Positions 1-64,000 of a stretch of 64,000 nucleotides of DNA are shown here, one piece after another. The stretch is from Candidatus Shapirobacteria bacterium (GTDB lineage Bacteria; Patescibacteriota; Microgenomatia; UBA12405). The number at the start of each line of letters is the position of its first letter. Positions within the stretch are counted from its first letter, which is position 1. The notes under the pieces were generated by a model that saw only the letters and a list, made by a program, of their open reading frames with translations, was not told the origin of the DNA and made no database searches. The stretch covers positions 583-64,582 of the forward strand of contig JBAZYN010000004.1 in assembly GCA_041659325.1 (NCBI GenBank), in the 5' to 3' direction. The position numbers and the translations under genes are program-made.

Positions 1-1505
1 GTTTATCGAAGCTGACCATCCCCCCCGAAGCCTTCAACAGCATTCCTTTCACCCAGGCCGACAAACACAAAATGGTAGTTTTCAGCCGTGACGCCAATCT
101 TCTCAAAATCGCCACCTGCCGGCCACCGATTGACTCCGAAATTTTAAAAAATATCGCCAAAAAAACCGGTCTCAAACCCGAAGTTTATTATTCCACCGAG
201 GCCGACATAGAAAATGTCCTGATAAATAACCGCCAGGATCTCCAAAGTACATTTGAAAAATTAGTAAAAGAGGGGATAGTCACTGCCACCAATCTTGACG
301 GCTCCGACGATCCTCCGGTCGAGAAAATCGTCGATCTCCTGATTGAAACGGCATATCAGGAAAAAGCTTCTGATATTCACATCGAGCCACAGGAAAAAAA
401 CGCCATTATCCGTTTCCGTATCGACGGTTCACTAAATGATGTTTTGACCGTCCCCAAAATTCTCCACGACCGTCTGATTACCCGCATCAAGGTAATGTCT
501 AGTCTCCGCACCGATGAGCACCTGAGCGCCCAAGACGGCAAGATAAAGTTTCACTCAAAAGAAATTTATTTTGATTTGCGTGTCTCAATTATCCCCATAG
601 TAGACGGAGAAAAGGTAGTTATGCGCTTACTTACATCAAATATCGGCGCCTTCGGTTTGGCCGATTTGGGTATGAGTGAAAAAGACATGGAAAAAGTCAA
701 ACGTGCCTTTACCAAATCCTATGGCATGTTTCTGTCCACCGGCCCCACTGGCTCAGGGAAAACTTCATCCATTTATTCCATCTTAAAAATCCTCAATGCC
801 CGGGAAAAAAACATTACCACCATCGAAGATCCGGTCGAATACCGCATCAAGGGCGCCAACCAGATTCAAGTCAACAACCGCACCAATCTAACTTTTGCCA
901 ATGGTCTCCGCTCAATTCTTCGCCAGGATCCAAATATTATATTTGTCGGAGAAATACGTGACAATGAAACAGCCGGCATCGCCATCAACGCCTCTCTTAC
1001 CGGCCATTTGGTTTTGTCCACTCTCCACACCAACACCGCCGCCGCCGCCATCGCCCGTCTGATTGATATGGAAGTTGAGCCTTTTTTGGTTGCCTCAACC
1101 GTTTCTGTGATTGTTGGTCAGCGCCTGGTCCGGCGTATTTGCGACAAATGCCGTGTGTCCTTTACCATTACCCGTGCCGAACTTCTGAAATATTTATCAG
1201 AAGACATGATTACCAAGCACTACATTCCTGTCGGCAAAGCCAAAGAAATTCGGGTGTACAAGGGCAAAGGCTGCAAATTTTGCCACAACACCGGATATGT
1301 CGGCCGAATCGGTATCTTTGAAGTTCTAGAGGTCACCAAAAAAATCCGTGAGCTGATCGGCCACCACGCCGATACCGACGAAATTCTTGAGGCCGCCAAA
1401 AAAGAAGGCTTCAACAGCATGCAAGACGATGGTCTAGACAAAATTACCAAAGGTTTTACCACTATTGAAGAAGTTCTTCGGGTTACAAAAAACGAATTGG
1501 AATGA
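1..1505 (+). CDS. pilB: Type IV pilus/T2SS assembly ATPase PilB/GspE family. The 5' end is probably outside the window; the ORF track starts at Met 72 but the frame is open from nt 3.
   Basis: Walker A GPTGSGKT, Asp-box, His-box TGHLVLSTLHTN, and a C-terminal CxxC...CxxC tetracysteine motif typical of GspE. The in-frame upstream translation LSKLTIPPEAFNSIPFTQADKHK has no stop. Confidence 0.85.
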   Translation, partial: LSKLTIPPEAFNSIPFTQADKHKMVVFSRDANLLKIATCRPPIDSEILKNIAKKTGLKPEVYYSTEADIENVLINNRQDLQSTFEKLVKEGIVTATNLDGSDDPPVEKIVDLLIETAYQEKASDIHIEPQEKNAIIRFRIDGSLNDVLTVPKILHDRLITRIKVMSSLRTDEHLSAQDGKIKFHSKEIYFDLRVSIIPIVDGEKVVMRLLTSNIGAFGLADLGMSEKDMEKVKRAFTKSYGMFLSTGPTGSGKTSSIYSILKILNAREKNITTIEDPVEYRIKGANQIQVNNRTNLTFANGLRSILRQDPNIIFVGEIRDNETAGIAINASLTGHLVLSTLHTNTAAAAIARLIDMEVEPFLVASTVSVIVGQRLVRRICDKCRVSFTITRAELLKYLSEDMITKHYIPVGKAKEIRVYKGKGCKFCHNTGYVGRIGIFEVLEVTKKIRELIGHHADTDEILEAAKKEGFNSMQDDGLDKITKGFTTIEEVLRVTKNELE

Positions 1506-2557
1506 AAACCACCTCCGTTACCTTTTCTACCGACGAAAAGATCAATCTTTTGAGTAATTTTTCTACCATGCTTTCCTCTAGCATTCCCATTTTGGATGTA
1601 GTAAATACCCTGCTTGAAGACTCCAAAGGCAACCTCAAGTTTTTTTTGACCACCTTAAAAGTTGATTTAATCGCCGGCAATCGGATAAATACCACTTTTG
1701 CCAAATTTCCCCGCAGTTTTGATCGGGTGGTGGTAAACCTCATCCGGGGAGCCGAAGAAAGCGGTACTCTGGAAACCACCCTTAGGGATATCAAAAACAA
1801 TATCCAAAAAGAAGCTGAATTTTCCGACAAAATAAAATCAGCCATGATGTACCCCATGATTATTTTCACTGTCTTCACCGGAGTGATTCTCATGATTCTA
1901 ATCGTTGTTATCCCCAAAATTTCGGTAGTTTTTACCAGGCTTCGGGTTCCTCTCCCCCTGCCAACAAAAATCCTGATTTTTTTATCTGATTTACTGATCC
2001 ATCAATACCTCTATCTTATTTTTGGTCTGACGGTTTTTGCCATTATCGCTACCTTTCTCTACAAAGAAAAACGTTCTTTTTTTACCAAGCTGATTGTCTC
2101 TCTTCCCCTGATTTCCGGTCTGTCCAAAAAAATAGATTTAACCAGATTTGCCCGCAATCTTTTTCTCCTGTTGACTTCCGGTTTGCCCATTTCCACCGCC
2201 CTTGAGTTTTCCCAGGACGTCGTAGCCAATCAGCAGATAAAAAATCTAATCAGAAATTCCCGGGAAATGCTAACCTCAGGAAAACAATTTTCTACCGGTC
2301 TAAAAAACAATAAAAATGCCATCCCCAGTATGATGATCAAGCTAATCGAAGTCGGTGAAAAAAGCGGGACTCTGGAGAAATCCATGCAGGATATTTCTGA
2401 CTACATGGATTATCAGGTATCAAAAGACCTAAAAACCATCACCGCCCTCATTGAGCCGATTATGCTTATTTGTGTCAGTATCGCTGTCGGCGGGATGATG
2501 ATTTCAATTATTGGTCCAATCTACGGGCTGATTAGTCAAGTTGGCGGCAGACGTTAA
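1502..2557 (+). CDS. pilC: Type IV pilus inner-membrane platform protein PilC/GspF family
   Basis: 351 aa with two GspF-like repeats and three TM segments. An ATGA overlap with pilB indicates translational coupling. Confidence 0.85.
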   Translation: MKTTSVTFSTDEKINLLSNFSTMLSSSIPILDVVNTLLEDSKGNLKFFLTTLKVDLIAGNRINTTFAKFPRSFDRVVVNLIRGAEESGTLETTLRDIKNNIQKEAEFSDKIKSAMMYPMIIFTVFTGVILMILIVVIPKISVVFTRLRVPLPLPTKILIFLSDLLIHQYLYLIFGLTVFAIIATFLYKEKRSFFTKLIVSLPLISGLSKKIDLTRFARNLFLLLTSGLPISTALEFSQDVVANQQIKNLIRNSREMLTSGKQFSTGLKNNKNAIPSMMIKLIEVGEKSGTLEKSMQDISDYMDYQVSKDLKTITALIEPIMLICVSIAVGGMMISIIGPIYGLISQVGGRR

Positions 2558-2558
2558 A

Positions 2559-2930
2559 TTACTTCAACACTTCCTTAATCTTTTTGAGAAATTCATCCGG
2601 ATTCATCTCGGCTTTGTTCAGACAAGCCACCGCCCCCTTTTGAATCGCATCCTTAATTACTGGGTCATAAGCCAAATTTGTCAAAAGAATTATAGGACCA
2701 TTTCCAACCTTCGGTTTTTCCTCTCTCAATTTATCCAATATTCCGATACCGTCCAGGTAGGGGAGCATCACATCGAGCAAAACCAAATCATACCCACCGG
2801 CAATTATTTTTTCAAATCCCTCTTTTCCGTCAACCGCAGTTTCTACCTCAAAACCGGCATTTTTCAATATCTCTTCATATAACTCTCTTATATATTGATC
2901 ATCATCAACTAAAAGAACTTTTTGTGCCAT
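2559..2930 (-). CDS. Single-domain response regulator, CheY-like receiver (PilH/PilG-like orphan receiver)
   Basis: LLVDDD...DLVLLDVMLP...K motif set of REC domains. There is no output domain (123 aa). Confidence 0.85.
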   Translation of the reverse strand: MAQKVLLVDDDQYIRELYEEILKNAGFEVETAVDGKEGFEKIIAGGYDLVLLDVMLPYLDGIGILDKLREEKPKVGNGPIILLTNLAYDPVIKDAIQKGAVACLNKAEMNPDEFLKKIKEVLK

Positions 2931-2993
2931 ATTTTATATAATTTATATTATATATTAACAAATACTTGACATACCTGATATTATATCAGCGTT

Positions 2994-4175
2994 ATGCCAA
3001 AACGTGTTGAGGGACAACCCGATTCAGGTGCAAAAGAACCCGCCGCAAGCTCTCGGGTCGATCTATCACCACTCATTGACCGAAAGGAGGATGGTTTTTT
3101 ATCCAGGGTATCGGACCAAATGAAGCTGCAAGGCAATGAAGATGGTGAAGACCGCCATCGCGATCCGATTATCCGAAAATTTTATCGCGGCGCATTAAAG
3201 GCAATCTTTGCCCCGGGACAAAAATTTTCGACCATGCTGTCCGAAATTCATGCCCATCGGTCTGAAATGGATGAGACACATATGGTCAACCTGTTTTTCA
3301 GAGCAATTCAGTACACTCGCAGACACAACAATGATTGTGCTTATATGACTTACGAAGAAGATGATTGGGCTAAATATTTTTCTGGAACTGGTTTAGCAGA
3401 TATAGATACGATCAAACAAACCATGAAAGAAAAAAATACCGCCACAAATATCCCCGCCCGATATATCGGACTCGCCGCCGCCCTCCGCCTTATAACCGCC
3501 GGCAATCCCAATATCCGACTCGGAGTAGGGGATGTTGGCTGTAGTCTTGGCCTTGGCCTACCCGCCTCTATTCATCCTGACTATTTATCGAAACTGCAAT
3601 TTGCAGACGGAACTGATGGCCAGCAAATTCAAGCCGCCCTTTCCCTACCGATAGCCGAACTTTACCGGGCGATTGGGATCGATATTGACCTTCCCGACGT
3701 CGAATGGGTTAAGGCCTGCAATTACCCGTCACAATATGACACCGATGGCGCTGCCATTGATAAAACTATTGCCGAATTATCCGAAGTGTCGCGTACCGTA
3801 GATATAAAGCAGGCCGACATTACCAGCCCGGAGTCGGTTGAAATTCTGACGGGAGGTGGCCCCGCTCTGCACGTAATTCATTCATCTCTGACCATGTACG
3901 AGCTAACCCTCGAGCAGCAGCAAGCCGCCCTCGATAATATCGCCAAGGCCTTGCGTGTTGGCGGAATTTACCTCGAGTTTACATTTGTCGATCCGAAAAA
4001 TTGGTTTAAAGGCTTTCACGCTTTAGCCAGATATAAAACTCCTTCAGGCCAGCTCTCAGAATCGCTCGAATGGCTTGTCTGGGGCGATTCACGTTGCCGT
4101 CAGGTCGATCGGGGTACAGACTTCGCCCAGGTAAACGAGTATCTTGCAAACATGGGGAGAAACCACAATTTGTGA
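2994..4175 (+). CDS. Hypothetical protein with a divergent class-I SAM-methyltransferase-like Rossmann region
   Basis: Motif-I-like VGDVGCSLGLG, and a post-II-like VIHSSLTMYEL...ALRVGGIYL (Methyltransf_11/12-like). It has a long N-terminal extension and unusually long motif spacing. Confidence 0.35.
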   Translation: MPKRVEGQPDSGAKEPAASSRVDLSPLIDRKEDGFLSRVSDQMKLQGNEDGEDRHRDPIIRKFYRGALKAIFAPGQKFSTMLSEIHAHRSEMDETHMVNLFFRAIQYTRRHNNDCAYMTYEEDDWAKYFSGTGLADIDTIKQTMKEKNTATNIPARYIGLAAALRLITAGNPNIRLGVGDVGCSLGLGLPASIHPDYLSKLQFADGTDGQQIQAALSLPIAELYRAIGIDIDLPDVEWVKACNYPSQYDTDGAAIDKTIAELSEVSRTVDIKQADITSPESVEILTGGGPALHVIHSSLTMYELTLEQQQAALDNIAKALRVGGIYLEFTFVDPKNWFKGFHALARYKTPSGQLSESLEWLVWGDSRCRQVDRGTDFAQVNEYLANMGRNHNL

Positions 4176-4187
4176 TAATCTAAACAT

Positions 4188-5177
4188 ATGTCAGCCCAAG
4201 AAAATCCACCCTTATCCCCCTATTTACAAAGGTTGGCTGCATTACAAAAATTGGGCTTACTTCCACATCAGGGTGGGGAGCTTCCCTCAAAGACATCCGA
4301 GTTTGCGCCAAAAATTGTTTTCATGGACACACCTCAAGGAGTCGCCGAAGTTGGTGATGCTCTTGCTATGGGGTGGCCGGTGATTACCGATTATGGTGCC
4401 ACTTACGGCACTACTTTCCCTCCCCACATCCGGGAGGCCGTTGCCCTCGCCCGTGGTGAAGTTGAGCCGTTGCCCACCGTTTCTATCGTAACTTTTCGCG
4501 ACGTTGCCTATGGCTGGATGGATACTTCCCGTATTCATCCGGATATCGTCAAATCGCTTAATGCGGGTAAATTTGACATTTTAAACGGAATTGCTTTTAT
4601 GAGATATTCCTGCAACGATGTCTGTCAAAAAACTCTGGGCCGGCATTACGTAAACGCAAAACAGGAAGTCCAGGTTTTTATTGTCGAAGATGTTGATCCG
4701 CTTATGTCATACCTTCGCCGGGAGCATCGCCTCGCCTATATCGCCGTCAGATCATCAAATGTCACCGGTCAACAGGAAGAAGCTTTTCCCGGAGGGGCGC
4801 TGAAATATGCTGCCTCTATCGGTTCCCCGATTCTGGCCGTCCGAACTGTTGCCTCACTGACCGTCCAGCAGGAAGATGAGCAAAATGTCCGGGAAAATTT
4901 ATACGATAAGTTAAAAAGAAAGCGATACGGATCCCAACCGATTGTTACTCTTTCATCCGTCGACGAGCCTCCGGCTATTACCCTCACCCGGGCTGGAAAC
5001 ACCGACCCAGCCACCCTCCAACGGCTCATGGCCGACATTATTGCCGATGGTATTGGTTTTGTTTATATACCCGAAAAAGTAACTAATTTCACCAGGCCCA
5101 TGTATGCCGCCGGAGACGACGTCCGCACTCCCCAAGATATCCGCCAAAGTTTGCTAAGACATTCAGGCCTAATTTAA
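4188..5177 (+). CDS. YrdC/Sua5-family (threonylcarbamoyl-AMP synthase-like) domain protein
   Basis: ITDYGATYG resembles the PTDTVYG loop and VRSSNVTGQQ resembles the SANxSG motif. The 329-aa size is compatible with Sua5. The match is weak. Confidence 0.4.
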   Translation: MSAQENPPLSPYLQRLAALQKLGLLPHQGGELPSKTSEFAPKIVFMDTPQGVAEVGDALAMGWPVITDYGATYGTTFPPHIREAVALARGEVEPLPTVSIVTFRDVAYGWMDTSRIHPDIVKSLNAGKFDILNGIAFMRYSCNDVCQKTLGRHYVNAKQEVQVFIVEDVDPLMSYLRREHRLAYIAVRSSNVTGQQEEAFPGGALKYAASIGSPILAVRTVASLTVQQEDEQNVRENLYDKLKRKRYGSQPIVTLSSVDEPPAITLTRAGNTDPATLQRLMADIIADGIGFVYIPEKVTNFTRPMYAAGDDVRTPQDIRQSLLRHSGLI

Positions 5178-5178
5178 T

Positions 5179-5595
5179 CTATTCCAATGCGCCCAATCCG
5201 GCCTGAGCACAGGTTACATCCTTGTTAACATCAGCCGAGCCTCCCACGCCGATAGCTCCAACCACTTGGTCATTTTCCGAAACAGGGATGCCCCCCGCAA
5301 TCACCATCAATTCTCCATCAAAAGCACTTGTAGTCCCATAGTACGGTTGGCCCGGAGTCGCGTATTTGGCGATATCAGCCGTTGCCAAACGTAAAACAGC
5401 CGAAGTATAAGCTTTAGCCATTGCATATTTGGGGCTGATAATCAGCGCTCCGTCCATTTTTTGGGAAGCTACCATTACCCCATAGTTATCTACTACCGTC
5501 ACGGTAACTTTTTCTTTTAGTTCATCGGCTTTTTTAACTGCCGCATTAATTGCTTTTAAAGCTTTCTCAAGTGTTATCATAAAGTGCAAAAACAA
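5179..5595 (-). CDS. GlcG/HbpS-family (DUF336) heme-binding protein
   Basis: 138 aa. The GGIPV...VVGAIGVGG motif is characteristic of DUF336. It is convergent with the preceding gene at 1-bp spacing. Confidence 0.7.
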   Translation of the reverse strand: MFLHFMITLEKALKAINAAVKKADELKEKVTVTVVDNYGVMVASQKMDGALIISPKYAMAKAYTSAVLRLATADIAKYATPGQPYYGTTSAFDGELMVIAGGIPVSENDQVVGAIGVGGSADVNKDVTCAQAGLGALE

Positions 5596-5608
5596 ATAAT
5601 ATTATTAT

Positions 5609-7027
5609 ATGCAAAACCATTCTAACACACCCAAAACCAGAAAAATAATTGAAGCCCTCTGGAAGTTGGAAAAAATAATTCTTGATACCCTCGATTTCAA
5701 CGAGGTCGTCCAAAAAATCTGTGATGGTTTACTGACCGAACTAGGTTATCTTAAACTTGGCTATCGGATTATTGTTTTGACCCTGGTTGACGAAAATAAA
5801 AAAGTCTTAAAAAGGATATCTCTTTCTCAGACCAAAGAAGCCGCTCGCGCTCAGGCCGCCTCTGCCGTCCCCTTTCATAAAATTGATATCCCGCTTGGGT
5901 CCAGGAACAACCTTTTAATAAAAACACTTAAAAGTAATCAGCCCGAAATTACTCACTATTGGCCCGACATTTTCCGCCCCACTCTCACCGATGACCAGGC
6001 TCTGGCAAACCAGAAGGCTTCCGGTATCAAAACTAGTATGCTTTATCCGGTCACCGTAAAGGACAAGGTCATTGGTGTCGTCATTTTTAGTCTAATCAAG
6101 CACGAAGACAATATTTCCCAAGACGAAAAAGATTTGATCAGAGGCTTTTGCGATATCGTTGGTTTGGCCGTCCAAAATGCCAGGTTATATACCACTCTTG
6201 GTGAAACCTCTGAAAAATTAAAACAAGCCAATGCCAAATTAAAAGAGCTCGATGTCTTAAAAGACGAATTTGTTTCTGTTGCTTCACACGAGCTTCGCAC
6301 CCCCATGACCGCCATCAAATCCTACCTTTGGATGGCCCTAAGCGGTCAAGGCGGCCCTCTCAATTCCAAGCAAAAATTTTATCTTCAAAGATCCCTCGAC
6401 TCAACCGAACGGCTTATCAAGCTCGTCAACAACATGCTAAACATTTCCCGGATAGAGTCCGGCCGGCTCTCCCTGGAGCTAAACAAAGTCGACCTTTCAA
6501 AATTAATAGAGGACGCCATCAACGAAATTGCCCCCCGGGCCAAAGAACTGGGTATCAATTTGGTCTACAATCCGGCTCCGTCCCTTCCAAAAGTTATCGC
6601 CGATGCCGACAAAATCAAAGAGGTGGTGATCAATCTTATCGGCAACTCATTTAAATTTACCCCGAAAAACGGCTCTATTACCGTAAACTTCCAAGTCACT
6701 GATGATCAGGTTATCACCTCTGTCACTGATACCGGATCCGGCCTTTCCCCCGATATGATCAAAAATCTTTTCCAAAAATTTGGACTGATCAAGGGATCTT
6801 ATCAGACCAACCAAACCCCAACCGACCAGGGGACCGGCCTGGGCCTATACATTTGTAAGCAAATCATAGAACTTCATCATGGCACTATTTCCGCCCTCTC
6901 CGAAGGTGTTGGCAAAGGATCAACTTTTAGTTTTTCCTTGCCAGTTTACACTCCCGCCAAGCTCAAACTTTATCAAAAAAAATTCCAGCATACTAGTAAT
7001 ATTGGTATCATTCACAGTAAGATTTAA
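5609..7027 (+). CDS. Cytoplasmic sensor histidine kinase with an N-terminal GAF-like domain
   Basis: H-box SHELRTPMTAIKSY, N-box, and G-boxes DTGSGLS and GTGLGLYICKQIIELHHG. There is no TM segment. Confidence 0.85.
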   Translation: MQNHSNTPKTRKIIEALWKLEKIILDTLDFNEVVQKICDGLLTELGYLKLGYRIIVLTLVDENKKVLKRISLSQTKEAARAQAASAVPFHKIDIPLGSRNNLLIKTLKSNQPEITHYWPDIFRPTLTDDQALANQKASGIKTSMLYPVTVKDKVIGVVIFSLIKHEDNISQDEKDLIRGFCDIVGLAVQNARLYTTLGETSEKLKQANAKLKELDVLKDEFVSVASHELRTPMTAIKSYLWMALSGQGGPLNSKQKFYLQRSLDSTERLIKLVNNMLNISRIESGRLSLELNKVDLSKLIEDAINEIAPRAKELGINLVYNPAPSLPKVIADADKIKEVVINLIGNSFKFTPKNGSITVNFQVTDDQVITSVTDTGSGLSPDMIKNLFQKFGLIKGSYQTNQTPTDQGTGLGLYICKQIIELHHGTISALSEGVGKGSTFSFSLPVYTPAKLKLYQKKFQHTSNIGIIHSKI

Positions 7028-7029
7028 TC

Positions 7030-7503
7030 ATGAGCCAAAAGTCTGGGTTTACTCTCCTCGAGGTCACTATAGTTCTCGGTATCCTGGCTCTCCTCTTTTC
7101 CATTACCTCACTTAATTTAAGCAACACTGCTCCCAAAAGTTCACTCGACAATGCCGTCCAACTTTTAATCGCCAACATAAAAGAGCAGCAGCTTTATGCC
7201 CTCACCGGCAAAACCGAAGACCAAACTGGTACTAACTTTGGTATTTATTTTGGCCCCCAAAAATATACTCTTTTTCAGGGAAACACCTACGACGCCAATG
7301 ACCTATCCAACTATGATGTCCATCTTGACGACATCGACACGTCTTCAACCGCTACCGGTTCGGTTATAATTTTTACCAGAAACACCGGTGAAATCCAAAA
7401 TTTTCAACCCACAGGCAACACTATCACTTTAACCCAAACCAACATTCAACAATCAAAGACAATCACACTAAATAAATATGGCATTATCGAATCAATTTTC
7501 TAA
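7030..7503 (+). CDS. Pseudopilin / minor type IV pilin (GspH/FimT-like)
   Basis: Prepilin leader MSQKSG followed by FTLLEVTIVLGILALL (class III signal with Glu+5). Confidence 0.8.
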   Translation: MSQKSGFTLLEVTIVLGILALLFSITSLNLSNTAPKSSLDNAVQLLIANIKEQQLYALTGKTEDQTGTNFGIYFGPQKYTLFQGNTYDANDLSNYDVHLDDIDTSSTATGSVIIFTRNTGEIQNFQPTGNTITLTQTNIQQSKTITLNKYGIIESIF

Positions 7504-9421
7504 ATCAGGGTCGGTCTTGGTAGAAATAATCATCGCCATCGCTCTCATGGCTTATATTGCTCCGGCCATTATTGATGGTCTTATCACTACCAGGCAGGGT
7601 GAACCTCAGCAGAATCAGCGTTTGACAGCTCTCGCCCTGATTAAAGAAACACAGGAATCGTTACGGGTAATCCGGGAAAAAGGTTGGTCCGCTTTTGCCG
7701 TTAATGGTACTTTTCACCCTCAAATATCTGCCGGCTCCTGGACACTTTTATCAGGCACCGAAACGGTAGGGGATTTTAGCCGCAGTATCACCATCTCTGA
7801 TGTCTACCGTGATACATTTGGAAACATTGGTTCTTCCGGTATCGTCGATTCTTCTACAAAAAAAGTTCTCACCACCATAAACTGGACCGAGCCGATTGCT
7901 TCTTCCGTCACCACACTTTCCTATCTTACGAGATATCTCGACAACCTTTCTTATGAGGAAACGACCGCCTCTGATTTTAACGCTGGTATTGGTGTCGGTG
8001 TAACTGTAACTTCAACAAACGGTGGAGAGATAATTCTTGGCTCCGGCGGACGGGTAGACTGGTGTAAACCTGACTTAACCATCAACGCCCTGGATCTCCC
8101 CGGTCAGGCCTACGCCTCCGATATTTCCGCCATCGAAGGTCGGGCTTTTGTAACTACCGGCGGCAACTCTTCGGGTGATTCAATGGACAGAATCGATGTT
8201 ACCAATTCTAACCCCCCGGTTGCCTCAAACACTGGTATCTACAACAATAGAAAATCATACGCTATTTTTGCTACTCCCGCCTACAACTATTTGACCTCAG
8301 ACCACCCCAGCCTGACTGTCGATATTGTTAATTCTGCCACCCTAACGCATGCCGGATATTTTCTGGCAAGCGGCGGAGGCAAAGGCAACGGTGTCTATGT
8401 AGACGGAAATATTGGCTATGTTACCGCTGGATCAAAGCTGTACACCTTTGATACTTCCACCATCACCGGCAATAATCAATCAGAGCTCGCCAGTATTTCT
8501 TTGGCGGGAATAGGTCAAAAGGTGGTAGTCAAAAACGGTTTTGCCTACGTTGCGATTTCCGGATCCTCCATCAAACTCCAGATTATCTCCAGTACAAACG
8601 GTGGTCGTAGTCTAAAAATTATCGGTCAAGCCGACTTTGATAGTCAGTCGGCTGTAGGTGTCGCGGTTAACTCCACCGGCAGTCGGACTTATGTCATTAC
8701 CGCTGCCTCTGGTACCCAAAAAGAACTATTTATTATCAACACCGCCGACAAACCGCTCGATCCCCCCACTCCCGTTAATTATTCTGTTGTCGGTAGCTAT
8801 GAGGCCAATGGTATGAACCCCAAGGGGATTATTGTTGTCTTTGGAAACAAGGTAATAATTGTCGGTTCCGGCGGTGAGCAATACCAAGTGGTCGATATTT
8901 CCAGTGAGGCCACCCCCTCCCGTTGTGGCGGCTTAACCAATCCTTATGGCGCCAGCACCATCAACGCTATTGCTACAGTGGTCGAACAGGATTCCGATAG
9001 TTACTCGTATATCCTGACCAACAACAGCAGTAAAGAGCTGCAGATCATCGAAGGCGGCCCCGGGGGTGTAGTTAGCATCAATGGCAACTTTACTTCCAAA
9101 ATATTTTCTCTGGACCGAGCCACTGCCTTTAACCGTTTTAATATTGACGCCGAGACACCCTCCAGTACCGAAATCCGCTATCAATTTGCCCTTGCTCCTC
9201 AGGTATCCGGCAGCTGTGTGGCCGCCAACTATGTCTTTGTCGGCCCCGACGGTACCCCCTCGACCTTCTTTACTTCCAATTCCGGAGCAATGCCGTTGTC
9301 AAACGACGGTCTGGATTACGAAAATCCCGGCAGTTGTTTCCGCTACAAAGTTTATTTAAGCTCGGCCGATAGGTCTCAAACCCCGGTTTTTAACAGCATT
9401 AGTGTTAATTACTCCCCCTAA
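7478..9421 (+). CDS. Large pseudopilin fused to an LVIVD/YVTN-like beta-propeller region (putative pilus tip adhesin)
   Basis: Prepilin-like leader MALSNQFSKSG followed by SVLVEIIIAIALMAY. Repeated G-x-AYV / V-V-x-G-N motifs are typical of LVIVD beta-propeller blades. Confidence 0.65.
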   Translation: MALSNQFSKSGSVLVEIIIAIALMAYIAPAIIDGLITTRQGEPQQNQRLTALALIKETQESLRVIREKGWSAFAVNGTFHPQISAGSWTLLSGTETVGDFSRSITISDVYRDTFGNIGSSGIVDSSTKKVLTTINWTEPIASSVTTLSYLTRYLDNLSYEETTASDFNAGIGVGVTVTSTNGGEIILGSGGRVDWCKPDLTINALDLPGQAYASDISAIEGRAFVTTGGNSSGDSMDRIDVTNSNPPVASNTGIYNNRKSYAIFATPAYNYLTSDHPSLTVDIVNSATLTHAGYFLASGGGKGNGVYVDGNIGYVTAGSKLYTFDTSTITGNNQSELASISLAGIGQKVVVKNGFAYVAISGSSIKLQIISSTNGGRSLKIIGQADFDSQSAVGVAVNSTGSRTYVITAASGTQKELFIINTADKPLDPPTPVNYSVVGSYEANGMNPKGIIVVFGNKVIIVGSGGEQYQVVDISSEATPSRCGGLTNPYGASTINAIATVVEQDSDSYSYILTNNSSKELQIIEGGPGGVVSINGNFTSKIFSLDRATAFNRFNIDAETPSSTEIRYQFALAPQVSGSCVAANYVFVGPDGTPSTFFTSNSGAMPLSNDGLDYENPGSCFRYKVYLSSADRSQTPVFNSISVNYSP

Positions 9422-9422
9422 A

Positions 9423-9917
9423 ATGAAAAAAATCTCACCTAGTGCCGGAACAACCCTAATCGAGCTAATCCTATACATGGGGCTTTTGTCTATATTTCTA
9501 TTAATGATTTTCAATTTATTTGCCACCATTCTTGCTTCTCAAACCCGTTCCGTCGCCGTATCGCTCGTTCAAACCAATGGTAATTTTATTTTAACCAAAT
9601 TAACTCACGACATAAATCAAGCCGATTCTATCATCACGCCTTTAACTGTCGGCACCTCGGATACTTCCATGGTTCTTCGTGTAGGCACTTCCGATTCCGA
9701 CTATAATGTCTCGGACGGCCGTCTTGTCCTTACCGATAGTACTGGTGCATCCAACCTCAACGATACCGATACTACGGTTTCTGATTTTGTTGTAAAAAGA
9801 TTGGGCAATTTCGGTGGAAGACAGGGTTTGCAAATATCGTTTACAATTACAAGTAATGTTATCGACAACACTAGCGTCAAAACTAAAAGTTTTCAAACAT
9901 TTGCTTCTCTAAGATGA
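9423..9917 (+). CDS. Pseudopilin / minor pilin (GspJ/PilW-like)
   Basis: MKKISPSAG followed by TTLIELILYMGLLSIFLL. The start is moved to the internal Met to avoid overlapping the upstream stop; the ORF track starts at 9402. Confidence 0.75.
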   Translation: MKKISPSAGTTLIELILYMGLLSIFLLMIFNLFATILASQTRSVAVSLVQTNGNFILTKLTHDINQADSIITPLTVGTSDTSMVLRVGTSDSDYNVSDGRLVLTDSTGASNLNDTDTTVSDFVVKRLGNFGGRQGLQISFTITSNVIDNTSVKTKSFQTFASLR

Positions 9918-10303
9918 ATCCAAAATACATTTTTTCCACCTTCCAAAACGGGCAAGCCCTCACCTCTCTTTTGATCATCATGTTTATCGGTCTGGCAATA
10001 GTTTCCGCCTCGGTGGGGATGATCAGCACTAATCTTGCATCGACCTCCGGGCTCCTTGTATCAAATGATGCCCTGGTGGTCGCTGAAAGCGGGGCCGAGG
10101 ATGCTCTTCTTAAAATCCTTCGCAATCCATCATACGCTGGGGGGACTTTGCCCCTTAGTATCGGCACTGCTACTGTCAGCATTTCTTCCACCTCTCCCTT
10201 CACCTTTGTCTCCACTGGTCAGGTGGGTCAATACCAACGCTCAATTCGGGTTATACTAAATAATACTGACGGTGTTACCACCGTCACTTCTTGGAAAGAA
10301 TAA
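9914..10303 (+). CDS. Pseudopilin-like protein (PilX-like, atypical leader lacking Glu+5)
   Basis: A short leader followed by the hydrophobic helix QALTSLLIIMFIGLAIV. Small size and operon context support the call. Confidence 0.55.
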   Translation: MNPKYIFSTFQNGQALTSLLIIMFIGLAIVSASVGMISTNLASTSGLLVSNDALVVAESGAEDALLKILRNPSYAGGTLPLSIGTATVSISSTSPFTFVSTGQVGQYQRSIRVILNNTDGVTTVTSWKE

Positions 10304-10307
10304 AACC

Positions 10308-11390
10308 ATGACCAAAAAATCTAGCCTTATTTTTTACCTTGATCGGCAAAAATTAATTATTGCCGGTACTCAGTTGGCCGTCCCCCTAACCCTGGATTTC
10401 CCTGCAAGCATCGTTTTGGATATCGACATTATCGACATCGAATCATTTGACTTACTTCTGGGAAATTTTCTGGAACAATCCCAAATTGCCGTCTCCGATG
10501 TCCTGCTGGTTGTTTCCCCAGAAGTTTATTACGAAAAAGACACCTCCCTTTCCCTCGACCCTACCGAGCGTCAAAATCAAATTGATCTTTTTTCGGAAAC
10601 GATACCATTCAAGCATCTTATTTTCAAAGATTATTCATTAGGTACGCCCCGTCTCATCGCCTTAAACAAAAATTTTTACGAACCGGCAATCAAATTAATC
10701 GAAAAAAAGGGCTTCAACATCTTTACCATTATTCCTTTTTTTGTCCTTGGTCATTTTAATTTAAAATTGGAAAATTACCAGCCCGCCGAAGTAAAAGAAA
10801 TTTTCAAAAAAATAAAGTTGCTTGATCCTCTAAGTATTATTTCTAGTCAGGATATCGACAAAATGGTTACCACCCAAATCCACAAGCCCAAGGAAGACTC
10901 TAAGCGGACATATATATTACTTGCTGTTTTTTGTTTCCTCTTTGTCTCCCTTCTGGCTTTTGTTCTTCTTGGTCCCCGGCTACTTAGGCCCGGTGCCAAA
11001 AAAACATACCCACCACCATCTATAATATCCACCCCCATCCCGACAAAGGTTTTAATCTCCCCCATCCCCACCGTTACTTTTCTTTCCGAAGAAACCTTAC
11101 GAATCAAAGTCGTCAATAGTTCCGGGGTGGCAAATCAGGCGGCTGCGGTAAAGCAAGCATTGACAGCCGCCGGTCTAAAGGAAATTACTATCGGCTCTTC
11201 GTCCAAAGTCACCGCCGCCAACAACCAAATTAGTTTTTCCCCAAATGTTTCTCCCGAATCCCGTCAAAAAATAACCGCCGCCGCTGAAAAAATTGCCGGG
11301 GTATTTACCGAGACCGAATCCACCGATCTTACCAATATTGATGTGCTTATCACCACTACTTTCAAGCCCGGTACTAAAGCTACCCCTTGA
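10308..11390 (+). CDS. Bitopic membrane protein with a C-terminal LytR_C-like domain (pilus-locus associated)
   Basis: Cytoplasmic N-domain, TM helix ILLAVFCFLFVSLLAFVLLG, a Pro-rich linker, then LRIKVVNSSGVANQAAAVKQALTAAGL...ITIGSS typical of LytR_C. The ORF track begins at a GTG at 10272. Confidence 0.5.
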   Translation: MTKKSSLIFYLDRQKLIIAGTQLAVPLTLDFPASIVLDIDIIDIESFDLLLGNFLEQSQIAVSDVLLVVSPEVYYEKDTSLSLDPTERQNQIDLFSETIPFKHLIFKDYSLGTPRLIALNKNFYEPAIKLIEKKGFNIFTIIPFFVLGHFNLKLENYQPAEVKEIFKKIKLLDPLSIISSQDIDKMVTTQIHKPKEDSKRTYILLAVFCFLFVSLLAFVLLGPRLLRPGAKKTYPPPSIISTPIPTKVLISPIPTVTFLSEETLRIKVVNSSGVANQAAAVKQALTAAGLKEITIGSSSKVTAANNQISFSPNVSPESRQKITAAAEKIAGVFTETESTDLTNIDVLITTTFKPGTKATP

Positions 11391-11423
11391 CAACAAATAC
11401 TGATTTAAACTAGTCTTAATCAA

Positions 11424-11906
11424 ATGAAACAAAAAATCTGCCAAAAAACCAACAAAAGAGGTTTCACCTTGATCGAGTTATTGGTCGTCATAGGTATCCT
11501 CGCTCTCTTGCTTGCCATTACTCTTATCGCTATCAACCCGGCCAAACAGTTCGCCCAAGCCAACGACACCAAGCGTAGTAGTGATGTCAATGCCATTTTA
11601 AATGCTCTCAACCAGTATGCCGCCGACAATCGGGGCCAGCTTCCCGCCGGTATCGGTGCCTCAGCCGTTTCCATTGGTTCTTCAGGGGTCAACCTCTGTG
11701 CCGATTTAGTCACCGAATATCTGGCCGCCCTCCCCACCGATCCGACTAGTGGTAATACCGCAGGAGAAGTCGGAGCTCCCGTAACTGTCTGTACTGCCGC
11801 CTATGATACCGGTTATGTAGTTTCCAGAAGCGCCGACAATAACCGTCTTACTGTTACTGCCACTAGCGAGGTCAACCCGACCATCCCGATTTCAGTCACT
11901 CGCTAA
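11424..11906 (+). CDS. pilA: Major type IV pilin PilA
   Basis: Canonical leader MKQKICQKTNKRG followed by FTLIELLVVIGILALLLAI. The protein is 160 aa. An intrinsic terminator follows. Confidence 0.9.
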   Translation: MKQKICQKTNKRGFTLIELLVVIGILALLLAITLIAINPAKQFAQANDTKRSSDVNAILNALNQYAADNRGQLPAGIGASAVSIGSSGVNLCADLVTEYLAALPTDPTSGNTAGEVGAPVTVCTAAYDTGYVVSRSADNNRLTVTATSEVNPTIPISVTR

Positions 11907-11924
11907 TAGAATTATTTAGACATT

Positions 11925-11960
11925 CAAGCCCCCCCAAGCTTCTCGAAGGGGGGCTTTTGG
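11925..11960 (+). terminator. Rho-independent terminator downstream of pilA
   Basis: GC stem AGCCCCCC / GGGGGGCT with the loop AAGCTTCTCGAA, followed by TTTTGG. Confidence 0.8.
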
Positions 11961-11978
11961 TATCTGTATAATTATTTT

Positions 11979-12314
11979 ATGGATGAAATAAATTATTGTG
12001 CCGTCTATCATCAGTCAAGCGAACCCTTAGATTATTATTGCCGCAATTGTGGTAAAAGTTTGCGGCCCCGACCTCTTTCCACTTCTGTACGAAGCCAACT
12101 AGTCCTATATATTAAAACTCTTCTCTTGCCACCATTTGGTTTTATTTGGGGCTATCGCTATCTACGCCAATCGGACACCGTCTCAAAACTGGTCGGTCTT
12201 TTTACTGTTCTCATCACTACGGCTGAAATTATCTGGCTTATCCAATCCACGGTAAATACTTTTACCACCGTCAATCAGGAGATTTATCGGCAGATGAAAC
12301 TCTACGGACTTTGA
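11979..12314 (+). CDS. Small zinc-ribbon membrane protein
   Basis: N-terminal C-x-x-H...CRNCGK motif, then two predicted TM helices. Confidence 0.45.
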   Translation: MDEINYCAVYHQSSEPLDYYCRNCGKSLRPRPLSTSVRSQLVLYIKTLLLPPFGFIWGYRYLRQSDTVSKLVGLFTVLITTAEIIWLIQSTVNTFTTVNQEIYRQMKLYGL

Positions 12315-12506
12315 TTGGATTATATATAATTACTTGTGCCAAAAAAACTGATTTTTTTTCCCAGCCGTCGTCGATAATTTTTGAAAAACTTCAGGACTCT
12401 CTTTTCCCGAAATTTCTCGTCGGTCGGGTTTTTGCCTATATGCCCTCAGACGGTAGCAATGTCGATGCCTCTGCCAAGTTCGTTTTACTGACAAATTTAT
12501 TTTTGG

Positions 12507-15260
12507 CTAAAAAGCTTTAATCTGTGCCAGGGCCGTTATCGAAAACAACATCAGTACCGACAGGGTAAAGGTGACAATCACAAAAAGCAAATAAAATACT
12601 TCAAAAATATTTACTTTCTTTCCGTTTTTCCATTTGTTCAGCTGATGATATATCCACACCGAAGACTCAAGCAAAAGTGCCGCGTACAAAATCCAGTCTT
12701 TCTTTTCTGGTTCAATCATCTCCGTTATTTCTACATTGCTCCCGGCCACTTGCCCGTCGGTTACGTTATCCGTTTTCTCCTCCGCCATAGCCGCCAGCAC
12801 TTTCCCGTATCGGCTCTTAACCCCAAATTCTGTCTCCGACCAGTTTGACATTAGCTTCTGGCCATTTTGGTCCAGGCCGTAAATTATTGTCCGGCTTCGA
12901 TATTGTCCTTCACTTGTTTTTATGGGTATTGGTATTCCAAAGTGTACTTTCCCGTGTCTGTTTCCTTTAATTTCACCCAAATCAATTTCTGCCCATCGAT
13001 AAAGTTCTCCGTATTGATCATATATCTCATGCCGCAGATATGTGTTGTATGCCGACACCGCCGCTCTGTTTTCTACTTCAATTTCAAAAGTCACCACATC
13101 ACCCGGGTATACAAATTCATTTACATTATTACCGACTTTTATTACCAATTCTGCCCTTCGGCTGTCCTGGTTCTTTGATCCTTCTGTTGTTACCTCCGCC
13201 GTCTCTTCTTGTCCCTCACTACTGTCAATTTGCTCATCAATATCCACCACCACCTCACCGTTTTGAACTACCAGAATTTTGCTTACCGCTACCGCTTGAT
13301 TGTTGCCGTTGTTCGTTTCCACCTGTCGGTTTCTCACTATCGCCCGCGCCTCCGCATCTATCAGTACCTCCGCTGCCAAAACCGGTCTTATAATTTTTTG
13401 CCACCAGGCTAATTCCTCATCAACTCCGGTGGCTACCTCTATCACAAAAGTTCCCCCCTCATTTCTCCCCAATTCACCCAATTGCCACTTTATCCTCCTC
13501 CCGCTGACAACCGGGTTCATCCCGCTGCCGTCTTTCACATACGCTGTTCCCTCCGGTAATACCAATTCCAGTTCGGTTCCCCTGGCTGTATCATACCCCA
13601 GATTTTTATAGCTCACCTGATAGGCCAGGCTCTCCCCCTGGCGAACTTCATTTTTCAATGCTATTAGCCCAACATCCATGTCCGGATAGGCAAATATCAC
13701 TCTCCCTCTCCAGCCCCCAATTATATTAATCAGGCCATAAAACCAATTGTTGCCCGAAATATTTACATTTACCAGATTATTTAAATTGGCAATCGCCGTT
13801 GCCTCTCCGGTTTTGATTGCTCCTGTGCCGCTTTGTTCAATTACATTGTTGCCGGTATCTGCCGATACCTTTATGTTGTTGTAAACCTGGGCGTCATTAC
13901 TATTGTAAATACCTAGATTTTCCCCTCCGATAGGGGATATCGCCCAGTTGCTAAAATCAGCCTCCGCTGTCATCCAATCGGTCGCCCCCGGCGCCGACCA
14001 GTTAACCACCTCCGTTTTTTCTCCTCCCCAATTGTTAATCGAAGCATAAAAATACCCATCACCGCTTATATTCATATCGGCTATAGTTGCGCTTTTTGCC
14101 AAAGCCATCGCCCCGCCGGTTTCTACCGTCCCCTGTGTTTCTGCTGATACGCTATTTCCCCCGGTGTTGGCTTCTGCCGTCACTTCATTTTTGATATTAC
14201 TTTGATTCTGGCTGCTGACCACCGCTCCCCCGGTACTTCCCCCTGCTCCAAACCAAGTCGGTGCCGGTAGGATCAGGTCAGCCAACAGGCTGCCGTTGAG
14301 GTTCATAATTCCAAAAAACACCTGATTGCCAAAAATATTCGTGTTAACCAGATTTATCACATTAGCCAAAGCCGTCGCCGATCCCGACATTATCACCGCC
14401 TCATCGGTTTCACCGATTACATTCATCCCCGTCCTGGCCATTACCGTCACCCAGTTTTCCACCGATGCTTGGTTAAAATTACACAAGCTCATCAATTGGC
14501 TGTTTCCCTCATTTACCGTCATCGGTTGGGCTGATAACTCCTGCCACATTTTATTCAAGTCCAAGTCTTTCTTTTCTCCCGAAAATATATTGTTGATATA
14601 AACGCCGATTTTTCCGCCCACAATATTGCTGTTGACCAGGTTGATTACATTGGCCACTGCCGTTGCCCCGCCGCTTTTTATTTCCGCCGATATCTCCGTT
14701 TTGATGACTTCATTTCCTCCGGTATCGGCGCTCGCTGTCGCTTCGTTAACCAAATCGGCTTTATTTTTATTTATTACCTGTTTTGGTATCACCACTACCA
14801 CTTCACCGCTTAAAGCTTTTGACGGTTCAATCAACGTATTTTCGTTTATTGTATTTTTCGAATCAGTCTCTGCCGACGCACTACTGGTATCAATCAATCC
14901 CGTTACCGCTTCCTCAATTGTATTTCCCCCCGTCTGGCTGTCCGCCGAAGTTTGCGCCGAAACCGACGCTTCATGTTCATTTACCACGATTTCCACCAGT
15001 TCCGGACTGGTTGTCCCTATGGTTGGGGTTGGCGTTGTTCCGTCGATTTCCGGTCCTGCTTCTGTTACGCCCACCCTTTCTGCCGTTACTTCCGGCGTTT
15101 CTGTCGGGGTTATTTCATCCGCTGCTTCCTTATTTTCCGATACCTGAGTTGAGCCCACTTCTAATGCCTCTGCCCAAACCGTCACAGGCACCAAAAGCTG
15201 ATTCAGCCAAAGCGAAAAAATCGCCAAACAATTAAAAATTTTTATATATCTTTTTTCCAT
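12507..15260 (-). CDS. Large secreted, C-terminally TM-anchored repeat protein with DUF11 (conserved repeat, TIGR01451-like) domains
   Basis: Signal peptide. At least four copies of an about 45-aa 'SADTGGNxV...TGxAxAxANxxNLVNxNIxG' repeat. Two DUF11-like segments. C-terminal TM helix plus KNGKK. Confidence 0.6.
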   Translation of the reverse strand: MEKRYIKIFNCLAIFSLWLNQLLVPVTVWAEALEVGSTQVSENKEAADEITPTETPEVTAERVGVTEAGPEIDGTTPTPTIGTTSPELVEIVVNEHEASVSAQTSADSQTGGNTIEEAVTGLIDTSSASAETDSKNTINENTLIEPSKALSGEVVVVIPKQVINKNKADLVNEATASADTGGNEVIKTEISAEIKSGGATAVANVINLVNSNIVGGKIGVYINNIFSGEKKDLDLNKMWQELSAQPMTVNEGNSQLMSLCNFNQASVENWVTVMARTGMNVIGETDEAVIMSGSATALANVINLVNTNIFGNQVFFGIMNLNGSLLADLILPAPTWFGAGGSTGGAVVSSQNQSNIKNEVTAEANTGGNSVSAETQGTVETGGAMALAKSATIADMNISGDGYFYASINNWGGEKTEVVNWSAPGATDWMTAEADFSNWAISPIGGENLGIYNSNDAQVYNNIKVSADTGNNVIEQSGTGAIKTGEATAIANLNNLVNVNISGNNWFYGLINIIGGWRGRVIFAYPDMDVGLIALKNEVRQGESLAYQVSYKNLGYDTARGTELELVLPEGTAYVKDGSGMNPVVSGRRIKWQLGELGRNEGGTFVIEVATGVDEELAWWQKIIRPVLAAEVLIDAEARAIVRNRQVETNNGNNQAVAVSKILVVQNGEVVVDIDEQIDSSEGQEETAEVTTEGSKNQDSRRAELVIKVGNNVNEFVYPGDVVTFEIEVENRAAVSAYNTYLRHEIYDQYGELYRWAEIDLGEIKGNRHGKVHFGIPIPIKTSEGQYRSRTIIYGLDQNGQKLMSNWSETEFGVKSRYGKVLAAMAEEKTDNVTDGQVAGSNVEITEMIEPEKKDWILYAALLLESSVWIYHQLNKWKNGKKVNIFEVFYLLFVIVTFTLSVLMLFSITALAQIKAF

Positions 15261-15319
15261 AAAAACCTACCTCTCTACCGCTCCCCGGTATCAACCGGGG
15301 GAGCAGTCGAGAAATATAT

Positions 15320-15910
15320 CTAGTTCAAATCATTGACTTGAGCGTTGACTACCACTGAACCTTCTGCAAGAGCATCAGCTCTACCGGTATAAAGGTAACC
15401 GTTTCCGCCTCGTACGGTTAATCGGTTATCACCTGAATCGGCATCTGCCTCAACCTCGCTATCCACCATTACCAGATTTACATCTATTTCACTGGCAGGT
15501 TGGTATCCTCCTCCGCATCGGTTTAGAGTATTGCATGGGCTAGTGCAGCCTTCGTCACAGCAGCCGTTTTCTTGTCGGCCGACGGTAACACCACCTCTGG
15601 CAGTTGCCCAAGCTTCACCGGTATCAATTATTCCGGTTACAACCACGGGTTCCTCTTCGGGTTCCTCATGACACCACGGCCCAAAACACGGCATTCTATT
15701 TGTTTCCCTGACTGGAGCGGGAGCGCCAATATTGACATTGTTATCGCCTGAATCGGCTTCTGCCTCCACCTCGCTTTCAATCAGGGTGACATTCGCATTG
15801 ATATCCGGGGTAACCCGGGTCATCCTGGATGGTCGTGTAAGAGCCGAAACTGGTACCGCCACGGCCAAAAGAACGGCCACTGCGGTTAAAGTTGCAATTG
15901 TTTTTTTCAT
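15320..15910 (-). CDS. Small secreted Cys-rich protein sharing the 'EVEA(E/D)ADSGDN' repeat with the upstream 917-aa protein
   Basis: Signal peptide MKKTIATLTAVAVLLAVAVPVSA. Two copies of the repeat flank a central segment with 8 Cys. Confidence 0.55.
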   Translation of the reverse strand: MKKTIATLTAVAVLLAVAVPVSALTRPSRMTRVTPDINANVTLIESEVEAEADSGDNNVNIGAPAPVRETNRMPCFGPWCHEEPEEEPVVVTGIIDTGEAWATARGGVTVGRQENGCCDEGCTSPCNTLNRCGGGYQPASEIDVNLVMVDSEVEADADSGDNRLTVRGGNGYLYTGRADALAEGSVVVNAQVNDLN

Positions 15911-16174
15911 ATGTTTTTTAAATTTTCACCCCCTTTTAAAATTTTTAAATAATAATACGTAAAGGAATAAAACAAAAACACCCCAAACACGCGCCACAAA
16001 CTCCAAAAACATCTCTTTTGTAAATACTATATATACTCATGGAAAAAACAAAAGCCACCTTATATTCTGAATTATCACCAAACCAAAATATCAAGTCAAT
16101 ACTATCAAAACAGGTCACCGAATTTAATCCCAAACGAACCGCTTTATTTTAAAAAGCAAAACAAAACCAAATTT

Positions 16175-16205
16175 TTTTAACTCCGAAAATCCGATTTTCC
16201 GGGCA
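16175..16205 (+). promoter_or_regulatory. Conserved intergenic motif copy A (TTTAACTCCG-AAAATCCGATTTT), near-palindromic
   Basis: It shares TTTAACTCCG...AAAAT.CGATTTT with 18904-18934. Both copies sit about 110-125 nt upstream of a start codon. Confidence 0.5.
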
Positions 16206-16282
16206 TTCGATATCTGCAAACAAGGAACATCAGTCGGGGCAAATAAAAATACCCAAATAATACGAAAAATTTATTTCCATTT

Positions 16283-16293
16283 TGTGGTAAAAT
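16283..16293 (+). promoter_or_regulatory. Extended -10 promoter element (TGtGGTAAAAT) for the 16328 gene
   Basis: TG-n-TAAAAT lies about 35 nt upstream of the start codon in a 417-bp AT-rich intergenic region. Confidence 0.4.
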
Positions 16294-16327
16294 AGAGAAG
16301 GTATAGAGTTTTACGGTTACATTCTTT

Positions 16328-17002
16328 TTGGCGCAGACGAATACAATGGATAACTTATTTGTATATTTTCTTCAAGCTCCTGCTACCGGAAATGATCCTG
16401 TCGTTTGTAAAGGGGCGGAGCAAATACTTAATAGTCTAGGCGATAGTATTAATTTCCAAAAAATTTCTCACCAATCTGAGGAACAAAGAGACCTAATTGA
16501 ACTCCACCAACCTCTGCGAATTTTCACTCTTGGATGTAGCCCCCAATTCGAGGTCACTCCGATTACTTATCTCAATCAAAAATACAATCAGGATTTTCTG
16601 GTTATTTGGTTTGACATCCGGGGATATCCTTTTTTCACCGATCCCGCTTTTTCTCAGCTAGATTTAAATCAGATAATTTTGGCCGGTGTAAACGACCTGG
16701 GTCAGTCCATCACCACCACTTCCTGCCACGAATTAAAAAATGGTCAGTTAATTTATAAAATCCTGAAAAAAGCTAAAAAAAATATTTATATTCATCTCAA
16801 CCTCAACGTTCTCGACCCTCAGGAATTAGGATCAGCTTCCCGCCCCGACGAAAACGGTATTCCCTTCGAAGCTTTAATCAGCCAAATTTTTCAGGTAAAA
16901 AAAGACTTCAACATTGTCGGGATAAGTATCGTCGAAGCCCCAACGATGACTCAATATCAACTGGACAAAGTCAACAAATTAGTACTAAAAACCTTCGAAT
17001 AG
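16328..17002 (+). CDS. Hypothetical protein, possibly a degenerate arginase/deacetylase-fold protein
   Basis: HLNLNVLDP resembles the SxDxDxxDP motif of the arginase family, but the metal-ligand Asp/His residues are not conserved. This is weak. Confidence 0.25.
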   Translation: MAQTNTMDNLFVYFLQAPATGNDPVVCKGAEQILNSLGDSINFQKISHQSEEQRDLIELHQPLRIFTLGCSPQFEVTPITYLNQKYNQDFLVIWFDIRGYPFFTDPAFSQLDLNQIILAGVNDLGQSITTTSCHELKNGQLIYKILKKAKKNIYIHLNLNVLDPQELGSASRPDENGIPFEALISQIFQVKKDFNIVGISIVEAPTMTQYQLDKVNKLVLKTFE

Positions 17003-17008
17003 TAAAAA

Positions 17009-17035
17009 AGTAAGCTATTATTAAACAAGCTTACT
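17009..17035 (+). promoter_or_regulatory. Perfect 8-bp inverted repeat hairpin (AGTAAGCT-N11-AGCTTACT) between two co-directional genes
   Basis: It has no U-tract and abuts the ATG at 17037, so it is an operator or processing/attenuation hairpin rather than a classical terminator. Confidence 0.35.
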
Positions 17036-17036
17036 T

Positions 17037-18359
17037 ATGAAAAAAGATATTCTGTCGCTTCTATCTGTTTTCAGCCTCGCAGTTTTAACCCTTTCTTTTT
17101 CCCCGCCGATTTCTTTTGCCCAAAGTTATACTTCCCGTCAAAGAATTGGTGTCGGTGTCCACTCCCACACTCCCGTAGACTATCTCAATTGGTATGATTT
17201 TCAGGCTTATAATCTTGGTTGGTATTTTACCTGGAAGGGGACCAGTGATTTACCCAACCCTGGCAATATCGATGGAGTTGAATTTATGCCCACGTATTAC
17301 AATGGCAAATGCCCTCAGGCTTCTCTCGATCTGGTAAAAAATAACCCCACTGCCTATCCTTTTGGGACCACTTTTTTGATCGGCAACGAGCTTGGTATGA
17401 CCGAAATTCCCGATATGGCTGTTTATGCCCAGGATTACCGCAATTGTTATCTTGCTCTCAAAAATTTAAATCGAAATTACAAAGTTGTTTTGGGCGCCCT
17501 AACTTCGTCAAGTCGGATATATATGCTCGAAACCATCCGTTCCGAGTATAAAAAAAATTACGGCACTGATTTGCCAACGGACGGTTATCGGGTCAATGTC
17601 TATTTTGAAACTTTGGCCAGTGCCGTCACCAAAATGCGTAATTTTATGAAAAGTGTCGGCGATCAGGATAAGGACTTAATCATCACCGAATCATGCCATC
17701 CCGACAAAACCGAATCCGAAAATGTTGCCTACCTAAAGGAAGCTCTAAACTACACCACCACTACCAAAGATACCTCTATCGGCAAACCGTCCGATAATTA
17801 CATGCTGATCCAGCGCTTTGCCTGGTTTCTTATGAATAGTGCCGTCAACGGTTATTCCAGTTGTTCGCTTTACGATATCAATTTACATGCGGCTGCCTAT
17901 CCTCCCCTTAAAACCAAAAAGACTCAAGTTGGTTTGGCTTTCTCCGATTGGATGGCCAAAAACATCCCCCCGACTGCCTCCAGTCCCACTCCCACCAAAA
18001 AACCCACCCTGATTCCCACCCTTCGCCCCACTTCAACTACAATCCCAACTATCCGTCCGACTTCCACCTCAACTTCCCGCCCCACCTCAACTTCAATCCC
18101 GACCATCCGTCCCACTCCCACCCTCAAACCGACCTCCCTCCCTTCTGCCTCTCCCACCGTCTCCGTCTGTTCCAAAAAAGCCACCGGTGATGCCAACTGT
18201 GATGGTTTGGTAAACATCTTTGATTTTGGAATTTGGAAAGTAGACTTTATTGACTATCGCAGCGGTACCAAAAAAAATATTTGGGACTCAGATTTTGATG
18301 TCGATTCAAAAGTTTCTATCTATGATTTTTCTATCTGGAAACTGGGCTACGGTAAATAA
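17037..18359 (+). CDS. Secreted clan GH-A-like (TIM-barrel) glycoside hydrolase with Pro/Thr linker and C-terminal dockerin-like module
   Basis: Signal peptide. IGNELG (acid/base-like) and IITES (nucleophile-like). A PT-rich linker. Dockerin repeats DANCDGLVNIFDF and DFDVDSKVSIYDF. Confidence 0.5.
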   Translation: MKKDILSLLSVFSLAVLTLSFSPPISFAQSYTSRQRIGVGVHSHTPVDYLNWYDFQAYNLGWYFTWKGTSDLPNPGNIDGVEFMPTYYNGKCPQASLDLVKNNPTAYPFGTTFLIGNELGMTEIPDMAVYAQDYRNCYLALKNLNRNYKVVLGALTSSSRIYMLETIRSEYKKNYGTDLPTDGYRVNVYFETLASAVTKMRNFMKSVGDQDKDLIITESCHPDKTESENVAYLKEALNYTTTTKDTSIGKPSDNYMLIQRFAWFLMNSAVNGYSSCSLYDINLHAAAYPPLKTKKTQVGLAFSDWMAKNIPPTASSPTPTKKPTLIPTLRPTSTTIPTIRPTSTSTSRPTSTSIPTIRPTPTLKPTSLPSASPTVSVCSKKATGDANCDGLVNIFDFGIWKVDFIDYRSGTKKNIWDSDFDVDSKVSIYDFSIWKLGYGK

Positions 18360-18373
18360 AGGCAAATAATAAA

Positions 18374-18772
18374 ATGAAAAATAATAAATATATTTTTGTC
18401 GTCATTGCTTTCATGCTTTTGCTAACGGTGCTGATTTTTGCTCGTTATAATTATCAATTCCAAATATCAAAAAAACCGGGTCACCCGATTATCCCTCCTC
18501 CCGCACTTTCAGAAAGATGCGGTCTGCAAGACTGTCACGGGCTAGATGTTACCTGCGGTCCGGATGTCCCCGAAGTCTGCGACCTGATGTACCAAATAGG
18601 GGACAATTGTCGGCAATACGCGCTCTGCGGTAAAGTCAGCGGCGAATGCCGGCTACAAGCATCACCCAAATTTGATGCCTGTAAATCCTGTGTTCAAACT
18701 TGTGAGCAAAATTTCCAAAACACTTCAGATCCGGCAAAAGTATTCGAGTGCGAAAGCACCTGTTTTGAGTAG
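18374..18772 (+). CDS. Small secreted cysteine-rich protein (14 Cys)
   Basis: N-terminal TM/signal, then a C-rich domain with CxxC and CxxxC spacing. Confidence 0.5.
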   Translation: MKNNKYIFVVIAFMLLLTVLIFARYNYQFQISKKPGHPIIPPPALSERCGLQDCHGLDVTCGPDVPEVCDLMYQIGDNCRQYALCGKVSGECRLQASPKFDACKSCVQTCEQNFQNTSDPAKVFECESTCFE

Positions 18773-18903
18773 CCAATTCGATTAATTAAAGTCAGCTTTT
18801 TTGTAGGTAAACGGCCAACTTCCTGTCGGATATTTTTTAATATTAAATACATAATTTAAATTATTCCTGAGATACCAAAGCATCAAACACCCAAAAGAAT
18901 TCT

Positions 18904-18934
18904 TTAACTCCGGGAAAATGCGATTTTAGGCACC
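18904..18934 (+). promoter_or_regulatory. Conserved intergenic motif copy B (TTTAACTCCGGG-AAAATGCGATTTT)
   Basis: Matches the 16175-16205 copy. It lies 108 nt upstream of the GT2 start. Confidence 0.5.
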
Positions 18935-19019
18935 CCTTTTCGCCATCGTTCAAGATTTTACATTATTTTGTTATTTATCTTATATAAATCTTACAAAACA
19001 TATTGTAGAATACCTTGCC

Positions 19020-19025
19020 TATAAT
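19020..19025 (+). promoter_or_regulatory. -10 box TATAAT for the GT2 gene (short leader without SD)
   Basis: TATAAT lies 16 nt upstream of the ATG at 19042. Confidence 0.35.
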
Positions 19026-19041
19026 ATTATTTCAAAGCCAC

Positions 19042-20076
19042 ATGGCCACAAGCCGCCCCAAAATATCCGTGTTAATCCCTTGCTACAACGAGGGAAAATC
19101 GATCCGCGCCTGTGTTCAGTCTTGCCTTGATCAAACCCGACCATTCGATCAAATTCTTGTCGTCAACGATGGCAGTACCGACAATTCCGCCTCGGCTTTG
19201 AAAAAATTTGGCTCAAAAATCCAAGTTATCACTTTCGACAAGCCCTCGGGAAACAAAAGTTTCTGTCAGGAAAAAGGGCTAAAATACATTACAGGCGATA
19301 TTTTTGTCGCCACCGATGGCGATACAATTCTTGATAAAAACTTTGTTGAACTGATAAAAAATGATTTTGAAAACGAAAATGTCGCTGCCGTTGCTGGCTA
19401 TGTCAGGAGTATCCGCTACAACTGGTTGACTATGTGCCGAGCCTTTGACTATGTAATTGGCCAAAACATCCACAAACTCGCCCAAAAATATTTAGGTTAT
19501 ATTTTTGTCATTCCCGGCGCCGCCTCGGCTTTTAGGACTGAAATTTTTAGGGAATATATCAATTTTGATCACGATACCATTACCGAAGATCTCGATTTTA
19601 CCTATAAACTCCACAAAAACAATCTAAAAATTGCTTACGATAAAAAAGCAATCGTCTACACTCAGGATCCGGATACTCTTCGCTCATATATCGGTCAAAT
19701 GCGCCGTTGGTATGGTGGGGGCTGGCAAAATCTGGTTAAGCATCTCAACCAGGATGTGACCGAAAATCCGCGTATAGTCCTCGAGCTTTCCTTGATTTAC
19801 ATTGAAGGTCTGGTTTTTTCGATTCTTATTTTCATAGTTCCTCTGATAAATATACTTCTGGCTATTAAATTTTTCTTTTATTTATCAATCGTGGTCTTTA
19901 TAGAATCAATTTATGCCTCTTTCGTCGACAGAAGATCCGATTTGCTATTAGTCGTCTTTGTTTATCCTTTCATGATGTACATAAATAGCTTTGTCTCTCT
20001 GGAACAATTTATAAAAGAAGTCGTCCTTAAGCGGCGCAATTTAGTTTGGTATCATCCGGCCAGGAGGGAAATATGA
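19042..20076 (+). CDS. Processive family-2 glycosyltransferase (cellulose/chitin/PNAG-synthase-like) with C-terminal TM helices
   Basis: VLIPCYNE, VNDGSTDNS, DGDT, and the QMRRW (QxxRW) motif. C-terminal hydrophobic helices. The start is taken at the internal ATG; the ORF-track TTG is at 19015. Confidence 0.8.
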   Translation: MATSRPKISVLIPCYNEGKSIRACVQSCLDQTRPFDQILVVNDGSTDNSASALKKFGSKIQVITFDKPSGNKSFCQEKGLKYITGDIFVATDGDTILDKNFVELIKNDFENENVAAVAGYVRSIRYNWLTMCRAFDYVIGQNIHKLAQKYLGYIFVIPGAASAFRTEIFREYINFDHDTITEDLDFTYKLHKNNLKIAYDKKAIVYTQDPDTLRSYIGQMRRWYGGGWQNLVKHLNQDVTENPRIVLELSLIYIEGLVFSILIFIVPLINILLAIKFFFYLSIVVFIESIYASFVDRRSDLLLVVFVYPFMMYINSFVSLEQFIKEVVLKRRNLVWYHPARREI

Positions 20077-20182
20077 TATTTTTACCCGGACTGTCGCTGA
20101 TTATTCATCTCACCATTATCGCGATTAATCTGATTTATATGGTAATAAATAGGCTTACCTTCAAATCAAGACCTACATCAAA

Positions 20183-20683
20183 ATGAAAAAAATATTATCA
20201 CTTCTAACTTTTTTTTCAATTACTTCGGCAGTAGTCTTAAGTGCCGGCATCATTCTCAACCTCTGCATCAAAAACGAACCTAACACTGTCCTTATCGCCC
20301 GTTTCATTGAGTCCCATTCCTCAACCGCTATTGCCCTCGTTAGAAACGATTCGGAGAACTCCACTGTTTTGGGTTCGTCCGATATTCAAAAACAGGCCGA
20401 TAATTCCGGTCTAAATGTCTCCTATGGCCTGCCCCAGAGTGTTTCAGTTTCGCCGGCCATTTGGGTTTTTCGCTCCGGTTGCTTCCCCAAATATCCTTCC
20501 GGAAAAGAAATCCGCTCTCTTGTTGACTATCTGGCCATCAACAATATCGACTATTCTTTTGAAAACAGATACAAACTCGCCCGTGAAAATGGTATAACTA
20601 ACTATCAGGGTACTCCATATCAAAACTTATTTTTGATAACCAGTTTGTCCGGCCAATACCCAGCATGTCTCACATCAAATTAA
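20183..20683 (+). CDS. Secreted hypothetical protein
   Basis: Signal peptide MKKILSLLTFFSITSAVVLSA. No recognised domain. Confidence 0.4.
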   Translation: MKKILSLLTFFSITSAVVLSAGIILNLCIKNEPNTVLIARFIESHSSTAIALVRNDSENSTVLGSSDIQKQADNSGLNVSYGLPQSVSVSPAIWVFRSGCFPKYPSGKEIRSLVDYLAINNIDYSFENRYKLARENGITNYQGTPYQNLFLITSLSGQYPACLTSN

Positions 20684-23600
20684 ATTTTATAAAAATTTGT
20701 TTCTTACTTATAACCGCTCTGTTGTTGCGGTTTGGATTTTCGGAGCATGCCCTCGCCCAAACAGGAAACCTTATCGCCAACCCTTCGGTGGAAACAGCCA
20801 GTTCAACCGGAACCACTCCCCAGGATTGGTTTACTGACAAATGGGGGACAAATACGGCCGTCTTTAGCTACCCAGCCATGGGTTATTTGTCTGATCGGGC
20901 CGTCAAAGTTCAGCTGACCTCAAGATCAAGCGGCGATGCCAAGTGGTATTTCAAGGAAATTCCCGCTACTGCCAATACTAATTACACTTTTTCCGACTAC
21001 TATCAGTCAAACGTGGCCAGTGTCATTGTTGTTGCCACCAAGTTAACCACCGGTAGTTACAACTATCTTACTGTTGCCAACCTTGTCGCCGCCCCTGCCT
21101 GGACCAAAGCAAACGTCACTTTTAAAACACCGGCCAACACTTCCACCGTTACTGTTTATCATCTTATAAACAAAGTTGGTTGGCTAATTACCGACGAATT
21201 TTCTCTTATTTCTACTGTCTCTGTCACTCCCACCCCCACCCCCACTTTAGCTCCGACTCTGACCCCAACTTCTACCCCCACTTCCACCCCCACGATCACT
21301 TCCACGCCGACTCCAATAGTCACAATTATTCCCACCAACACCCCCACCCCCACTGCCACGGCTGTCCCTACGTCTACCTCCACCCCCATTCCGACAGCCA
21401 CTATCGCTCCCACCAACACTCCCACCCCTACCCCCACTCCTGTTACCAATCCTGTTTTGAATCCTTCACTCGAGCAAAACCGACCGACAAACACGAATTT
21501 ACCTATTAATTGGACAAAAGAGAAATGGGGGTCATCCAATACTACCTTTACCTACCTAAAAACCTCCGGCCACACCGGTACCCGATCCATAAAAGTCCAA
21601 ACCACCAGATACACTTCCGGTGATGCCAAGTGGACTTTTGATCCGGTTGCGGTCACCCCGGGCGAGTCCTATTATTTTTCCGACTGGTATCAATCAAATA
21701 TTGTCACCCACCTTGTCGTCAGGTTTACCCTGGCAAACGGCTCATATAGCTATCTCGGCCTTCGGGATGCCCCAATTTCTGCCGCCTGGGCCGAATACAA
21801 AGAGGCTTTTACGGTACCTGTTGGGGTTAAAGCCCTTTCGGTACTTCATTTTATAGACAGGGTCGGCTGGCTGATAACCGACGATTATTCGCTTCAAAAA
21901 TTTACCTCCTCCGGCTATGGGTTACCCCTGGTTTCTTTAACTTTTGACGATGGTTGGGAAGACAACACCCTTACTGCCATGCCACTTTTAAAACAAAACC
22001 AAATTCCGGTAACTTATTATTTTGCCACCACTTTTCTAGTCAATAGCCCCGCAACTGGCGCCATAAATGTCTCCGGTCCATCAGCTGTAAACTATATCTA
22101 CTCCGAGGGTCACGAAATCGGCTCCCATTCTGTTACTCACCCTGATCTAACCACCCTCACCTCTGCCCAAATCATCGCTGAAATCACCGATTCCAAAAAT
22201 TATCTGGAAAACCTTGTGGGTGTTGGCAAGGTTACTAGCTTTGCCACCCCCTTTGGTGCCTACAATGACACTGTTATCACTTCTCTTAAATCATCACTCT
22301 ATCGTAGCCACCGCACCACCGATGAGGGACCAAATACTCCCGAAAATTACGACCGCTATCGTTTAAAGGTTCAAAATCTTCAATCCACCACTACTTTATC
22401 TGAATTCCAAAGCTGGGTTGACCAGGCTGTCGCCGACAAATCCTGGCTGATTCTGGTTTATCATCGAATTGCTTCCTCCGACCTTACTCAATACGACACC
22501 AGTCTGACCGACTTTAATAACCATCTTTCATATCTCAAACAATCCGGAGTCGTCTTTAAAACGGTCAGCCAGGCAATCGACAGTATTGAAAATGTTGTTC
22601 CCACCGTCACAACTACTATTGCTCCCACTTCAACCAATACTCCAATCCCCACATCAACTTCCATTCCCACCGCCACTCCCACCTCGATCATCACCCCCAC
22701 CCCAACCACCGACCCGGCCCCCACCTCTACTCCGCTTCCCGTCTATCCCACGCCGACATATTTCCCGCAGCCGACAGCCGGCCCCAATCTAATCCTCAAC
22801 AATTCCCTCGAAATAGGCGATACTCTTAACTCCTCCCTGCCGGATAAGTGGCAAAAAAATAACTGGGGGACAAATACTACCGTCTTTACCTATCCAGTCC
22901 CAGCTATTGATGGCTCTGCCGCCGCCAAGACCGAAATTACCTCATTCACCGATGGTGATGGCAAATGGTATTTTAGTGATGTTGCCGTTACTCCCAACAC
23001 CGTTTATCAGTTTTCCGATCAATACCAATCAAACATTTCCTCCCGTATTACCGTCCGCTATTTTCATGATGACGGCACCTATACTTACGTTGATATCGGT
23101 AATGTGGTCGCTTCCGCCGATTGGTCCACTTTTACCGGCGAAATCACTATTCCTACCGATGTCCATTCGATTACCGTCTTTCACCTGATTGAAAGTATCG
23201 GCTGGATTATCACCGACAATTATTCTCTTCGTCAAAAAGCCGCTCCAATCCCTTTCAGCCAGGGGATGGTTTCCTTAACTTTTGACGACGGTTGGCTCTC
23301 AGTTTATCAAAATGCTATTCCCGCCCTCAATGCCGCCGGTTTTAAAAGTACTCAATATATCACCACTAGCTTTTTGGGGACTACCGATTATATGAGCGTC
23401 GACAACGTTTTGGCCATGCAGATTTCTGGCCACGAAATCGCTAGTCACTCCCTCAGTCATCTCCAACTGCCCACCCTAAACGAGTCTCAAATCCGTCAAG
23501 AGGTTTCCGACTCCCGAGTGACTCTCCTTGGCATGGGCTTTTCTCTGGTCAAATCATTTGCTTATCCGTACGGTGAATATAATGATCTAATTCTTCGCAT

Positions 23601-23916
23601 CACCAAGGAATCCGGCTATACCACTGCCCGCACCGCCGTCCCCTTCGATTCGGGATACAACTATAAACATACCGACCCTTTCATGCTCAAAAACTTTTCC
23701 GTAGAAGTCGATACCACCCTCGACCAAGTCAAAACTTGGATAGATACCGCCAACCAAAACAAGACCTGGTCAATTCTGGTTTTCCATCAGGTGGATACCA
23801 GTGGCGGCCAGTATTCTATCAGCCCAACCTTGCTCCAAGGTATTGTCGATTATCTTACCCAAACCGGTACCAGTGTTGTTACCGTCAGCCAAGGCCTTGG
23901 CCAAATGCTCAATTGA
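20665..23916 (+). CDS. Secreted multidomain polysaccharide deacetylase: three CBM-like beta-sandwich modules plus two NodB (CE4) deacetylase domains, joined by Pro/Thr linkers
   Basis: Signal peptide. A repeated 'NPSxE...WxxxKWGTNTxVFTY...GDAKWYF...YQSN...HLI..VGWLITD' module (x3). LTFDDGW and HEI(G/A)SHS(V/L)(T/S)H motifs (x2). PT-rich linkers at about 21230-21450 and 22600-22760. Confidence 0.8.
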   Translation: MSHIKLNFIKICFLLITALLLRFGFSEHALAQTGNLIANPSVETASSTGTTPQDWFTDKWGTNTAVFSYPAMGYLSDRAVKVQLTSRSSGDAKWYFKEIPATANTNYTFSDYYQSNVASVIVVATKLTTGSYNYLTVANLVAAPAWTKANVTFKTPANTSTVTVYHLINKVGWLITDEFSLISTVSVTPTPTPTLAPTLTPTSTPTSTPTITSTPTPIVTIIPTNTPTPTATAVPTSTSTPIPTATIAPTNTPTPTPTPVTNPVLNPSLEQNRPTNTNLPINWTKEKWGSSNTTFTYLKTSGHTGTRSIKVQTTRYTSGDAKWTFDPVAVTPGESYYFSDWYQSNIVTHLVVRFTLANGSYSYLGLRDAPISAAWAEYKEAFTVPVGVKALSVLHFIDRVGWLITDDYSLQKFTSSGYGLPLVSLTFDDGWEDNTLTAMPLLKQNQIPVTYYFATTFLVNSPATGAINVSGPSAVNYIYSEGHEIGSHSVTHPDLTTLTSAQIIAEITDSKNYLENLVGVGKVTSFATPFGAYNDTVITSLKSSLYRSHRTTDEGPNTPENYDRYRLKVQNLQSTTTLSEFQSWVDQAVADKSWLILVYHRIASSDLTQYDTSLTDFNNHLSYLKQSGVVFKTVSQAIDSIENVVPTVTTTIAPTSTNTPIPTSTSIPTATPTSIITPTPTTDPAPTSTPLPVYPTPTYFPQPTAGPNLILNNSLEIGDTLNSSLPDKWQKNNWGTNTTVFTYPVPAIDGSAAAKTEITSFTDGDGKWYFSDVAVTPNTVYQFSDQYQSNISSRITVRYFHDDGTYTYVDIGNVVASADWSTFTGEITIPTDVHSITVFHLIESIGWIITDNYSLRQKAAPIPFSQGMVSLTFDDGWLSVYQNAIPALNAAGFKSTQYITTSFLGTTDYMSVDNVLAMQISGHEIASHSLSHLQLPTLNESQIRQEVSDSRVTLLGMGFSLVKSFAYPYGEYNDLILRITKESGYTTARTAVPFDSGYNYKHTDPFMLKNFSVEVDTTLDQVKTWIDTANQNKTWSILVFHQVDTSGGQYSISPTLLQGIVDYLTQTGTSVVTVSQGLGQMLN

Positions 23917-24979
23917 GGATACTTTTAAACGCCTCCAAAGAATTTGTGTCAGACCACACCCGCCAATCCTTTTCTTTGTTTTCATTAAACCAAATAAAGC
24001 CCTGTACTTTTGGGTGTTTATAAATTTCTTTCCCCAAACCTTCTTTAATCCAGTTTGCCTTTTCCTGTCCGTCGGCACACGCCATAGAAAAAATCATTAT
24101 TGGTTTATCCAGGGTTTCCAGGGTTTCAAGCCCGTCGTTAAACACTCTCGCAAAGCTGACCCAGGGGTTATCAAAATTAAACCCGTTGATACCCAAAATA
24201 TCAACCGCTTCGTTCCCCGGATAAAAGTCCATAATCCGGTTACCATCCACCTCGGGGCTTGATTCACCATTGACCGCCCAGCCAAATTTTACGTTATTTA
24301 TGCCCCCAAAAAATTTTTTTACGTATCTGTAGGCCGCAATATGTTTGGCCGCCGAATTGCCATTTTTTGTCCCCGACCACGGGTACCAATCTCCATTCAT
24401 TTCTTCAAACGGAATCAGGATAACTTCCCCTCCAAAGTTTTTGGTCTGTTTTGCAAAGTCAGCAATATATTTATCCCAGTCGCCTCTCAAAATTGCATCG
24501 TAATTATATTTCGGGTCTTCGGTTGTCTCCTTGTTGTAGTCCATTGCTTCCCAAAAAAGCACCAATGTTTTCCCGCGGCTTTTTGTAAAATTTCCCAAGT
24601 CAAGGGGCAGTTCATTTTCATTTCCCCAGTGGACAAATGTGGCCACAAAATCCATTTGTTTTCCTACTTTAGATTCAAAATTATTCACTTCTTCCACTTG
24701 CCACCCGGTATAGGCACCCCACTTTAGCTTACTTTTATAAATCGTCTTTGTCGGAGCCAATGTTGCTGTCGCTACCACTACAGTTGTGGGTAAAACCGTT
24801 GGGATTATGGTAGCTTCTGTTACCTCTTCCGTCGGTACCGGGGTTGGCAAAGGCAACTGATCGGTTTTTTTTGGGCTTTTCCTCATATAACCGATTATCA
24901 ATAGAAATATTACCAAACCAACGGCAAAAAATGCTGATAATATCTGCCTCTTTCTGCTCATGCAGTTATTATACCGCAT
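23909..24979 (-). CDS. Secreted GH26-like glycoside hydrolase (beta-mannanase-like family)
   Basis: N-terminal TM/signal, a PT linker, the catalytic-acid context IPFEEMNGDWYPW (GH26 'HE.N..W' signature) and a WGAY motif. Confidence 0.55.
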   Translation of the reverse strand: MRYNNCMSRKRQILSAFFAVGLVIFLLIIGYMRKSPKKTDQLPLPTPVPTEEVTEATIIPTVLPTTVVVATATLAPTKTIYKSKLKWGAYTGWQVEEVNNFESKVGKQMDFVATFVHWGNENELPLDLGNFTKSRGKTLVLFWEAMDYNKETTEDPKYNYDAILRGDWDKYIADFAKQTKNFGGEVILIPFEEMNGDWYPWSGTKNGNSAAKHIAAYRYVKKFFGGINNVKFGWAVNGESSPEVDGNRIMDFYPGNEAVDILGINGFNFDNPWVSFARVFNDGLETLETLDKPIMIFSMACADGQEKANWIKEGLGKEIYKHPKVQGFIWFNENKEKDWRVWSDTNSLEAFKSILN

Positions 24980-25048
24980 ATCATCTCAAAGACCCCCGTT
25001 TCCGTCGTCAAAAATATAAGCCATATATTATGTTACGATTAATTCATC

Positions 25049-26266
25049 GTGGAAAAAGCAAAAACAAGATTCCGCTCCTTTTGGCTACCGGTTTTCGGGG
25101 TATTTATGTTACTGGCAACTTTCTGGCTATCGCTGTCCAAAATTTATCAAAAACTTCAAAACCTTCAAAATACAAATACAGATCTGAATCAACAGATATT
25201 AGTTAACAATCAACAAATTGCCAAAAACAATGAAACCGCTAAAAATATTCAGGCGGAAAACGAAACGTTAAAAAATGAGGACCTTCGCCAAACAAACGGC
25301 AGTGTCAAAAAAGAAATTCAAGATTTGAAAACCAGTTTCAAAACCACCCTGACCTCGTACGAAGAAATTCTCGATCTACAAGATCGCGGATCAAAAATAA
25401 CTTCCCTCCAAAGTAAATTTTCCTCAGTCCTCAGCTTTTTGGCCAAAGATGACCTCGCTTCGGCTCAAAAAACAGCAACTGAGCTATCGGCAGAAATTAC
25501 CAAAGAAAAAACAAAATTAGCCTCTCTTGCCGCCGCTCCTATTCCGGCCAATGTTCCGGAAATTAACCAAGCTCCCGCTTCCGGGTATCGGAGGCAAAAA
25601 GTAACCATTGGTGACTCCTCGTATATGGTAAGCATTGTCTCGGCGGATCTCAATAGTACCAAAGTAATCGTCGACACTGCCTCAGATGGCACCTGCGCCA
25701 ACAACTGTCCTGTTTTGCCTCTGGCCACTTACGTCAGCCGCAGTGGCGCCTATGCCGGTATCAACGGCAGTTATTTTTGCCCCGAAACTTATCCTTCCTG
25801 CGCCGACAAGAAAAATTCATTTGACACCCTACTAATGAACAAAAATAAGGTCTATTTCAATTCCGACAACAATGTTTACAGCACCGTTCCGGTCGCCATA
25901 TTTTCCGGTAATTCCGGCAGGTTTATCGGCCAGTCTTCCGGATGGGGGCGAGATACCGGGGCCGATGCTGTGATTGCCAATCGGCCTCTTTTGGTTTTAG
26001 ATGGGAACATCATGTTTGGCGGTGGCAGCGACCAAAAAGAATCAGCCAAAGGTAATAGAAGTTTTCTGGGATCATCAGGCAATATTGGTTATATTGGGGT
26101 TGTCCATAATTCCACCGTCGCCGAATGTGCCAAAGTTTTACAGGCGATGGGCATAAAAAATGCCATCAATCTGGATTCCGGTGGCTCCACCGCCCTCTGG
26201 CATGGTGGTTACAAATTAGGCCCCGGCCGCAATCTTCCCAATGTCGTTCTGTTCGTGAAAAAGTAG
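25049..26266 (+). CDS. Membrane-anchored phosphodiester glycosidase (NAGPA/DUF2233) family protein with coiled-coil region
   Basis: N-terminal TM, a Q/N-rich coiled coil, AGINGSYF, RPLLVLDG, and the C-terminal NLDSGGSTAL (NAGPA 'NLDGGGSS') motif. Confidence 0.65.
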   Translation: MEKAKTRFRSFWLPVFGVFMLLATFWLSLSKIYQKLQNLQNTNTDLNQQILVNNQQIAKNNETAKNIQAENETLKNEDLRQTNGSVKKEIQDLKTSFKTTLTSYEEILDLQDRGSKITSLQSKFSSVLSFLAKDDLASAQKTATELSAEITKEKTKLASLAAAPIPANVPEINQAPASGYRRQKVTIGDSSYMVSIVSADLNSTKVIVDTASDGTCANNCPVLPLATYVSRSGAYAGINGSYFCPETYPSCADKKNSFDTLLMNKNKVYFNSDNNVYSTVPVAIFSGNSGRFIGQSSGWGRDTGADAVIANRPLLVLDGNIMFGGGSDQKESAKGNRSFLGSSGNIGYIGVVHNSTVAECAKVLQAMGIKNAINLDSGGSTALWHGGYKLGPGRNLPNVVLFVKK

Positions 26267-26289
26267 CAAATAAATTGTATATTTATCCT

Positions 26290-26748
26290 ATGGATGATTG
26301 TATTTTTTGTAAAATCGTAAAAGGTGAGTCACCATGTCACAAGATCTGGGAAGACGACAAGCACCTGGCTTTTCTGTCAATATTTCCAAACACTCCGGGC
26401 TTTAGTGTTGTCATTACCAAGGAGCACTATTCCAGTTACGCCTTTGACCTTCCCGACCAAGTTTTAACGGAACTAATGCTTTCAGTCAAAAAAGTTGCCA
26501 AGTTAATAGACTCCAAGTTAGCAGATGTCGGTCGGACCGGCATGATTTTCGAGGGCTTTGGTGTCGATCACATTCACGCCAAGCTTTTCCCCATGCACGG
26601 CACCGCCTCTCACTCCGAGTGGAAAAAATACGAATCACACGTCGACAAATATTTCGACCATTACGAAGGTTATATCTCCTCTCACAATTCCAAACGAGCC
26701 CCCGACTCCGACCTTGCGAAACTGGCAGAAATTATTAGAGATAAATAG
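26290..26748 (+). CDS. HIT-family (histidine triad) nucleotide hydrolase
   Basis: CIFCKIV N-terminus and the HIT motif GVDHIHAKLFP. The start is at the internal ATG; the ORF-track start at 26125 overlaps the upstream gene. Confidence 0.8.
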   Translation: MDDCIFCKIVKGESPCHKIWEDDKHLAFLSIFPNTPGFSVVITKEHYSSYAFDLPDQVLTELMLSVKKVAKLIDSKLADVGRTGMIFEGFGVDHIHAKLFPMHGTASHSEWKKYESHVDKYFDHYEGYISSHNSKRAPDSDLAKLAEIIRDK

Positions 26749-26754
26749 TTATGC

Positions 26755-27261
26755 TTGCCCTTCAAATCTAATAAACCTTCCTTGATTTGTTATCATGGTT
26801 TTGTGAAAACCGTAATTATTTATCAGTCTTTCCATCATCAAAATACCCAAAATATTGTCAAATATATTGCAGACAAGTATCCGGTTAAACTACTGAATAT
26901 TTCCCGGGCAACCTCTGATTTAGTTAATAGATACGACCGGATTATTTTAGCCGGTGGTATATATTTTGGCAAACCCCACCGCTTATTTTCTGAGATTATT
27001 CCCAAATTAAAAATTAAAAATAAAAACATTTTTCTGATTACCACCAGTGGCCTTGTCAGTCTTCCCCTCATAAATGATTACCACAAAAACTTTAAATTAT
27101 TGTTCAATAAATCCGGGTTGAATATCAAATCATGGTTTGAAACCCGCGGTTTCGATACTTATCCATTTTTTGTTAAACCTTTCGGCGGTATAAACAAAAA
27201 CAGACCTAATCACAATGATTTAATCAAGGCTTTAAAGTGGTTTCGCAGTCTGGACTTATAA
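26755..27261 (+). CDS. Flavodoxin-like domain protein (Flavodoxin_5 / HemG-like)
   Basis: VIIYQSFHHQNTQNI...YDRIILAGGIYFGKP pattern. The true start may be the internal GTG/ATG. Confidence 0.4.
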   Translation: MPFKSNKPSLICYHGFVKTVIIYQSFHHQNTQNIVKYIADKYPVKLLNISRATSDLVNRYDRIILAGGIYFGKPHRLFSEIIPKLKIKNKNIFLITTSGLVSLPLINDYHKNFKLLFNKSGLNIKSWFETRGFDTYPFFVKPFGGINKNRPNHNDLIKALKWFRSLDL

Positions 27262-27807
27262 TCGGATAAATCCAAGCCACAAGGTCAACCCCATCGAATA
27301 AATTACCAATAGAGGAAACACTACCCATTTTTCCACCCATCTACCGGTGTGGATTCTAAGTTTTTTCCATGGCGGAAATCCGAACTTCCACCTGATCGGG
27401 AACAAAAGCGGTAGCCCCTCTTCGGTTAATCCGTCCAGAATCATATGTGACACGTATCCCGTAAGCATTGCAAAAACTACAGAGTCCGTATTAACAAAAT
27501 CTCTGTTAAGTAAATTCGGAATTAGCCACATCGACCCCTTGTAGACCAAAAATATTCCCAACAGTGAATGAGACAGCGACCGGTGACCCAAAAATAATTT
27601 TCCAAAAACTTTCCCAAATACATGTCCAATGGGTAACAAATCCCACAATCGGTTTGACACTTGATCCATGTCAGGCAACAACGCCCCGACCACATTGGCG
27701 ATCAGTGCCGTTATCGCCGTTGCTGTCGATATCCCTCCGACATGCAGATAGGCTACTACCGTCAATAATGCTGCAAATGCCCCTATTTGATGAGTTCTAA
27801 ATGTCAT
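27256..27807 (-). CDS. Membrane-bound metal-dependent hydrolase (DUF457/YdjM family)
   Basis: HQIGAFAAL...LPDMD...GHRSLSHSLL motifs. Four or five TM helices. Confidence 0.6.
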   Translation of the reverse strand: MTFRTHQIGAFAALLTVVAYLHVGGISTATAITALIANVVGALLPDMDQVSNRLWDLLPIGHVFGKVFGKLFLGHRSLSHSLLGIFLVYKGSMWLIPNLLNRDFVNTDSVVFAMLTGYVSHMILDGLTEEGLPLLFPIRWKFGFPPWKKLRIHTGRWVEKWVVFPLLVIYSMGLTLWLGFIRL

Positions 27808-27863
27808 TGGTCTAGTATAGTCATTTTACAAACCAAATAAATCTTATAAACTAACACTACTCT

Positions 27864-29108
27864 ATGTTAAATCCGAAAAAATATAGTCCGAGAAATTTCG
27901 AGGTTATTGATACCACCCTAAGGGAAGGTATCCAAAGTCCTCTTCTGGCAGACGTAGGTAAATATCACCTTTCTTCGGGCGAAAGAATCGACCTTACCCT
28001 TAATCTGATGAAATATGGCGTTCGGTTTTTAGAGGTTTTTTCTCCTATTGTAAACGAAAAAGAAGAAGGTCACTTAGCCCTTTTGATCAAAGCACGCGAT
28101 GGCTTTTACAAAGAAACCGGTCATTCGGTTTTTATTCTCGCCCACGTCCGTTGCCACCCCTCCGATGTTGAAATGGCCATTAAATCAGGAGTTGATGGCC
28201 TTAATTTTTACATGGGTACATCAGAAGAAAGCCAAAATTATAATCATGGTAAAAAAATTGATGAAATAATAAATACCCTTCGCCCTCTCCTTAGTGAAAT
28301 AAGGAAAAATCACCCTGACCTTTTATTGCGTTTCAGTGGTGAAGATGCCTTCAGAACCCCACTCGAAGATTTGTATGAGGTCTACGATTCAGTCGTTGAT
28401 CTGGTTGACAGGTTGGGTACTCCCGATACAGTCGGAATCGCTACCCCGGCGCAGGTGGAAGCGCGGGTACTTGCCCTTAAGAAAAGATATCCCAAAACCC
28501 CTCTGGAAGGTCACTTCCACAACGACCGCGGATACTCTCTGATCAATACCGTTACCGCCGTAAAGGCCGGAATGCAATATATCCAAACTTCAGTGATGGG
28601 TATCGGCGAGAGATCGGGGATTACCTCACTTACCGGGCTTTTGTGTAACCTTTATCTGGATGATCCAAAATCAATAGAGGGTTTTAGTCTCGAGCAATCC
28701 TATCCACTAAACGTTTTTTTATCAAGCGTTGTCGGGATACAGGTTCCTACCACCGAGCCAGTAAGTCTGACCAACCGGACTCACTCAGCTGGTCCCCACA
28801 CGTCGGCCGTCATTAAAAATTCCAGTGCCTACGAAGGCCACGATCTGTCTGTATTTGGCGTAAACGACCGTCGGCTTCTTTTGGGTCCGTTAAGTGGCAG
28901 GCATATAATAAAATACTATCTTACTAACGTATTGAATTTTCTTAATGTCACCGACGAAATAGCAAACGACATCGCTTCAGAGTTCAAGCTAAAAACCGGA
29001 GAAATAAAAAGCGGTAAAACTCCGACTCAGTTTCTTGAGCAGCTGGCCGCCACCCATAAATTGCAGAAACTTTCAAAGCCTGTCTCCCACCGGGAAAACT
29101 TGGGGTAA
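27864..29108 (+). CDS. DRE-TIM metallolyase: 2-isopropylmalate / homocitrate / citramalate synthase-like enzyme (no LeuA regulatory domain)
   Basis: IDTTLREGIQS (DTTLRDGEQ signature) and EGHFHNDRGYSLINTVTAVKAG (HxHNDxG...AN..AA..AG). 414 aa. Confidence 0.65.
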   Translation: MLNPKKYSPRNFEVIDTTLREGIQSPLLADVGKYHLSSGERIDLTLNLMKYGVRFLEVFSPIVNEKEEGHLALLIKARDGFYKETGHSVFILAHVRCHPSDVEMAIKSGVDGLNFYMGTSEESQNYNHGKKIDEIINTLRPLLSEIRKNHPDLLLRFSGEDAFRTPLEDLYEVYDSVVDLVDRLGTPDTVGIATPAQVEARVLALKKRYPKTPLEGHFHNDRGYSLINTVTAVKAGMQYIQTSVMGIGERSGITSLTGLLCNLYLDDPKSIEGFSLEQSYPLNVFLSSVVGIQVPTTEPVSLTNRTHSAGPHTSAVIKNSSAYEGHDLSVFGVNDRRLLLGPLSGRHIIKYYLTNVLNFLNVTDEIANDIASEFKLKTGEIKSGKTPTQFLEQLAATHKLQKLSKPVSHRENLG

Positions 29109-29179
29109 AACAAAGCCGGCTTTTCCCGGTTGACTACTGAGAATATTTTACCTATTCTAAGTATTAGCATTGTCAGGAG

Positions 29180-29300
29180 AATCTCCTTTCCGTTCATGCG
29201 GAGTAGGGGTCGGCAACCGAGTCCTCGACATAAGTCGGAATCGCGGTGCCATTGAACTCCGGTATCACCGGAACTCAGACATGCCTCTTATTAATTAAGG
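29180..29300 (+). ncRNA. Putative SAM-responsive riboswitch (SAM-I-like or SAM-I/IV variant) in the metK leader
   Basis: Contains GGCAACC, a P3-like hairpin, GGUGCCAUUGAACUCC (SAM-I 'GGUGCCAAUUCC' box) and a P4-like hairpin CCGGU-AUC-ACCGG. A CCUCUU segment can pair with the AAGGAGG SD just before the ATG. Confidence 0.5.
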
Positions 29301-29307
29301 AGGAAAA

Positions 29308-30420
29308 ATGAACTATTCTCTATTTACGTCCGAATCTGTTTGCGCCGGTCACCCCGATAAAGTTTGCGACCAAATTTCCGATGCTGTTGTCGATGCCGCC
29401 ATTAAACTTTACCCCAAATCCCGGGTTGCCTGCGAATCCCTGGTTACCGGCGGCAAAATTGTTTTGGCCGGTGAAGTTACCTGTCCGCTGCCCATAAATT
29501 TTGAAGAAATCGCCAGGAATAAAGTTAAAGAATTGGGCTATATAAAAAAAGAATTGGGATTTAATTACAAAGCGGATGTCGAAGTTTATATTCACCGCCA
29601 GTCTCCCGATATCGCCCTGGGTGTTGATGACGGTGGGGCAGGGGATCAGGGGATGATGTTTGGTTATGCCTGTGACGAAACTAAAAATTTAATGCCTCTA
29701 CCAATTACCTTAGCCCACGAATTATGCCGGCAAATGGATGAGTTACACTCCAAATATTCCTGGCTCCGTCCCGATGGTAAATCCGAAGTTGCCGTCAATT
29801 ATGAAAAAGGCCGTCCCGTTTCTGTGGAAAAAATTGTTTTGGCCAAACCCATAAATTACAAGGAAATTGGGAGCGATGAAGCAAAAGATATTTTGTATGA
29901 GCAGGCAATCAAACCGATCATGGATAAATACAAAATGAATTTAATTATAAAAGACCAGGTCATCTTTAATGGTACTGGGAAATGGGAAATTGGTGGTCCG
30001 GCTTCTGATACCGGTGTAACCGGCCGGAAAATTGTTGTCGATACTTACGGTGGCATGGCCAGAATCGGTGGCGGCTGTTTTTCGGGTAAAGATACCACCA
30101 AAGTAGACAGGAGCGCCGCCTATGCCGCCCGATTGATTGCCAAAAATATTGTTGCCGCCGGTTTAGCCCGCCGCTGCGAGGTTCAACTTGCTTATGCTAT
30201 CGGGGTAAGGGATCCCATCGCCAAAGCCGTCGAGACTTTTGGCACGGCAACAAAAGACCAAAAAGTTATCAGTGATTTTGCCTGGGAATTACTGGATCTT
30301 TCTGTAGAAGGCATTAACACTGGTTTGAACCTCCGCCAACCGATATATCAAAAAACCGCTGCCTACGGCCATTTCGGTAATCCGCTTTATCCTTGGGAAA
30401 AATTGTCGATTTCTTCCTGA
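29308..30420 (+). CDS. metK: S-adenosylmethionine synthetase
   Basis: FTSESVCAGHPDKVCDQISDAV, GGGCFSGKDTTKVDRSAAYAAR, and the glycine-rich GDQG loop. Confidence 0.92.
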   Translation: MNYSLFTSESVCAGHPDKVCDQISDAVVDAAIKLYPKSRVACESLVTGGKIVLAGEVTCPLPINFEEIARNKVKELGYIKKELGFNYKADVEVYIHRQSPDIALGVDDGGAGDQGMMFGYACDETKNLMPLPITLAHELCRQMDELHSKYSWLRPDGKSEVAVNYEKGRPVSVEKIVLAKPINYKEIGSDEAKDILYEQAIKPIMDKYKMNLIIKDQVIFNGTGKWEIGGPASDTGVTGRKIVVDTYGGMARIGGGCFSGKDTTKVDRSAAYAARLIAKNIVAAGLARRCEVQLAYAIGVRDPIAKAVETFGTATKDQKVISDFAWELLDLSVEGINTGLNLRQPIYQKTAAYGHFGNPLYPWEKLSISS

Positions 30421-32093
30421 GTTATCTTCCTGAAAATCGGAGTAGGTAATTCGGGGTGAACAAATATTCCAAACAATGAATTAATGTGGTCAAGTTCATT
30501 CTTTTCTTCTGGCCACACATGAAAATTTTCTATACCCAGATTTTTAGCCAGCTCGTCAGAAGCTTCGGGCATCAAAGGATATATTAAATATCCCAGCGCC
30601 AATATTATTGCATAATAGTTTTTTAGTGATTTTAAATATGCCTCTGTGTTTTGATTCTTCAATATCCATAATTTTTCCTGCCCCAAAACTCTGTTACCGA
30701 AATCCGATAAATCACAAATTGCATCCAGGTAATCCCTAAATTGGCAATTTTCCAAATACTTTCTTGACCGCTCAAACGCCTTATTAATTTCTGATCTTGT
30801 TTCCTCAGACACTGCTAAATCGTTTGTCTGTGAAGTATCGGTATCTTTTGAAATGGACAAAACCCGGTGGATAAAATTTCCCAAATTTGCCACCAGTACT
30901 CCATTATTTTTTTCCAAAAAGTCAGGCCACTTAAAGCTGGAATCTTTGGTTTCGGGCATTATTAAGGTCAGATAAAATCGAAGCGCATTGTTTCCAAAGC
31001 TAGAAACCATTTCATCAATACCAAGCGACATTCCCCGGCTTTTAGAAAACTTCTTTCCGTCGTAGTCCAAAAACATATTGATACTTGTCAAATCAGGCAG
31101 ATGTAGCTCTTTATCTTTTACTATTAGCTGTCCCGGCCAAAATAATGTATGAAATATCAGATTATCCTTCCCCATAAAGTAATAGTGTTTTGACTCTTTG
31201 TTATACCAGTATTCTTTCCAATCCTTTCCTGTTTTTTCAGCCCACAAAAGCGATGCCGAATAATATCCGATCACCGCATCAAACCACACATATATCCGCT
31301 TGTTTTTGGCGCCATCAATCCGCATCTCTGGCGGAATTTCATCTGTAGGGATCTCCACCCCCCAGTCGATATCCCGGGTAATTGCCCGCGGTATTAGCCC
31401 CTGCTTTAGCCATCCTATACTTTCCGAGAAAACCCACTGCTTCCACTTAGGTCCGGTTTTTTCTACATAATTTTTTATCTCCGGTTCCAATTTTGCCCAA
31501 TCAATAAAGTAATGTTTTGTCTCTCTAAAAACTACCGCTGACCCCGTCATTTTACTGTGCGGGTTTTCCAATTCATCCTGACTTAACAATTTTCCACAAT
31601 TATCACACTGATCACTTCTGGCATCCGTAAACCCGCAGTTTTTACAGGTCCCAATAACATATCTATCCGGCAAAAAACGCTTTTCCTGCTCTGAATAATA
31701 CTGTTTTGTTGTCTCCACAAACAAATAGCCCTTTTTCAAAAACTCCAAAAAAAATTCCTGAGTAATTTTTGCGTGATGATCTGTGTCGGTTCTGGTATAT
31801 AGATCATACGTCAGTTTTAAAACGTCATTAAACAAATGCACATTTTTTTTATGATAAATATCCGCCACTTCTTTTGGCGTAATTCCTTTTTGATCGGCCT
31901 CTATTGTTATTGGTGTCCCGTAACAATCCGATCCTGATACCATCAGCACATCGTTGCCAATTGCTCTCTGATATCGGGAGGTAATGTCTGCCGGCAGCAA
32001 ATATCCCGCCAGATGGCCGATATGAAGATCGCCATTTACATAAGGCCACGCTACCCCAATTAGAATTTTTCTTTTACCTTTTTTTTGTTCCAT
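30387..32093 (-). CDS. metG: Methionyl-tRNA synthetase (class I, short form)
   Basis: HIGH motif (DLHIGHLAGY), KMSKS variant (KKFSKSRG), and a CxxC...CxxC knuckle (CKNCG...CDNCG). Confidence 0.92.
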   Translation of the reverse strand: MEQKKGKRKILIGVAWPYVNGDLHIGHLAGYLLPADITSRYQRAIGNDVLMVSGSDCYGTPITIEADQKGITPKEVADIYHKKNVHLFNDVLKLTYDLYTRTDTDHHAKITQEFFLEFLKKGYLFVETTKQYYSEQEKRFLPDRYVIGTCKNCGFTDARSDQCDNCGKLLSQDELENPHSKMTGSAVVFRETKHYFIDWAKLEPEIKNYVEKTGPKWKQWVFSESIGWLKQGLIPRAITRDIDWGVEIPTDEIPPEMRIDGAKNKRIYVWFDAVIGYYSASLLWAEKTGKDWKEYWYNKESKHYYFMGKDNLIFHTLFWPGQLIVKDKELHLPDLTSINMFLDYDGKKFSKSRGMSLGIDEMVSSFGNNALRFYLTLIMPETKDSSFKWPDFLEKNNGVLVANLGNFIHRVLSISKDTDTSQTNDLAVSEETRSEINKAFERSRKYLENCQFRDYLDAICDLSDFGNRVLGQEKLWILKNQNTEAYLKSLKNYYAIILALGYLIYPLMPEASDELAKNLGIENFHVWPEEKNELDHINSLFGIFVHPELPTPIFRKITQEEIDNFSQG

Positions 32094-32215
32094 TTAATTT
32101 AACTATCCCAATAATTTACATCAAATTATAGCAAACTTGCGGCTATCCATAAGCCTTAGCCCAGACTTTGCCACAAGGAGCTTCTTGCTGTCCATCACTT
32201 AATCTTGTTTTGCCT

Positions 32216-32221
32216 TATAAT
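32216..32221 (+). promoter_or_regulatory. -10 box TATAAT 7 nt upstream of the ABC-F start (leaderless or near-leaderless transcript)
   Basis: The sequence reads tgccTTATAATaggacacATG. The divergent intergenic region also carries a TATAAT for metG on the opposite strand (32125-32130). Confidence 0.35.
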
Positions 32222-32228
32222 AGGACAC

Positions 32229-33686
32229 ATGATTAGAGTAGAAAATTTATCATTTACCTGGACTGACAAGCCCATTTTTAGTGGCGTAAATTTTTCCGTC
32301 AGCAATGGGGAAAAAATTGGGCTAGTCGGTGTAAATGGATCCGGAAAAACTACCTTATTCAAAATATTAGCCGGACAGGAACAGGCCGACGATGGTCGTG
32401 TCACCATCGATGGAAAAATTACTTTTGTTCCCCAGGAAGTCAAATCCGATCCGATTTTAGATAACGCCAAAAACGTTTTTGATTATTTAAATGTCTCCAA
32501 TTGTCCCGATTATGAGGTCAAGAGAGTTTTAGCCGGGTTGGGTCTGACAAACCTGGATACCGGTGTCCCTCCCCGGGTTTTAAGTGGTGGTCAAAAAACC
32601 AGGCTAGCATTAGCCAGAGCCATTTTGGGCAGGGGAAAAATTTTACTTCTTGATGAACCGACAAATTTTTTGGACGAAGAAGGCAAAAAGTGGGTGATCA
32701 ATTTTATAACCCGCTTCGACGGGACAGTGCTTCTGATTTCTCATGACCTGGAATTTATCGGTGGGAAATTGGACAAAATTTTTTACATCAGTCCCCAAAC
32801 CAAAGGTATAGATATTTATAGCGGTAATTATCAAAGTTTTATAAAGCTAAAAACCGAAAAAGAAGCCCTGTTGAAAAGACAAATCGAGACCGAACAAAAA
32901 CATTTAACCCAAATGAAAAAAGGATTATTAAAGATCGCCCATTTTAAGTCAAAAAAAGGTGTCAAGGCCAGAATGAATCTTCAAAGAAGGGTGGAAAAGA
33001 TGGAAGATAATATGCCCATCATGCCTCCCGAAGCCAAAAAAATCAAACTTATCCTACCGGAGCCGATGTGGGTGGGCCAAATGCCTCTTTTCACCAAAAA
33101 CATCAGCAAATCCTTTGGCCCCAAAAAAGTTTTATCCAAAATTAATTTGTCCATTAAAAGAGGTTACAAGACCGCCCTTTTAGGTCCAAATGGGGCCGGT
33201 AAATCAACTTTGATCAAAATTTTGCTAGGGCAGCTAATTCCCGACGAAGGGGAAGTCGTCCGCGATCCAAAATTAAAATGGGGTTATTATTGTCAAGAAT
33301 TATCCGACCTTATTCCGGAGTTAACTTTATTCGAAACCATCAAAAAACTAGAAGGTGGTCTCCTGGAGGGTCAAATCCGCGCTCTTTTGGGCCGCATGCT
33401 CTTTGTCAACGACAAAGTGTTTCAGAAAGTTGCATCGTTGTCCGGGGGAGAAAAAACCAGATTATCTATTGCCCGCCTACTTGCCCAAAATTTCAACTTT
33501 TTGGTTTTGGACGAACCCACCACCTATTTGGACCCTCTGTCGCAAAGATTGATATTGGAGTCTCTCAAAGACTACCGCGGTGCTATGTTGATTGTTTCGC
33601 ACAATCAGGCATTTATCGACGAATTATCAGTCGATCAAAAACTTTATTTGCCTGAAAACCGTATTGAAGAAAAACTAAGTATTTAG
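32229..33686 (+). CDS. ABC-F family ATPase (tandem ABC domains, no TM; translation-associated)
   Basis: Two Walker A motifs (GVNGSGKTT, GPNGAGKST), two signature motifs (LSGGQKTR, LSGGEKTR), and a linker between the domains. Confidence 0.85.
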   Translation: MIRVENLSFTWTDKPIFSGVNFSVSNGEKIGLVGVNGSGKTTLFKILAGQEQADDGRVTIDGKITFVPQEVKSDPILDNAKNVFDYLNVSNCPDYEVKRVLAGLGLTNLDTGVPPRVLSGGQKTRLALARAILGRGKILLLDEPTNFLDEEGKKWVINFITRFDGTVLLISHDLEFIGGKLDKIFYISPQTKGIDIYSGNYQSFIKLKTEKEALLKRQIETEQKHLTQMKKGLLKIAHFKSKKGVKARMNLQRRVEKMEDNMPIMPPEAKKIKLILPEPMWVGQMPLFTKNISKSFGPKKVLSKINLSIKRGYKTALLGPNGAGKSTLIKILLGQLIPDEGEVVRDPKLKWGYYCQELSDLIPELTLFETIKKLEGGLLEGQIRALLGRMLFVNDKVFQKVASLSGGEKTRLSIARLLAQNFNFLVLDEPTTYLDPLSQRLILESLKDYRGAMLIVSHNQAFIDELSVDQKLYLPENRIEEKLSI

Positions 33687-33693
33687 TCAGTCC

Positions 33694-34170
33694 CTATTCT
33701 TTTATCTCTTCAGTCGCTGCTATTTCTTCGGCCAACTTTATTACTTTTTTAGCTCTTTTTACAGGTTTTACTACTTCAATCTCCCTAGTTTCTTTTTGCC
33801 CGGATTTAGCTTTAGTGGAGTTCAACAAATCCAAAATCTTTCCCAGTTTCGAATTAATTGAAACCAACAGGTCATTGGTTTGGTTTTGACTTTGACCGGA
33901 GTCACTTTTTCTTCCTCCGTCAAATGGCTGTCTGTCAAAGCTTGGTCTTCTCTGCTCAAACCCTCTTTGATTTTTCTCGAAACAATTTGAACAATATATC
34001 GGTTTACTGCCATCCGGTTCAAATGGTACCTGACAATCCCGTCCGCACTCATCGCATACCGCCGGGTACATTCTTCTATCTTGACTCTGTCCTCCTCGGC
34101 CGCCAAAATCTCTTTTGGGTCCAAAACTTCTCCGGTTATCTTGTCTGTCGTCTCTATTGAAATATGTCAT
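33694..34170 (-). CDS. CxxC-x17-CxxC zinc-ribbon domain protein with Arg/Gly-rich N-terminus
   Basis: CDECGRDCQVPFEPDGSKPIYCSNC has exact CxxC-x17-CxxC spacing. The N-terminus is RGG-like and the C-terminus is K/E-rich. Confidence 0.7.
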   Translation of the reverse strand: MTYFNRDDRQDNRRSFGPKRDFGGRGGQSQDRRMYPAVCDECGRDCQVPFEPDGSKPIYCSNCFEKNQRGFEQRRPSFDRQPFDGGRKSDSGQSQNQTNDLLVSINSKLGKILDLLNSTKAKSGQKETREIEVVKPVKRAKKVIKLAEEIAATEEIKE

Positions 34171-34254
34171 AGAAAGATTCTACCACAAGATAAGCGGAAA
34201 TAACTAACCTGCAAAGATGATAAAAATTGGTATCGGATAGGCTATTATTAATAT

Positions 34255-37032
34255 GTGGTGAAAAAGATCATCTTTTTTCTATTCCTGTGGCTTGGGTCAA
34301 CTTCTGATTTACAGGCCGCCGACCTCCAAAGCACCTATCTTCGTCTGGACAGAAACAAAACCGGTCTTAGCCCCGGAAAAGTCTTGGTAGTCACCAAAAC
34401 AACTTCATCGGCTACCGAAGATGGTGTCAGAATTACCGTCGGCACCGGTTGGACTATTAACACTAATGCTTCTGCTTTTTCAGTTTCTACCATAAATTTA
34501 CCCGAAGGAGTTTCTGCCTGGCCGGGGATAGACACTGCTGTCGCGGTCAACGGCCAAGCAATCACTTTTCCCGGTGTCGACCTGGCTCCGGGCGAATTTT
34601 ATGGCTTCTATATTACCGGTGGAATAGGCGTAAACGGCCAGGTTAGCAGCAGCAACTATGTTTGGGAGGTTGCCACTTTAAGCGGTGGATTAGCCGACGG
34701 TACCATAGAGGTTGGGGTGCCGGTTGTGGCCGCTGATTCAATCACGGTAACTGGAACTGTTCCCGCCAATCCCTCAGATTATCCGGTCAGTATTTCCTCG
34801 GACCTTACCGGAAACGCGTCACAAAACCAGACACTCAACTATCAGATAGATTATGGTTCTTTATCTGCCGCCATTACCAAACCTCTGACCATAAAAGCCG
34901 AGTGGAGTCGTGGTACTCTGGAGAACTTTCCTATCCCGACTCTGGATATACTTGATTATGTAATCGGTAGCGGTACCAGTGCTTACAATGGGGTAGAGCC
35001 GGTAATAGATCTGATTGACCGGACAATTACCTGGACAATTCCCGATTTCCCGACAAACACTTTAGGTCAGACTGTTAGTTTCAGTCTGCAGACAAACGAT
35101 CAATATACCGGTTCCAGCCTAGTTAATTTCGATGTCAGTGTCACCGTCACTGCCGGTAACATCACGGTTGCTACCGACACAATAAACCAATATTATCAAT
35201 ACAATCCGCCATATTTATCACCAACTCCGACCCCGACCTCAATCCCCACTCCCACTTCTGTTTCCACTCCGGCTCCGACCTCTACCTCCACTCCCGCAAT
35301 TACTCTCGCTCCCGGTATTCCCACGGCCACGTCCGCCCCTGCAGCAACCTCGACTCCGGTTCAAGGCCCGACTCCCACCCCAAAACCTTTTAGGGAAAAG
35401 CTCAAAATAGAGAAAGTAGAAATAATAAATTTGTCCTCAAACGAGGCTGGAATCAGGGTAGCTACCAATATCCCTCTTGATAAATTAATTTTGACATATG
35501 GTTTAACTCCGAAAAAAATTACTCAAAAAATTATATTTTTAAAGCCGGATAATTTCGAAATATTTTTACTAACCAACCTTAATCCCCAAAACCTATATTA
35601 TTTTCGTTTGGAAGCACAAGCCGATACCGATAGATTGTTTTCGGATATTTTTACTTTCAAAACTCCCGCCGTTTCTGATCTTCCCGAAGTTGTAAAATCC
35701 ACTCTACTAGCGAATAGTGACGGTAAGGTTTTATATGACGCCGCCAGAATAGACAAAGAAATCAATGATTATTTGGTAATTATTCCCAAAGCGGTTGAAT
35801 ATTCTATTCAATTCCAGGTCGATAAACACGATTTGGTAAAGCAGGCTACCCTGATATTAAAAAGCCGCCAGGTTTTGGGGATTAGTAGCGCCTATGGAGC
35901 GGAACCCGCCAGTAGTTTAACTGATTTAATCGAAATTAGACCCGGTTGGTTCATGGGAAGACTTTTAAGTCCTTCAGAAGTAAGCTTCTATGAAATGTCC
36001 GTCAGACTGTCGGGTATCAACGGCACCATAATAGAAAACAAGTTGGCCGACATGGAAATAATCGAGCCGATGCGAATTTTGGAGTTGGAATCCCTTGCTC
36101 CCATTGAATCCGCCAAAGTCGAAATTAGTTTGTATAATTCAAAAGAAAAAAGGTTTTTAATAATCCCCCCAAACACTCTGTTGTCAGAAAATCCCGTATT
36201 TTCAGAAACAGACGGTGAAGTGGCTTTGGTTCTGCCAAGGGGTAAATATCGGGCCAAAGTCACTGCTTTGGGTTATTCAGAAAAACAAACCGAGTTTGAA
36301 ATTAGCGCTGGTGGCGATTTAAAGCTACCGTCAATTTATCTAGAAAAAGACAAATTTAATTTATTGGTAGTTGGCAGATATTACTCTGGTACTTTCACAG
36401 ATGTTTGGCAATATTGTAAAAACAACCTGAAATATCTATTTTCCTCCGGAAGATTTTTCAATCTAGTCGCCCTGATAAACTTGATTCTGCTGGTTATTAA
36501 TACCACTATATTTTATAGAAATAGCCTAAAAACTAACATTTTCGGAGGCAAAAACCGCGACGACTATATAGATGGAAAAATAAATGTCTCTGGAGCCGAT
36601 ATCATTCTGATTGATGCTGAAGCCAGTAGGATCCTGGCCAAAACCAAAAGCAATTGGTTGGGGCGCTTCCGTTTCAAGCTCAAACCGGCCAAAAGATATA
36701 AGTTGTCTGCCTCCAAAAGCGGATACGAGACTTCCCCGTTCTTTGAATATGTTGGCGATGAGGGAATTTTAGCAGGCGATATTAAAATCAATCTGAAAAG
36801 ATCAGAAGACAAACAAAAACTCAAATATATCCTCAACGAGTGGTTCTACTGGGAAATTTCAGATTTATCTACGGGGGTTTTAAACATTTCAGTCTTGTTG
36901 GTCGAAATACTTTTTATTAATAAATTCGGTTGGTCGGCAACCGCTATATGGATATTAATTGGTATATTAAATTTAATCTTGTGGTTAGTTTATACTTACA
37001 GAAATGGCAATAAAGTGGTGGCAAAACCTTAA
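34255..37032 (+). CDS. Large surface protein (925 aa): signal peptide, N-domain shared with the 38138 protein, PT linker, CarboxypepD_reg-like domain, C-terminal TM helices
   Basis: The N-terminus LRLDRNKTGLSPGKVLVVTKTTSSATEDGVRITVG is homologous to the 38138 protein. PT linker at about 35220-35400. GKINVSGADIILID...GYETS fold. Two C-terminal hydrophobic helices. Confidence 0.6.
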   Translation: MVKKIIFFLFLWLGSTSDLQAADLQSTYLRLDRNKTGLSPGKVLVVTKTTSSATEDGVRITVGTGWTINTNASAFSVSTINLPEGVSAWPGIDTAVAVNGQAITFPGVDLAPGEFYGFYITGGIGVNGQVSSSNYVWEVATLSGGLADGTIEVGVPVVAADSITVTGTVPANPSDYPVSISSDLTGNASQNQTLNYQIDYGSLSAAITKPLTIKAEWSRGTLENFPIPTLDILDYVIGSGTSAYNGVEPVIDLIDRTITWTIPDFPTNTLGQTVSFSLQTNDQYTGSSLVNFDVSVTVTAGNITVATDTINQYYQYNPPYLSPTPTPTSIPTPTSVSTPAPTSTSTPAITLAPGIPTATSAPAATSTPVQGPTPTPKPFREKLKIEKVEIINLSSNEAGIRVATNIPLDKLILTYGLTPKKITQKIIFLKPDNFEIFLLTNLNPQNLYYFRLEAQADTDRLFSDIFTFKTPAVSDLPEVVKSTLLANSDGKVLYDAARIDKEINDYLVIIPKAVEYSIQFQVDKHDLVKQATLILKSRQVLGISSAYGAEPASSLTDLIEIRPGWFMGRLLSPSEVSFYEMSVRLSGINGTIIENKLADMEIIEPMRILELESLAPIESAKVEISLYNSKEKRFLIIPPNTLLSENPVFSETDGEVALVLPRGKYRAKVTALGYSEKQTEFEISAGGDLKLPSIYLEKDKFNLLVVGRYYSGTFTDVWQYCKNNLKYLFSSGRFFNLVALINLILLVINTTIFYRNSLKTNIFGGKNRDDYIDGKINVSGADIILIDAEASRILAKTKSNWLGRFRFKLKPAKRYKLSASKSGYETSPFFEYVGDEGILAGDIKINLKRSEDKQKLKYILNEWFYWEISDLSTGVLNISVLLVEILFINKFGWSATAIWILIGILNLILWLVYTYRNGNKVVAKP

Positions 37033-38071
37033 ATTAAAGTGGCTAATATTTTCCTTTCTTATTCTGCCCGCCAGTACCAATTACAAACTGGAGGGTTTTA
37101 GTCTTGGAAACGCCGGGGGAGAAGTAATAGGTTCATCAAGTTATGAAATGGTCGGAAGTGTGGGTGAACTTTCAAGTAACAGCTTGTCGGGGGAAAGTTA
37201 TGATTTGGGGGTGGGGCTGGCCTGGGTTCGGCAATCAAACGTCCCTCCTGCCCCGGCAATCACCAATCCCGATAATTATTACAACAAGCTTCATCTGGTA
37301 ATAAACCGGGGTGATAACCCTGCCGATACAAAATATGCAATCGCTATCAGTAGCGATGACTTTACCACTACCCAATATGTTAAAAACGATCACACAATCG
37401 GAGCCACTTTGGTTTTAACGGATTATCAGACATATACGGAATGGGGTGCCGCAACCGGTATCGATATTATTGGATTAACCCCCTCAACCACCTATTCAGT
37501 AAAAGTAAAAGCTATGCAGGGCAAGTTTACTGAAACTGATTTTGGGCCGTTGGCATCTGTGGCAACCGTAGACCTCGAGCTTACTTTCGATATTGACGTC
37601 TCGGCATCCGACACTGAAACGGCCTCACCCTACATCATTTCTTTGGGGGATTTAACCCCGGGAAGTGTTAAAAGTAGTACCGAAAAAATTTGGGTTGATA
37701 TAGGGACAAATGCTACAAATGGAGCAAGTGTTTTTGTTTATGGTCAAAATGGTGGGCTGTACAGTTTGTCAGCCGGGTCAACTATTGCCGCCATTAGCGG
37801 AAATTTGTCGGAACTTCCCAAAGGCTTTGGCTCCCAAGGGGTAGGGGCCACTCAAAATAGCGGCGGACCGATAAATATTTCCTCTCCTTACAATGTAAAC
37901 AATGATGTGGTTGGAATTACCGATACAACTATACGACCGATTTTTTTATCTGAAAACCCGGTTAATGCGGGAAGGGCTAGATTTTTGGTTAAGGCCAAAG
38001 TGGATATAACTACCCCGGCCGCCGATGACTACAGCGAAACTTTAACTGTAATCGCCGCGGCAAATTACTAG
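37004..38071 (+). CDS. Secreted surface-associated protein (paralogous C-terminal motif shared with the 38138 protein)
   Basis: N-terminal hydrophobic signal. The C-terminus ...AADDYSETLTVIAAANY matches ...AASDYSDTLTVVGAGTF. Confidence 0.5.
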   Translation: MAIKWWQNLKLKWLIFSFLILPASTNYKLEGFSLGNAGGEVIGSSSYEMVGSVGELSSNSLSGESYDLGVGLAWVRQSNVPPAPAITNPDNYYNKLHLVINRGDNPADTKYAIAISSDDFTTTQYVKNDHTIGATLVLTDYQTYTEWGAATGIDIIGLTPSTTYSVKVKAMQGKFTETDFGPLASVATVDLELTFDIDVSASDTETASPYIISLGDLTPGSVKSSTEKIWVDIGTNATNGASVFVYGQNGGLYSLSAGSTIAAISGNLSELPKGFGSQGVGATQNSGGPINISSPYNVNNDVVGITDTTIRPIFLSENPVNAGRARFLVKAKVDITTPAADDYSETLTVIAAANY

Positions 38072-38137
38072 CAACTATCGCTTGACAAGATAGTCTAAAT
38101 AGCTCATATTTATACTTAGAAACGAGTTTATCAAACA

Positions 38138-39157
38138 ATGAAAAAAATAAAAGGCATTTTTTCTAGATGGAGTATCAGCTTAATTACCGCGATAACAATC
38201 TTCCTTGCTTTCGCCGCCACCGAGGTTAACGCAGCAAGTTTTTCCCACGCCTCCCTTCGCTACGACCGGATTAAAGCCGAGACCCTTTCCAGCCTTCAGG
38301 TGGTAATTGTTCCCGCGACAGTTGCAACCGAAGACAGAGTGGTCATAACCTTTGGCTCTGCCACCGTCGGTACCACCAACGCCACTTCGGTCACCAATAT
38401 ACCTACTGGCTCTGTAGCTCTTCCCGGCACTCTTTCTGCCGTAAGTGCCGGTACCACTATCGTTATTACTGGCGTTACCGATCTCACAGTCGGTACCACC
38501 TATGCTTTTAACCTGACAATCGGTGTCTCCACCCCGGCCGCAGGAACTGCAAACGATATTATTTCTACCCGAAGTGATGCTACTACCGTAATAGATCAAA
38601 CCACTGTCGCTTCAAGATATATCACCAACGATCAGATAGTTATCAACGCCGTCGTTCCCCCCTCTTTTAATTTTGTCTTAAGTGCCGGCAACACCGATAC
38701 TTTTACTGCTAATTTAAGTGGCACCACAGAAGTATCTACTTATGGTAATACGGTAACGGTTACAACAAATGCTCCAAGGGGATGGATCGCCTGGGTAAAA
38801 AGCGCCAATCAGGGTTTAGTTTCCCTGTCCACCGGTATCACTATTGCCACTACTGGAACCGTAAATGGTAGCCCCGACACGCTGACTGCCGGTGCTAATG
38901 GCTATGTCCTGGACGCCGATTTAACTAGCGATAATGGTACGGGTACAGGCACCGTAACTATCGCTCCCGAATACAACGGCGCTTCCGCCAAGGCCGGAGG
39001 AACTTTATCCGCTATTTTTCAGCCCTTTGCTTCATGTAACGGAACCACCGCCGGTGACGTTATCACCCTGATAGAAAGAGCCACGGTAACCACTATTTTA
39101 GCCGCTGCTTCGGATTATTCTGATACTCTAACGGTTGTTGGTGCGGGGACTTTTTAG
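38138..39157 (+). CDS. Secreted Thr/Gly/Ala-rich surface protein (N-domain shared with the 34255 protein, C-motif shared with the 37004 protein)
   Basis: Signal peptide ending ATEVNA. An SLRYDRIKAETLS...ATEDRVVITFG N-domain. A conserved C-terminal DYSDTLTV motif. Confidence 0.55.
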   Translation: MKKIKGIFSRWSISLITAITIFLAFAATEVNAASFSHASLRYDRIKAETLSSLQVVIVPATVATEDRVVITFGSATVGTTNATSVTNIPTGSVALPGTLSAVSAGTTIVITGVTDLTVGTTYAFNLTIGVSTPAAGTANDIISTRSDATTVIDQTTVASRYITNDQIVINAVVPPSFNFVLSAGNTDTFTANLSGTTEVSTYGNTVTVTTNAPRGWIAWVKSANQGLVSLSTGITIATTGTVNGSPDTLTAGANGYVLDADLTSDNGTGTGTVTIAPEYNGASAKAGGTLSAIFQPFASCNGTTAGDVITLIERATVTTILAAASDYSDTLTVVGAGTF

Positions 39158-39185
39158 ATAAATCTCCGGGGATTAATATATAATC

Positions 39186-40256
39186 TTGGTATCAATGATC
39201 AGCCACCGTTTCTTGGCAAAATTTTTTTTTGGTCTCATATTAGCCCCCTTGTTATTTTCCGGTCCAAAAGTCATTTGGGCCCAAACTACTGCCACCAACA
39301 GCGAACTGAATTTAATCACCTCGCCCCTGCCGATAAATTTGGTAACCGAGCCCGGGGCTACGGTTTCTGCTGATCTGAAAATTCAAAATGGTGGAATTGT
39401 CACCGAACAGCTAAAAGTTGAAGTCCTAAAATTCAACGCCTACGGAGATGACGGATACCCAAGGCTGATAGATCGTCAACCCGGTGACTCATTTCTGGAT
39501 TGGGTATCATTTTCGGAAAATTCTTTTGAACTTGCTCCCAAACAGTGGAAAACCATCACGGCCACTTTTTCCATCCCCCCCGATGCTGCTTTTGGCTATT
39601 ACTATGCTATAACTTTTTCCCGAGCCGAAAACATCAAGGCCGATGGTGGGGGACAAACTTCCATTACCGGCGCTACTGCTACCCTCATTCTTTTAGAGGT
39701 TCGGGTCCCAAATGCCAAAAGAGAGGTCGAAGTCATGGAGTTGTCCACCGATAAGAAAATTTATGAATTTTTACCGGCCAACTTTCAGATAAAACTGAAA
39801 AATAAAGGTAACGTTCATCTTTCTCCCCGCGGAAATATTTTTATCGACCGAGGCAACCAGCGTGATGTTGCCATTTTGGAAATAAATCCCGAAAAAGGTA
39901 GTCTTTTACCCGATTCAAACCGCGTTTTCAGCACTAAATGGGCTGATGGTTTTCCTCTTTACCGGGAAAAAGTTAAGGACGGAAAAGTAGTCTTAAACAA
40001 AAAAAATGAAAGCGAGAAAGTACTCGAGTGGGATTTTAGCCAAACTCACAAATTACGTTGGGGAAAATTTTCAGCCAAAATGCTTATTGTTTACGACAAC
40101 GGAGAAAGGGACATCCCCATCGAAGGTATTGTCAGTTTTTGGGTAATTCCCTGGCGGCTTGTCAGCGCCGCCGGAGCCATAATTCTTTTAACCATCGTCG
40201 GTTTATGGTCAACTTTGGGAAAAATACTCATGAAGTTAATCAACAGAAAAAAATGA
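39186..40256 (+). CDS. C-terminally TM-anchored cell-surface protein, paralog A (DUF916/DUF3324-like architecture)
   Basis: Signal peptide, the motif KNKGNVHLSPRGNIFID, a C-terminal TM (AGAIILLTIVGLW) and a basic tail. There is an ATGA overlap with the next gene. Confidence 0.55.
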   Translation: MVSMISHRFLAKFFFGLILAPLLFSGPKVIWAQTTATNSELNLITSPLPINLVTEPGATVSADLKIQNGGIVTEQLKVEVLKFNAYGDDGYPRLIDRQPGDSFLDWVSFSENSFELAPKQWKTITATFSIPPDAAFGYYYAITFSRAENIKADGGGQTSITGATATLILLEVRVPNAKREVEVMELSTDKKIYEFLPANFQIKLKNKGNVHLSPRGNIFIDRGNQRDVAILEINPEKGSLLPDSNRVFSTKWADGFPLYREKVKDGKVVLNKKNESEKVLEWDFSQTHKLRWGKFSAKMLIVYDNGERDIPIEGIVSFWVIPWRLVSAAGAIILLTIVGLWSTLGKILMKLINRKK

Positions 40257-41194
40257 TCAGCGGCCAAAAATGTTTTGGTTTAATATTTTTTTTAGGCCTA
40301 ATTGTTTCGCTCCTTCCGATCCGAGTTTCAGGTCAGCAGAAAAAAATCCAAACCGGTATAAGTATTGCTCCGCCGTTTACGGAATTAGTTTTTGACAAGC
40401 TTGACAAAGAAAAAAACTTTATCTTAACTATCACCAACCATGGCCACAAATCCGAAGTGTTCAGGCTGTCGGTAGTCGACTTAGGCGGGCTTGAAGAATC
40501 AGCCGGAGTTCCGTTTTTGGGGACAAAAAACTCAGAATTAGAAAAAAAATATTCCTTAAGTTCGTGGATAATTTTGGGTAAAGACGCTCTGGTAGTCGAT
40601 CCCCAAAAAAAAGTTGACATAAAAATCACCATCCAAAACAAAGAATCCTTGTCCCCGGGAGGTCATTACGGCGCCGTAATTGTTAAACTGGATAATTCCG
40701 ACAAATCCGGTACCGATGTCGTGGAGGTGAATCAAAATTTTGCCTCTCTTATCTTTGTCAAAAAAATCGGTGGCGAGATATATGACTTAAAGCTTAACCA
40801 AACAACAATCCAAAATTCTTATCTAAAGATACCGGACACAATAGAGCTCAGATTTCAAAATTCCGGCAATATCCATGTCGTCCCCCGCGGTACGCTGGAA
40901 TTAAAAGATCCCTCCGGCCGTTTGATCGCAAAAGGGGTTATAAACAAGGCCTCTTCCATTATCCTGCCCGAGTCCTTCCGAACTTATCAAAACAGAATCA
41001 ATCAGTTAAAACCGGCCTGGTTACCGGGAAAATACCACCTTACGGTCAATTATCGATTTGATGGGTCAGACCAAATATCATCTCTGACAAAAGATTACCT
41101 ATACCTAGGTTGGCTGCCGTATGCCGTCTTCGGCGTCACTATCGTCACTTGGTTTTGGTTTTTAAGGTCCAAAAAATCTAAAAAACAAGAATAA
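40253..41194 (+). CDS. C-terminally TM-anchored cell-surface protein, paralog B
   Basis: Signal peptide MISGQKCFGLIFFLGLIVSLLP, the motif QNSGNIHVVPRGTLELKD, a C-terminal TM and the tail RSKKSKKQE. The ORF-track start at 40058 is inside the upstream gene. Confidence 0.55.
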   Translation: MISGQKCFGLIFFLGLIVSLLPIRVSGQQKKIQTGISIAPPFTELVFDKLDKEKNFILTITNHGHKSEVFRLSVVDLGGLEESAGVPFLGTKNSELEKKYSLSSWIILGKDALVVDPQKKVDIKITIQNKESLSPGGHYGAVIVKLDNSDKSGTDVVEVNQNFASLIFVKKIGGEIYDLKLNQTTIQNSYLKIPDTIELRFQNSGNIHVVPRGTLELKDPSGRLIAKGVINKASSIILPESFRTYQNRINQLKPAWLPGKYHLTVNYRFDGSDQISSLTKDYLYLGWLPYAVFGVTIVTWFWFLRSKKSKKQE

Positions 41195-41312
41195 AAAAAT
41201 CGCTAACTATCGCCATATTTATAATATTTGAATTTGATATCTAAAGATATCTTTTAAATAGACATCGTTTTCACTATAGTACACAGTAAGGGCTGTTATA
41301 TCGGGCCTAGTC

Positions 41313-42626
41313 TTGACGTATATGGGAAAGTTTATTATAAAAATCTGGTCAATCTTCTGTTTAATAATTTTTTGGGTATATTTCTGTCTCTCACCTGTTT
41401 CCGCGGCAATTTACGAAAGGGTGAATTTTCAGGGTAAAGTAGTCAATAAATCCGTCGGCGAAACAGACGGCACCAATGTCCCCGACGGCGATTACGATTT
41501 TGTTTTCACCATTTACCCGGCCCTTAGCACCGGCTCTTCTCTTTGGACCGAGACCTGGGATAGTGGTACAGCTCAGGTAGCAGTTACTAGCGGAGTATTT
41601 AACGTTAATTTAGGCACCCAACTGACCTTTCCCGCCAATCTTTTTGAAAGTGATAGTTTATTTTTGGCCATAAATTTTAACGCCGATGGCGACATGACTC
41701 CCAGGATTCGGCTCACTTCTGTTCCCTATGCTTTTAGTGCCGGCAAAGTTGCCGGCTTAACCATAGATAGCATTGGAGTTACCCTTGACCAAAGTTTAGC
41801 TACTACCAATTCACCCACTTTTTCGGGTCTAAATATTGGCACCTCTCTGTCGGTTGCGGCCAATGTAAACGTCGGCGGCACCTTAATTTTTTCCGCTACC
41901 GGCGTAAATATCGACGCCGTCACCGCCCAAGGGTTAATTTTTCAGGGGAGGAATTCTTCCTCTTTTAACACCACTAGCGGTGACATTACTCTCAATCCTG
42001 CCGGTTCAGTCATAATCGGTACCGGCACCAGTACTTTTACCTTCAACCCTCTTTCCGGTCCGCTCTATTCAGGCTCGGCCCGACCTTCAAAAACAATCAG
42101 AATTTCACCGGAATACCCCGGAGCTTCAATGACTGCCGATGGCTCCACCGATATTGGTGGTACCATGACTTCCGACAACACCCTAAACGCCGGTGGCATC
42201 GGCTGGAAAAATTATTATCAGTGGTCATCCGGCAATGCTGCCTTACAGGACTATTCGGTTTTGGCCCGAGTTGCCCTTCCCTCTGATTTTGATACCTGGG
42301 AAACCGGCTCTTGTCCGGGAGCTGCCTGTGCTTTTGAAATAGAATTCCAAACCGGGGTCGGCACCACCGACGATAATTATATTTCTGTCGCCGTCAACAA
42401 TAACTCCGACACTCCCGGCACCGCCGTCTGTTCAATTGGCTCAACCGCCGCTACCGCCTGGACCTTAACTGGTTGCCCTGAAGCCACCTTAAATGATGGG
42501 TCTTCTTCAGAGTGGGATGCGGCCGGAGAAGCGGCCGTTGTTCGTATCAAATTGGCGGCAAAAAGTACCGAAAATGCCTTATCTCGGGTAGGGGACATCA
42601 TTTTAAGGTACAAGGCAAAATTCTAA
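41313..42626 (+). CDS. Secreted hypothetical surface protein
   Basis: N-terminal signal and a beta-rich Thr/Gly/Ser composition. A TAATG stop/start overlap with the giant gene. Confidence 0.5.
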   Translation: MTYMGKFIIKIWSIFCLIIFWVYFCLSPVSAAIYERVNFQGKVVNKSVGETDGTNVPDGDYDFVFTIYPALSTGSSLWTETWDSGTAQVAVTSGVFNVNLGTQLTFPANLFESDSLFLAINFNADGDMTPRIRLTSVPYAFSAGKVAGLTIDSIGVTLDQSLATTNSPTFSGLNIGTSLSVAANVNVGGTLIFSATGVNIDAVTAQGLIFQGRNSSSFNTTSGDITLNPAGSVIIGTGTSTFTFNPLSGPLYSGSARPSKTIRISPEYPGASMTADGSTDIGGTMTSDNTLNAGGIGWKNYYQWSSGNAALQDYSVLARVALPSDFDTWETGSCPGAACAFEIEFQTGVGTTDDNYISVAVNNNSDTPGTAVCSIGSTAATAWTLTGCPEATLNDGSSSEWDAAGEAAVVRIKLAAKSTENALSRVGDIILRYKAKF

Positions 42627-45600
42627 TGAAAATTTTTTCGCCCCTCCCTAAGTTAAAAAAAACCCTCTCGCTATTTCTCTTGACCGGCCTGGTATTTTTT
42701 TCCTTTTTATCTACCCCCACCCTTTTGGCCCAGGATGCGGCTCCTGCTATATCCGTAGACCCCGCTGTATCAATCTCTCCACCTTCCCCAGAGTCCTATT
42801 CTGATTCACCCGAAGCCAACAACTCAGCCAGACTTCGTCCTAGCTTTAAACTGGAAACTTACGACACCAATCCGGTTTTCAGTAAATCAAAACCTGAGTT
42901 TAAACTAGTCTCCGGCACCAAATTTAAACCAAGAATCAAGGTGTACAATAATTCAAAACAGGAAATCGATATTGAGCTCGTTGAAAAAGTCGACAAGGGC
43001 GATGTTGTTTATAGCTTCAATCAAGCCACAGAAATTCCCCCCGGTAAATATACAATCACATTTCAAGATGATCTCGGCGGCGAAATATCGAAAGATTTTT
43101 ACTGGGGAGTTTTGGCCATCAATTTCAACAAATCCGTTTATAACCCGCTGGAAAACGGTTACATTTCTCTTGCCGTTTTAGACGAAACCGGCGACATGGT
43201 CTGTGATGCCAAGTTAGCCCTGATTGTCGAAGAACCAGATGGTTCAGTCGAAGAGTTAACCACCGATGATGGCCGCATCAAGGTCAACCCCGAATGTCAG
43301 GTTCATGGCTTTACGGAAAAGCCGGATTATGAAACCGAATATGCTTTTAGTGAAAATCCGGGCACATACAAATTTCACCTTGTCGCCGAAACCAAAAATG
43401 GTTCTTATAGTATTACCGATCAGGTTCAGGTAGCCGAAAACTTACCTATCGAAGTCGACCGGGTTATGGCTACCCGCATTTATCCCCCCCACCCTTATAC
43501 TGCCACTATTAATCTAAAGGCAAATGAAGATTTTATCGGAATAGTCACGGAAACCGTCCCCTCAAGTTTCATTATCACCAAAGCCGCCAATACCGAAATT
43601 TTACCCTACAAAACCATAGTTGAAGACAAAAACTCAAAGACAAAAAAAATTACCTGGAATTTAGACCTAAAACCAGGCGAAGATGTCACTATCGGTTATC
43701 GATACGATATCCCCGATATCTCGCCCGAATTTTATCTGGTTGGGCCGATAAAGTTTACCGATTATAGCGGTACTGTTGATTTTTTTACCGAAACCCGTCA
43801 ATGGCAATTGGCGGCCGATGCCGTAGCTCCTGTAAAAATCCGGCAAGAAATTAATATTATTAACGGTTTAGTTACTGCCGCTGGGGTTGATGCCGCCATA
43901 GTAAATCTGGATACCGCCAAATATAACAGTGCCACTTATTATTTTGAAGTAATTGCCAAGGTCAGTGCCGGCACCTTAACCGTCAACCTCAGTACCGGAA
44001 ACACCAATACCGTTGGTATCGGTATCAGTGATACTAGCTTTGTCAGAGTTCGGTCGGCTTTTACCCCCGAAAGCGGTTCTTTTGACTACCGACTTAATTT
44101 AGTAAACGGGACCTCGCCACAGGTGAAAGCCGCCAGAATCATTATTTTACAAAGCGCCACTACTATTACTGCCACTCAAACCCAGATTGAAATCGGCAAT
44201 TTGGAAATCGGTTTATCCATGGCGACGACGGCTCCCCTTACCAGCCCAAAATATTGGAAATATGATTCAGCTTTGTGGGATGGGACAAAAACATTTGATA
44301 TCAGCGTTTCATATAAAGCCGGCGTGGGGGTCACGGCCGGTTCCCAAACTTTTACAGTAGCAGGTATCAATACTTTTACCCCACCTGGTGGCATAACCTC
44401 AGTCAAGGTCGAATGTTGGGGCGGCGGCGGCGCCGGTGGAAGTTCCAACACCACCACCGACGGTTGCGGTGGCGGTGGCGGTGGTGCCTATTCCAATAAA
44501 TTAAATGTGGGTGTCACAGCTGGAATTGGCTATACCGCTTTTGTCGGAGTCGGCGGTACCTATAGATCTCAAGCCAAAGGAGGCGATGGCGCCGCCAGCT
44601 ATTTTCGAAATAGCGTCGGCGTGACTGTTGTCTCGGCCGCCGGAGGAATCGGCGGCACTTCTCAAGCCAGTAGCAATCCGGGAGCCGGTGGAGCTGGCGG
44701 TAACTCCACCGTTGGTGTTGGAGATACCAAATGGAGCGGAGGAACAGGTGGTAGAGGCTATAATGCTTCGGCAGGGCAGGGAGGTCCGGGTGGTAGCTCA
44801 GCCGGAATTGGAACCACGGGCCGGTCTGGTCCGGATCCCTGGTCAACCAGAGTTGCCAGTGCCGGCCCTACTGGTAGTGGTATCGGCGGTAGTGGTGGCC
44901 CGGCTGGTAACAGCGGTGCAGCCCCGGCCAGTGGAAATGGCGGCGGCGGCGGCGGCTCCGGCGATGTGGCAACCAGTGTCGGTGGAAACGGCGCCGGTGG
45001 GAAAGTAGTAGTTACTTGGGCCGCAATAGATAACGCAGTTTCAATTTATCTTCAGGAAGACAACGGTTCTTTTGCCGGCTGGACAAATGTCGTCACTGTT
45101 TTAAGCGGTGGTACCGCCACCGTCCCGACTTCGGTGGGCATTACAAACTTTACCCCTACCACCGGTAGAAATTATCGACTCGTTGCCAATACTGGTCTCA
45201 GTCCTTTTGATATTTATAATGCCAAAATTATTGTTAATCAAACCAGTGCTACTACTATTGACAAGCTAGTTCCCCAATATTTGTTGCTAAATACAAAATC
45301 AACCACCACCGGCAGTGCTTTAGGTTATCAAAGTTTATGGACCACCGACGAATGGGGCCGGACTACCAATACCTATCTGCATGCCTTTGACTCCATCGGT
45401 GGCGGCACCACCGCCACTGTTAAGCTCGTTGATATTGATGCCGGAAATGCTGAATTAACCAATTCCGCCATTGGCGGGACAAATCAAGTAATTAGTAATG
45501 GCATAACAATGCCCACTTCCGGTCATCAAATAGATACCTGGCTGACCGCCGCCGGAACCGAAGTCGACGCTTCGAGAATTTTGGTTCAAGTTGACGTAAC

Positions 45601-48600
45601 GGCAGTTCAAAATCCGACCGTTGTTCTCAACAGTCTCGACAATGGCGCCACCACTACTGATACCACCCCGACTTTGGATTTTACCGGCACTAGTGCCTAC
45701 GGAGATAGTGTCAGATATAACATTCAGATAGCCACCAACGACCTATTTTCTTCTAGCATAATCACTCAAACCTCGGTTCTGTCTCAAGGCACCGAGACGG
45801 ACGCCAGTTCGTACGATACCGCCAGTATTTCCCCCGGTGCTAATAAATTAGTCCTTCTAGCCGTGGCCTCCCGGGTGGCTGGCGGCGGAAACAATACCCC
45901 TACCGCCAGTGGTGTTGGCATGAGCTGGGATTTAGTCACCACAGTTCAGGAACCCGGCAGCTGGAATAGGATTAGTCTTCTTCGAGCCATGAGTCCGTCG
46001 CCTTCTTCCGGGGCTATCACCATTTCTTTTGGTGGTCAAACTCAAACAGCTGTAAACTGGCAAATTTCCGAGTTTTCAAATGTTGATACTTCGGGGACAA
46101 ACGGTGCTAGCGCCATCGGTCAGTCACAAACCAACACCGGTGCTTCCGTTACTAGTCTCACCGTTACCTTGGGTGCTTTTCAAAGTACCAATAACGCCAC
46201 CTATGGGGCTATGATCTCTGAGGTCGCCTCTCCCATCAACCAGGGTACTGGATTTACTGAAGTTTATGATTTAAGTGTTACCGATAGCGCTCTGGAAACA
46301 GAGTGGAAAGATAGCAACGATACTTCGGTGGATTGGTCTTTTACTCAGGGCAGGGTCGGCGGAATTGCCGTCGAAATAAAAGCGGCTCCATCTGCCCTCG
46401 ATAAAGTTTCCGGTACCGATGTCGGTTTTTCCGGATCTCCGGATAATACAGATCCTTTTACATCCGCCCAAGCCGTAAATTATACCGTTGAGGAGGGAGA
46501 TAGCTTGGCGGTAGGCACTTATTACTGGCGAGTCAGAGGTATAGATCCAGATGGGAGCAATGCTTACGGCTCGTGGAGTGATACCCGTAATTTTGTGGTA
46601 AGCATGGCTGCCAATGTGACTATTTCGGGAAATATCTATACCACCGAAACCGCCACTGCCTACAACTGTTCATCCACCAACCTAACAGTTCGGGCCATAG
46701 TCGAGGGAGCCGGAGTCGGTACTACCGGTATTTGTACCTCCGGTGGTGGGGCATTTCTTATCCAAAATATCACCGTTGGTGATACCGGTCATGTAATTAC
46801 CTTATATTTAGACGGAGAATCAGAGAAAGCCACCTCCATTACCAAAGTTGCCAGCACCTCTATAGGATTTACCCTTCCCCTTTATCAAAACCGGGTATAT
46901 CTTAGTCACCAAAATGACGGGCCGATTACCAATGCAGATATCGATAAATATGATAGCGCCAACGATGCCGATATCCAATATACCTCAAACGGTGTCGGTC
47001 TCACCGTTACCCCGGGCTCCAAAATTGTTATCGCCCTTGGAAAAACCTATACTCCCGGCGGAAGTATTGACACCCCCTCAATCGGCATCGGTGGAACTTT
47101 CAACCCGGAGTCGAACACTGTTAATCTAACTGGAAGCGGCAGCAGCATCACCTGTACCGATGCCCCGGGGACAGTCATGCCTCTATGTAATAGTGGTACT
47201 TTTAACCAGTCAACCTCAACCATCAATTACAACGGGACTTCCGCTTCTGCCATCGCCGCTCTTACCTTCAATAATCTGGGTGTGGGTATTTCCTCCGAGG
47301 CGGGAGTCGGCACTACCTATACCTTTACCGGTAACGTCACAGTCGGCGGTATCTTCTCTATCGGAAATATCTTGTCATCAAATATCGATGTTGTAAATGC
47401 TTCCTCCCACACTCTTACTCTAACTCAGGCAGATACTCCGCTAAATGCTACTCCCAAGGGTGCTCTTGCTCCGGGAAGCTCGACTGTCGTTTACACTGCC
47501 TCCGCAGATACCAGCGTTGCGACTGTTGACTATTACAACCTTTCTCTGGCCCCTGCCTCAGGCACACCCACTTATACTCTTTTAAACGTTTGGGAATATA
47601 GAAGACCAATAGCAATTACCAATGCCTCGGGCGGGGACCTAACCGACTTTCAGGTTTCCTTTACTTTGGACACCACCGACAGTACTAGATTTCAGCCGGA
47701 TTGTGATGATATAAGAATCACCGACTCAAGTGGTATTACCATTCTTCCTCATTGGATCGAAGAAAACAATCCCGGTTGTGGCAATGCCTCTACCAAAATT
47801 TGGACCAAAGTTCCCTCTATTCCCACTGCCGGCACAACCATCTATGTTTATTACGGCAATCCCATTGCTTCATCATCGCAAAACGGTACGAGTGTTTTTG
47901 AGTTTTTCGACGATTTTAGTGGCGATAGCCTAGACACACAAAAATGGACAAAAGTTAATGGCTCAACTCCGGTTCTTGCCTCCGGCACCTTGGCCATTAC
48001 CGCCACCGCCGACCCGGGTAAATTAATTGCCTCTGCCGGCCCCAATGGCGACAACTACATTTTAAAAGCCAGATTTATGGTTACCGGCGGCTCTGCCGAC
48101 GATGAAAGGTTGGGTCTAAGCGTAAAAACCAATACCTCAAGCGGAGCTGGCTACAATCTGGTTTTTAGGGGCTTTACCAACCTGTCAACGGTTCAGTTTT
48201 TACATGACGCAGTTGAGTGGGGCAGCGCAGACACTGTCAATTGGGCCAAAGACACATATTATACCGAAGAAATTTATCATGACGGAACAAATGTCAAAGG
48301 TCGTTTTAACGACGGTTCCTGGTACAGTTGGCCCAGAAGCGGAATATCCGGCTATTTGGCGATAAATTTTGCTAGTTTTAACGGTACAACTAGTATCTGG
48401 GATTATGCTGTTATTAGGAAAGCGGCTTCAACTGAACCCTCCTCCTCCGTCCAGGCAGAACAGGGTGTAACCAACACTGATATATTAACCGTCCACAATG
48501 ATTTTTCTACTTCAGGCGCCGGTACCGTAACTGTCAATGTAGAGACAAACAACAGTGCCACCCTGGATATTAATGGGGATTTTACTCTGGCTTCCGGCGA

Positions 48601-51600
48601 TACCTTTCTGGCCCCTCCCACTACGTCTATAGCCGGCGGCTATACCAACAATGGTACCTTTACCGCCAATTCTGGAAAAGTTACTTTTGACGGAACCGGA
48701 AGCAATACCCTATCTGGTTATATGAATGTCGGATCTGGCTCAACCTCTCCTTTCTATAAAGTGGTCTTTAGCGGCATCGGTGGCAGTTGGACCATTGCCG
48801 ACCCCATAAAAATCGGAGCTACCAATGCTACCGATACCCTATTAATAAACGCCGGAGTTGTTACCTTGGGCAATGGAAACGGTGATGATATGGAGGTCGA
48901 TGGAAAAATGAATATCGGTTCTACTGTCGGTCTGGCAATTTTTCAAACCATGGATGGTCTTGCCCAGGGCAGTGTCATCAATCTTGATATCAACAGCAAT
49001 ACCGCTCCGTTTAATTGTACTAACTGTTTGGTTCAAGTAGGCACAGCCGACAACACCGCCCCCCAGGGGACTTTTGTCATCAATGAAAACACCAACCTTC
49101 GATTAAATTCTTTCTCCAGCATTCAGTCGGGTCTGGATATTTATGCCTCGGGGAAAATAACTATTCGGGGTCTTCAGTCAGACACCGGCGCTGATAGCGG
49201 CACCGACACTACTTCCGCCGCCACCAGAGAAAGCAAAGTGTGTGTTGTCAAACCCGGCTGGGAAAACGACAGCCACAATAATAAAAACCTAAGAATCACC
49301 TCCGGCCTTGCCTTTGGGAAAATATACACTATCTCGGACACTATTACCAACGATTCCGATTGTGCCTCCGATACTGATGAGTCGCTGACTATCAACGATA
49401 CTTCCGTTCCCTCCGGGGCTAGCACTGCCGTCGTAAGCTCAATCACCACCGTCTTATCGCAAAGATGGGTTTGTTCCAATGCCACCACATATATTTCCGC
49501 GGATAATAAAGAGATAGGCAGATATCTACACGATCTGTCGGGTGTCACCGGTTATTACAAGATTGTCGACTCCACCAATAATGATGCTACCAACTGTTCG
49601 GGTAATGATAGGTTCAGGATTATGGCTGATCCTGCTGCTGAATTTGCCAGTCTGCAAACCAGTGATACTTTTAAAATTGTCGATGGTATTAGGTCCGATG
49701 ACACCTTTGAAATAATTGATTATGCCTCTATTACGGCCCAAAATGGTGTCGCCTGTAACTCATCGTTCAACGGCTATATCCTGGGAAGAAACCGTTCAGA
49801 AGTAGATATCCAATATTCAGATATTTGCAATATGGGAGCTTCCGATGAATATAAAACCGGAATCATGCTTGGCTACTCTTCGGCGGGCACCGACGGCTCT
49901 CTGCAAAACGAAGGGTTTGCAATTTCCAAGTCAAGGATAAGAAATGGTCACAATGGAATTGTTTTTTATTATGCGGACAATAATTCCGGAGCCAAAGGTA
50001 TCTCCGACAATTATATTTCAGGACATGCATCTTTCGGAATTGACTTTTACTACGGTGCCGACAACAATAGTGTTACTTCAAACACTGTTTGTGGCAATTT
50101 TCAAAACATTTATTTTAGGAATAATTCAAATAACAACACCGTATCTTCTAATATTATTTGTGAAGCCACCACCTTTGCCGGAATTGTTTTATATGATTCG
50201 CTAAGCGGTAATATCGTCTCTTCAAATACTATTTACAACAACGCCCAACATGGTATCTATACTGGCACTAACGCCATAGACAACACCTTTTCATCAAACA
50301 CCGTCTTCGGCAACCAATTAAGTGGAATTACTCTTGACAGTGCCCACATGACCAAAGTATCGGGCAACACGGTAAACAACTCTCAATATCATGGGATATA
50401 TATAATCGGAGGGTCAAAGGGCAATATCATTTCGTCAAACAACGTTTTTGGTCAAGACGCTGGTATTTATCTTTATAATTCTGCCAACAACAATCTTTTG
50501 TACACCAATAATTCATACAACAATGCCTACGGTTTACAATCGGGTTCTAACTCGACAAACAATGTATTTTTCGGAAATGATTATTACTCTAATACTAGCT
50601 ATGGTAGCTATAATAATGACGGTTTTAGTAATAATGTTTTCTATAATGATTCGTTTTATGGCAATATATTCGGCTGGATTGACAATGGTGCCTCAAATTT
50701 AAATAACATCCTTATAAACAATAGTTTCGGAGTCGGAACAGAAAATGGTTTCTACGATATCTATCAAATAGGATCTGCTCCCCATTCTACGCATTTATAT
50801 AGCTCGACTGTTAATTCCACCGTTGAGGCCGACGGAATTATCTACCCCGGCTCATCAATTATCTCCCGCTCTCACGATGGAGTAGCCGGTGCTACCAAAA
50901 TCTGGGGAGAATATTCCACTTCATCAAATAACTCCGAAACGCCACAGGATGAAGGGTTAGAAAGATATAATTATGCCGATTCCTCCTGGCCCGACTCAAT
51001 TACCGACCCGGGGTTTTCCGGTATCGGAACCTCAGACACCGATCTAAATCTTGGCTTCGCCGGAGGTACCTTAGGCGGGGGGACTTCAGCCGCCTTTGTC
51101 TACCGGGTTTACTGCACTGTCACCAACTGTGTCACCTCCCCCAACTCGTGGGGGGTTGAAAGAGATGGGATAGGTTTGGGTACCTCCGCCTCTAGCGGCG
51201 TTGGCTATACCGACCCTGGCACCAATATCTCGTTTAAAATCGATGATTCCGGAACAGATTTTGCCCTGGGTGATACCTACACCTTTGTTGCCTTCAGGGG
51301 TAGTACTGACACCAATACTCAAAAAACTATAACAATGGCCCAGGATGGGGATTTAATAAATGTTGGTGCCGGTACTACTCTCCGGGCAATCGGGGTCGGC
51401 GGTAGCCACACCTTGATCACCCGTGGTGGATCGGGCGGCTACCACATTAATGTCGCCGGAACCCTTGATGCTAGCTACTATACTTTAAGTTATTTAGGAG
51501 GAACCGACGGAAATTTAGGGCTTGATTTACAAAGTGGTTCTCTGATTACTAATTTAGCCAACGGTGTCTTTGATAATTTCCAAGATGTCGGATCATCGGA

Positions 51601-51934
51601 CACTTATATTAGAGTTCACAGTGATCTGATTGGGGTAGGAAGTCCGACCAAGACTTTTAGTGATTTAACCTTTACTCAAAACGGTTCCGGTGCTCCGGAA
51701 TTTACCGTCACCGAATCCGGAGGCAGCTCCCCGGCCGACGATCGTTACTGGCAGTTTGAAAATTCTGTCTGTAGTTCTTGGGCTTCCTGTGAAGATTCCG
51801 ACCTCGAACAAAACACCAACAGCGGTGGTAGCATCCGTTGGGATGCCATTATTCCTACCAGCCCTATTCTTGATCAGCTTATGCGCCACGGCCAGTGGTT
51901 TTTTGGCGGTCTCAAACAGCCGTTTACTTTTTAA
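42626..51934 (+). CDS. Giant secreted surface protein (3103 aa): Ig-like regions, Gly-rich segment, DUF2341-like domain, LamG/concanavalin-like domain, PbH1 parallel beta-helix repeats
   Basis: Signal peptide MKIFSPLPKLKKTLSLFLLTGLVFFSFLSTPTLLAQD. DUF2341-like YRRPIAITNASGG...DIRITD...LPHWIEE...IWTKVP...TIYVYYGN at about 47597-47890. A Gly-rich run at 44400-45000. N-rich beta-helix repeats at about 49930-50720. The ORF-track start at 42512 overlaps the upstream gene. Confidence 0.75.
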   Translation: MKIFSPLPKLKKTLSLFLLTGLVFFSFLSTPTLLAQDAAPAISVDPAVSISPPSPESYSDSPEANNSARLRPSFKLETYDTNPVFSKSKPEFKLVSGTKFKPRIKVYNNSKQEIDIELVEKVDKGDVVYSFNQATEIPPGKYTITFQDDLGGEISKDFYWGVLAINFNKSVYNPLENGYISLAVLDETGDMVCDAKLALIVEEPDGSVEELTTDDGRIKVNPECQVHGFTEKPDYETEYAFSENPGTYKFHLVAETKNGSYSITDQVQVAENLPIEVDRVMATRIYPPHPYTATINLKANEDFIGIVTETVPSSFIITKAANTEILPYKTIVEDKNSKTKKITWNLDLKPGEDVTIGYRYDIPDISPEFYLVGPIKFTDYSGTVDFFTETRQWQLAADAVAPVKIRQEINIINGLVTAAGVDAAIVNLDTAKYNSATYYFEVIAKVSAGTLTVNLSTGNTNTVGIGISDTSFVRVRSAFTPESGSFDYRLNLVNGTSPQVKAARIIILQSATTITATQTQIEIGNLEIGLSMATTAPLTSPKYWKYDSALWDGTKTFDISVSYKAGVGVTAGSQTFTVAGINTFTPPGGITSVKVECWGGGGAGGSSNTTTDGCGGGGGGAYSNKLNVGVTAGIGYTAFVGVGGTYRSQAKGGDGAASYFRNSVGVTVVSAAGGIGGTSQASSNPGAGGAGGNSTVGVGDTKWSGGTGGRGYNASAGQGGPGGSSAGIGTTGRSGPDPWSTRVASAGPTGSGIGGSGGPAGNSGAAPASGNGGGGGGSGDVATSVGGNGAGGKVVVTWAAIDNAVSIYLQEDNGSFAGWTNVVTVLSGGTATVPTSVGITNFTPTTGRNYRLVANTGLSPFDIYNAKIIVNQTSATTIDKLVPQYLLLNTKSTTTGSALGYQSLWTTDEWGRTTNTYLHAFDSIGGGTTATVKLVDIDAGNAELTNSAIGGTNQVISNGITMPTSGHQIDTWLTAAGTEVDASRILVQVDVTAVQNPTVVLNSLDNGATTTDTTPTLDFTGTSAYGDSVRYNIQIATNDLFSSSIITQTSVLSQGTETDASSYDTASISPGANKLVLLAVASRVAGGGNNTPTASGVGMSWDLVTTVQEPGSWNRISLLRAMSPSPSSGAITISFGGQTQTAVNWQISEFSNVDTSGTNGASAIGQSQTNTGASVTSLTVTLGAFQSTNNATYGAMISEVASPINQGTGFTEVYDLSVTDSALETEWKDSNDTSVDWSFTQGRVGGIAVEIKAAPSALDKVSGTDVGFSGSPDNTDPFTSAQAVNYTVEEGDSLAVGTYYWRVRGIDPDGSNAYGSWSDTRNFVVSMAANVTISGNIYTTETATAYNCSSTNLTVRAIVEGAGVGTTGICTSGGGAFLIQNITVGDTGHVITLYLDGESEKATSITKVASTSIGFTLPLYQNRVYLSHQNDGPITNADIDKYDSANDADIQYTSNGVGLTVTPGSKIVIALGKTYTPGGSIDTPSIGIGGTFNPESNTVNLTGSGSSITCTDAPGTVMPLCNSGTFNQSTSTINYNGTSASAIAALTFNNLGVGISSEAGVGTTYTFTGNVTVGGIFSIGNILSSNIDVVNASSHTLTLTQADTPLNATPKGALAPGSSTVVYTASADTSVATVDYYNLSLAPASGTPTYTLLNVWEYRRPIAITNASGGDLTDFQVSFTLDTTDSTRFQPDCDDIRITDSSGITILPHWIEENNPGCGNASTKIWTKVPSIPTAGTTIYVYYGNPIASSSQNGTSVFEFFDDFSGDSLDTQKWTKVNGSTPVLASGTLAITATADPGKLIASAGPNGDNYILKARFMVTGGSADDERLGLSVKTNTSSGAGYNLVFRGFTNLSTVQFLHDAVEWGSADTVNWAKDTYYTEEIYHDGTNVKGRFNDGSWYSWPRSGISGYLAINFASFNGTTSIWDYAVIRKAASTEPSSSVQAEQGVTNTDILTVHNDFSTSGAGTVTVNVETNNSATLDINGDFTLASGDTFLAPPTTSIAGGYTNNGTFTANSGKVTFDGTGSNTLSGYMNVGSGSTSPFYKVVFSGIGGSWTIADPIKIGATNATDTLLINAGVVTLGNGNGDDMEVDGKMNIGSTVGLAIFQTMDGLAQGSVINLDINSNTAPFNCTNCLVQVGTADNTAPQGTFVINENTNLRLNSFSSIQSGLDIYASGKITIRGLQSDTGADSGTDTTSAATRESKVCVVKPGWENDSHNNKNLRITSGLAFGKIYTISDTITNDSDCASDTDESLTINDTSVPSGASTAVVSSITTVLSQRWVCSNATTYISADNKEIGRYLHDLSGVTGYYKIVDSTNNDATNCSGNDRFRIMADPAAEFASLQTSDTFKIVDGIRSDDTFEIIDYASITAQNGVACNSSFNGYILGRNRSEVDIQYSDICNMGASDEYKTGIMLGYSSAGTDGSLQNEGFAISKSRIRNGHNGIVFYYADNNSGAKGISDNYISGHASFGIDFYYGADNNSVTSNTVCGNFQNIYFRNNSNNNTVSSNIICEATTFAGIVLYDSLSGNIVSSNTIYNNAQHGIYTGTNAIDNTFSSNTVFGNQLSGITLDSAHMTKVSGNTVNNSQYHGIYIIGGSKGNIISSNNVFGQDAGIYLYNSANNNLLYTNNSYNNAYGLQSGSNSTNNVFFGNDYYSNTSYGSYNNDGFSNNVFYNDSFYGNIFGWIDNGASNLNNILINNSFGVGTENGFYDIYQIGSAPHSTHLYSSTVNSTVEADGIIYPGSSIISRSHDGVAGATKIWGEYSTSSNNSETPQDEGLERYNYADSSWPDSITDPGFSGIGTSDTDLNLGFAGGTLGGGTSAAFVYRVYCTVTNCVTSPNSWGVERDGIGLGTSASSGVGYTDPGTNISFKIDDSGTDFALGDTYTFVAFRGSTDTNTQKTITMAQDGDLINVGAGTTLRAIGVGGSHTLITRGGSGGYHINVAGTLDASYYTLSYLGGTDGNLGLDLQSGSLITNLANGVFDNFQDVGSSDTYIRVHSDLIGVGSPTKTFSDLTFTQNGSGAPEFTVTESGGSSPADDRYWQFENSVCSSWASCEDSDLEQNTNSGGSIRWDAIIPTSPILDQLMRHGQWFFGGLKQPFTF

Positions 51935-51969
51935 ACTTGTGACCCAACCAAGAATAGTCTAATATTTGA

Positions 51970-52656
51970 ATGATGAATAAAATTGTTCCTCTGGTAGCAA
52001 AAATAATCGGAATATTGGTATTTATCGGATCAATCGTCGGTATGGTCTATTTTTACAACAAGTCAAAAAATGTAGAAATCCAAAACCCCGGAGAAATCGA
52101 GGAAATGGTGAAAACCCTCTCCGTATTTATGGAACTTCCCGATGAGATCCCGACTCTCGCCACCGTTACCGATACCACAAAATTAGAAAGTGAAACATTT
52201 TTCAAAAATGCCCAAAACGGGGACAAAGTATTGATTTTCCCTAACTCTACAAAAGCAATTCTTTATCGCCCTTCTACCAAAAAAGTTATTGAAGTCTCAA
52301 GCGTTATGGTTTCCGGCAGTCAGCCTGCGGCACCTCAACCGACCATTAGCCCCACTTCGCTTACCAGTTCCTCAAACCTTACCATTGCCCTGTACAATGG
52401 TACCGAGGAAGCCGGATTGGCAAAAAGTCTGGACAAAGATATTTTTAGTAAAACTCAAAATTACAAGGTAACAATTATTGCTGATGCCCAAAAAAACAGT
52501 TACGAGGATACCCTGGTCATCGACATCAGCGGTAAAAATCAGGAAATCGCCCAAGCTCTTGCCCAAAGTCTTTCCGCTGTTTTAGGCCCTCTCCCCTTAG
52601 GCGAACAAAAACCAGATACCGATATTTTGATAATTATCGGGAAAAATCACCCCTAA
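51970..52656 (+). CDS. Membrane-anchored LytR_C (LytR/CpsA/Psr C-terminal) domain protein
   Basis: N-terminal TM, a Pro-rich linker, and LTIALYNGTEEAGLAKSL...TLVIDISGKN typical of LytR_C. Confidence 0.55.
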   Translation: MMNKIVPLVAKIIGILVFIGSIVGMVYFYNKSKNVEIQNPGEIEEMVKTLSVFMELPDEIPTLATVTDTTKLESETFFKNAQNGDKVLIFPNSTKAILYRPSTKKVIEVSSVMVSGSQPAAPQPTISPTSLTSSSNLTIALYNGTEEAGLAKSLDKDIFSKTQNYKVTIIADAQKNSYEDTLVIDISGKNQEIAQALAQSLSAVLGPLPLGEQKPDTDILIIIGKNHP

Positions 52657-52666
52657 TCTTGTCTAC

Positions 52667-53218
52667 ATGAAAATCCACAAAATTAGCCGTCTTGTTTCAA
52701 TCAGCGGAATAATCATATTAGCGGTAGCTTTATTTATTTTTGTCATTTCAAAGCCCTCTATCGGGAAAATCAACCCACCTCAAACCGACCACACGACCGA
52801 ACTGCTTCCCACCGAAAAGTGGTATACCGACGACAATATCAATTTTACCTATGGTGCCAAATATGAATTAAGAGCCGTAAAAGCCGGCTCCGGCAATCAG
52901 CCAGAGGTTATCAACTTACTTGGTACAAAAGGGGACTCATCCATGTGGACTATTACCATCAAAAAAATTGATTATACCGATTTATCCGAAGTCTCCGGAG
53001 TCCAGCTTCGTAGAATTAAATCCGAGGATTATCTTGAAAAAAATCTGGAAATCGATCAAACTAGCGGATTATTTTTTAAAAAGATAAGCAGTAGTGAATT
53101 TACCGCCCTGGCCATAAAAAACGGCAAACTTATCACCATGGCTCTTACGGTAAACTCCAATGATACCGGAAAAGAGGCGGAGTTTCTGAGTTTTATTAAA
53201 ACTCTGAGAATCAATTAA
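52667..53218 (+). CDS. Membrane-anchored hypothetical protein
   Basis: N-terminal TM helix. No recognised domain. Confidence 0.4.
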   Translation: MKIHKISRLVSISGIIILAVALFIFVISKPSIGKINPPQTDHTTELLPTEKWYTDDNINFTYGAKYELRAVKAGSGNQPEVINLLGTKGDSSMWTITIKKIDYTDLSEVSGVQLRRIKSEDYLEKNLEIDQTSGLFFKKISSSEFTALAIKNGKLITMALTVNSNDTGKEAEFLSFIKTLRIN

Positions 53219-53243
53219 AACGATTTTGCAAAAAAACGCATAA

Positions 53244-54137
53244 ATGATTACCTATCAGGTTGTCCAGGGTATCGATGTTTGCCACAAGTTATGGCAAAAA
53301 TATTCCTCGAACCTTCATCTGAGCCAACTTTGGAATTACCGCCTTTGTTTTCACCGGGGATACCAGAGTCAACCCCACTTTATAGTTGCCTATGAGGATT
53401 CAATTCCTCTCGGCTTTATCCCCCTAGAATTTTATCCCGAAAATGATGTTTACCAACTTTTCGGTGGTGGTGACTGGAATGAAAAGCTAGATTTGTATAT
53501 GGGCCAAAAAATTTCCGACAAAGATTTATCCCAAATGGTGAAATTAATTCCTCAAAACCATAAAGTTATTTTTCTCTCGCCGGACTCTAAATTTATCAAA
53601 CCTTTTGAACCCACTTACTACATCAGCCTCAAAGACTTTCCCACCCCCGAATCTCTATTAGCCAACATGGACAAAAAACATCGCAAAAATCTCCGTCTCG
53701 AGTTTAACAAAATCGACCAAAACAAAGTTGATCTAAAATTCGGCGATACCGATATTATCGACAGTATCGTCAAGTTTAACCAGGAAAGATTCGGCCAAGA
53801 ATCATCCTTCGGTAGCCCCGGTTTTGATACCACTTTCAAGCTTCTTCTCTCCGAAGCATCACTCATTGACATTATCAAAACTATTTCTATTTATATAAAC
53901 GGTCATCTTGAGGCTGCTGCTGTTTGCGCCAATTATCATCAAACATTTACCTATCTCCAGGGTGGTAGTAATCCGCACATAAACAACCTCGGGAAATATC
54001 TTAATTATCAGGTTATAAAAATGGGGTACGACCAAAAACCAACCATTATTGATCTTTTATCCGATGATTGTGGTTGGAAAACTCATTGGCGCTCCGCGGT
54101 TGGCATGACCTATCAGCTTGACTTGTCAAAATTGTAA
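53244..54137 (+). CDS. Hypothetical protein, possibly FemAB/CelD-like GNAT-fold acyltransferase
   Basis: The C-terminal region loosely matches the Acetyltransf_6 pattern. This is weak. Confidence 0.3.
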   Translation: MITYQVVQGIDVCHKLWQKYSSNLHLSQLWNYRLCFHRGYQSQPHFIVAYEDSIPLGFIPLEFYPENDVYQLFGGGDWNEKLDLYMGQKISDKDLSQMVKLIPQNHKVIFLSPDSKFIKPFEPTYYISLKDFPTPESLLANMDKKHRKNLRLEFNKIDQNKVDLKFGDTDIIDSIVKFNQERFGQESSFGSPGFDTTFKLLLSEASLIDIIKTISIYINGHLEAAAVCANYHQTFTYLQGGSNPHINNLGKYLNYQVIKMGYDQKPTIIDLLSDDCGWKTHWRSAVGMTYQLDLSKL

Positions 54138-54174
54138 ATATTTTACTTTCCGGCATTAATGTTAATATTATTTA

Positions 54175-55122
54175 ATGCCTGTGTTTATTAGCTTTTTGAT
54201 ATTCATTGCCTCTCTTCTAGGCCTCTGGCTCTCCTCCGAAATAATTCTTAGCTCTGTTGGTCGCCTTTCAACCAGGCTCAGACTTCCCCCATTTGTTGTC
54301 TCTTTTTTTATCCTCGGTTTTCTTAGCTCATTACCCGAATTGAGCATTGGTGTCAATTCAATCATTAACAAGACGCCCGATATTTTTGTCGGTAACTTAT
54401 CCGGTGCCTCTATCGTCCTTTTTTTGTTTATCATCCCGCTTTTGGCGATTTTGGGTGATGGGATTATCCTTTCTCGCCAGTTACCCAAGAACAAATTAAT
54501 TCTCTCCATCCTGGCGATAATCTCCCCGTTTCTTTTGATCCTTGACGGATTCCTAAGTTATTTTGATGCCTTTGCTTTGGTGGCTGCCTATTTCCTTCTT
54601 ATCTCCTCCATCAAGCACAAAAGGCGTCTTTTCAGAAAAATAATTACCAAAAAAATAAAAAATGTCAGCTTTAACCCAATTGCTGAATTAATTAAGGTTC
54701 TTATCGGTGCTGTTCTGATTTATATTTTCAGCAAAGTCTTGGTCGACCAAACAGTCTTTTTTGCCCGGCTGTTCCATGCCCCGGTCCTTATTATCAGCTT
54801 TTTACTTTTATCACTCGGCACCAATTTACCCGAGCTGGTTATCGCCATCAATGCCGTAATTAGCCACCAAAAGGAGGTTGCCTTTGGCAACTACGTCGGT
54901 TCCGCCGCTGTAAATACCCTTCTCTTTGGTATTCTGACCTTTGCAAACGGGGAATTTACAGTTACCGGCAACGGTTTCTTGGTTAACTTAATTGTTTTTT
55001 CCTTTGGCCTTTTATTGTTTTATCGTTTTTCTACTACCAAAAATGATATTTGCCGCAAAGAAGGTTGGATTCTTCTGTCTCTTTATTTGTTTCTGGCACT
55101 AATAAAAATTGTGGAAATATAA
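54175..55122 (+). CDS. Ca2+/cation antiporter (CaCA, YrbG-like Na+/Ca2+ exchanger)
   Basis: Two alpha-repeats (LSSLPELSIGVNS and LGTNLPELVIAINAV). About 10 TM helices. Confidence 0.7.
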   Translation: MPVFISFLIFIASLLGLWLSSEIILSSVGRLSTRLRLPPFVVSFFILGFLSSLPELSIGVNSIINKTPDIFVGNLSGASIVLFLFIIPLLAILGDGIILSRQLPKNKLILSILAIISPFLLILDGFLSYFDAFALVAAYFLLISSIKHKRRLFRKIITKKIKNVSFNPIAELIKVLIGAVLIYIFSKVLVDQTVFFARLFHAPVLIISFLLLSLGTNLPELVIAINAVISHQKEVAFGNYVGSAAVNTLLFGILTFANGEFTVTGNGFLVNLIVFSFGLLLFYRFSTTKNDICRKEGWILLSLYLFLALIKIVEI

Positions 55123-55131
55123 ACATACAAG

Positions 55132-55443
55132 ATGACAGATCCTCAAAATATCAATCATTCGGTCAAAATTCAGCCTGGATCTGTAGTCAGCAGAGAAATT
55201 ATAAATAAATCCTTCGGCACTGTTACCGTTTTTGCTTTCGACAAAAACCAAGGCCTGAGCGAACACACCGCCCCATTTGACGCTCTCATTATTGCAACTG
55301 AAGGTGCTTGTGAAATTATAGTTTCCGGTGCAAGTCACACTGTCAAGGCCGGTGAGATGTTTTTATTGCCCGCAAACGCCCCACACTCTCTAAAAGCGAT
55401 CAAAGCTTTTAAAATGATCTTGATAATGATTAAATCAGTATAG
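55132..55443 (+). CDS. Cupin-domain protein
   Basis: 103 aa with the two-motif cupin pattern (G...H...E, then ...P...H). Confidence 0.5.
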   Translation: MTDPQNINHSVKIQPGSVVSREIINKSFGTVTVFAFDKNQGLSEHTAPFDALIIATEGACEIIVSGASHTVKAGEMFLLPANAPHSLKAIKAFKMILIMIKSV

Positions 55444-55480
55444 TTACGCCCCTATCAAAAAATAAATAAAATAATAAACT

Positions 55481-55972
55481 ATGAACAAAAAATTTTTATT
55501 TCCTCTCGTTTTTTCTTTAGCCATAATCTTGGGCGGGTGTTTCCCAAAACCCCAAAATCCCTCGCCTGTTATAGACAATCCCCCCACTGTCGAACCATCA
55601 GAAGTTCCGATAGTTGGCGGCGACGCAGACGAGCATGGTTGCATTGGCTCCGCCGGTTATTCCTGGTGCGAAGACAAGGGTAAATGCATTCGAATTTGGG
55701 AAGAAGACTGCGGCTCTGCCTCTGCCATAAAAACTGCCATCGCCAAAAAAGACAACATCACCACAGATTTTACCGTCACCATTAAACACGAAAATACCAA
55801 ATATGCTTCGGGTGGTATTTCTTTTGACGGTAGCGGTGGGGGGATGTTTTTGGCAGCAAAAATAGGGGATGAGTGGCAGATCATCTACTCCGGCAATGGC
55901 AGCATCGACTGCGTCGCTATCAAAAACAATTACGATTTTACCCCCGAGATGTTGCAGGGTTTTTGTGACTGA
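55481..55972 (+). CDS. Lipoprotein, hypothetical
   Basis: Lipobox LGGC after the signal peptide. Cys-rich. Confidence 0.5.
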   Translation: MNKKFLFPLVFSLAIILGGCFPKPQNPSPVIDNPPTVEPSEVPIVGGDADEHGCIGSAGYSWCEDKGKCIRIWEEDCGSASAIKTAIAKKDNITTDFTVTIKHENTKYASGGISFDGSGGGMFLAAKIGDEWQIIYSGNGSIDCVAIKNNYDFTPEMLQGFCD

Positions 55973-55997
55973 AACGGGATAGAGTTATAATTCTCTT

Positions 55998-56405
55998 ATG
56001 CTCAAAGGATTTAAACAGTTTATTTTAAAAGGCAATGTTGTCGACTTAGCTGTCGGTATTATCATGGGGACTGCTTTTGGTTCTGTGGTTAGCTCTCTGG
56101 TCAAAGGTGTTATCACTCCTTTAATCGGTGCCTTCGGCGGCCAACCCAACTTGTCTTTTATCTCGTTTACTATCAACAATAGTAAATTTTTATTTGGAGA
56201 TTTTCTAAACGCCCTGATCTCTTTCTTGATCAACGCCTTGGTCCTGTATTTTTTTGTCGTTCTTCCTGTCAACAAGCTAAGTGTCCTTACCAAAAAAGAA
56301 AAGTCACTTGATCCCACCAACAAAACTTGTCCCGAATGTTTAAGCAATATCCCAATCAAAGCCAAACGTTGTGCTTTTTGTACATCACTCCAGCCCAAAA
56401 ATTAA
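55998..56405 (+). CDS. mscL: Large-conductance mechanosensitive channel MscL with C-terminal CxxC...CxxC zinc ribbon
   Basis: MLKGFKQFILKGNVVDLAVGIIMGTAFGSVVSSLV matches the MscL N-terminus/TM1, and a second TM follows. The C-terminus KTCPECLSN...RCAFCTS replaces the usual helical bundle. Confidence 0.8.
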   Translation: MLKGFKQFILKGNVVDLAVGIIMGTAFGSVVSSLVKGVITPLIGAFGGQPNLSFISFTINNSKFLFGDFLNALISFLINALVLYFFVVLPVNKLSVLTKKEKSLDPTNKTCPECLSNIPIKAKRCAFCTSLQPKN

Positions 56406-57350
56406 CCCTCTAAAAAATTCCACATCGCGATTTAGCGCCTCTGCCCAGTGACCGGCAATATTATGGTTATCCCTCTGGTAAGAATACAAAGTTGATTTTT
56501 TCCCGCTTCTAATCAGAGCATCGTTTAGTTGTTTTCCCCAACCAAATGGTACCGATTCGTCGGTTATGCTATGGTGAATAATAACCGGAGCTGTGATCAT
56601 ATTTATATTGTCAAGTGACGATAGCTGCTTTCCATATTTTGTCGTAAGCTCTCTGGCAGAGATTATGTTCAAATCACTGTCGGCATTATGATTTTTCCCA
56701 AAATAGCTCAGGCTTAGGGGATATGACGTTACCGCCGGAGCCCACAGTGATACCCCCCTTATTCTTGCCGAAACTTCGGCCACCTGCAGGACCACATCCC
56801 CGCCCAACGAATGTCCGTAAAGAAATATGAAGTTAGAATTGGCCTCGGGTATCGACTTTACCGCCTCCACTAAATTTAATACATCAACCGCATATTGATT
56901 TCTTGCTACAAGCTGAGTTGGCACCCCCTCCGATTTATCATGACCCCTATAGTCGGGTTTCAGCACCAAAAAACCACTGTTGGCGAAATACGCTGAAGTG
57001 TTTTTATAAGAATCTATTGTCGAAAATTGTCTGGGATTTATATATCCATGGTTTACGATTACCACCGGCCACCCGCCCGCGGGGGCTATTCCTTTTGGTA
57101 TATGCATCAAGCAGTATTGTTTTTGTTCTTCCGACAAATAGGAAACAGTGTATGACCGAAAACCGGTCTGTCCTGTTATTTCTTTTTCAATTTTGATTTT
57201 GCCGTCAGTATTAACTTTATCCATAAGTTTTTCTATCGCATATGAATGCCAATCGGGGTTGTCCGGGACAACGTCCGGAGTATCTCGTATCTGCCGCCAA
57301 ACCATTACCCCGCCTATCAGCAAAAATAATATCACTACCACTCTTCTCAT
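56385..57350 (-). CDS. Secreted alpha/beta hydrolase (dienelactone hydrolase / S9-like esterase)
   Basis: Signal/TM N-terminus, the nucleophile elbow GHSLGG, and the HGY motif. Confidence 0.65.
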   Translation of the reverse strand: MRRVVVILFLLIGGVMVWRQIRDTPDVVPDNPDWHSYAIEKLMDKVNTDGKIKIEKEITGQTGFRSYTVSYLSEEQKQYCLMHIPKGIAPAGGWPVVIVNHGYINPRQFSTIDSYKNTSAYFANSGFLVLKPDYRGHDKSEGVPTQLVARNQYAVDVLNLVEAVKSIPEANSNFIFLYGHSLGGDVVLQVAEVSARIRGVSLWAPAVTSYPLSLSYFGKNHNADSDLNIISARELTTKYGKQLSSLDNINMITAPVIIHHSITDESVPFGWGKQLNDALIRSGKKSTLYSYQRDNHNIAGHWAEALNRDVEFFRGLIFGLE

Positions 57351-57397
57351 TTTTTCATTATAAAACTTTCTCAGTTAAACTGGGTTACAATACACTT

Positions 57398-58132
57398 ATG
57401 AACATAACAAGCCAAAAAGGAATTATCCTCTGGCCGTTGATATTAGGTACAGCCGTCTTACTTGGTGCTGTCATACTGGTTCACAGCATTACAGAAACTC
57501 AAAAGTCCAAACTCGAAAGTGCTTCCACCACCCCTGTCACCCAAAACGCCTCAACATCTTCTGCCACTCCAGCGGTATCCGGGTCTCAAACAAAAGGTAT
57601 AATCAGTGGCTCCCTTATTTATCCGAGTGAACAAATCCCCCAAGATTTGGGAGTTTGCGCCCAGAGAATCGATAGCCCCGAACTGGTGGTATGCACCAAT
57701 CAAACTAAAGATAGTAAATTTCAATATGGTGTCGGCTACGAACTTTCTCTTGATCCGGGAAACTACTATGTCTATTCATTTCTGGCCAACGCCAAAGCCT
57801 ATTACACCGAGTATGTTTTGTGCGGTCTAAAAGCCGAATGCAAAAGTCACACAAAAATTCCGGTCGTTGTTACCGCCGGCAGTCACCAGGACAATGTTCT
57901 GCCTCACGACTGGTACGATATCGGACCCACCGAAACCTCCACGCCCTCAAATACTCCCACCCCGAATCCAACCACCGTCTCCACCGTCAAGCCGACATTA
58001 AAAATTGTTCCCGTTGTTTCAATTAAGTTAGAAAAAGAAATGATAAATATCCTGCCCACTGCCACCCCCACTCCGATTCCAACTGTAATAATAAAACCCA
58101 TCGAAAAACCCAAGTTTGAATTGAGTTGGTAG
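57398..58132 (+). CDS. Membrane-anchored hypothetical protein with PT-rich C-terminal region
   Basis: N-terminal TM (ILWPLILGTAVLLGAVILV). The start is moved to the internal ATG because the ORF-track start at 57242 overlaps the hydrolase gene. Confidence 0.45.
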   Translation: MNITSQKGIILWPLILGTAVLLGAVILVHSITETQKSKLESASTTPVTQNASTSSATPAVSGSQTKGIISGSLIYPSEQIPQDLGVCAQRIDSPELVVCTNQTKDSKFQYGVGYELSLDPGNYYVYSFLANAKAYYTEYVLCGLKAECKSHTKIPVVVTAGSHQDNVLPHDWYDIGPTETSTPSNTPTPNPTTVSTVKPTLKIVPVVSIKLEKEMINILPTATPTPIPTVIIKPIEKPKFELSW

Positions 58133-58150
58133 AAAAACAGGTTTATCTAG

Positions 58151-58183
58151 CAACGTTTTCCCGATTTATCGGGATTACGTTGC
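58151..58183. terminator. Bidirectional hairpin (CAACGT/ACGTTG and CCCGAT/ATCGGG arms) between the 57398 gene and tRNA-Trp
   Basis: An interrupted inverted repeat of about 12 bp per arm with a short loop and T-rich flanks. Confidence 0.5.
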
Positions 58184-58252
58184 AGGCCCGTATGGAGTCG
58201 AACCATAAATAAGGTTTTGGAGACCTCTGTGATACCATTTCACTACGAGCCT
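58183..58252 (-). tRNA. tRNA-Trp (anticodon CCA)
   Basis: The reverse complement folds as a cloverleaf: acceptor AGGCUCG/CGGGCCU (one G-U), D-arm GUGA-AAUGGUA-UCAC, anticodon arm GAGGU-CUCCAAA-ACCUU, T-arm UAUGG-UUCGACU-CCAUA, and a short variable loop. The boundaries are accurate to about 2 nt. Confidence 0.65.
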
Positions 58253-58336
58253 AGGTTCTAGAATCTTATTTTACCGCAAAAAGCTACATAAATCCGCTCT
58301 AAACCACCATTTTGCCTTTTTTGTTATAATCGGCCC

Positions 58337-58939
58337 ATGCAAGAGCAAATGGGCTATCTTCTTTCCCGGGTAGGGGAACTCCCTCCTGCGCAAAATCAAA
58401 TTATCGAAAGACATATCCGATTCTGCCCGAAGCAAGGTACCCAGGTGTTCGGCCGAAGTATCCATGATCCCCGGCAAGACGAAGCGGGTTTAAATATTAT
58501 TGAGGCCGAATTGATAACTTTTACTGCAGCCTCTCAATCGGGTGCTCTCAACACCTTCTGGGATTTAAGGGGGCAACCTTCAGAAGGATTACGTGTCGAT
58601 ACTGACGTGGCTAGTGGTTTAGGCTTAGCTCTAAATCTAATTGAAGTCTCTAATCAAGTCAGACCCCCGTCTACGCCACAAATTGCCCATGAAATTATCC
58701 AAGAAATCCTTAGCGATCCTGCACAAAAACCCACCATGAATAGGGTCCATATCCTTATGGATGCAATACGAATAGCGCGCTCAGTGGTTATTAATTGGGA
58801 TGATGATATGACCGGAGAAACTCAGGATTGGCAAAGAATCCGCTTAGGTTTAGCCCTGGCATGTTCTGCCAATTATCCCAATTTTCAAATTAGACTTTGC
58901 CATGTCGGGAGAGAGGGATTCGAAAACGGGACAGACTAG
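58337..58939 (+). CDS. Hypothetical protein (orphan, relatively GC-rich), adjacent to tRNA-Trp
   Basis: A 200-aa ORF with no recognisable motifs. Its composition differs from the neighbouring genes. Confidence 0.4.
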   Translation: MQEQMGYLLSRVGELPPAQNQIIERHIRFCPKQGTQVFGRSIHDPRQDEAGLNIIEAELITFTAASQSGALNTFWDLRGQPSEGLRVDTDVASGLGLALNLIEVSNQVRPPSTPQIAHEIIQEILSDPAQKPTMNRVHILMDAIRIARSVVINWDDDMTGETQDWQRIRLGLALACSANYPNFQIRLCHVGREGFENGTD

Positions 58940-59008
58940 TCAAAGCCCCCCGTCGTCTTTCTCTGTGATAAAATTCACTTGTACCAGATATTAGTTAAAA
59001 ATCTAACA

Positions 59009-61798
59009 ATGGCAAAACCATTTTTTTGTTTTGTTAAATTTCTGTCTTTCTTGGTATTTTTTCTTTTCGCTACCGGCCCGATTATTGCCGTTACCTCTAC
59101 CCCGCGCCCCACCTCTACCCCAAAAAATACCCCCACTCCCAAAAACACTTCGACTCCTCGCCCGACTTCAACCCCCAAAAACACTCCTACGCCCAAAAAT
59201 ACCGCCACCCCAAAACCGACTGCCACTCCAACTGCTGTTCCCTTTGTTAGTATAAGTGTCGCTCCCGCCGACCTCTCTTTTACCGGCAAAAATCTGAAAG
59301 GAGGTTCCAACACCACCCTAAAAGCCATTATTAGAAATTCAGGCAACAGTGTCGCCAAAAATATAAAAACGCAATTTTTTGTTAACGGAACCCAAGTCCA
59401 TGAAAAAAACATATCGTCAATTAGCAAAAACGGTAAAACCACCGTCTCTTACACCTATAAAATTCCCCTCACCGTTTCATCCTCCCTGGTTTTCAAAGTT
59501 ATTGCCGACGGTGACAAAACTGCCGAAATTACCATCCCTGTTATCGCTTCTAGCCATAATTTGACTTTAGAGTCCCTAAAAACTACCTCTTCCAATCCCA
59601 AACCCGGTCAAAAAATTACCTGGGTAATCAAAGTCAAAAATGTCGGCAATGTCAAAGCCGAAAACGTAAAAATTGCTCTCTTTGCCGATAAAGATTCTCA
59701 AAACCCCACCTCTACCCTCGTTATCCCCTCGATCAATTCCGGTGCTACTACCAGTAAAAATATCTCCTGGACTGTTCCACTCAATCTTAGCCCGGCAATA
59801 AATTATCCAATTCGTGCCGTTGTCGACCCGGACAACACTTTTTCCGAATCAAACGAAACAGATAACGCCCAAAATTATTCCTTATCTCTGTCCGTCCCCG
59901 ACCTTTCTATCGAAAAGGGGCAGTATTACGCCGCCACCGGCATTCTCTATTCAAATACTTTTCAGCAAATTTGGGTCAAAATTAAAAACGACGATGACAC
60001 TGTTATTCCCAATGCCAAAGTTGCGATTTATTACTCCTTGGGTACACCAACCTCTGCCCGTACCAAGTTAACGGAAACCACTGTATTTCTGGGCAAAAAA
60101 ACCACCGTTGAACAAATGTTTGATCGGGTAGCTCTGCCAAATACTATTCCGTTAGGAACACAGGTCCATTTTTTCATTGTTGTTGATCCCGATAAAACTA
60201 TTCCCGAATCAAACGAAACCAATAACGAAATTACTATGCAGCGCACCATTACCGAGCGTCCTCCCCAAGCGCAGTTTCCATATCTTTACCTTTATGTCTA
60301 CGACGAAAACAGTACCCCCAAAAGTGGTGTTACTGTTAAATTAACCGACGTTAACCAACCCTCAAATATAAAAACAAAAACTACCGGTAGTGATATTCTC
60401 ACCAGAAATGCCACCGGTGCCGTTGTTTTCGACGCTTTGCCTAGCACCGGCAAATACACCATCGACATCAGTGCCCAGGGCTACCGCTCTCAAACCAAAA
60501 CTCACGATTTCAATCGCGACATCGCCGAAACCCATGAACTTACCTTTGATTTGGATAAAAAAGCTGCTCTTACCGGCACCGTTAAAAATCAATCCGGAAC
60601 TCCGATCAAAGACGTCCGGGTCGTAATTGACGGTTTAAATCTGGAAGCCTTAACCGATTCGCAGGGGAAATACGGCTTCATGTTAAACGGTGGCTCGTAT
60701 TCTGTTCGCTTTGTTAAAAAAGCTTATACCCGTATTGTCGAAAATAACCTAAACATTGCCGCCCTTTCCACAGTTACTCTTGACAAAACCATGTCCACCG
60801 CCACCACTGCCTATGTTTCTGGCTTGGTTACCGATGATGAGGGTAATGGTATGGGCAATGTCGACATCTATGTCAACAACACCATGATTGCGGTCACAGC
60901 CAACGACGGTCATTTTACCTTCAACAGTATGTCGCCGGGTTCGAAGGCATTTAAATTCAAGAAACCCGGATATGTCGATACCGAATTTACCGAAGCTATC
61001 GAAGCTGGCGAAGAATATAATCTGAATTTTTCCATGTACAAGCCTAGCACCGATACTCATGTCGAGCGGGGGACAGAAATCGTCTCCTGGCATCAGCATG
61101 AAGGCACTCCTGGTACCTTTTGGACGACCGAATACAACGTTGATGTTTGGTGGGGTCTGGGCCGGACCAAAATGGCTCTCGATTTTACTAAGAGTGGAGA
61201 CAGCGCCAGGTTAACCAAATTAGTCATCAATAATCATGGTAAACAGTGGGAGTGTAATCAGGTCGAAGGTTCGGGCGATATAGAAACGTCAGCCATTGAT
61301 ATCCCCATTACCATTTCTGCCGGTAGTTGTAGCAATAAACTCACTCAAATGGATGTCTACAAAGTTGCTATCGAATCCGATGGCCAGGAAATTTGGAGTG
61401 ACAACAGCTTCTGGACTTCCGCCACCGACCCCGTCAACACCGGCACCAAAGTTTTTACCTTCAACAATCTTTCGGTCAATTGGAACGGTAATTTCAAAGT
61501 CAAAATGTGGCTTCGGGTTCAGAAAAAAGCTGTCATTGGCACTGATGGAGATGGTGCGGGCGCTCTCTATGGCTATCACTTAGACAAAAAATTAGTCACC
61601 TGGCATCCGCAAAAACCACCGACCACCGTTATCAGCACCAGCTGGGGGCAGTTTGGCAGTTATCTTCTGGGGATTCTCGACAATCCCGTTACCGCTGTCA
61701 CCGATTTTACCGATTTGTTTACGGTCGAACAATACAATACCTATACCATGACCGAAGTTCTGCCCGCCGACTTTCCCGGCGCTCCTCCGCAAAACTAG
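59009..61798 (+). CDS. Large secreted surface protein with PT-repeat linker, CARDB-like and CarboxypepD_reg-like domains
   Basis: Signal peptide MAKPFFCFVKFLSFLVFFLFATGP. The tandem repeat TPKNTPTPKNTSTPRPTS. NSGNSVAKNIKTQFFVNG and VKNVGNVKAENVKIALF (CARDB-like). GTVKNQSGTPIKDVRVVIDG and GLVTDDEGNGMGNVDIYVN (CarboxypepD_reg-like). Confidence 0.6.
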   Translation: MAKPFFCFVKFLSFLVFFLFATGPIIAVTSTPRPTSTPKNTPTPKNTSTPRPTSTPKNTPTPKNTATPKPTATPTAVPFVSISVAPADLSFTGKNLKGGSNTTLKAIIRNSGNSVAKNIKTQFFVNGTQVHEKNISSISKNGKTTVSYTYKIPLTVSSSLVFKVIADGDKTAEITIPVIASSHNLTLESLKTTSSNPKPGQKITWVIKVKNVGNVKAENVKIALFADKDSQNPTSTLVIPSINSGATTSKNISWTVPLNLSPAINYPIRAVVDPDNTFSESNETDNAQNYSLSLSVPDLSIEKGQYYAATGILYSNTFQQIWVKIKNDDDTVIPNAKVAIYYSLGTPTSARTKLTETTVFLGKKTTVEQMFDRVALPNTIPLGTQVHFFIVVDPDKTIPESNETNNEITMQRTITERPPQAQFPYLYLYVYDENSTPKSGVTVKLTDVNQPSNIKTKTTGSDILTRNATGAVVFDALPSTGKYTIDISAQGYRSQTKTHDFNRDIAETHELTFDLDKKAALTGTVKNQSGTPIKDVRVVIDGLNLEALTDSQGKYGFMLNGGSYSVRFVKKAYTRIVENNLNIAALSTVTLDKTMSTATTAYVSGLVTDDEGNGMGNVDIYVNNTMIAVTANDGHFTFNSMSPGSKAFKFKKPGYVDTEFTEAIEAGEEYNLNFSMYKPSTDTHVERGTEIVSWHQHEGTPGTFWTTEYNVDVWWGLGRTKMALDFTKSGDSARLTKLVINNHGKQWECNQVEGSGDIETSAIDIPITISAGSCSNKLTQMDVYKVAIESDGQEIWSDNSFWTSATDPVNTGTKVFTFNNLSVNWNGNFKVKMWLRVQKKAVIGTDGDGAGALYGYHLDKKLVTWHPQKPPTTVISTSWGQFGSYLLGILDNPVTAVTDFTDLFTVEQYNTYTMTEVLPADFPGAPPQN

Positions 61799-61835
61799 TT
61801 AACTTAGGCAATTACGTTTTGTTTATAATCTTTAC

Positions 61836-62306
61836 ATGGAGTTGCCGGCATTTATTAAAAAAAATGCGTTTATATGTTTAGTGTTTTTGTCGGTTTCCTT
61901 TTCATATTTTCAAGTCGTTTTATCAAAAAATACGCCACTTCTCTATCAGAATGAAGTAGACCTGATAGAGCAGCAGCAAAGAATGAACGACTACCCTTCA
62001 ATGTACTATCGACTGGCAAACATTATCGAAAAACGTCCGGAAAGTAGATTGTTTTTCAAATTACAAGACAATTTTTTTAGTATTTTTGATATAAAATCGC
62101 TACCGTTTTTAATAATTTTTTTGATATTAATAGGGTTTTTTGATTTAGTTCAAAAAGGTTATTTAAAATATTTTTTACCTCTTTTTATAATTCCCGTGCT
62201 CACTCTGACTTTTGTTGGGTCAAACGCCACCGTTGGTAACTTTTGTCTTTATCCGGTTTTATTTATTTTTGCCATCAATGGATTTTTATCGATTGCTAAA
62301 AAATAA
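61836..62306 (+). CDS. Small hypothetical membrane protein (uncertain; overlaps the start of the downstream gene)
   Basis: A 156-aa hydrophobic ORF. AT-rich. May not be expressed. Confidence 0.25.
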   Translation: MELPAFIKKNAFICLVFLSVSFSYFQVVLSKNTPLLYQNEVDLIEQQQRMNDYPSMYYRLANIIEKRPESRLFFKLQDNFFSIFDIKSLPFLIIFLILIGFFDLVQKGYLKYFLPLFIIPVLTLTFVGSNATVGNFCLYPVLFIFAINGFLSIAKK

Positions 62307-63816
62307 TCTGTTGTTGATATTTATTCTTACACTCGGACTGTTCCTTTACTGTTATCAATTGGGAACAATTCCCTCCGGAGTATTTATGGATGAAGCTCTA
62401 GTCGGATATGACGCCTTTTCTATTCTTAATACTCTCAAAGATCACCAGGGGCAAACTCTGCCAATTTATTTCAAATTCTTTAATTCCTACACTCCGGGCC
62501 TATTTGTCTATGTTGAAACGATTTTTGTCAAACTGTTCGGACTAAACCCCCAGGCCATCAGGTTGCCTTCAGCAATTTCCTTACTGTCAGTTGCCACTGG
62601 ATTATATTGGTTCCTTAAGAAATATAAGATTTTAAAGTTAAAACAAGCCGAATTATTAGCACTATTTCTTTTTATCATTACTCCTTGGGCGGTTTTTAAT
62701 GCCAGATTAGGTTATGAGGTAACCTTTGCCTTCGCTCTATTGTCACTGGGGATATTATTTTACGAAAAACCTATGTTATCTTTTTTTCTAATTTCTCTGT
62801 CCACCTATGCCGGCCACACCCAAAGATACTTAGCTCCATTAGTTCTCTTAATTATTTATTTTATTTTTTACTTTAAAAAACACCCGTTCAAAAAAATATT
62901 TTTACCACTAGTCTTGGCTGCCATAATTCAAATACCAAATATTATAATGATGTTCACTCCGGCATTTTGGATAAAAAACACCATTTTTACAAGTTCATTT
63001 ATCGAGCAGTACTTTTCATACTTTTCTCCCCAAAATTTATTTAATAAACAGGACAATGATCCGCAAAGATCAATCCCGGGTCTGGCAATATTTTATTCAT
63101 GGATGTTTTTCCCCTGGCTAGCAGGTATTTATGAGCTTTATATAAAGAGAAAAGTTCCCCTCTATTTTTACCTGATTTGTTTAATCATAATAATACCCCT
63201 CCCCGCAGCTCTGGCAAACGCTGATTACTCAACTCAGCGGGCATTGCCATTATTATTACCATACTCCATCGTAATAGCCATCGGTGTCGATAAAATATTA
63301 CAAAATCTACAGCCCTCATCAGGAGTAGTTATTTCATTATGTGTTATTGCCTTCTCTTTGATTTTATTGTGGCGCTCATATTTTATTTTGTTTCCTCGGC
63401 AGCGGGCCACCGCCTGGAATTATGGTTATGACCAAATAGCAAAATTAATTAAAAATAACCCACAAAAACACTTTATTATCGATAATAGCCGAAATGTACC
63501 AGGTATTTTAATATTATTTTGGCTAAAATATCCGCCGTCGTTACTCCAACAGGAAAACCCAGCCCGGGGCGACTACTATTGGAAAGCCAGTAGTACAAGT
63601 AATACCAACTTTGCTAATGTCGAAGTCCGGCCGATTGATTGGAAAGTAGATTCCTGCAGGCATCAAGTTCTGGTCGGGGATGGGCTAGCAATGTCAAGTA
63701 ACCAAATCTCTGAGCATTTTTTAAGTGAGTCTTTGTTAATCAAGGATAACCGTCATCAAATTATCCTCCAGGCCTACGATACAAATCCTGCCCTAAAGTG
63801 CGCCGCGCAAAGGTAA
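62278..63816 (+). CDS. GT-C fold glycosyltransferase, family 39 / ArnT / PMT-like
   Basis: TM1 followed by the first-loop DE motif (FMDEALVGYDAFSIL), more than 10 TM helices and a C-terminal soluble domain. The start is at the internal ATG; the ORF-track start is at 62212. Confidence 0.65.
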   Translation: MDFYRLLKNNLLLIFILTLGLFLYCYQLGTIPSGVFMDEALVGYDAFSILNTLKDHQGQTLPIYFKFFNSYTPGLFVYVETIFVKLFGLNPQAIRLPSAISLLSVATGLYWFLKKYKILKLKQAELLALFLFIITPWAVFNARLGYEVTFAFALLSLGILFYEKPMLSFFLISLSTYAGHTQRYLAPLVLLIIYFIFYFKKHPFKKIFLPLVLAAIIQIPNIIMMFTPAFWIKNTIFTSSFIEQYFSYFSPQNLFNKQDNDPQRSIPGLAIFYSWMFFPWLAGIYELYIKRKVPLYFYLICLIIIIPLPAALANADYSTQRALPLLLPYSIVIAIGVDKILQNLQPSSGVVISLCVIAFSLILLWRSYFILFPRQRATAWNYGYDQIAKLIKNNPQKHFIIDNSRNVPGILILFWLKYPPSLLQQENPARGDYYWKASSTSNTNFANVEVRPIDWKVDSCRHQVLVGDGLAMSSNQISEHFLSESLLIKDNRHQIILQAYDTNPALKCAAQR

Positions 63817-63841
63817 TATCCCCGTGCGCTATAATATCCAC

Positions 63842-64000
63842 ATGACCGATGAGGAAGTTGTGGCTTTGGTCTGTAGCGGAGACAAAGACAAATTTGCCGT
63901 AATTATCCAAAGATACCAAGACAAGCTCTTCCGGTATATCAAAAGGCTTACCGACCGGTCAACCGCCGATATCGAAGACATTCTCTCCGACGTTTTTATA
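63842..64000 (+). CDS. Sigma-70 family RNA polymerase sigma factor (ECF-like), 3' end outside the window
   Basis: The region-2-like N-terminus VVALVCSGDKDKFAVIIQRYQDKLFRYIKRLTDRSTADIEDILSDVFI. Confidence 0.55.
   Translation, partial: MTDEEVVALVCSGDKDKFAVIIQRYQDKLFRYIKRLTDRSTADIEDILSDVFI

Follow-up and report, generated by a model that had tools for sequence, protein, structure and literature searches.

A giant mosaic exported protein with DUF2341, jelly-roll and beta-helix domains, encoded in a conserved gene cluster of a Candidatus Shapirobacteria bacterium

A giant gene and its reading frame

The 64000-base stretch of DNA analysed here (the window) comes from a CPR bacterium, a member of the Shapirobacteria in the Microgenomates group; an earlier note made from the sequence alone had described giant DUF2341-LamG proteins as typical of CPR bacteria and archaea. 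On its forward (+) strand, on which all the features described below lie, a gene at 42626..51934 takes up 9309 of the 64000 bases (14.5%, previously put at about 15%) and encodes a protein of 3102 aa plus stop, identical to NCBI MFA5828849.1. The frame is uninterrupted, and the length given in the earlier note as 3103 aa is that of 3102 residues plus the stop, i.e. 3103 codons. An ORF scan and translation placed the stop-free frame at 42512-51934, with the ATG at 42626 opening the protein as MKIFSPL...; this ATG shares bases with the stop codon of the gene before it (TTCTAATGAAA; TAATG), and an AAGG-rich stretch lies just 5' of it.

The great length of the gene, its origin in a metagenome-assembled genome and an internal low-complexity Gly tract might suggest an artefact of assembly, a fusion of ORFs or a pseudogene in decay, an explanation that we regard as extremely improbable. 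An independent Logan assembly (contig SRR18595301_36091) carries the gene with identical DNA, and no internal stop occurs in its 9.3 kb. Tandem repetition at the DNA level is almost absent, the only such repeat being trivial (CGGTGG x4). Several curated domains are intact, a conserved tag lies exactly before the stop, and homologues of 2-3.5 kaa, collinear with the protein over its N-terminus, middle and C-terminus, favour a single gene over fused ORFs. Folds were assigned to about half of the protein, the remainder being aa 400-575, 800-1650 and 1940-2380.

Export signal and family-defining N-terminal module

The protein starts with a Sec-type signal peptide (aa 1-36; 42626..42733) ending ...TPTLLAQ/DAAP, recognized from the sequence and a Kyte-Doolittle scan in which it was the sole hydrophobic segment; we infer cleavage after TPTLLAQ. 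Motif and hydropathy scans of the giant protein found no LPXTG, NPXTG or PEP motif, nor any hydrophobic stretch at the C-terminus, and a sortase or exosortase substrate was rejected because both a sorting motif and a C-terminal TM helix are missing. The motif scan likewise returned no TM, RTX or prepilin motif; a T1SS RTX giant adhesin was rejected on the presence of the N-terminal signal and the absence of RTX repeats.

Behind the signal peptide lies a module of three Ig/macroglobulin-like beta-sandwiches (aa 95-405; 42908..43840) with an invariant Cys pair (MVCDA...NPEC). This N-module was found at 454 loci in CPR and DPANN genomes, and aa 100-400 form the sole region common to the homologues, aligning in about 90 of 96, whereas the DUF2341-ConA region aligns in only about 4-7 of 96; it is therefore the N-module that places the protein in its family. 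In many homologues a Peptidase_M23 domain, absent from the giant protein, is inserted after about aa 335. Pfam MG2 matches to the module are weak and under the gathering threshold, and its MG-like fold matches reach a Z level equalled by many generic Ig-like domains. Weak MG2 matches are the likeness to the alpha-2-macroglobulin/complement/TEP superfamily, from which the giant protein differs in having only three sandwiches and no thioester, TED or bait region; membership of alpha-2-macroglobulin/TEP was rejected for want of the thioester (CGEQ) and TED domain and because MG2 is sub-threshold.

Modules of the variable middle

Between its ends the protein is a mosaic in which modules are exchanged even between close relatives. 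The GC-rich Gly tract of the earlier note was recovered as a glycine-rich domain (aa 578-798; 44357..45019), Gly making up 32-36% of aa 601-800 and GC reaching 0.59-0.65 against about 0.44 for the window. It matches Pfam Gly_rich_2 (PF21722; E 7e-13, 49.5 bits vs a cutoff of 24.3, model positions 2-225 of 226) and, in a PHROG search, phrog_863 'tail fiber assembly' (E 3e-16), which links it to a family of phage tail proteins. A further module of about 320 aa (aa 1331-1650; 46616..47575), delimited by homologue alignment and without a Pfam match, is common to about 25 homologues, with up to seven copies in P0010, and is a probable stalk or spacer.

The DUF2341 beta-sandwich (aa 1658-1757; 47597..47896) was defined by Pfam, homologue comparison and motif positions, all of which fall where they had been noted (YRRPIAITN at 47597, IYVYYGNP at 47840, and FEFFDDFSG at 47897 and WTKVNG at 47945 in the following segment). 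PF10102 confirms it at aa 1692-1776 (47699-47953; E 8e-28, about 97.2 bits vs 23.4) with a nearly full-length match (model 1-83 of 84) that also takes in the opening strand of the domain behind it. Makarova et al. 2016 (PMC4858521) assigned DUF2341 proteins to archaeal T4P loci and suggested that they act as tip adhesins, and in one homologue, P0113, DUF2341 is joined to a prepilin N-methylation motif; the giant protein might thus be a PilY1-like type IV pilus tip adhesin. This seems very unlikely: no T4P gene (PilB/C/M/T, prepilin) turned up in the gene calls for the surrounding +-10 kb or in those of the window's larger ORFs that were scanned, the signal is of the classical Sec type and not a class III signal peptide, and DUF2341 is here one among many swappable modules. 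The archaeal proteins of T4P loci (arCOG03508, PMC4858521) differ in this respect, the giant gene lying outside such a locus.

The segment after DUF2341, termed concanavalin/LamG-like in the earlier note, is a concanavalin-type jelly roll (aa 1758-1935; 47897..48430) resembling GH16/DUF1080; the concanavalin half of that description is right, whilst the LamG half is not shown. A profile of the domain matched the GH16 porphyranase 4ATE in the PDB (E 8.7e-5) across its whole length (FFDDF...DW..VRK), and the equivalent region of P0111 and P0126 matches PF06439 (3-keto-disaccharide hydrolase, DUF1080; E 4e-16 and 2.5e-5), which assigns it, at the level of sequence profiles, to the concanavalin A-like lectin/glucanase superfamily. 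No Pfam LamG/Laminin_G model (PF13385, PF02210, PF00054) matched aa 1650-1990 at E<=5, and the Laminin_G_3 matches of homologues P0106 and P0111 belong to a separate domain further downstream that the giant protein does not have. The GH16 catalytic motif E-x-D-x(x)-E is absent from aa 1758-1935, its sole match in the protein being at aa 113, outside the domain. GH16 glycoside hydrolase membership was rejected on this basis, and because the ExDxxE motif is missing the jelly roll is probably a lectin module.

The 22-24-residue, Asn-rich repeats previously read as a right-handed parallel beta-helix are confirmed both by profiles and by periodicity (PbH1, period 23-24 aa; 49778..50785). Beta_helix, NosD and TIGR03804 match at aa 2385-2674 (49778-50647), with E 1e-23 and 84.2 bits vs a cutoff of 25.9 for Pfam Beta_helix (PF13229), E 9e-17 for Pfam NosD and 26.6 bits vs 19.45, over four stretches, for TIGR03804; BLOSUM autocorrelation peaks at lags 23-24 and 47, and Asn reaches up to 27% in aa 2601-2700. 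The NosD copper-maturation family (TIGR04247) was rejected (16.5 bits vs a cutoff of 300), and the Pfam NosD match reflects shared beta-helix repeats only. A conserved C-terminal domain (aa ~2900-3060; 51323..51805), predicted to adopt a second beta-helix-like fold, is common to P0002, P0004, P0007, P0008, P0021, P0022, P0026 and P0030.

These beta-helices could be catalytic, in which case the protein would be mainly an enzyme, a polysaccharide depolymerase (lyase, hydrolase or epimerase) displayed on the cell surface that cuts host capsule or wall glycans for penetration or feeding, in the way of phage tailspikes. The Beta_helix/NosD repeats are of the CASH type, the beta-helix has a weak sequence match to the AlgG C5-epimerase (E 0.009), and family members with the same N-module and C-terminal element carry a true hydrolase, M23. 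Against this, neither the AlgG DPHD catalytic motif nor, as noted, the GH16 motif in the jelly roll was found, no CAZy-type Pfam or NCBIfam family matched the protein over the cut-off, and Foldseek gave no significant match. We consider a mainly enzymatic role unlikely.

A conserved C-terminal tag

The protein ends in an independent terminal element of 24 residues, SPILDQLMRHGQWFFGGLKQPFTF-COOH (51860..51931), with the consensus LDQLMRHGxWF..G..QPFTF-COOH directly before the stop. No Pfam or NCBIfam model covers this tag, which was found in at least 359 protein clusters and nearly always at the exact C-terminus. Most tag-bearing proteins have signal peptides and many are M23 peptidoglycan peptidases; 8 of 10 mid-size members consist of MG2, M23 and the tag. 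The tag is predicted to be disordered (pLDDT <40), which fits a docking peptide. The giant protein is thus a mosaic with constant ends, the N-module and the tag, and a variable middle.

A conserved gene cluster

Translational coupling ties the giant gene into a conserved cluster, where it is preceded by six genes for exported proteins. The first encodes a 925-aa protein with CarboxypepD_reg and C-terminal membrane segments (34255..37032), the N-terminal region of which resembles that of the 339-aa protein. Two proteins of 355 and 339 aa follow (37004..39157), sharing a C-terminal domain that ends ...TLTVIAAANY and ...TLTVVGAGTF, respectively; about 35 of 97 giant homologues also end in this domain, which is almost mutually exclusive with the tag. 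Next come proteins of 353 and 329 aa (39195..41194), both combining two Ig-like regions with a TM helix at the C-terminus, whose homologues adjoin giant genes in other CPR genomes. The sixth is a 434-aa protein (41322..42626), kept in locus L002, whose stop overlaps the giant gene's ATG. Two downstream genes (51970..53218), encoding a 228-aa protein with a LytR_C domain and a 183-aa protein, are syntenic with L002, and the six upstream and two downstream genes are all present in GCA_018062705.1 (Shapirobacteria).

The layout recalls the WxL clusters of Firmicutes, which comprise small WxL, large WxL and WxLIP (DUF916-DUF3324-TM) proteins (PMC10599100). Common to both are small exported proteins consisting largely of one shared domain, giant relatives carrying that domain C-terminally behind host-binding modules, and partners that combine a pair of Ig-like domains with a C-terminal TM helix. 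The 353- and 329-aa proteins have WxLIP-like size and the C-terminal TM, their only Pfam matches being weak ones to fn3_5; their homologues L003:7010 and L004:18631 score 22.5 and 18.9 bits against WxLIP_PGBD (cutoff 27.3), sub-threshold matches with E 1e-4 and 2e-3. WxLIP-like neighbours occur in L003 and L004, and also within +-6 kb in 20 of 80 further loci. In contrast to WxL clusters, there are no W-x-L motifs here and the giant protein ends in the MRHGxWF tag rather than the shared domain. Among the window's own proteins no WxL or WxLIP Pfam match was found, and a large WxL protein was rejected because neither the giant nor the small cluster proteins match PF13731 and the C-terminus is the tag. 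For now the resemblance is an analogy, drawn from layout and sub-threshold neighbour matches.

Proposed function

We lean, by a little, towards an exported, cell-surface fibre-like adhesin forming the distal, glycan-recognising part of the multi-gene surface cluster. The earlier note had left the function of such proteins unspecified; the modules, the constant ends and the cluster narrow it to a putative envelope-tethered, glycan-binding fibre. After export the protein would be attached to the envelope non-covalently, its constant ends being bound by the two WxLIP-like partners with their TM anchors and/or by the 355- and 339-aa proteins whose domain replaces the tag in relatives. The middle modules would reach out from the cell and bind polysaccharide on the surface of a host or partner cell, in the manner of phage tail fibres, tailspikes and lectins, and might possibly cut glycans too; binding to another cell is inferred here from domain types only. 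That sister proteins with the same constant ends carry the M23 endopeptidase suggests that the family as a whole acts on cell envelopes.

The protein could instead serve the cell's own envelope, as an S-layer-like coat or a wall-remodelling scaffold, and not as a host-binding adhesin. It is Thr/Ser/Gly/Asn-rich and Cys-poor, like many S-layer and sheath proteins, its relatives' M23 peptidases are of a type used in cell division, its neighbours include the LytR_C protein and also a FemAB-like acyltransferase, and the family is very widespread. However, the extreme mosaicism of the middle is typical of proteins under diversifying selection for external ligands and would be unusual in core structural ones, the protein contains modules of the lectin and tail-fibre types, and clustering at 90% identity gave no other cluster member. 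We hold this role to be improbable, though less so than that of a pilus tip.

Known systems offer several parallels to the favoured adhesin. Phage tail fibres, tailspikes and capsule depolymerases share the right-handed beta-helix, the PHROG-related Gly-rich domain and a modular receptor-binding architecture; here, however, the gene is cellular and lies in a chromosomal surface-protein operon, the product has a Sec signal, no phage genes were found near it and, unlike in tailspikes and depolymerases, no catalytic residues were identified. The giant adhesins of Gram-negative and Gram-positive bacteria (SiiE, LapA/MpIBP, Ebh and that of Mobiluncus) and the SPEARE proteins of DPANN are likewise very large, modular, beta-rich surface proteins with an attachment role thought or shown, but the giant protein has neither the dozens of near-identical Ig repeats, T1SS signal, RTX or LPXTG of the former nor the protease or nuclease domains of SPEARE. 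Secreted ConA/LamG proteins of DPANN are thought to mediate surface interactions (PMC7443923).

A bolder reading, which we put forward tentatively and consider less probable than the adhesin itself, is that the protein is one payload variant of an undescribed CPR/DPANN surface-display system. Its constant chassis would be the MG-like N-module plus a docking element (the 24-residue tag or the domain of the 355-aa type), its interchangeable payloads lectins, beta-helices, tail-fibre-like domains and M23 peptidoglycan hydrolases, and the complex would be kept at the envelope by the WxLIP-like partners with TM anchors. If so, the system would be a remote equivalent of the WxL clusters of Firmicutes and a candidate for the apparatus with which episymbionts attach, and the tag a new sorting or anchoring signal.

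The conserved ends and gene cluster are undescribed, and the excerpted text of PMC11809585 and PMC4858521 on DUF2341 proteins does not mention the N-module or tag, which together mark the family of the giant protein and set it apart from the proteins treated there. In kind the protein is ordinary. Large Patescibacteria proteins commonly carry DUF2341, with a role in adhesion or host interaction proposed (PMC11809585), so that the earlier view of giant DUF2341 proteins as usual in CPR was already in the literature. The likeness to these DUF2341/FhaB proteins extends to the CPR host, a multi-thousand-residue exported protein, DUF2341 above the cut-off and the proposed role; the giant protein differs in its 3102 aa, short of the >4000 aa of the proteins counted there, and in the absence of an FhaB domain. 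Its sequence is already recorded at NCBI (MFA5828849.1), JGI and Logan, and annotated at JGI with the product name "parallel beta-helix repeat protein".

The giant gene and its record

The longest open frame of the window runs from 42512 to 51934 (+) and, from the ATG at 42626, encodes 3102 residues followed by a stop; the giant ORF reported in the earlier note is real, but its length of 3103 aa included the stop codon. Each motif that had been quoted from the translation was found where it had been placed. The TAA of the upstream gene and the ATG of the giant gene overlap (TTCTAATGAAA). That the ORF might be an assembly artefact is barely credible and was rejected, since the DNA of the gene is identical in an independent Logan assembly contig and almost free of tandem repeats, internal stops are absent, the N-terminus, middle and C-terminus are all collinear with homologues, and a conserved tag is placed exactly ahead of the stop.

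The NCBI entry MFA5828849.1 is titled 'MAG: DUF2341 domain-containing protein [Candidatus Shapirobacteria bacterium]', whereas JGI names the product 'parallel beta-helix repeat protein'; within the Patescibacteria/CPR, Shapirobacteria are part of the Microgenomates group. As DUF2341 and the beta-helix are already named in this public annotation, the domain calls by themselves bring nothing new, and DUF2341 proteins of giant size have already been discussed in print for Patescibacteria (PMC11809585).

Conserved ends of the giant protein

When the whole giant protein was used as query, aa 100-400 formed the only aligned part in approximately 90 of the 96 homologues found, the DUF2341/ConA region being aligned in just ~4-7 of the 96 and the whole C-terminal third being common to four homologues (P0002, P0004, P0007 and P0008). 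This N-terminal module (aa 95-405) was modelled from a 32-sequence alignment as three Ig/macroglobulin-like beta-sandwiches (pLDDT 89.5), with an invariant Cys pair. Its matches to Pfam MG2 are below threshold and the giant protein contains no thioester motif, on which grounds an A2M-type thioester protein was rejected; a sequence search of the module against the PDB gave no meaningful match. In many homologues (e.g. P0003, P0004, P0006, P0027 and P0028; P0151-P0212) a Peptidase_M23 domain is inserted after ~aa 335, at the boundary of the second and third sandwiches, and the giant protein itself is without M23.

A scan of species-representative genomes found the N-terminal module encoded at 454 loci, the best 80 of which lie in Woesebacteria, Moranbacteria, WWE3, Levybacteria, Saccharibacteria, Pacebacteria, Wirthbacteria and other CPR lineages, with further loci in Woesearchaeota and Nanoarchaeota. 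Some close relatives with CPR-type neighbours (loci L006, L008, L011, L014 and others) come from MAGs titled 'uncultured Gammaproteobacteria', 'Methanosarcinales' or 'Clostridia'; such titles outside CPR/DPANN are probably unreliable taxonomic labels and not true occurrences.

The opposite end of the protein is formed by a tag of 24 residues (aa 3079-3102, 51860-51931; SPILDQLMRHGQWFFGGLKQPFTF), which is the extreme C-terminus in 19 of 97 homologues and follows the pattern ...P(T)LDQLMRHGxWF(N)SSGVxQPFTF-COOH, with a second flavour ending ...Q.F[WY]W[AV][NDK]. In the homologue P0007 a 365-residue insertion separates the tag from the preceding conserved domain, which identifies the tag as an independent terminal element. 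A word-index search for homologues that started from the tag alignment returned five candidates and a single match, so that an exhaustive HMMER profile search of 1.84 billion representatives was needed instead; this recovered at least 359 clusters (359 at E<=1e-3, 30 at E<=1e-10), and among the best 150 all but a few matches run up to the final residue or stop no more than four short of it. Tag-bearing proteins range from 300 to 3200 aa, and 72 of the 122 such sequences with a Met start carry an N-terminal hydrophobic signal. The commonest are 750-970 aa long and combine an MG2-like module, M23 and the tag (with a signal peptide in addition in eight of 10 mid-size members), and many of the clusters are M23 peptidoglycan hydrolases. 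The tag lies outside all Pfam and NCBIfam models, and its string was not found in the literature searched. The tag has no hydrophobic or TM helix and is thus not a sortase- or exosortase-type signal, and a reading of the giant protein as a sortase substrate was rejected for this reason. Its pLDDT of <40 in the AF2 model is as expected for a peptide that would fold only on a partner.

The gene cluster

The giant gene is the seventh in a co-directional run of genes for exported proteins (34255-51934). The upstream genes (34255-42626, +) encode a 925-aa protein with a CarboxypepD_reg domain, 355- and 339-aa proteins with a common C-terminal domain (37004-39157), 353- and 329-aa proteins that each have a C-terminal TM helix, and a 434-aa protein whose stop overlaps the start of the giant gene; two further cluster genes lie downstream (51970-53218). 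Another Shapirobacteria genome (L002, GCA_018062705.1) keeps the six upstream and two downstream genes around the tag-bearing homologue P0009, in syntenic blocks at 1619-10001 and 15362-16539 with pairwise identities of 33-66%. In more distant CPR genomes (L003 and L004) homologues of the TM-anchored pair adjoin giant genes, and they occur within 6 kb on either side of an N-module gene in at least 20 of 80 further loci, a lower bound since the giant gene occupies most of the downstream flank. Promoter and terminator scanning found terminator-like sites at chance level (23 against 22.8 expected), so operon boundaries cannot be set from it.

The domain that ends the 355- and 339-aa proteins is homologous to the last ~230 residues of about 35 of the 97 giant homologues (hhalign probability 96.6-98.5%), and a direct BLAST match to one of these, P0060 (aa 2336-2564), shows 38% identity. 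This ending and the tag are nearly mutually exclusive, both scoring in one protein. The shared ending connects the small proteins with the giant one by a link of the Rosetta-stone type. None of the upstream proteins matched Pfam at E<=1e-3, weak Ig/fn3 matches appearing only at E<=5, and none matched PHROGs, leaving a tail-fibre-like identity of the 434-aa protein unsupported. Profiles of the shared C-terminal domain and of the TM-anchored partners found no match in the PDB. The first ~120 residues of the 925-aa protein (34255-34650) are 39% identical to the N-terminal ~120 residues of the 339-aa protein (38138-38530), so the cluster includes an internally duplicated module.

The layout resembles that of the WxL/WxLIP clusters of Firmicutes, whose logic is described in PMC10599100: by analogy, small proteins consisting mostly of one domain (here 355 and 339 aa) accompany giants bearing the same domain C-terminally, behind binding modules, and a TM-anchored partner with two Ig domains (here 353 and 329 aa). 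Two TM-anchored neighbours in other genomes gave sub-threshold matches to WxLIP_PGBD (DUF916; E 1e-4 and 2e-3), but the window's own proteins have no Pfam WxL or WxLIP match, so homology to WxL systems is not established.

Neighbours of the giant genes in L003 (7851-9826) and L004 (19589-21487) include a Big_6 plus dockerin/EF-hand protein and a cohesin-like protein, which hints at cohesin-dockerin assembly of a surface complex. Directly downstream of the giant gene in the window lie genes for a LytR_C-domain protein (51970-52656) and a FemAB-like Acetyltransf_6 protein (53244-54137), both cell-wall-related.

The middle modules

DUF2341 (aa 1692-1776) is confirmed, matching Pfam far over threshold (97 bits, E 8e-28), and the W.YRr.I.ItN strand that the earlier note had included in it is conserved among homologues and sits directly ahead of the Pfam model. 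The beta-helix is confirmed by TIGR03804 and two Pfam models, Beta_helix and NosD, with a repeat period of 23-24 residues by autocorrelation and local Asn of up to 27%; membership of the NosD family was rejected (16.5 bits against 300), and a weak AlgG match was all that a sequence search of the PDB returned. The Gly tract (32-36% Gly, GC 0.59-0.65) is more than low complexity, as it gives a full-model match to Pfam Gly_rich_2 and a match to a phage tail PHROG (phrog_863, E 3e-16); the domain had no match in a sequence search of the PDB, and the Gly_rich_2 accession was not mentioned in the literature searched. An RTX adhesin reading of the giant protein was rejected.

The segment called LamG-like (aa 1758-1935) retains its fold class, a concanavalin-type jelly roll, but not its label. 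Laminin_G did not match it even at E<=5, and the DUF2341-ConA segment, searched as sequence alone, found nothing in the PDB; a profile of 25 homologues, by contrast, matched a GH16 beta-porphyranase from end to end (E 8.7e-5), and the equivalent region of the homologues P0111 and P0126 matches PF06439 (3-keto-disaccharide hydrolase, DUF1080), their true Laminin_G_3 matches falling in an extra downstream domain that the giant protein lacks. The GH16 ExDxxE motif is missing from aa 1758-1935, and the segment is most likely a lectin module rather than a hydrolase. For the giant protein as a whole, the main rival to a binding function is a catalytic depolymerase, which we consider unlikely.

P0113, a protein of 459 aa, joins a homologue of the DUF2341-ConA segment to a prepilin N-terminal methylation motif, so DUF2341 modules are elsewhere mounted on type IV pilin-like proteins too. 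A type IV pilus tip adhesin is very improbable for the giant protein and was rejected for the present locus, pilus genes being absent within +-10 kb.

Proposed role

For CPR bacteria and DPANN archaea, whose cells live attached to others, the mechanism of attachment is to our knowledge largely unknown, and giant surface proteins, the usual suspects, are handled as unrelated 'hypothetical' mosaics. The giant protein is such a mosaic: its modules are of glycan-binding and fibre type, and its constant ends are conserved. It carries a Sec signal for export and has no covalent or TM anchor, and translational coupling ties its gene to a conserved cluster whose products are exported. We lean, with some reserve, towards a protein held at the envelope by cluster partners, which would retain it via its ends, and whose Gly-rich, ConA-like and beta-helix modules would project outwards to bind, and possibly cut, the surface polysaccharide of another cell. 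A structural role in the cell's own envelope seems to us rather improbable. The favoured role is in line with published proposals of surface interactions for secreted ConA/LamG proteins of DPANN archaea (PMC7443923) and of adhesion or host interaction for large DUF2341-bearing proteins of Patescibacteria (PMC11809585).

The useful results are the common N-terminal module, the discrete C-terminal tag and the recurrent cluster with TM-anchored partners. The MG-like CPR/DPANN chassis, the MRHGxWF tag and the WxL-like cluster, none of which the earlier note had claimed and each of which has computational support only, look undescribed. That they form one surface display system spanning CPR and DPANN, with a new docking tag, is possible but doubtful. 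Should the ends prove to be docking devices, they would offer experimental handles and allow the attachment repertoire of uncultured episymbionts to be catalogued; otherwise the giant gene is an ordinary representative of a class already known.

Elsewhere in the window, three genes encode other large envelope-type proteins: a 917-aa DUF11 protein (12507-15260, -), a 1083-aa protein with two polysaccharide deacetylase domains and CBM_4_9 (20665-23916, +), and a 939-aa protein with CARDB and CarboxypepD_reg repeats (58979-61798, +).
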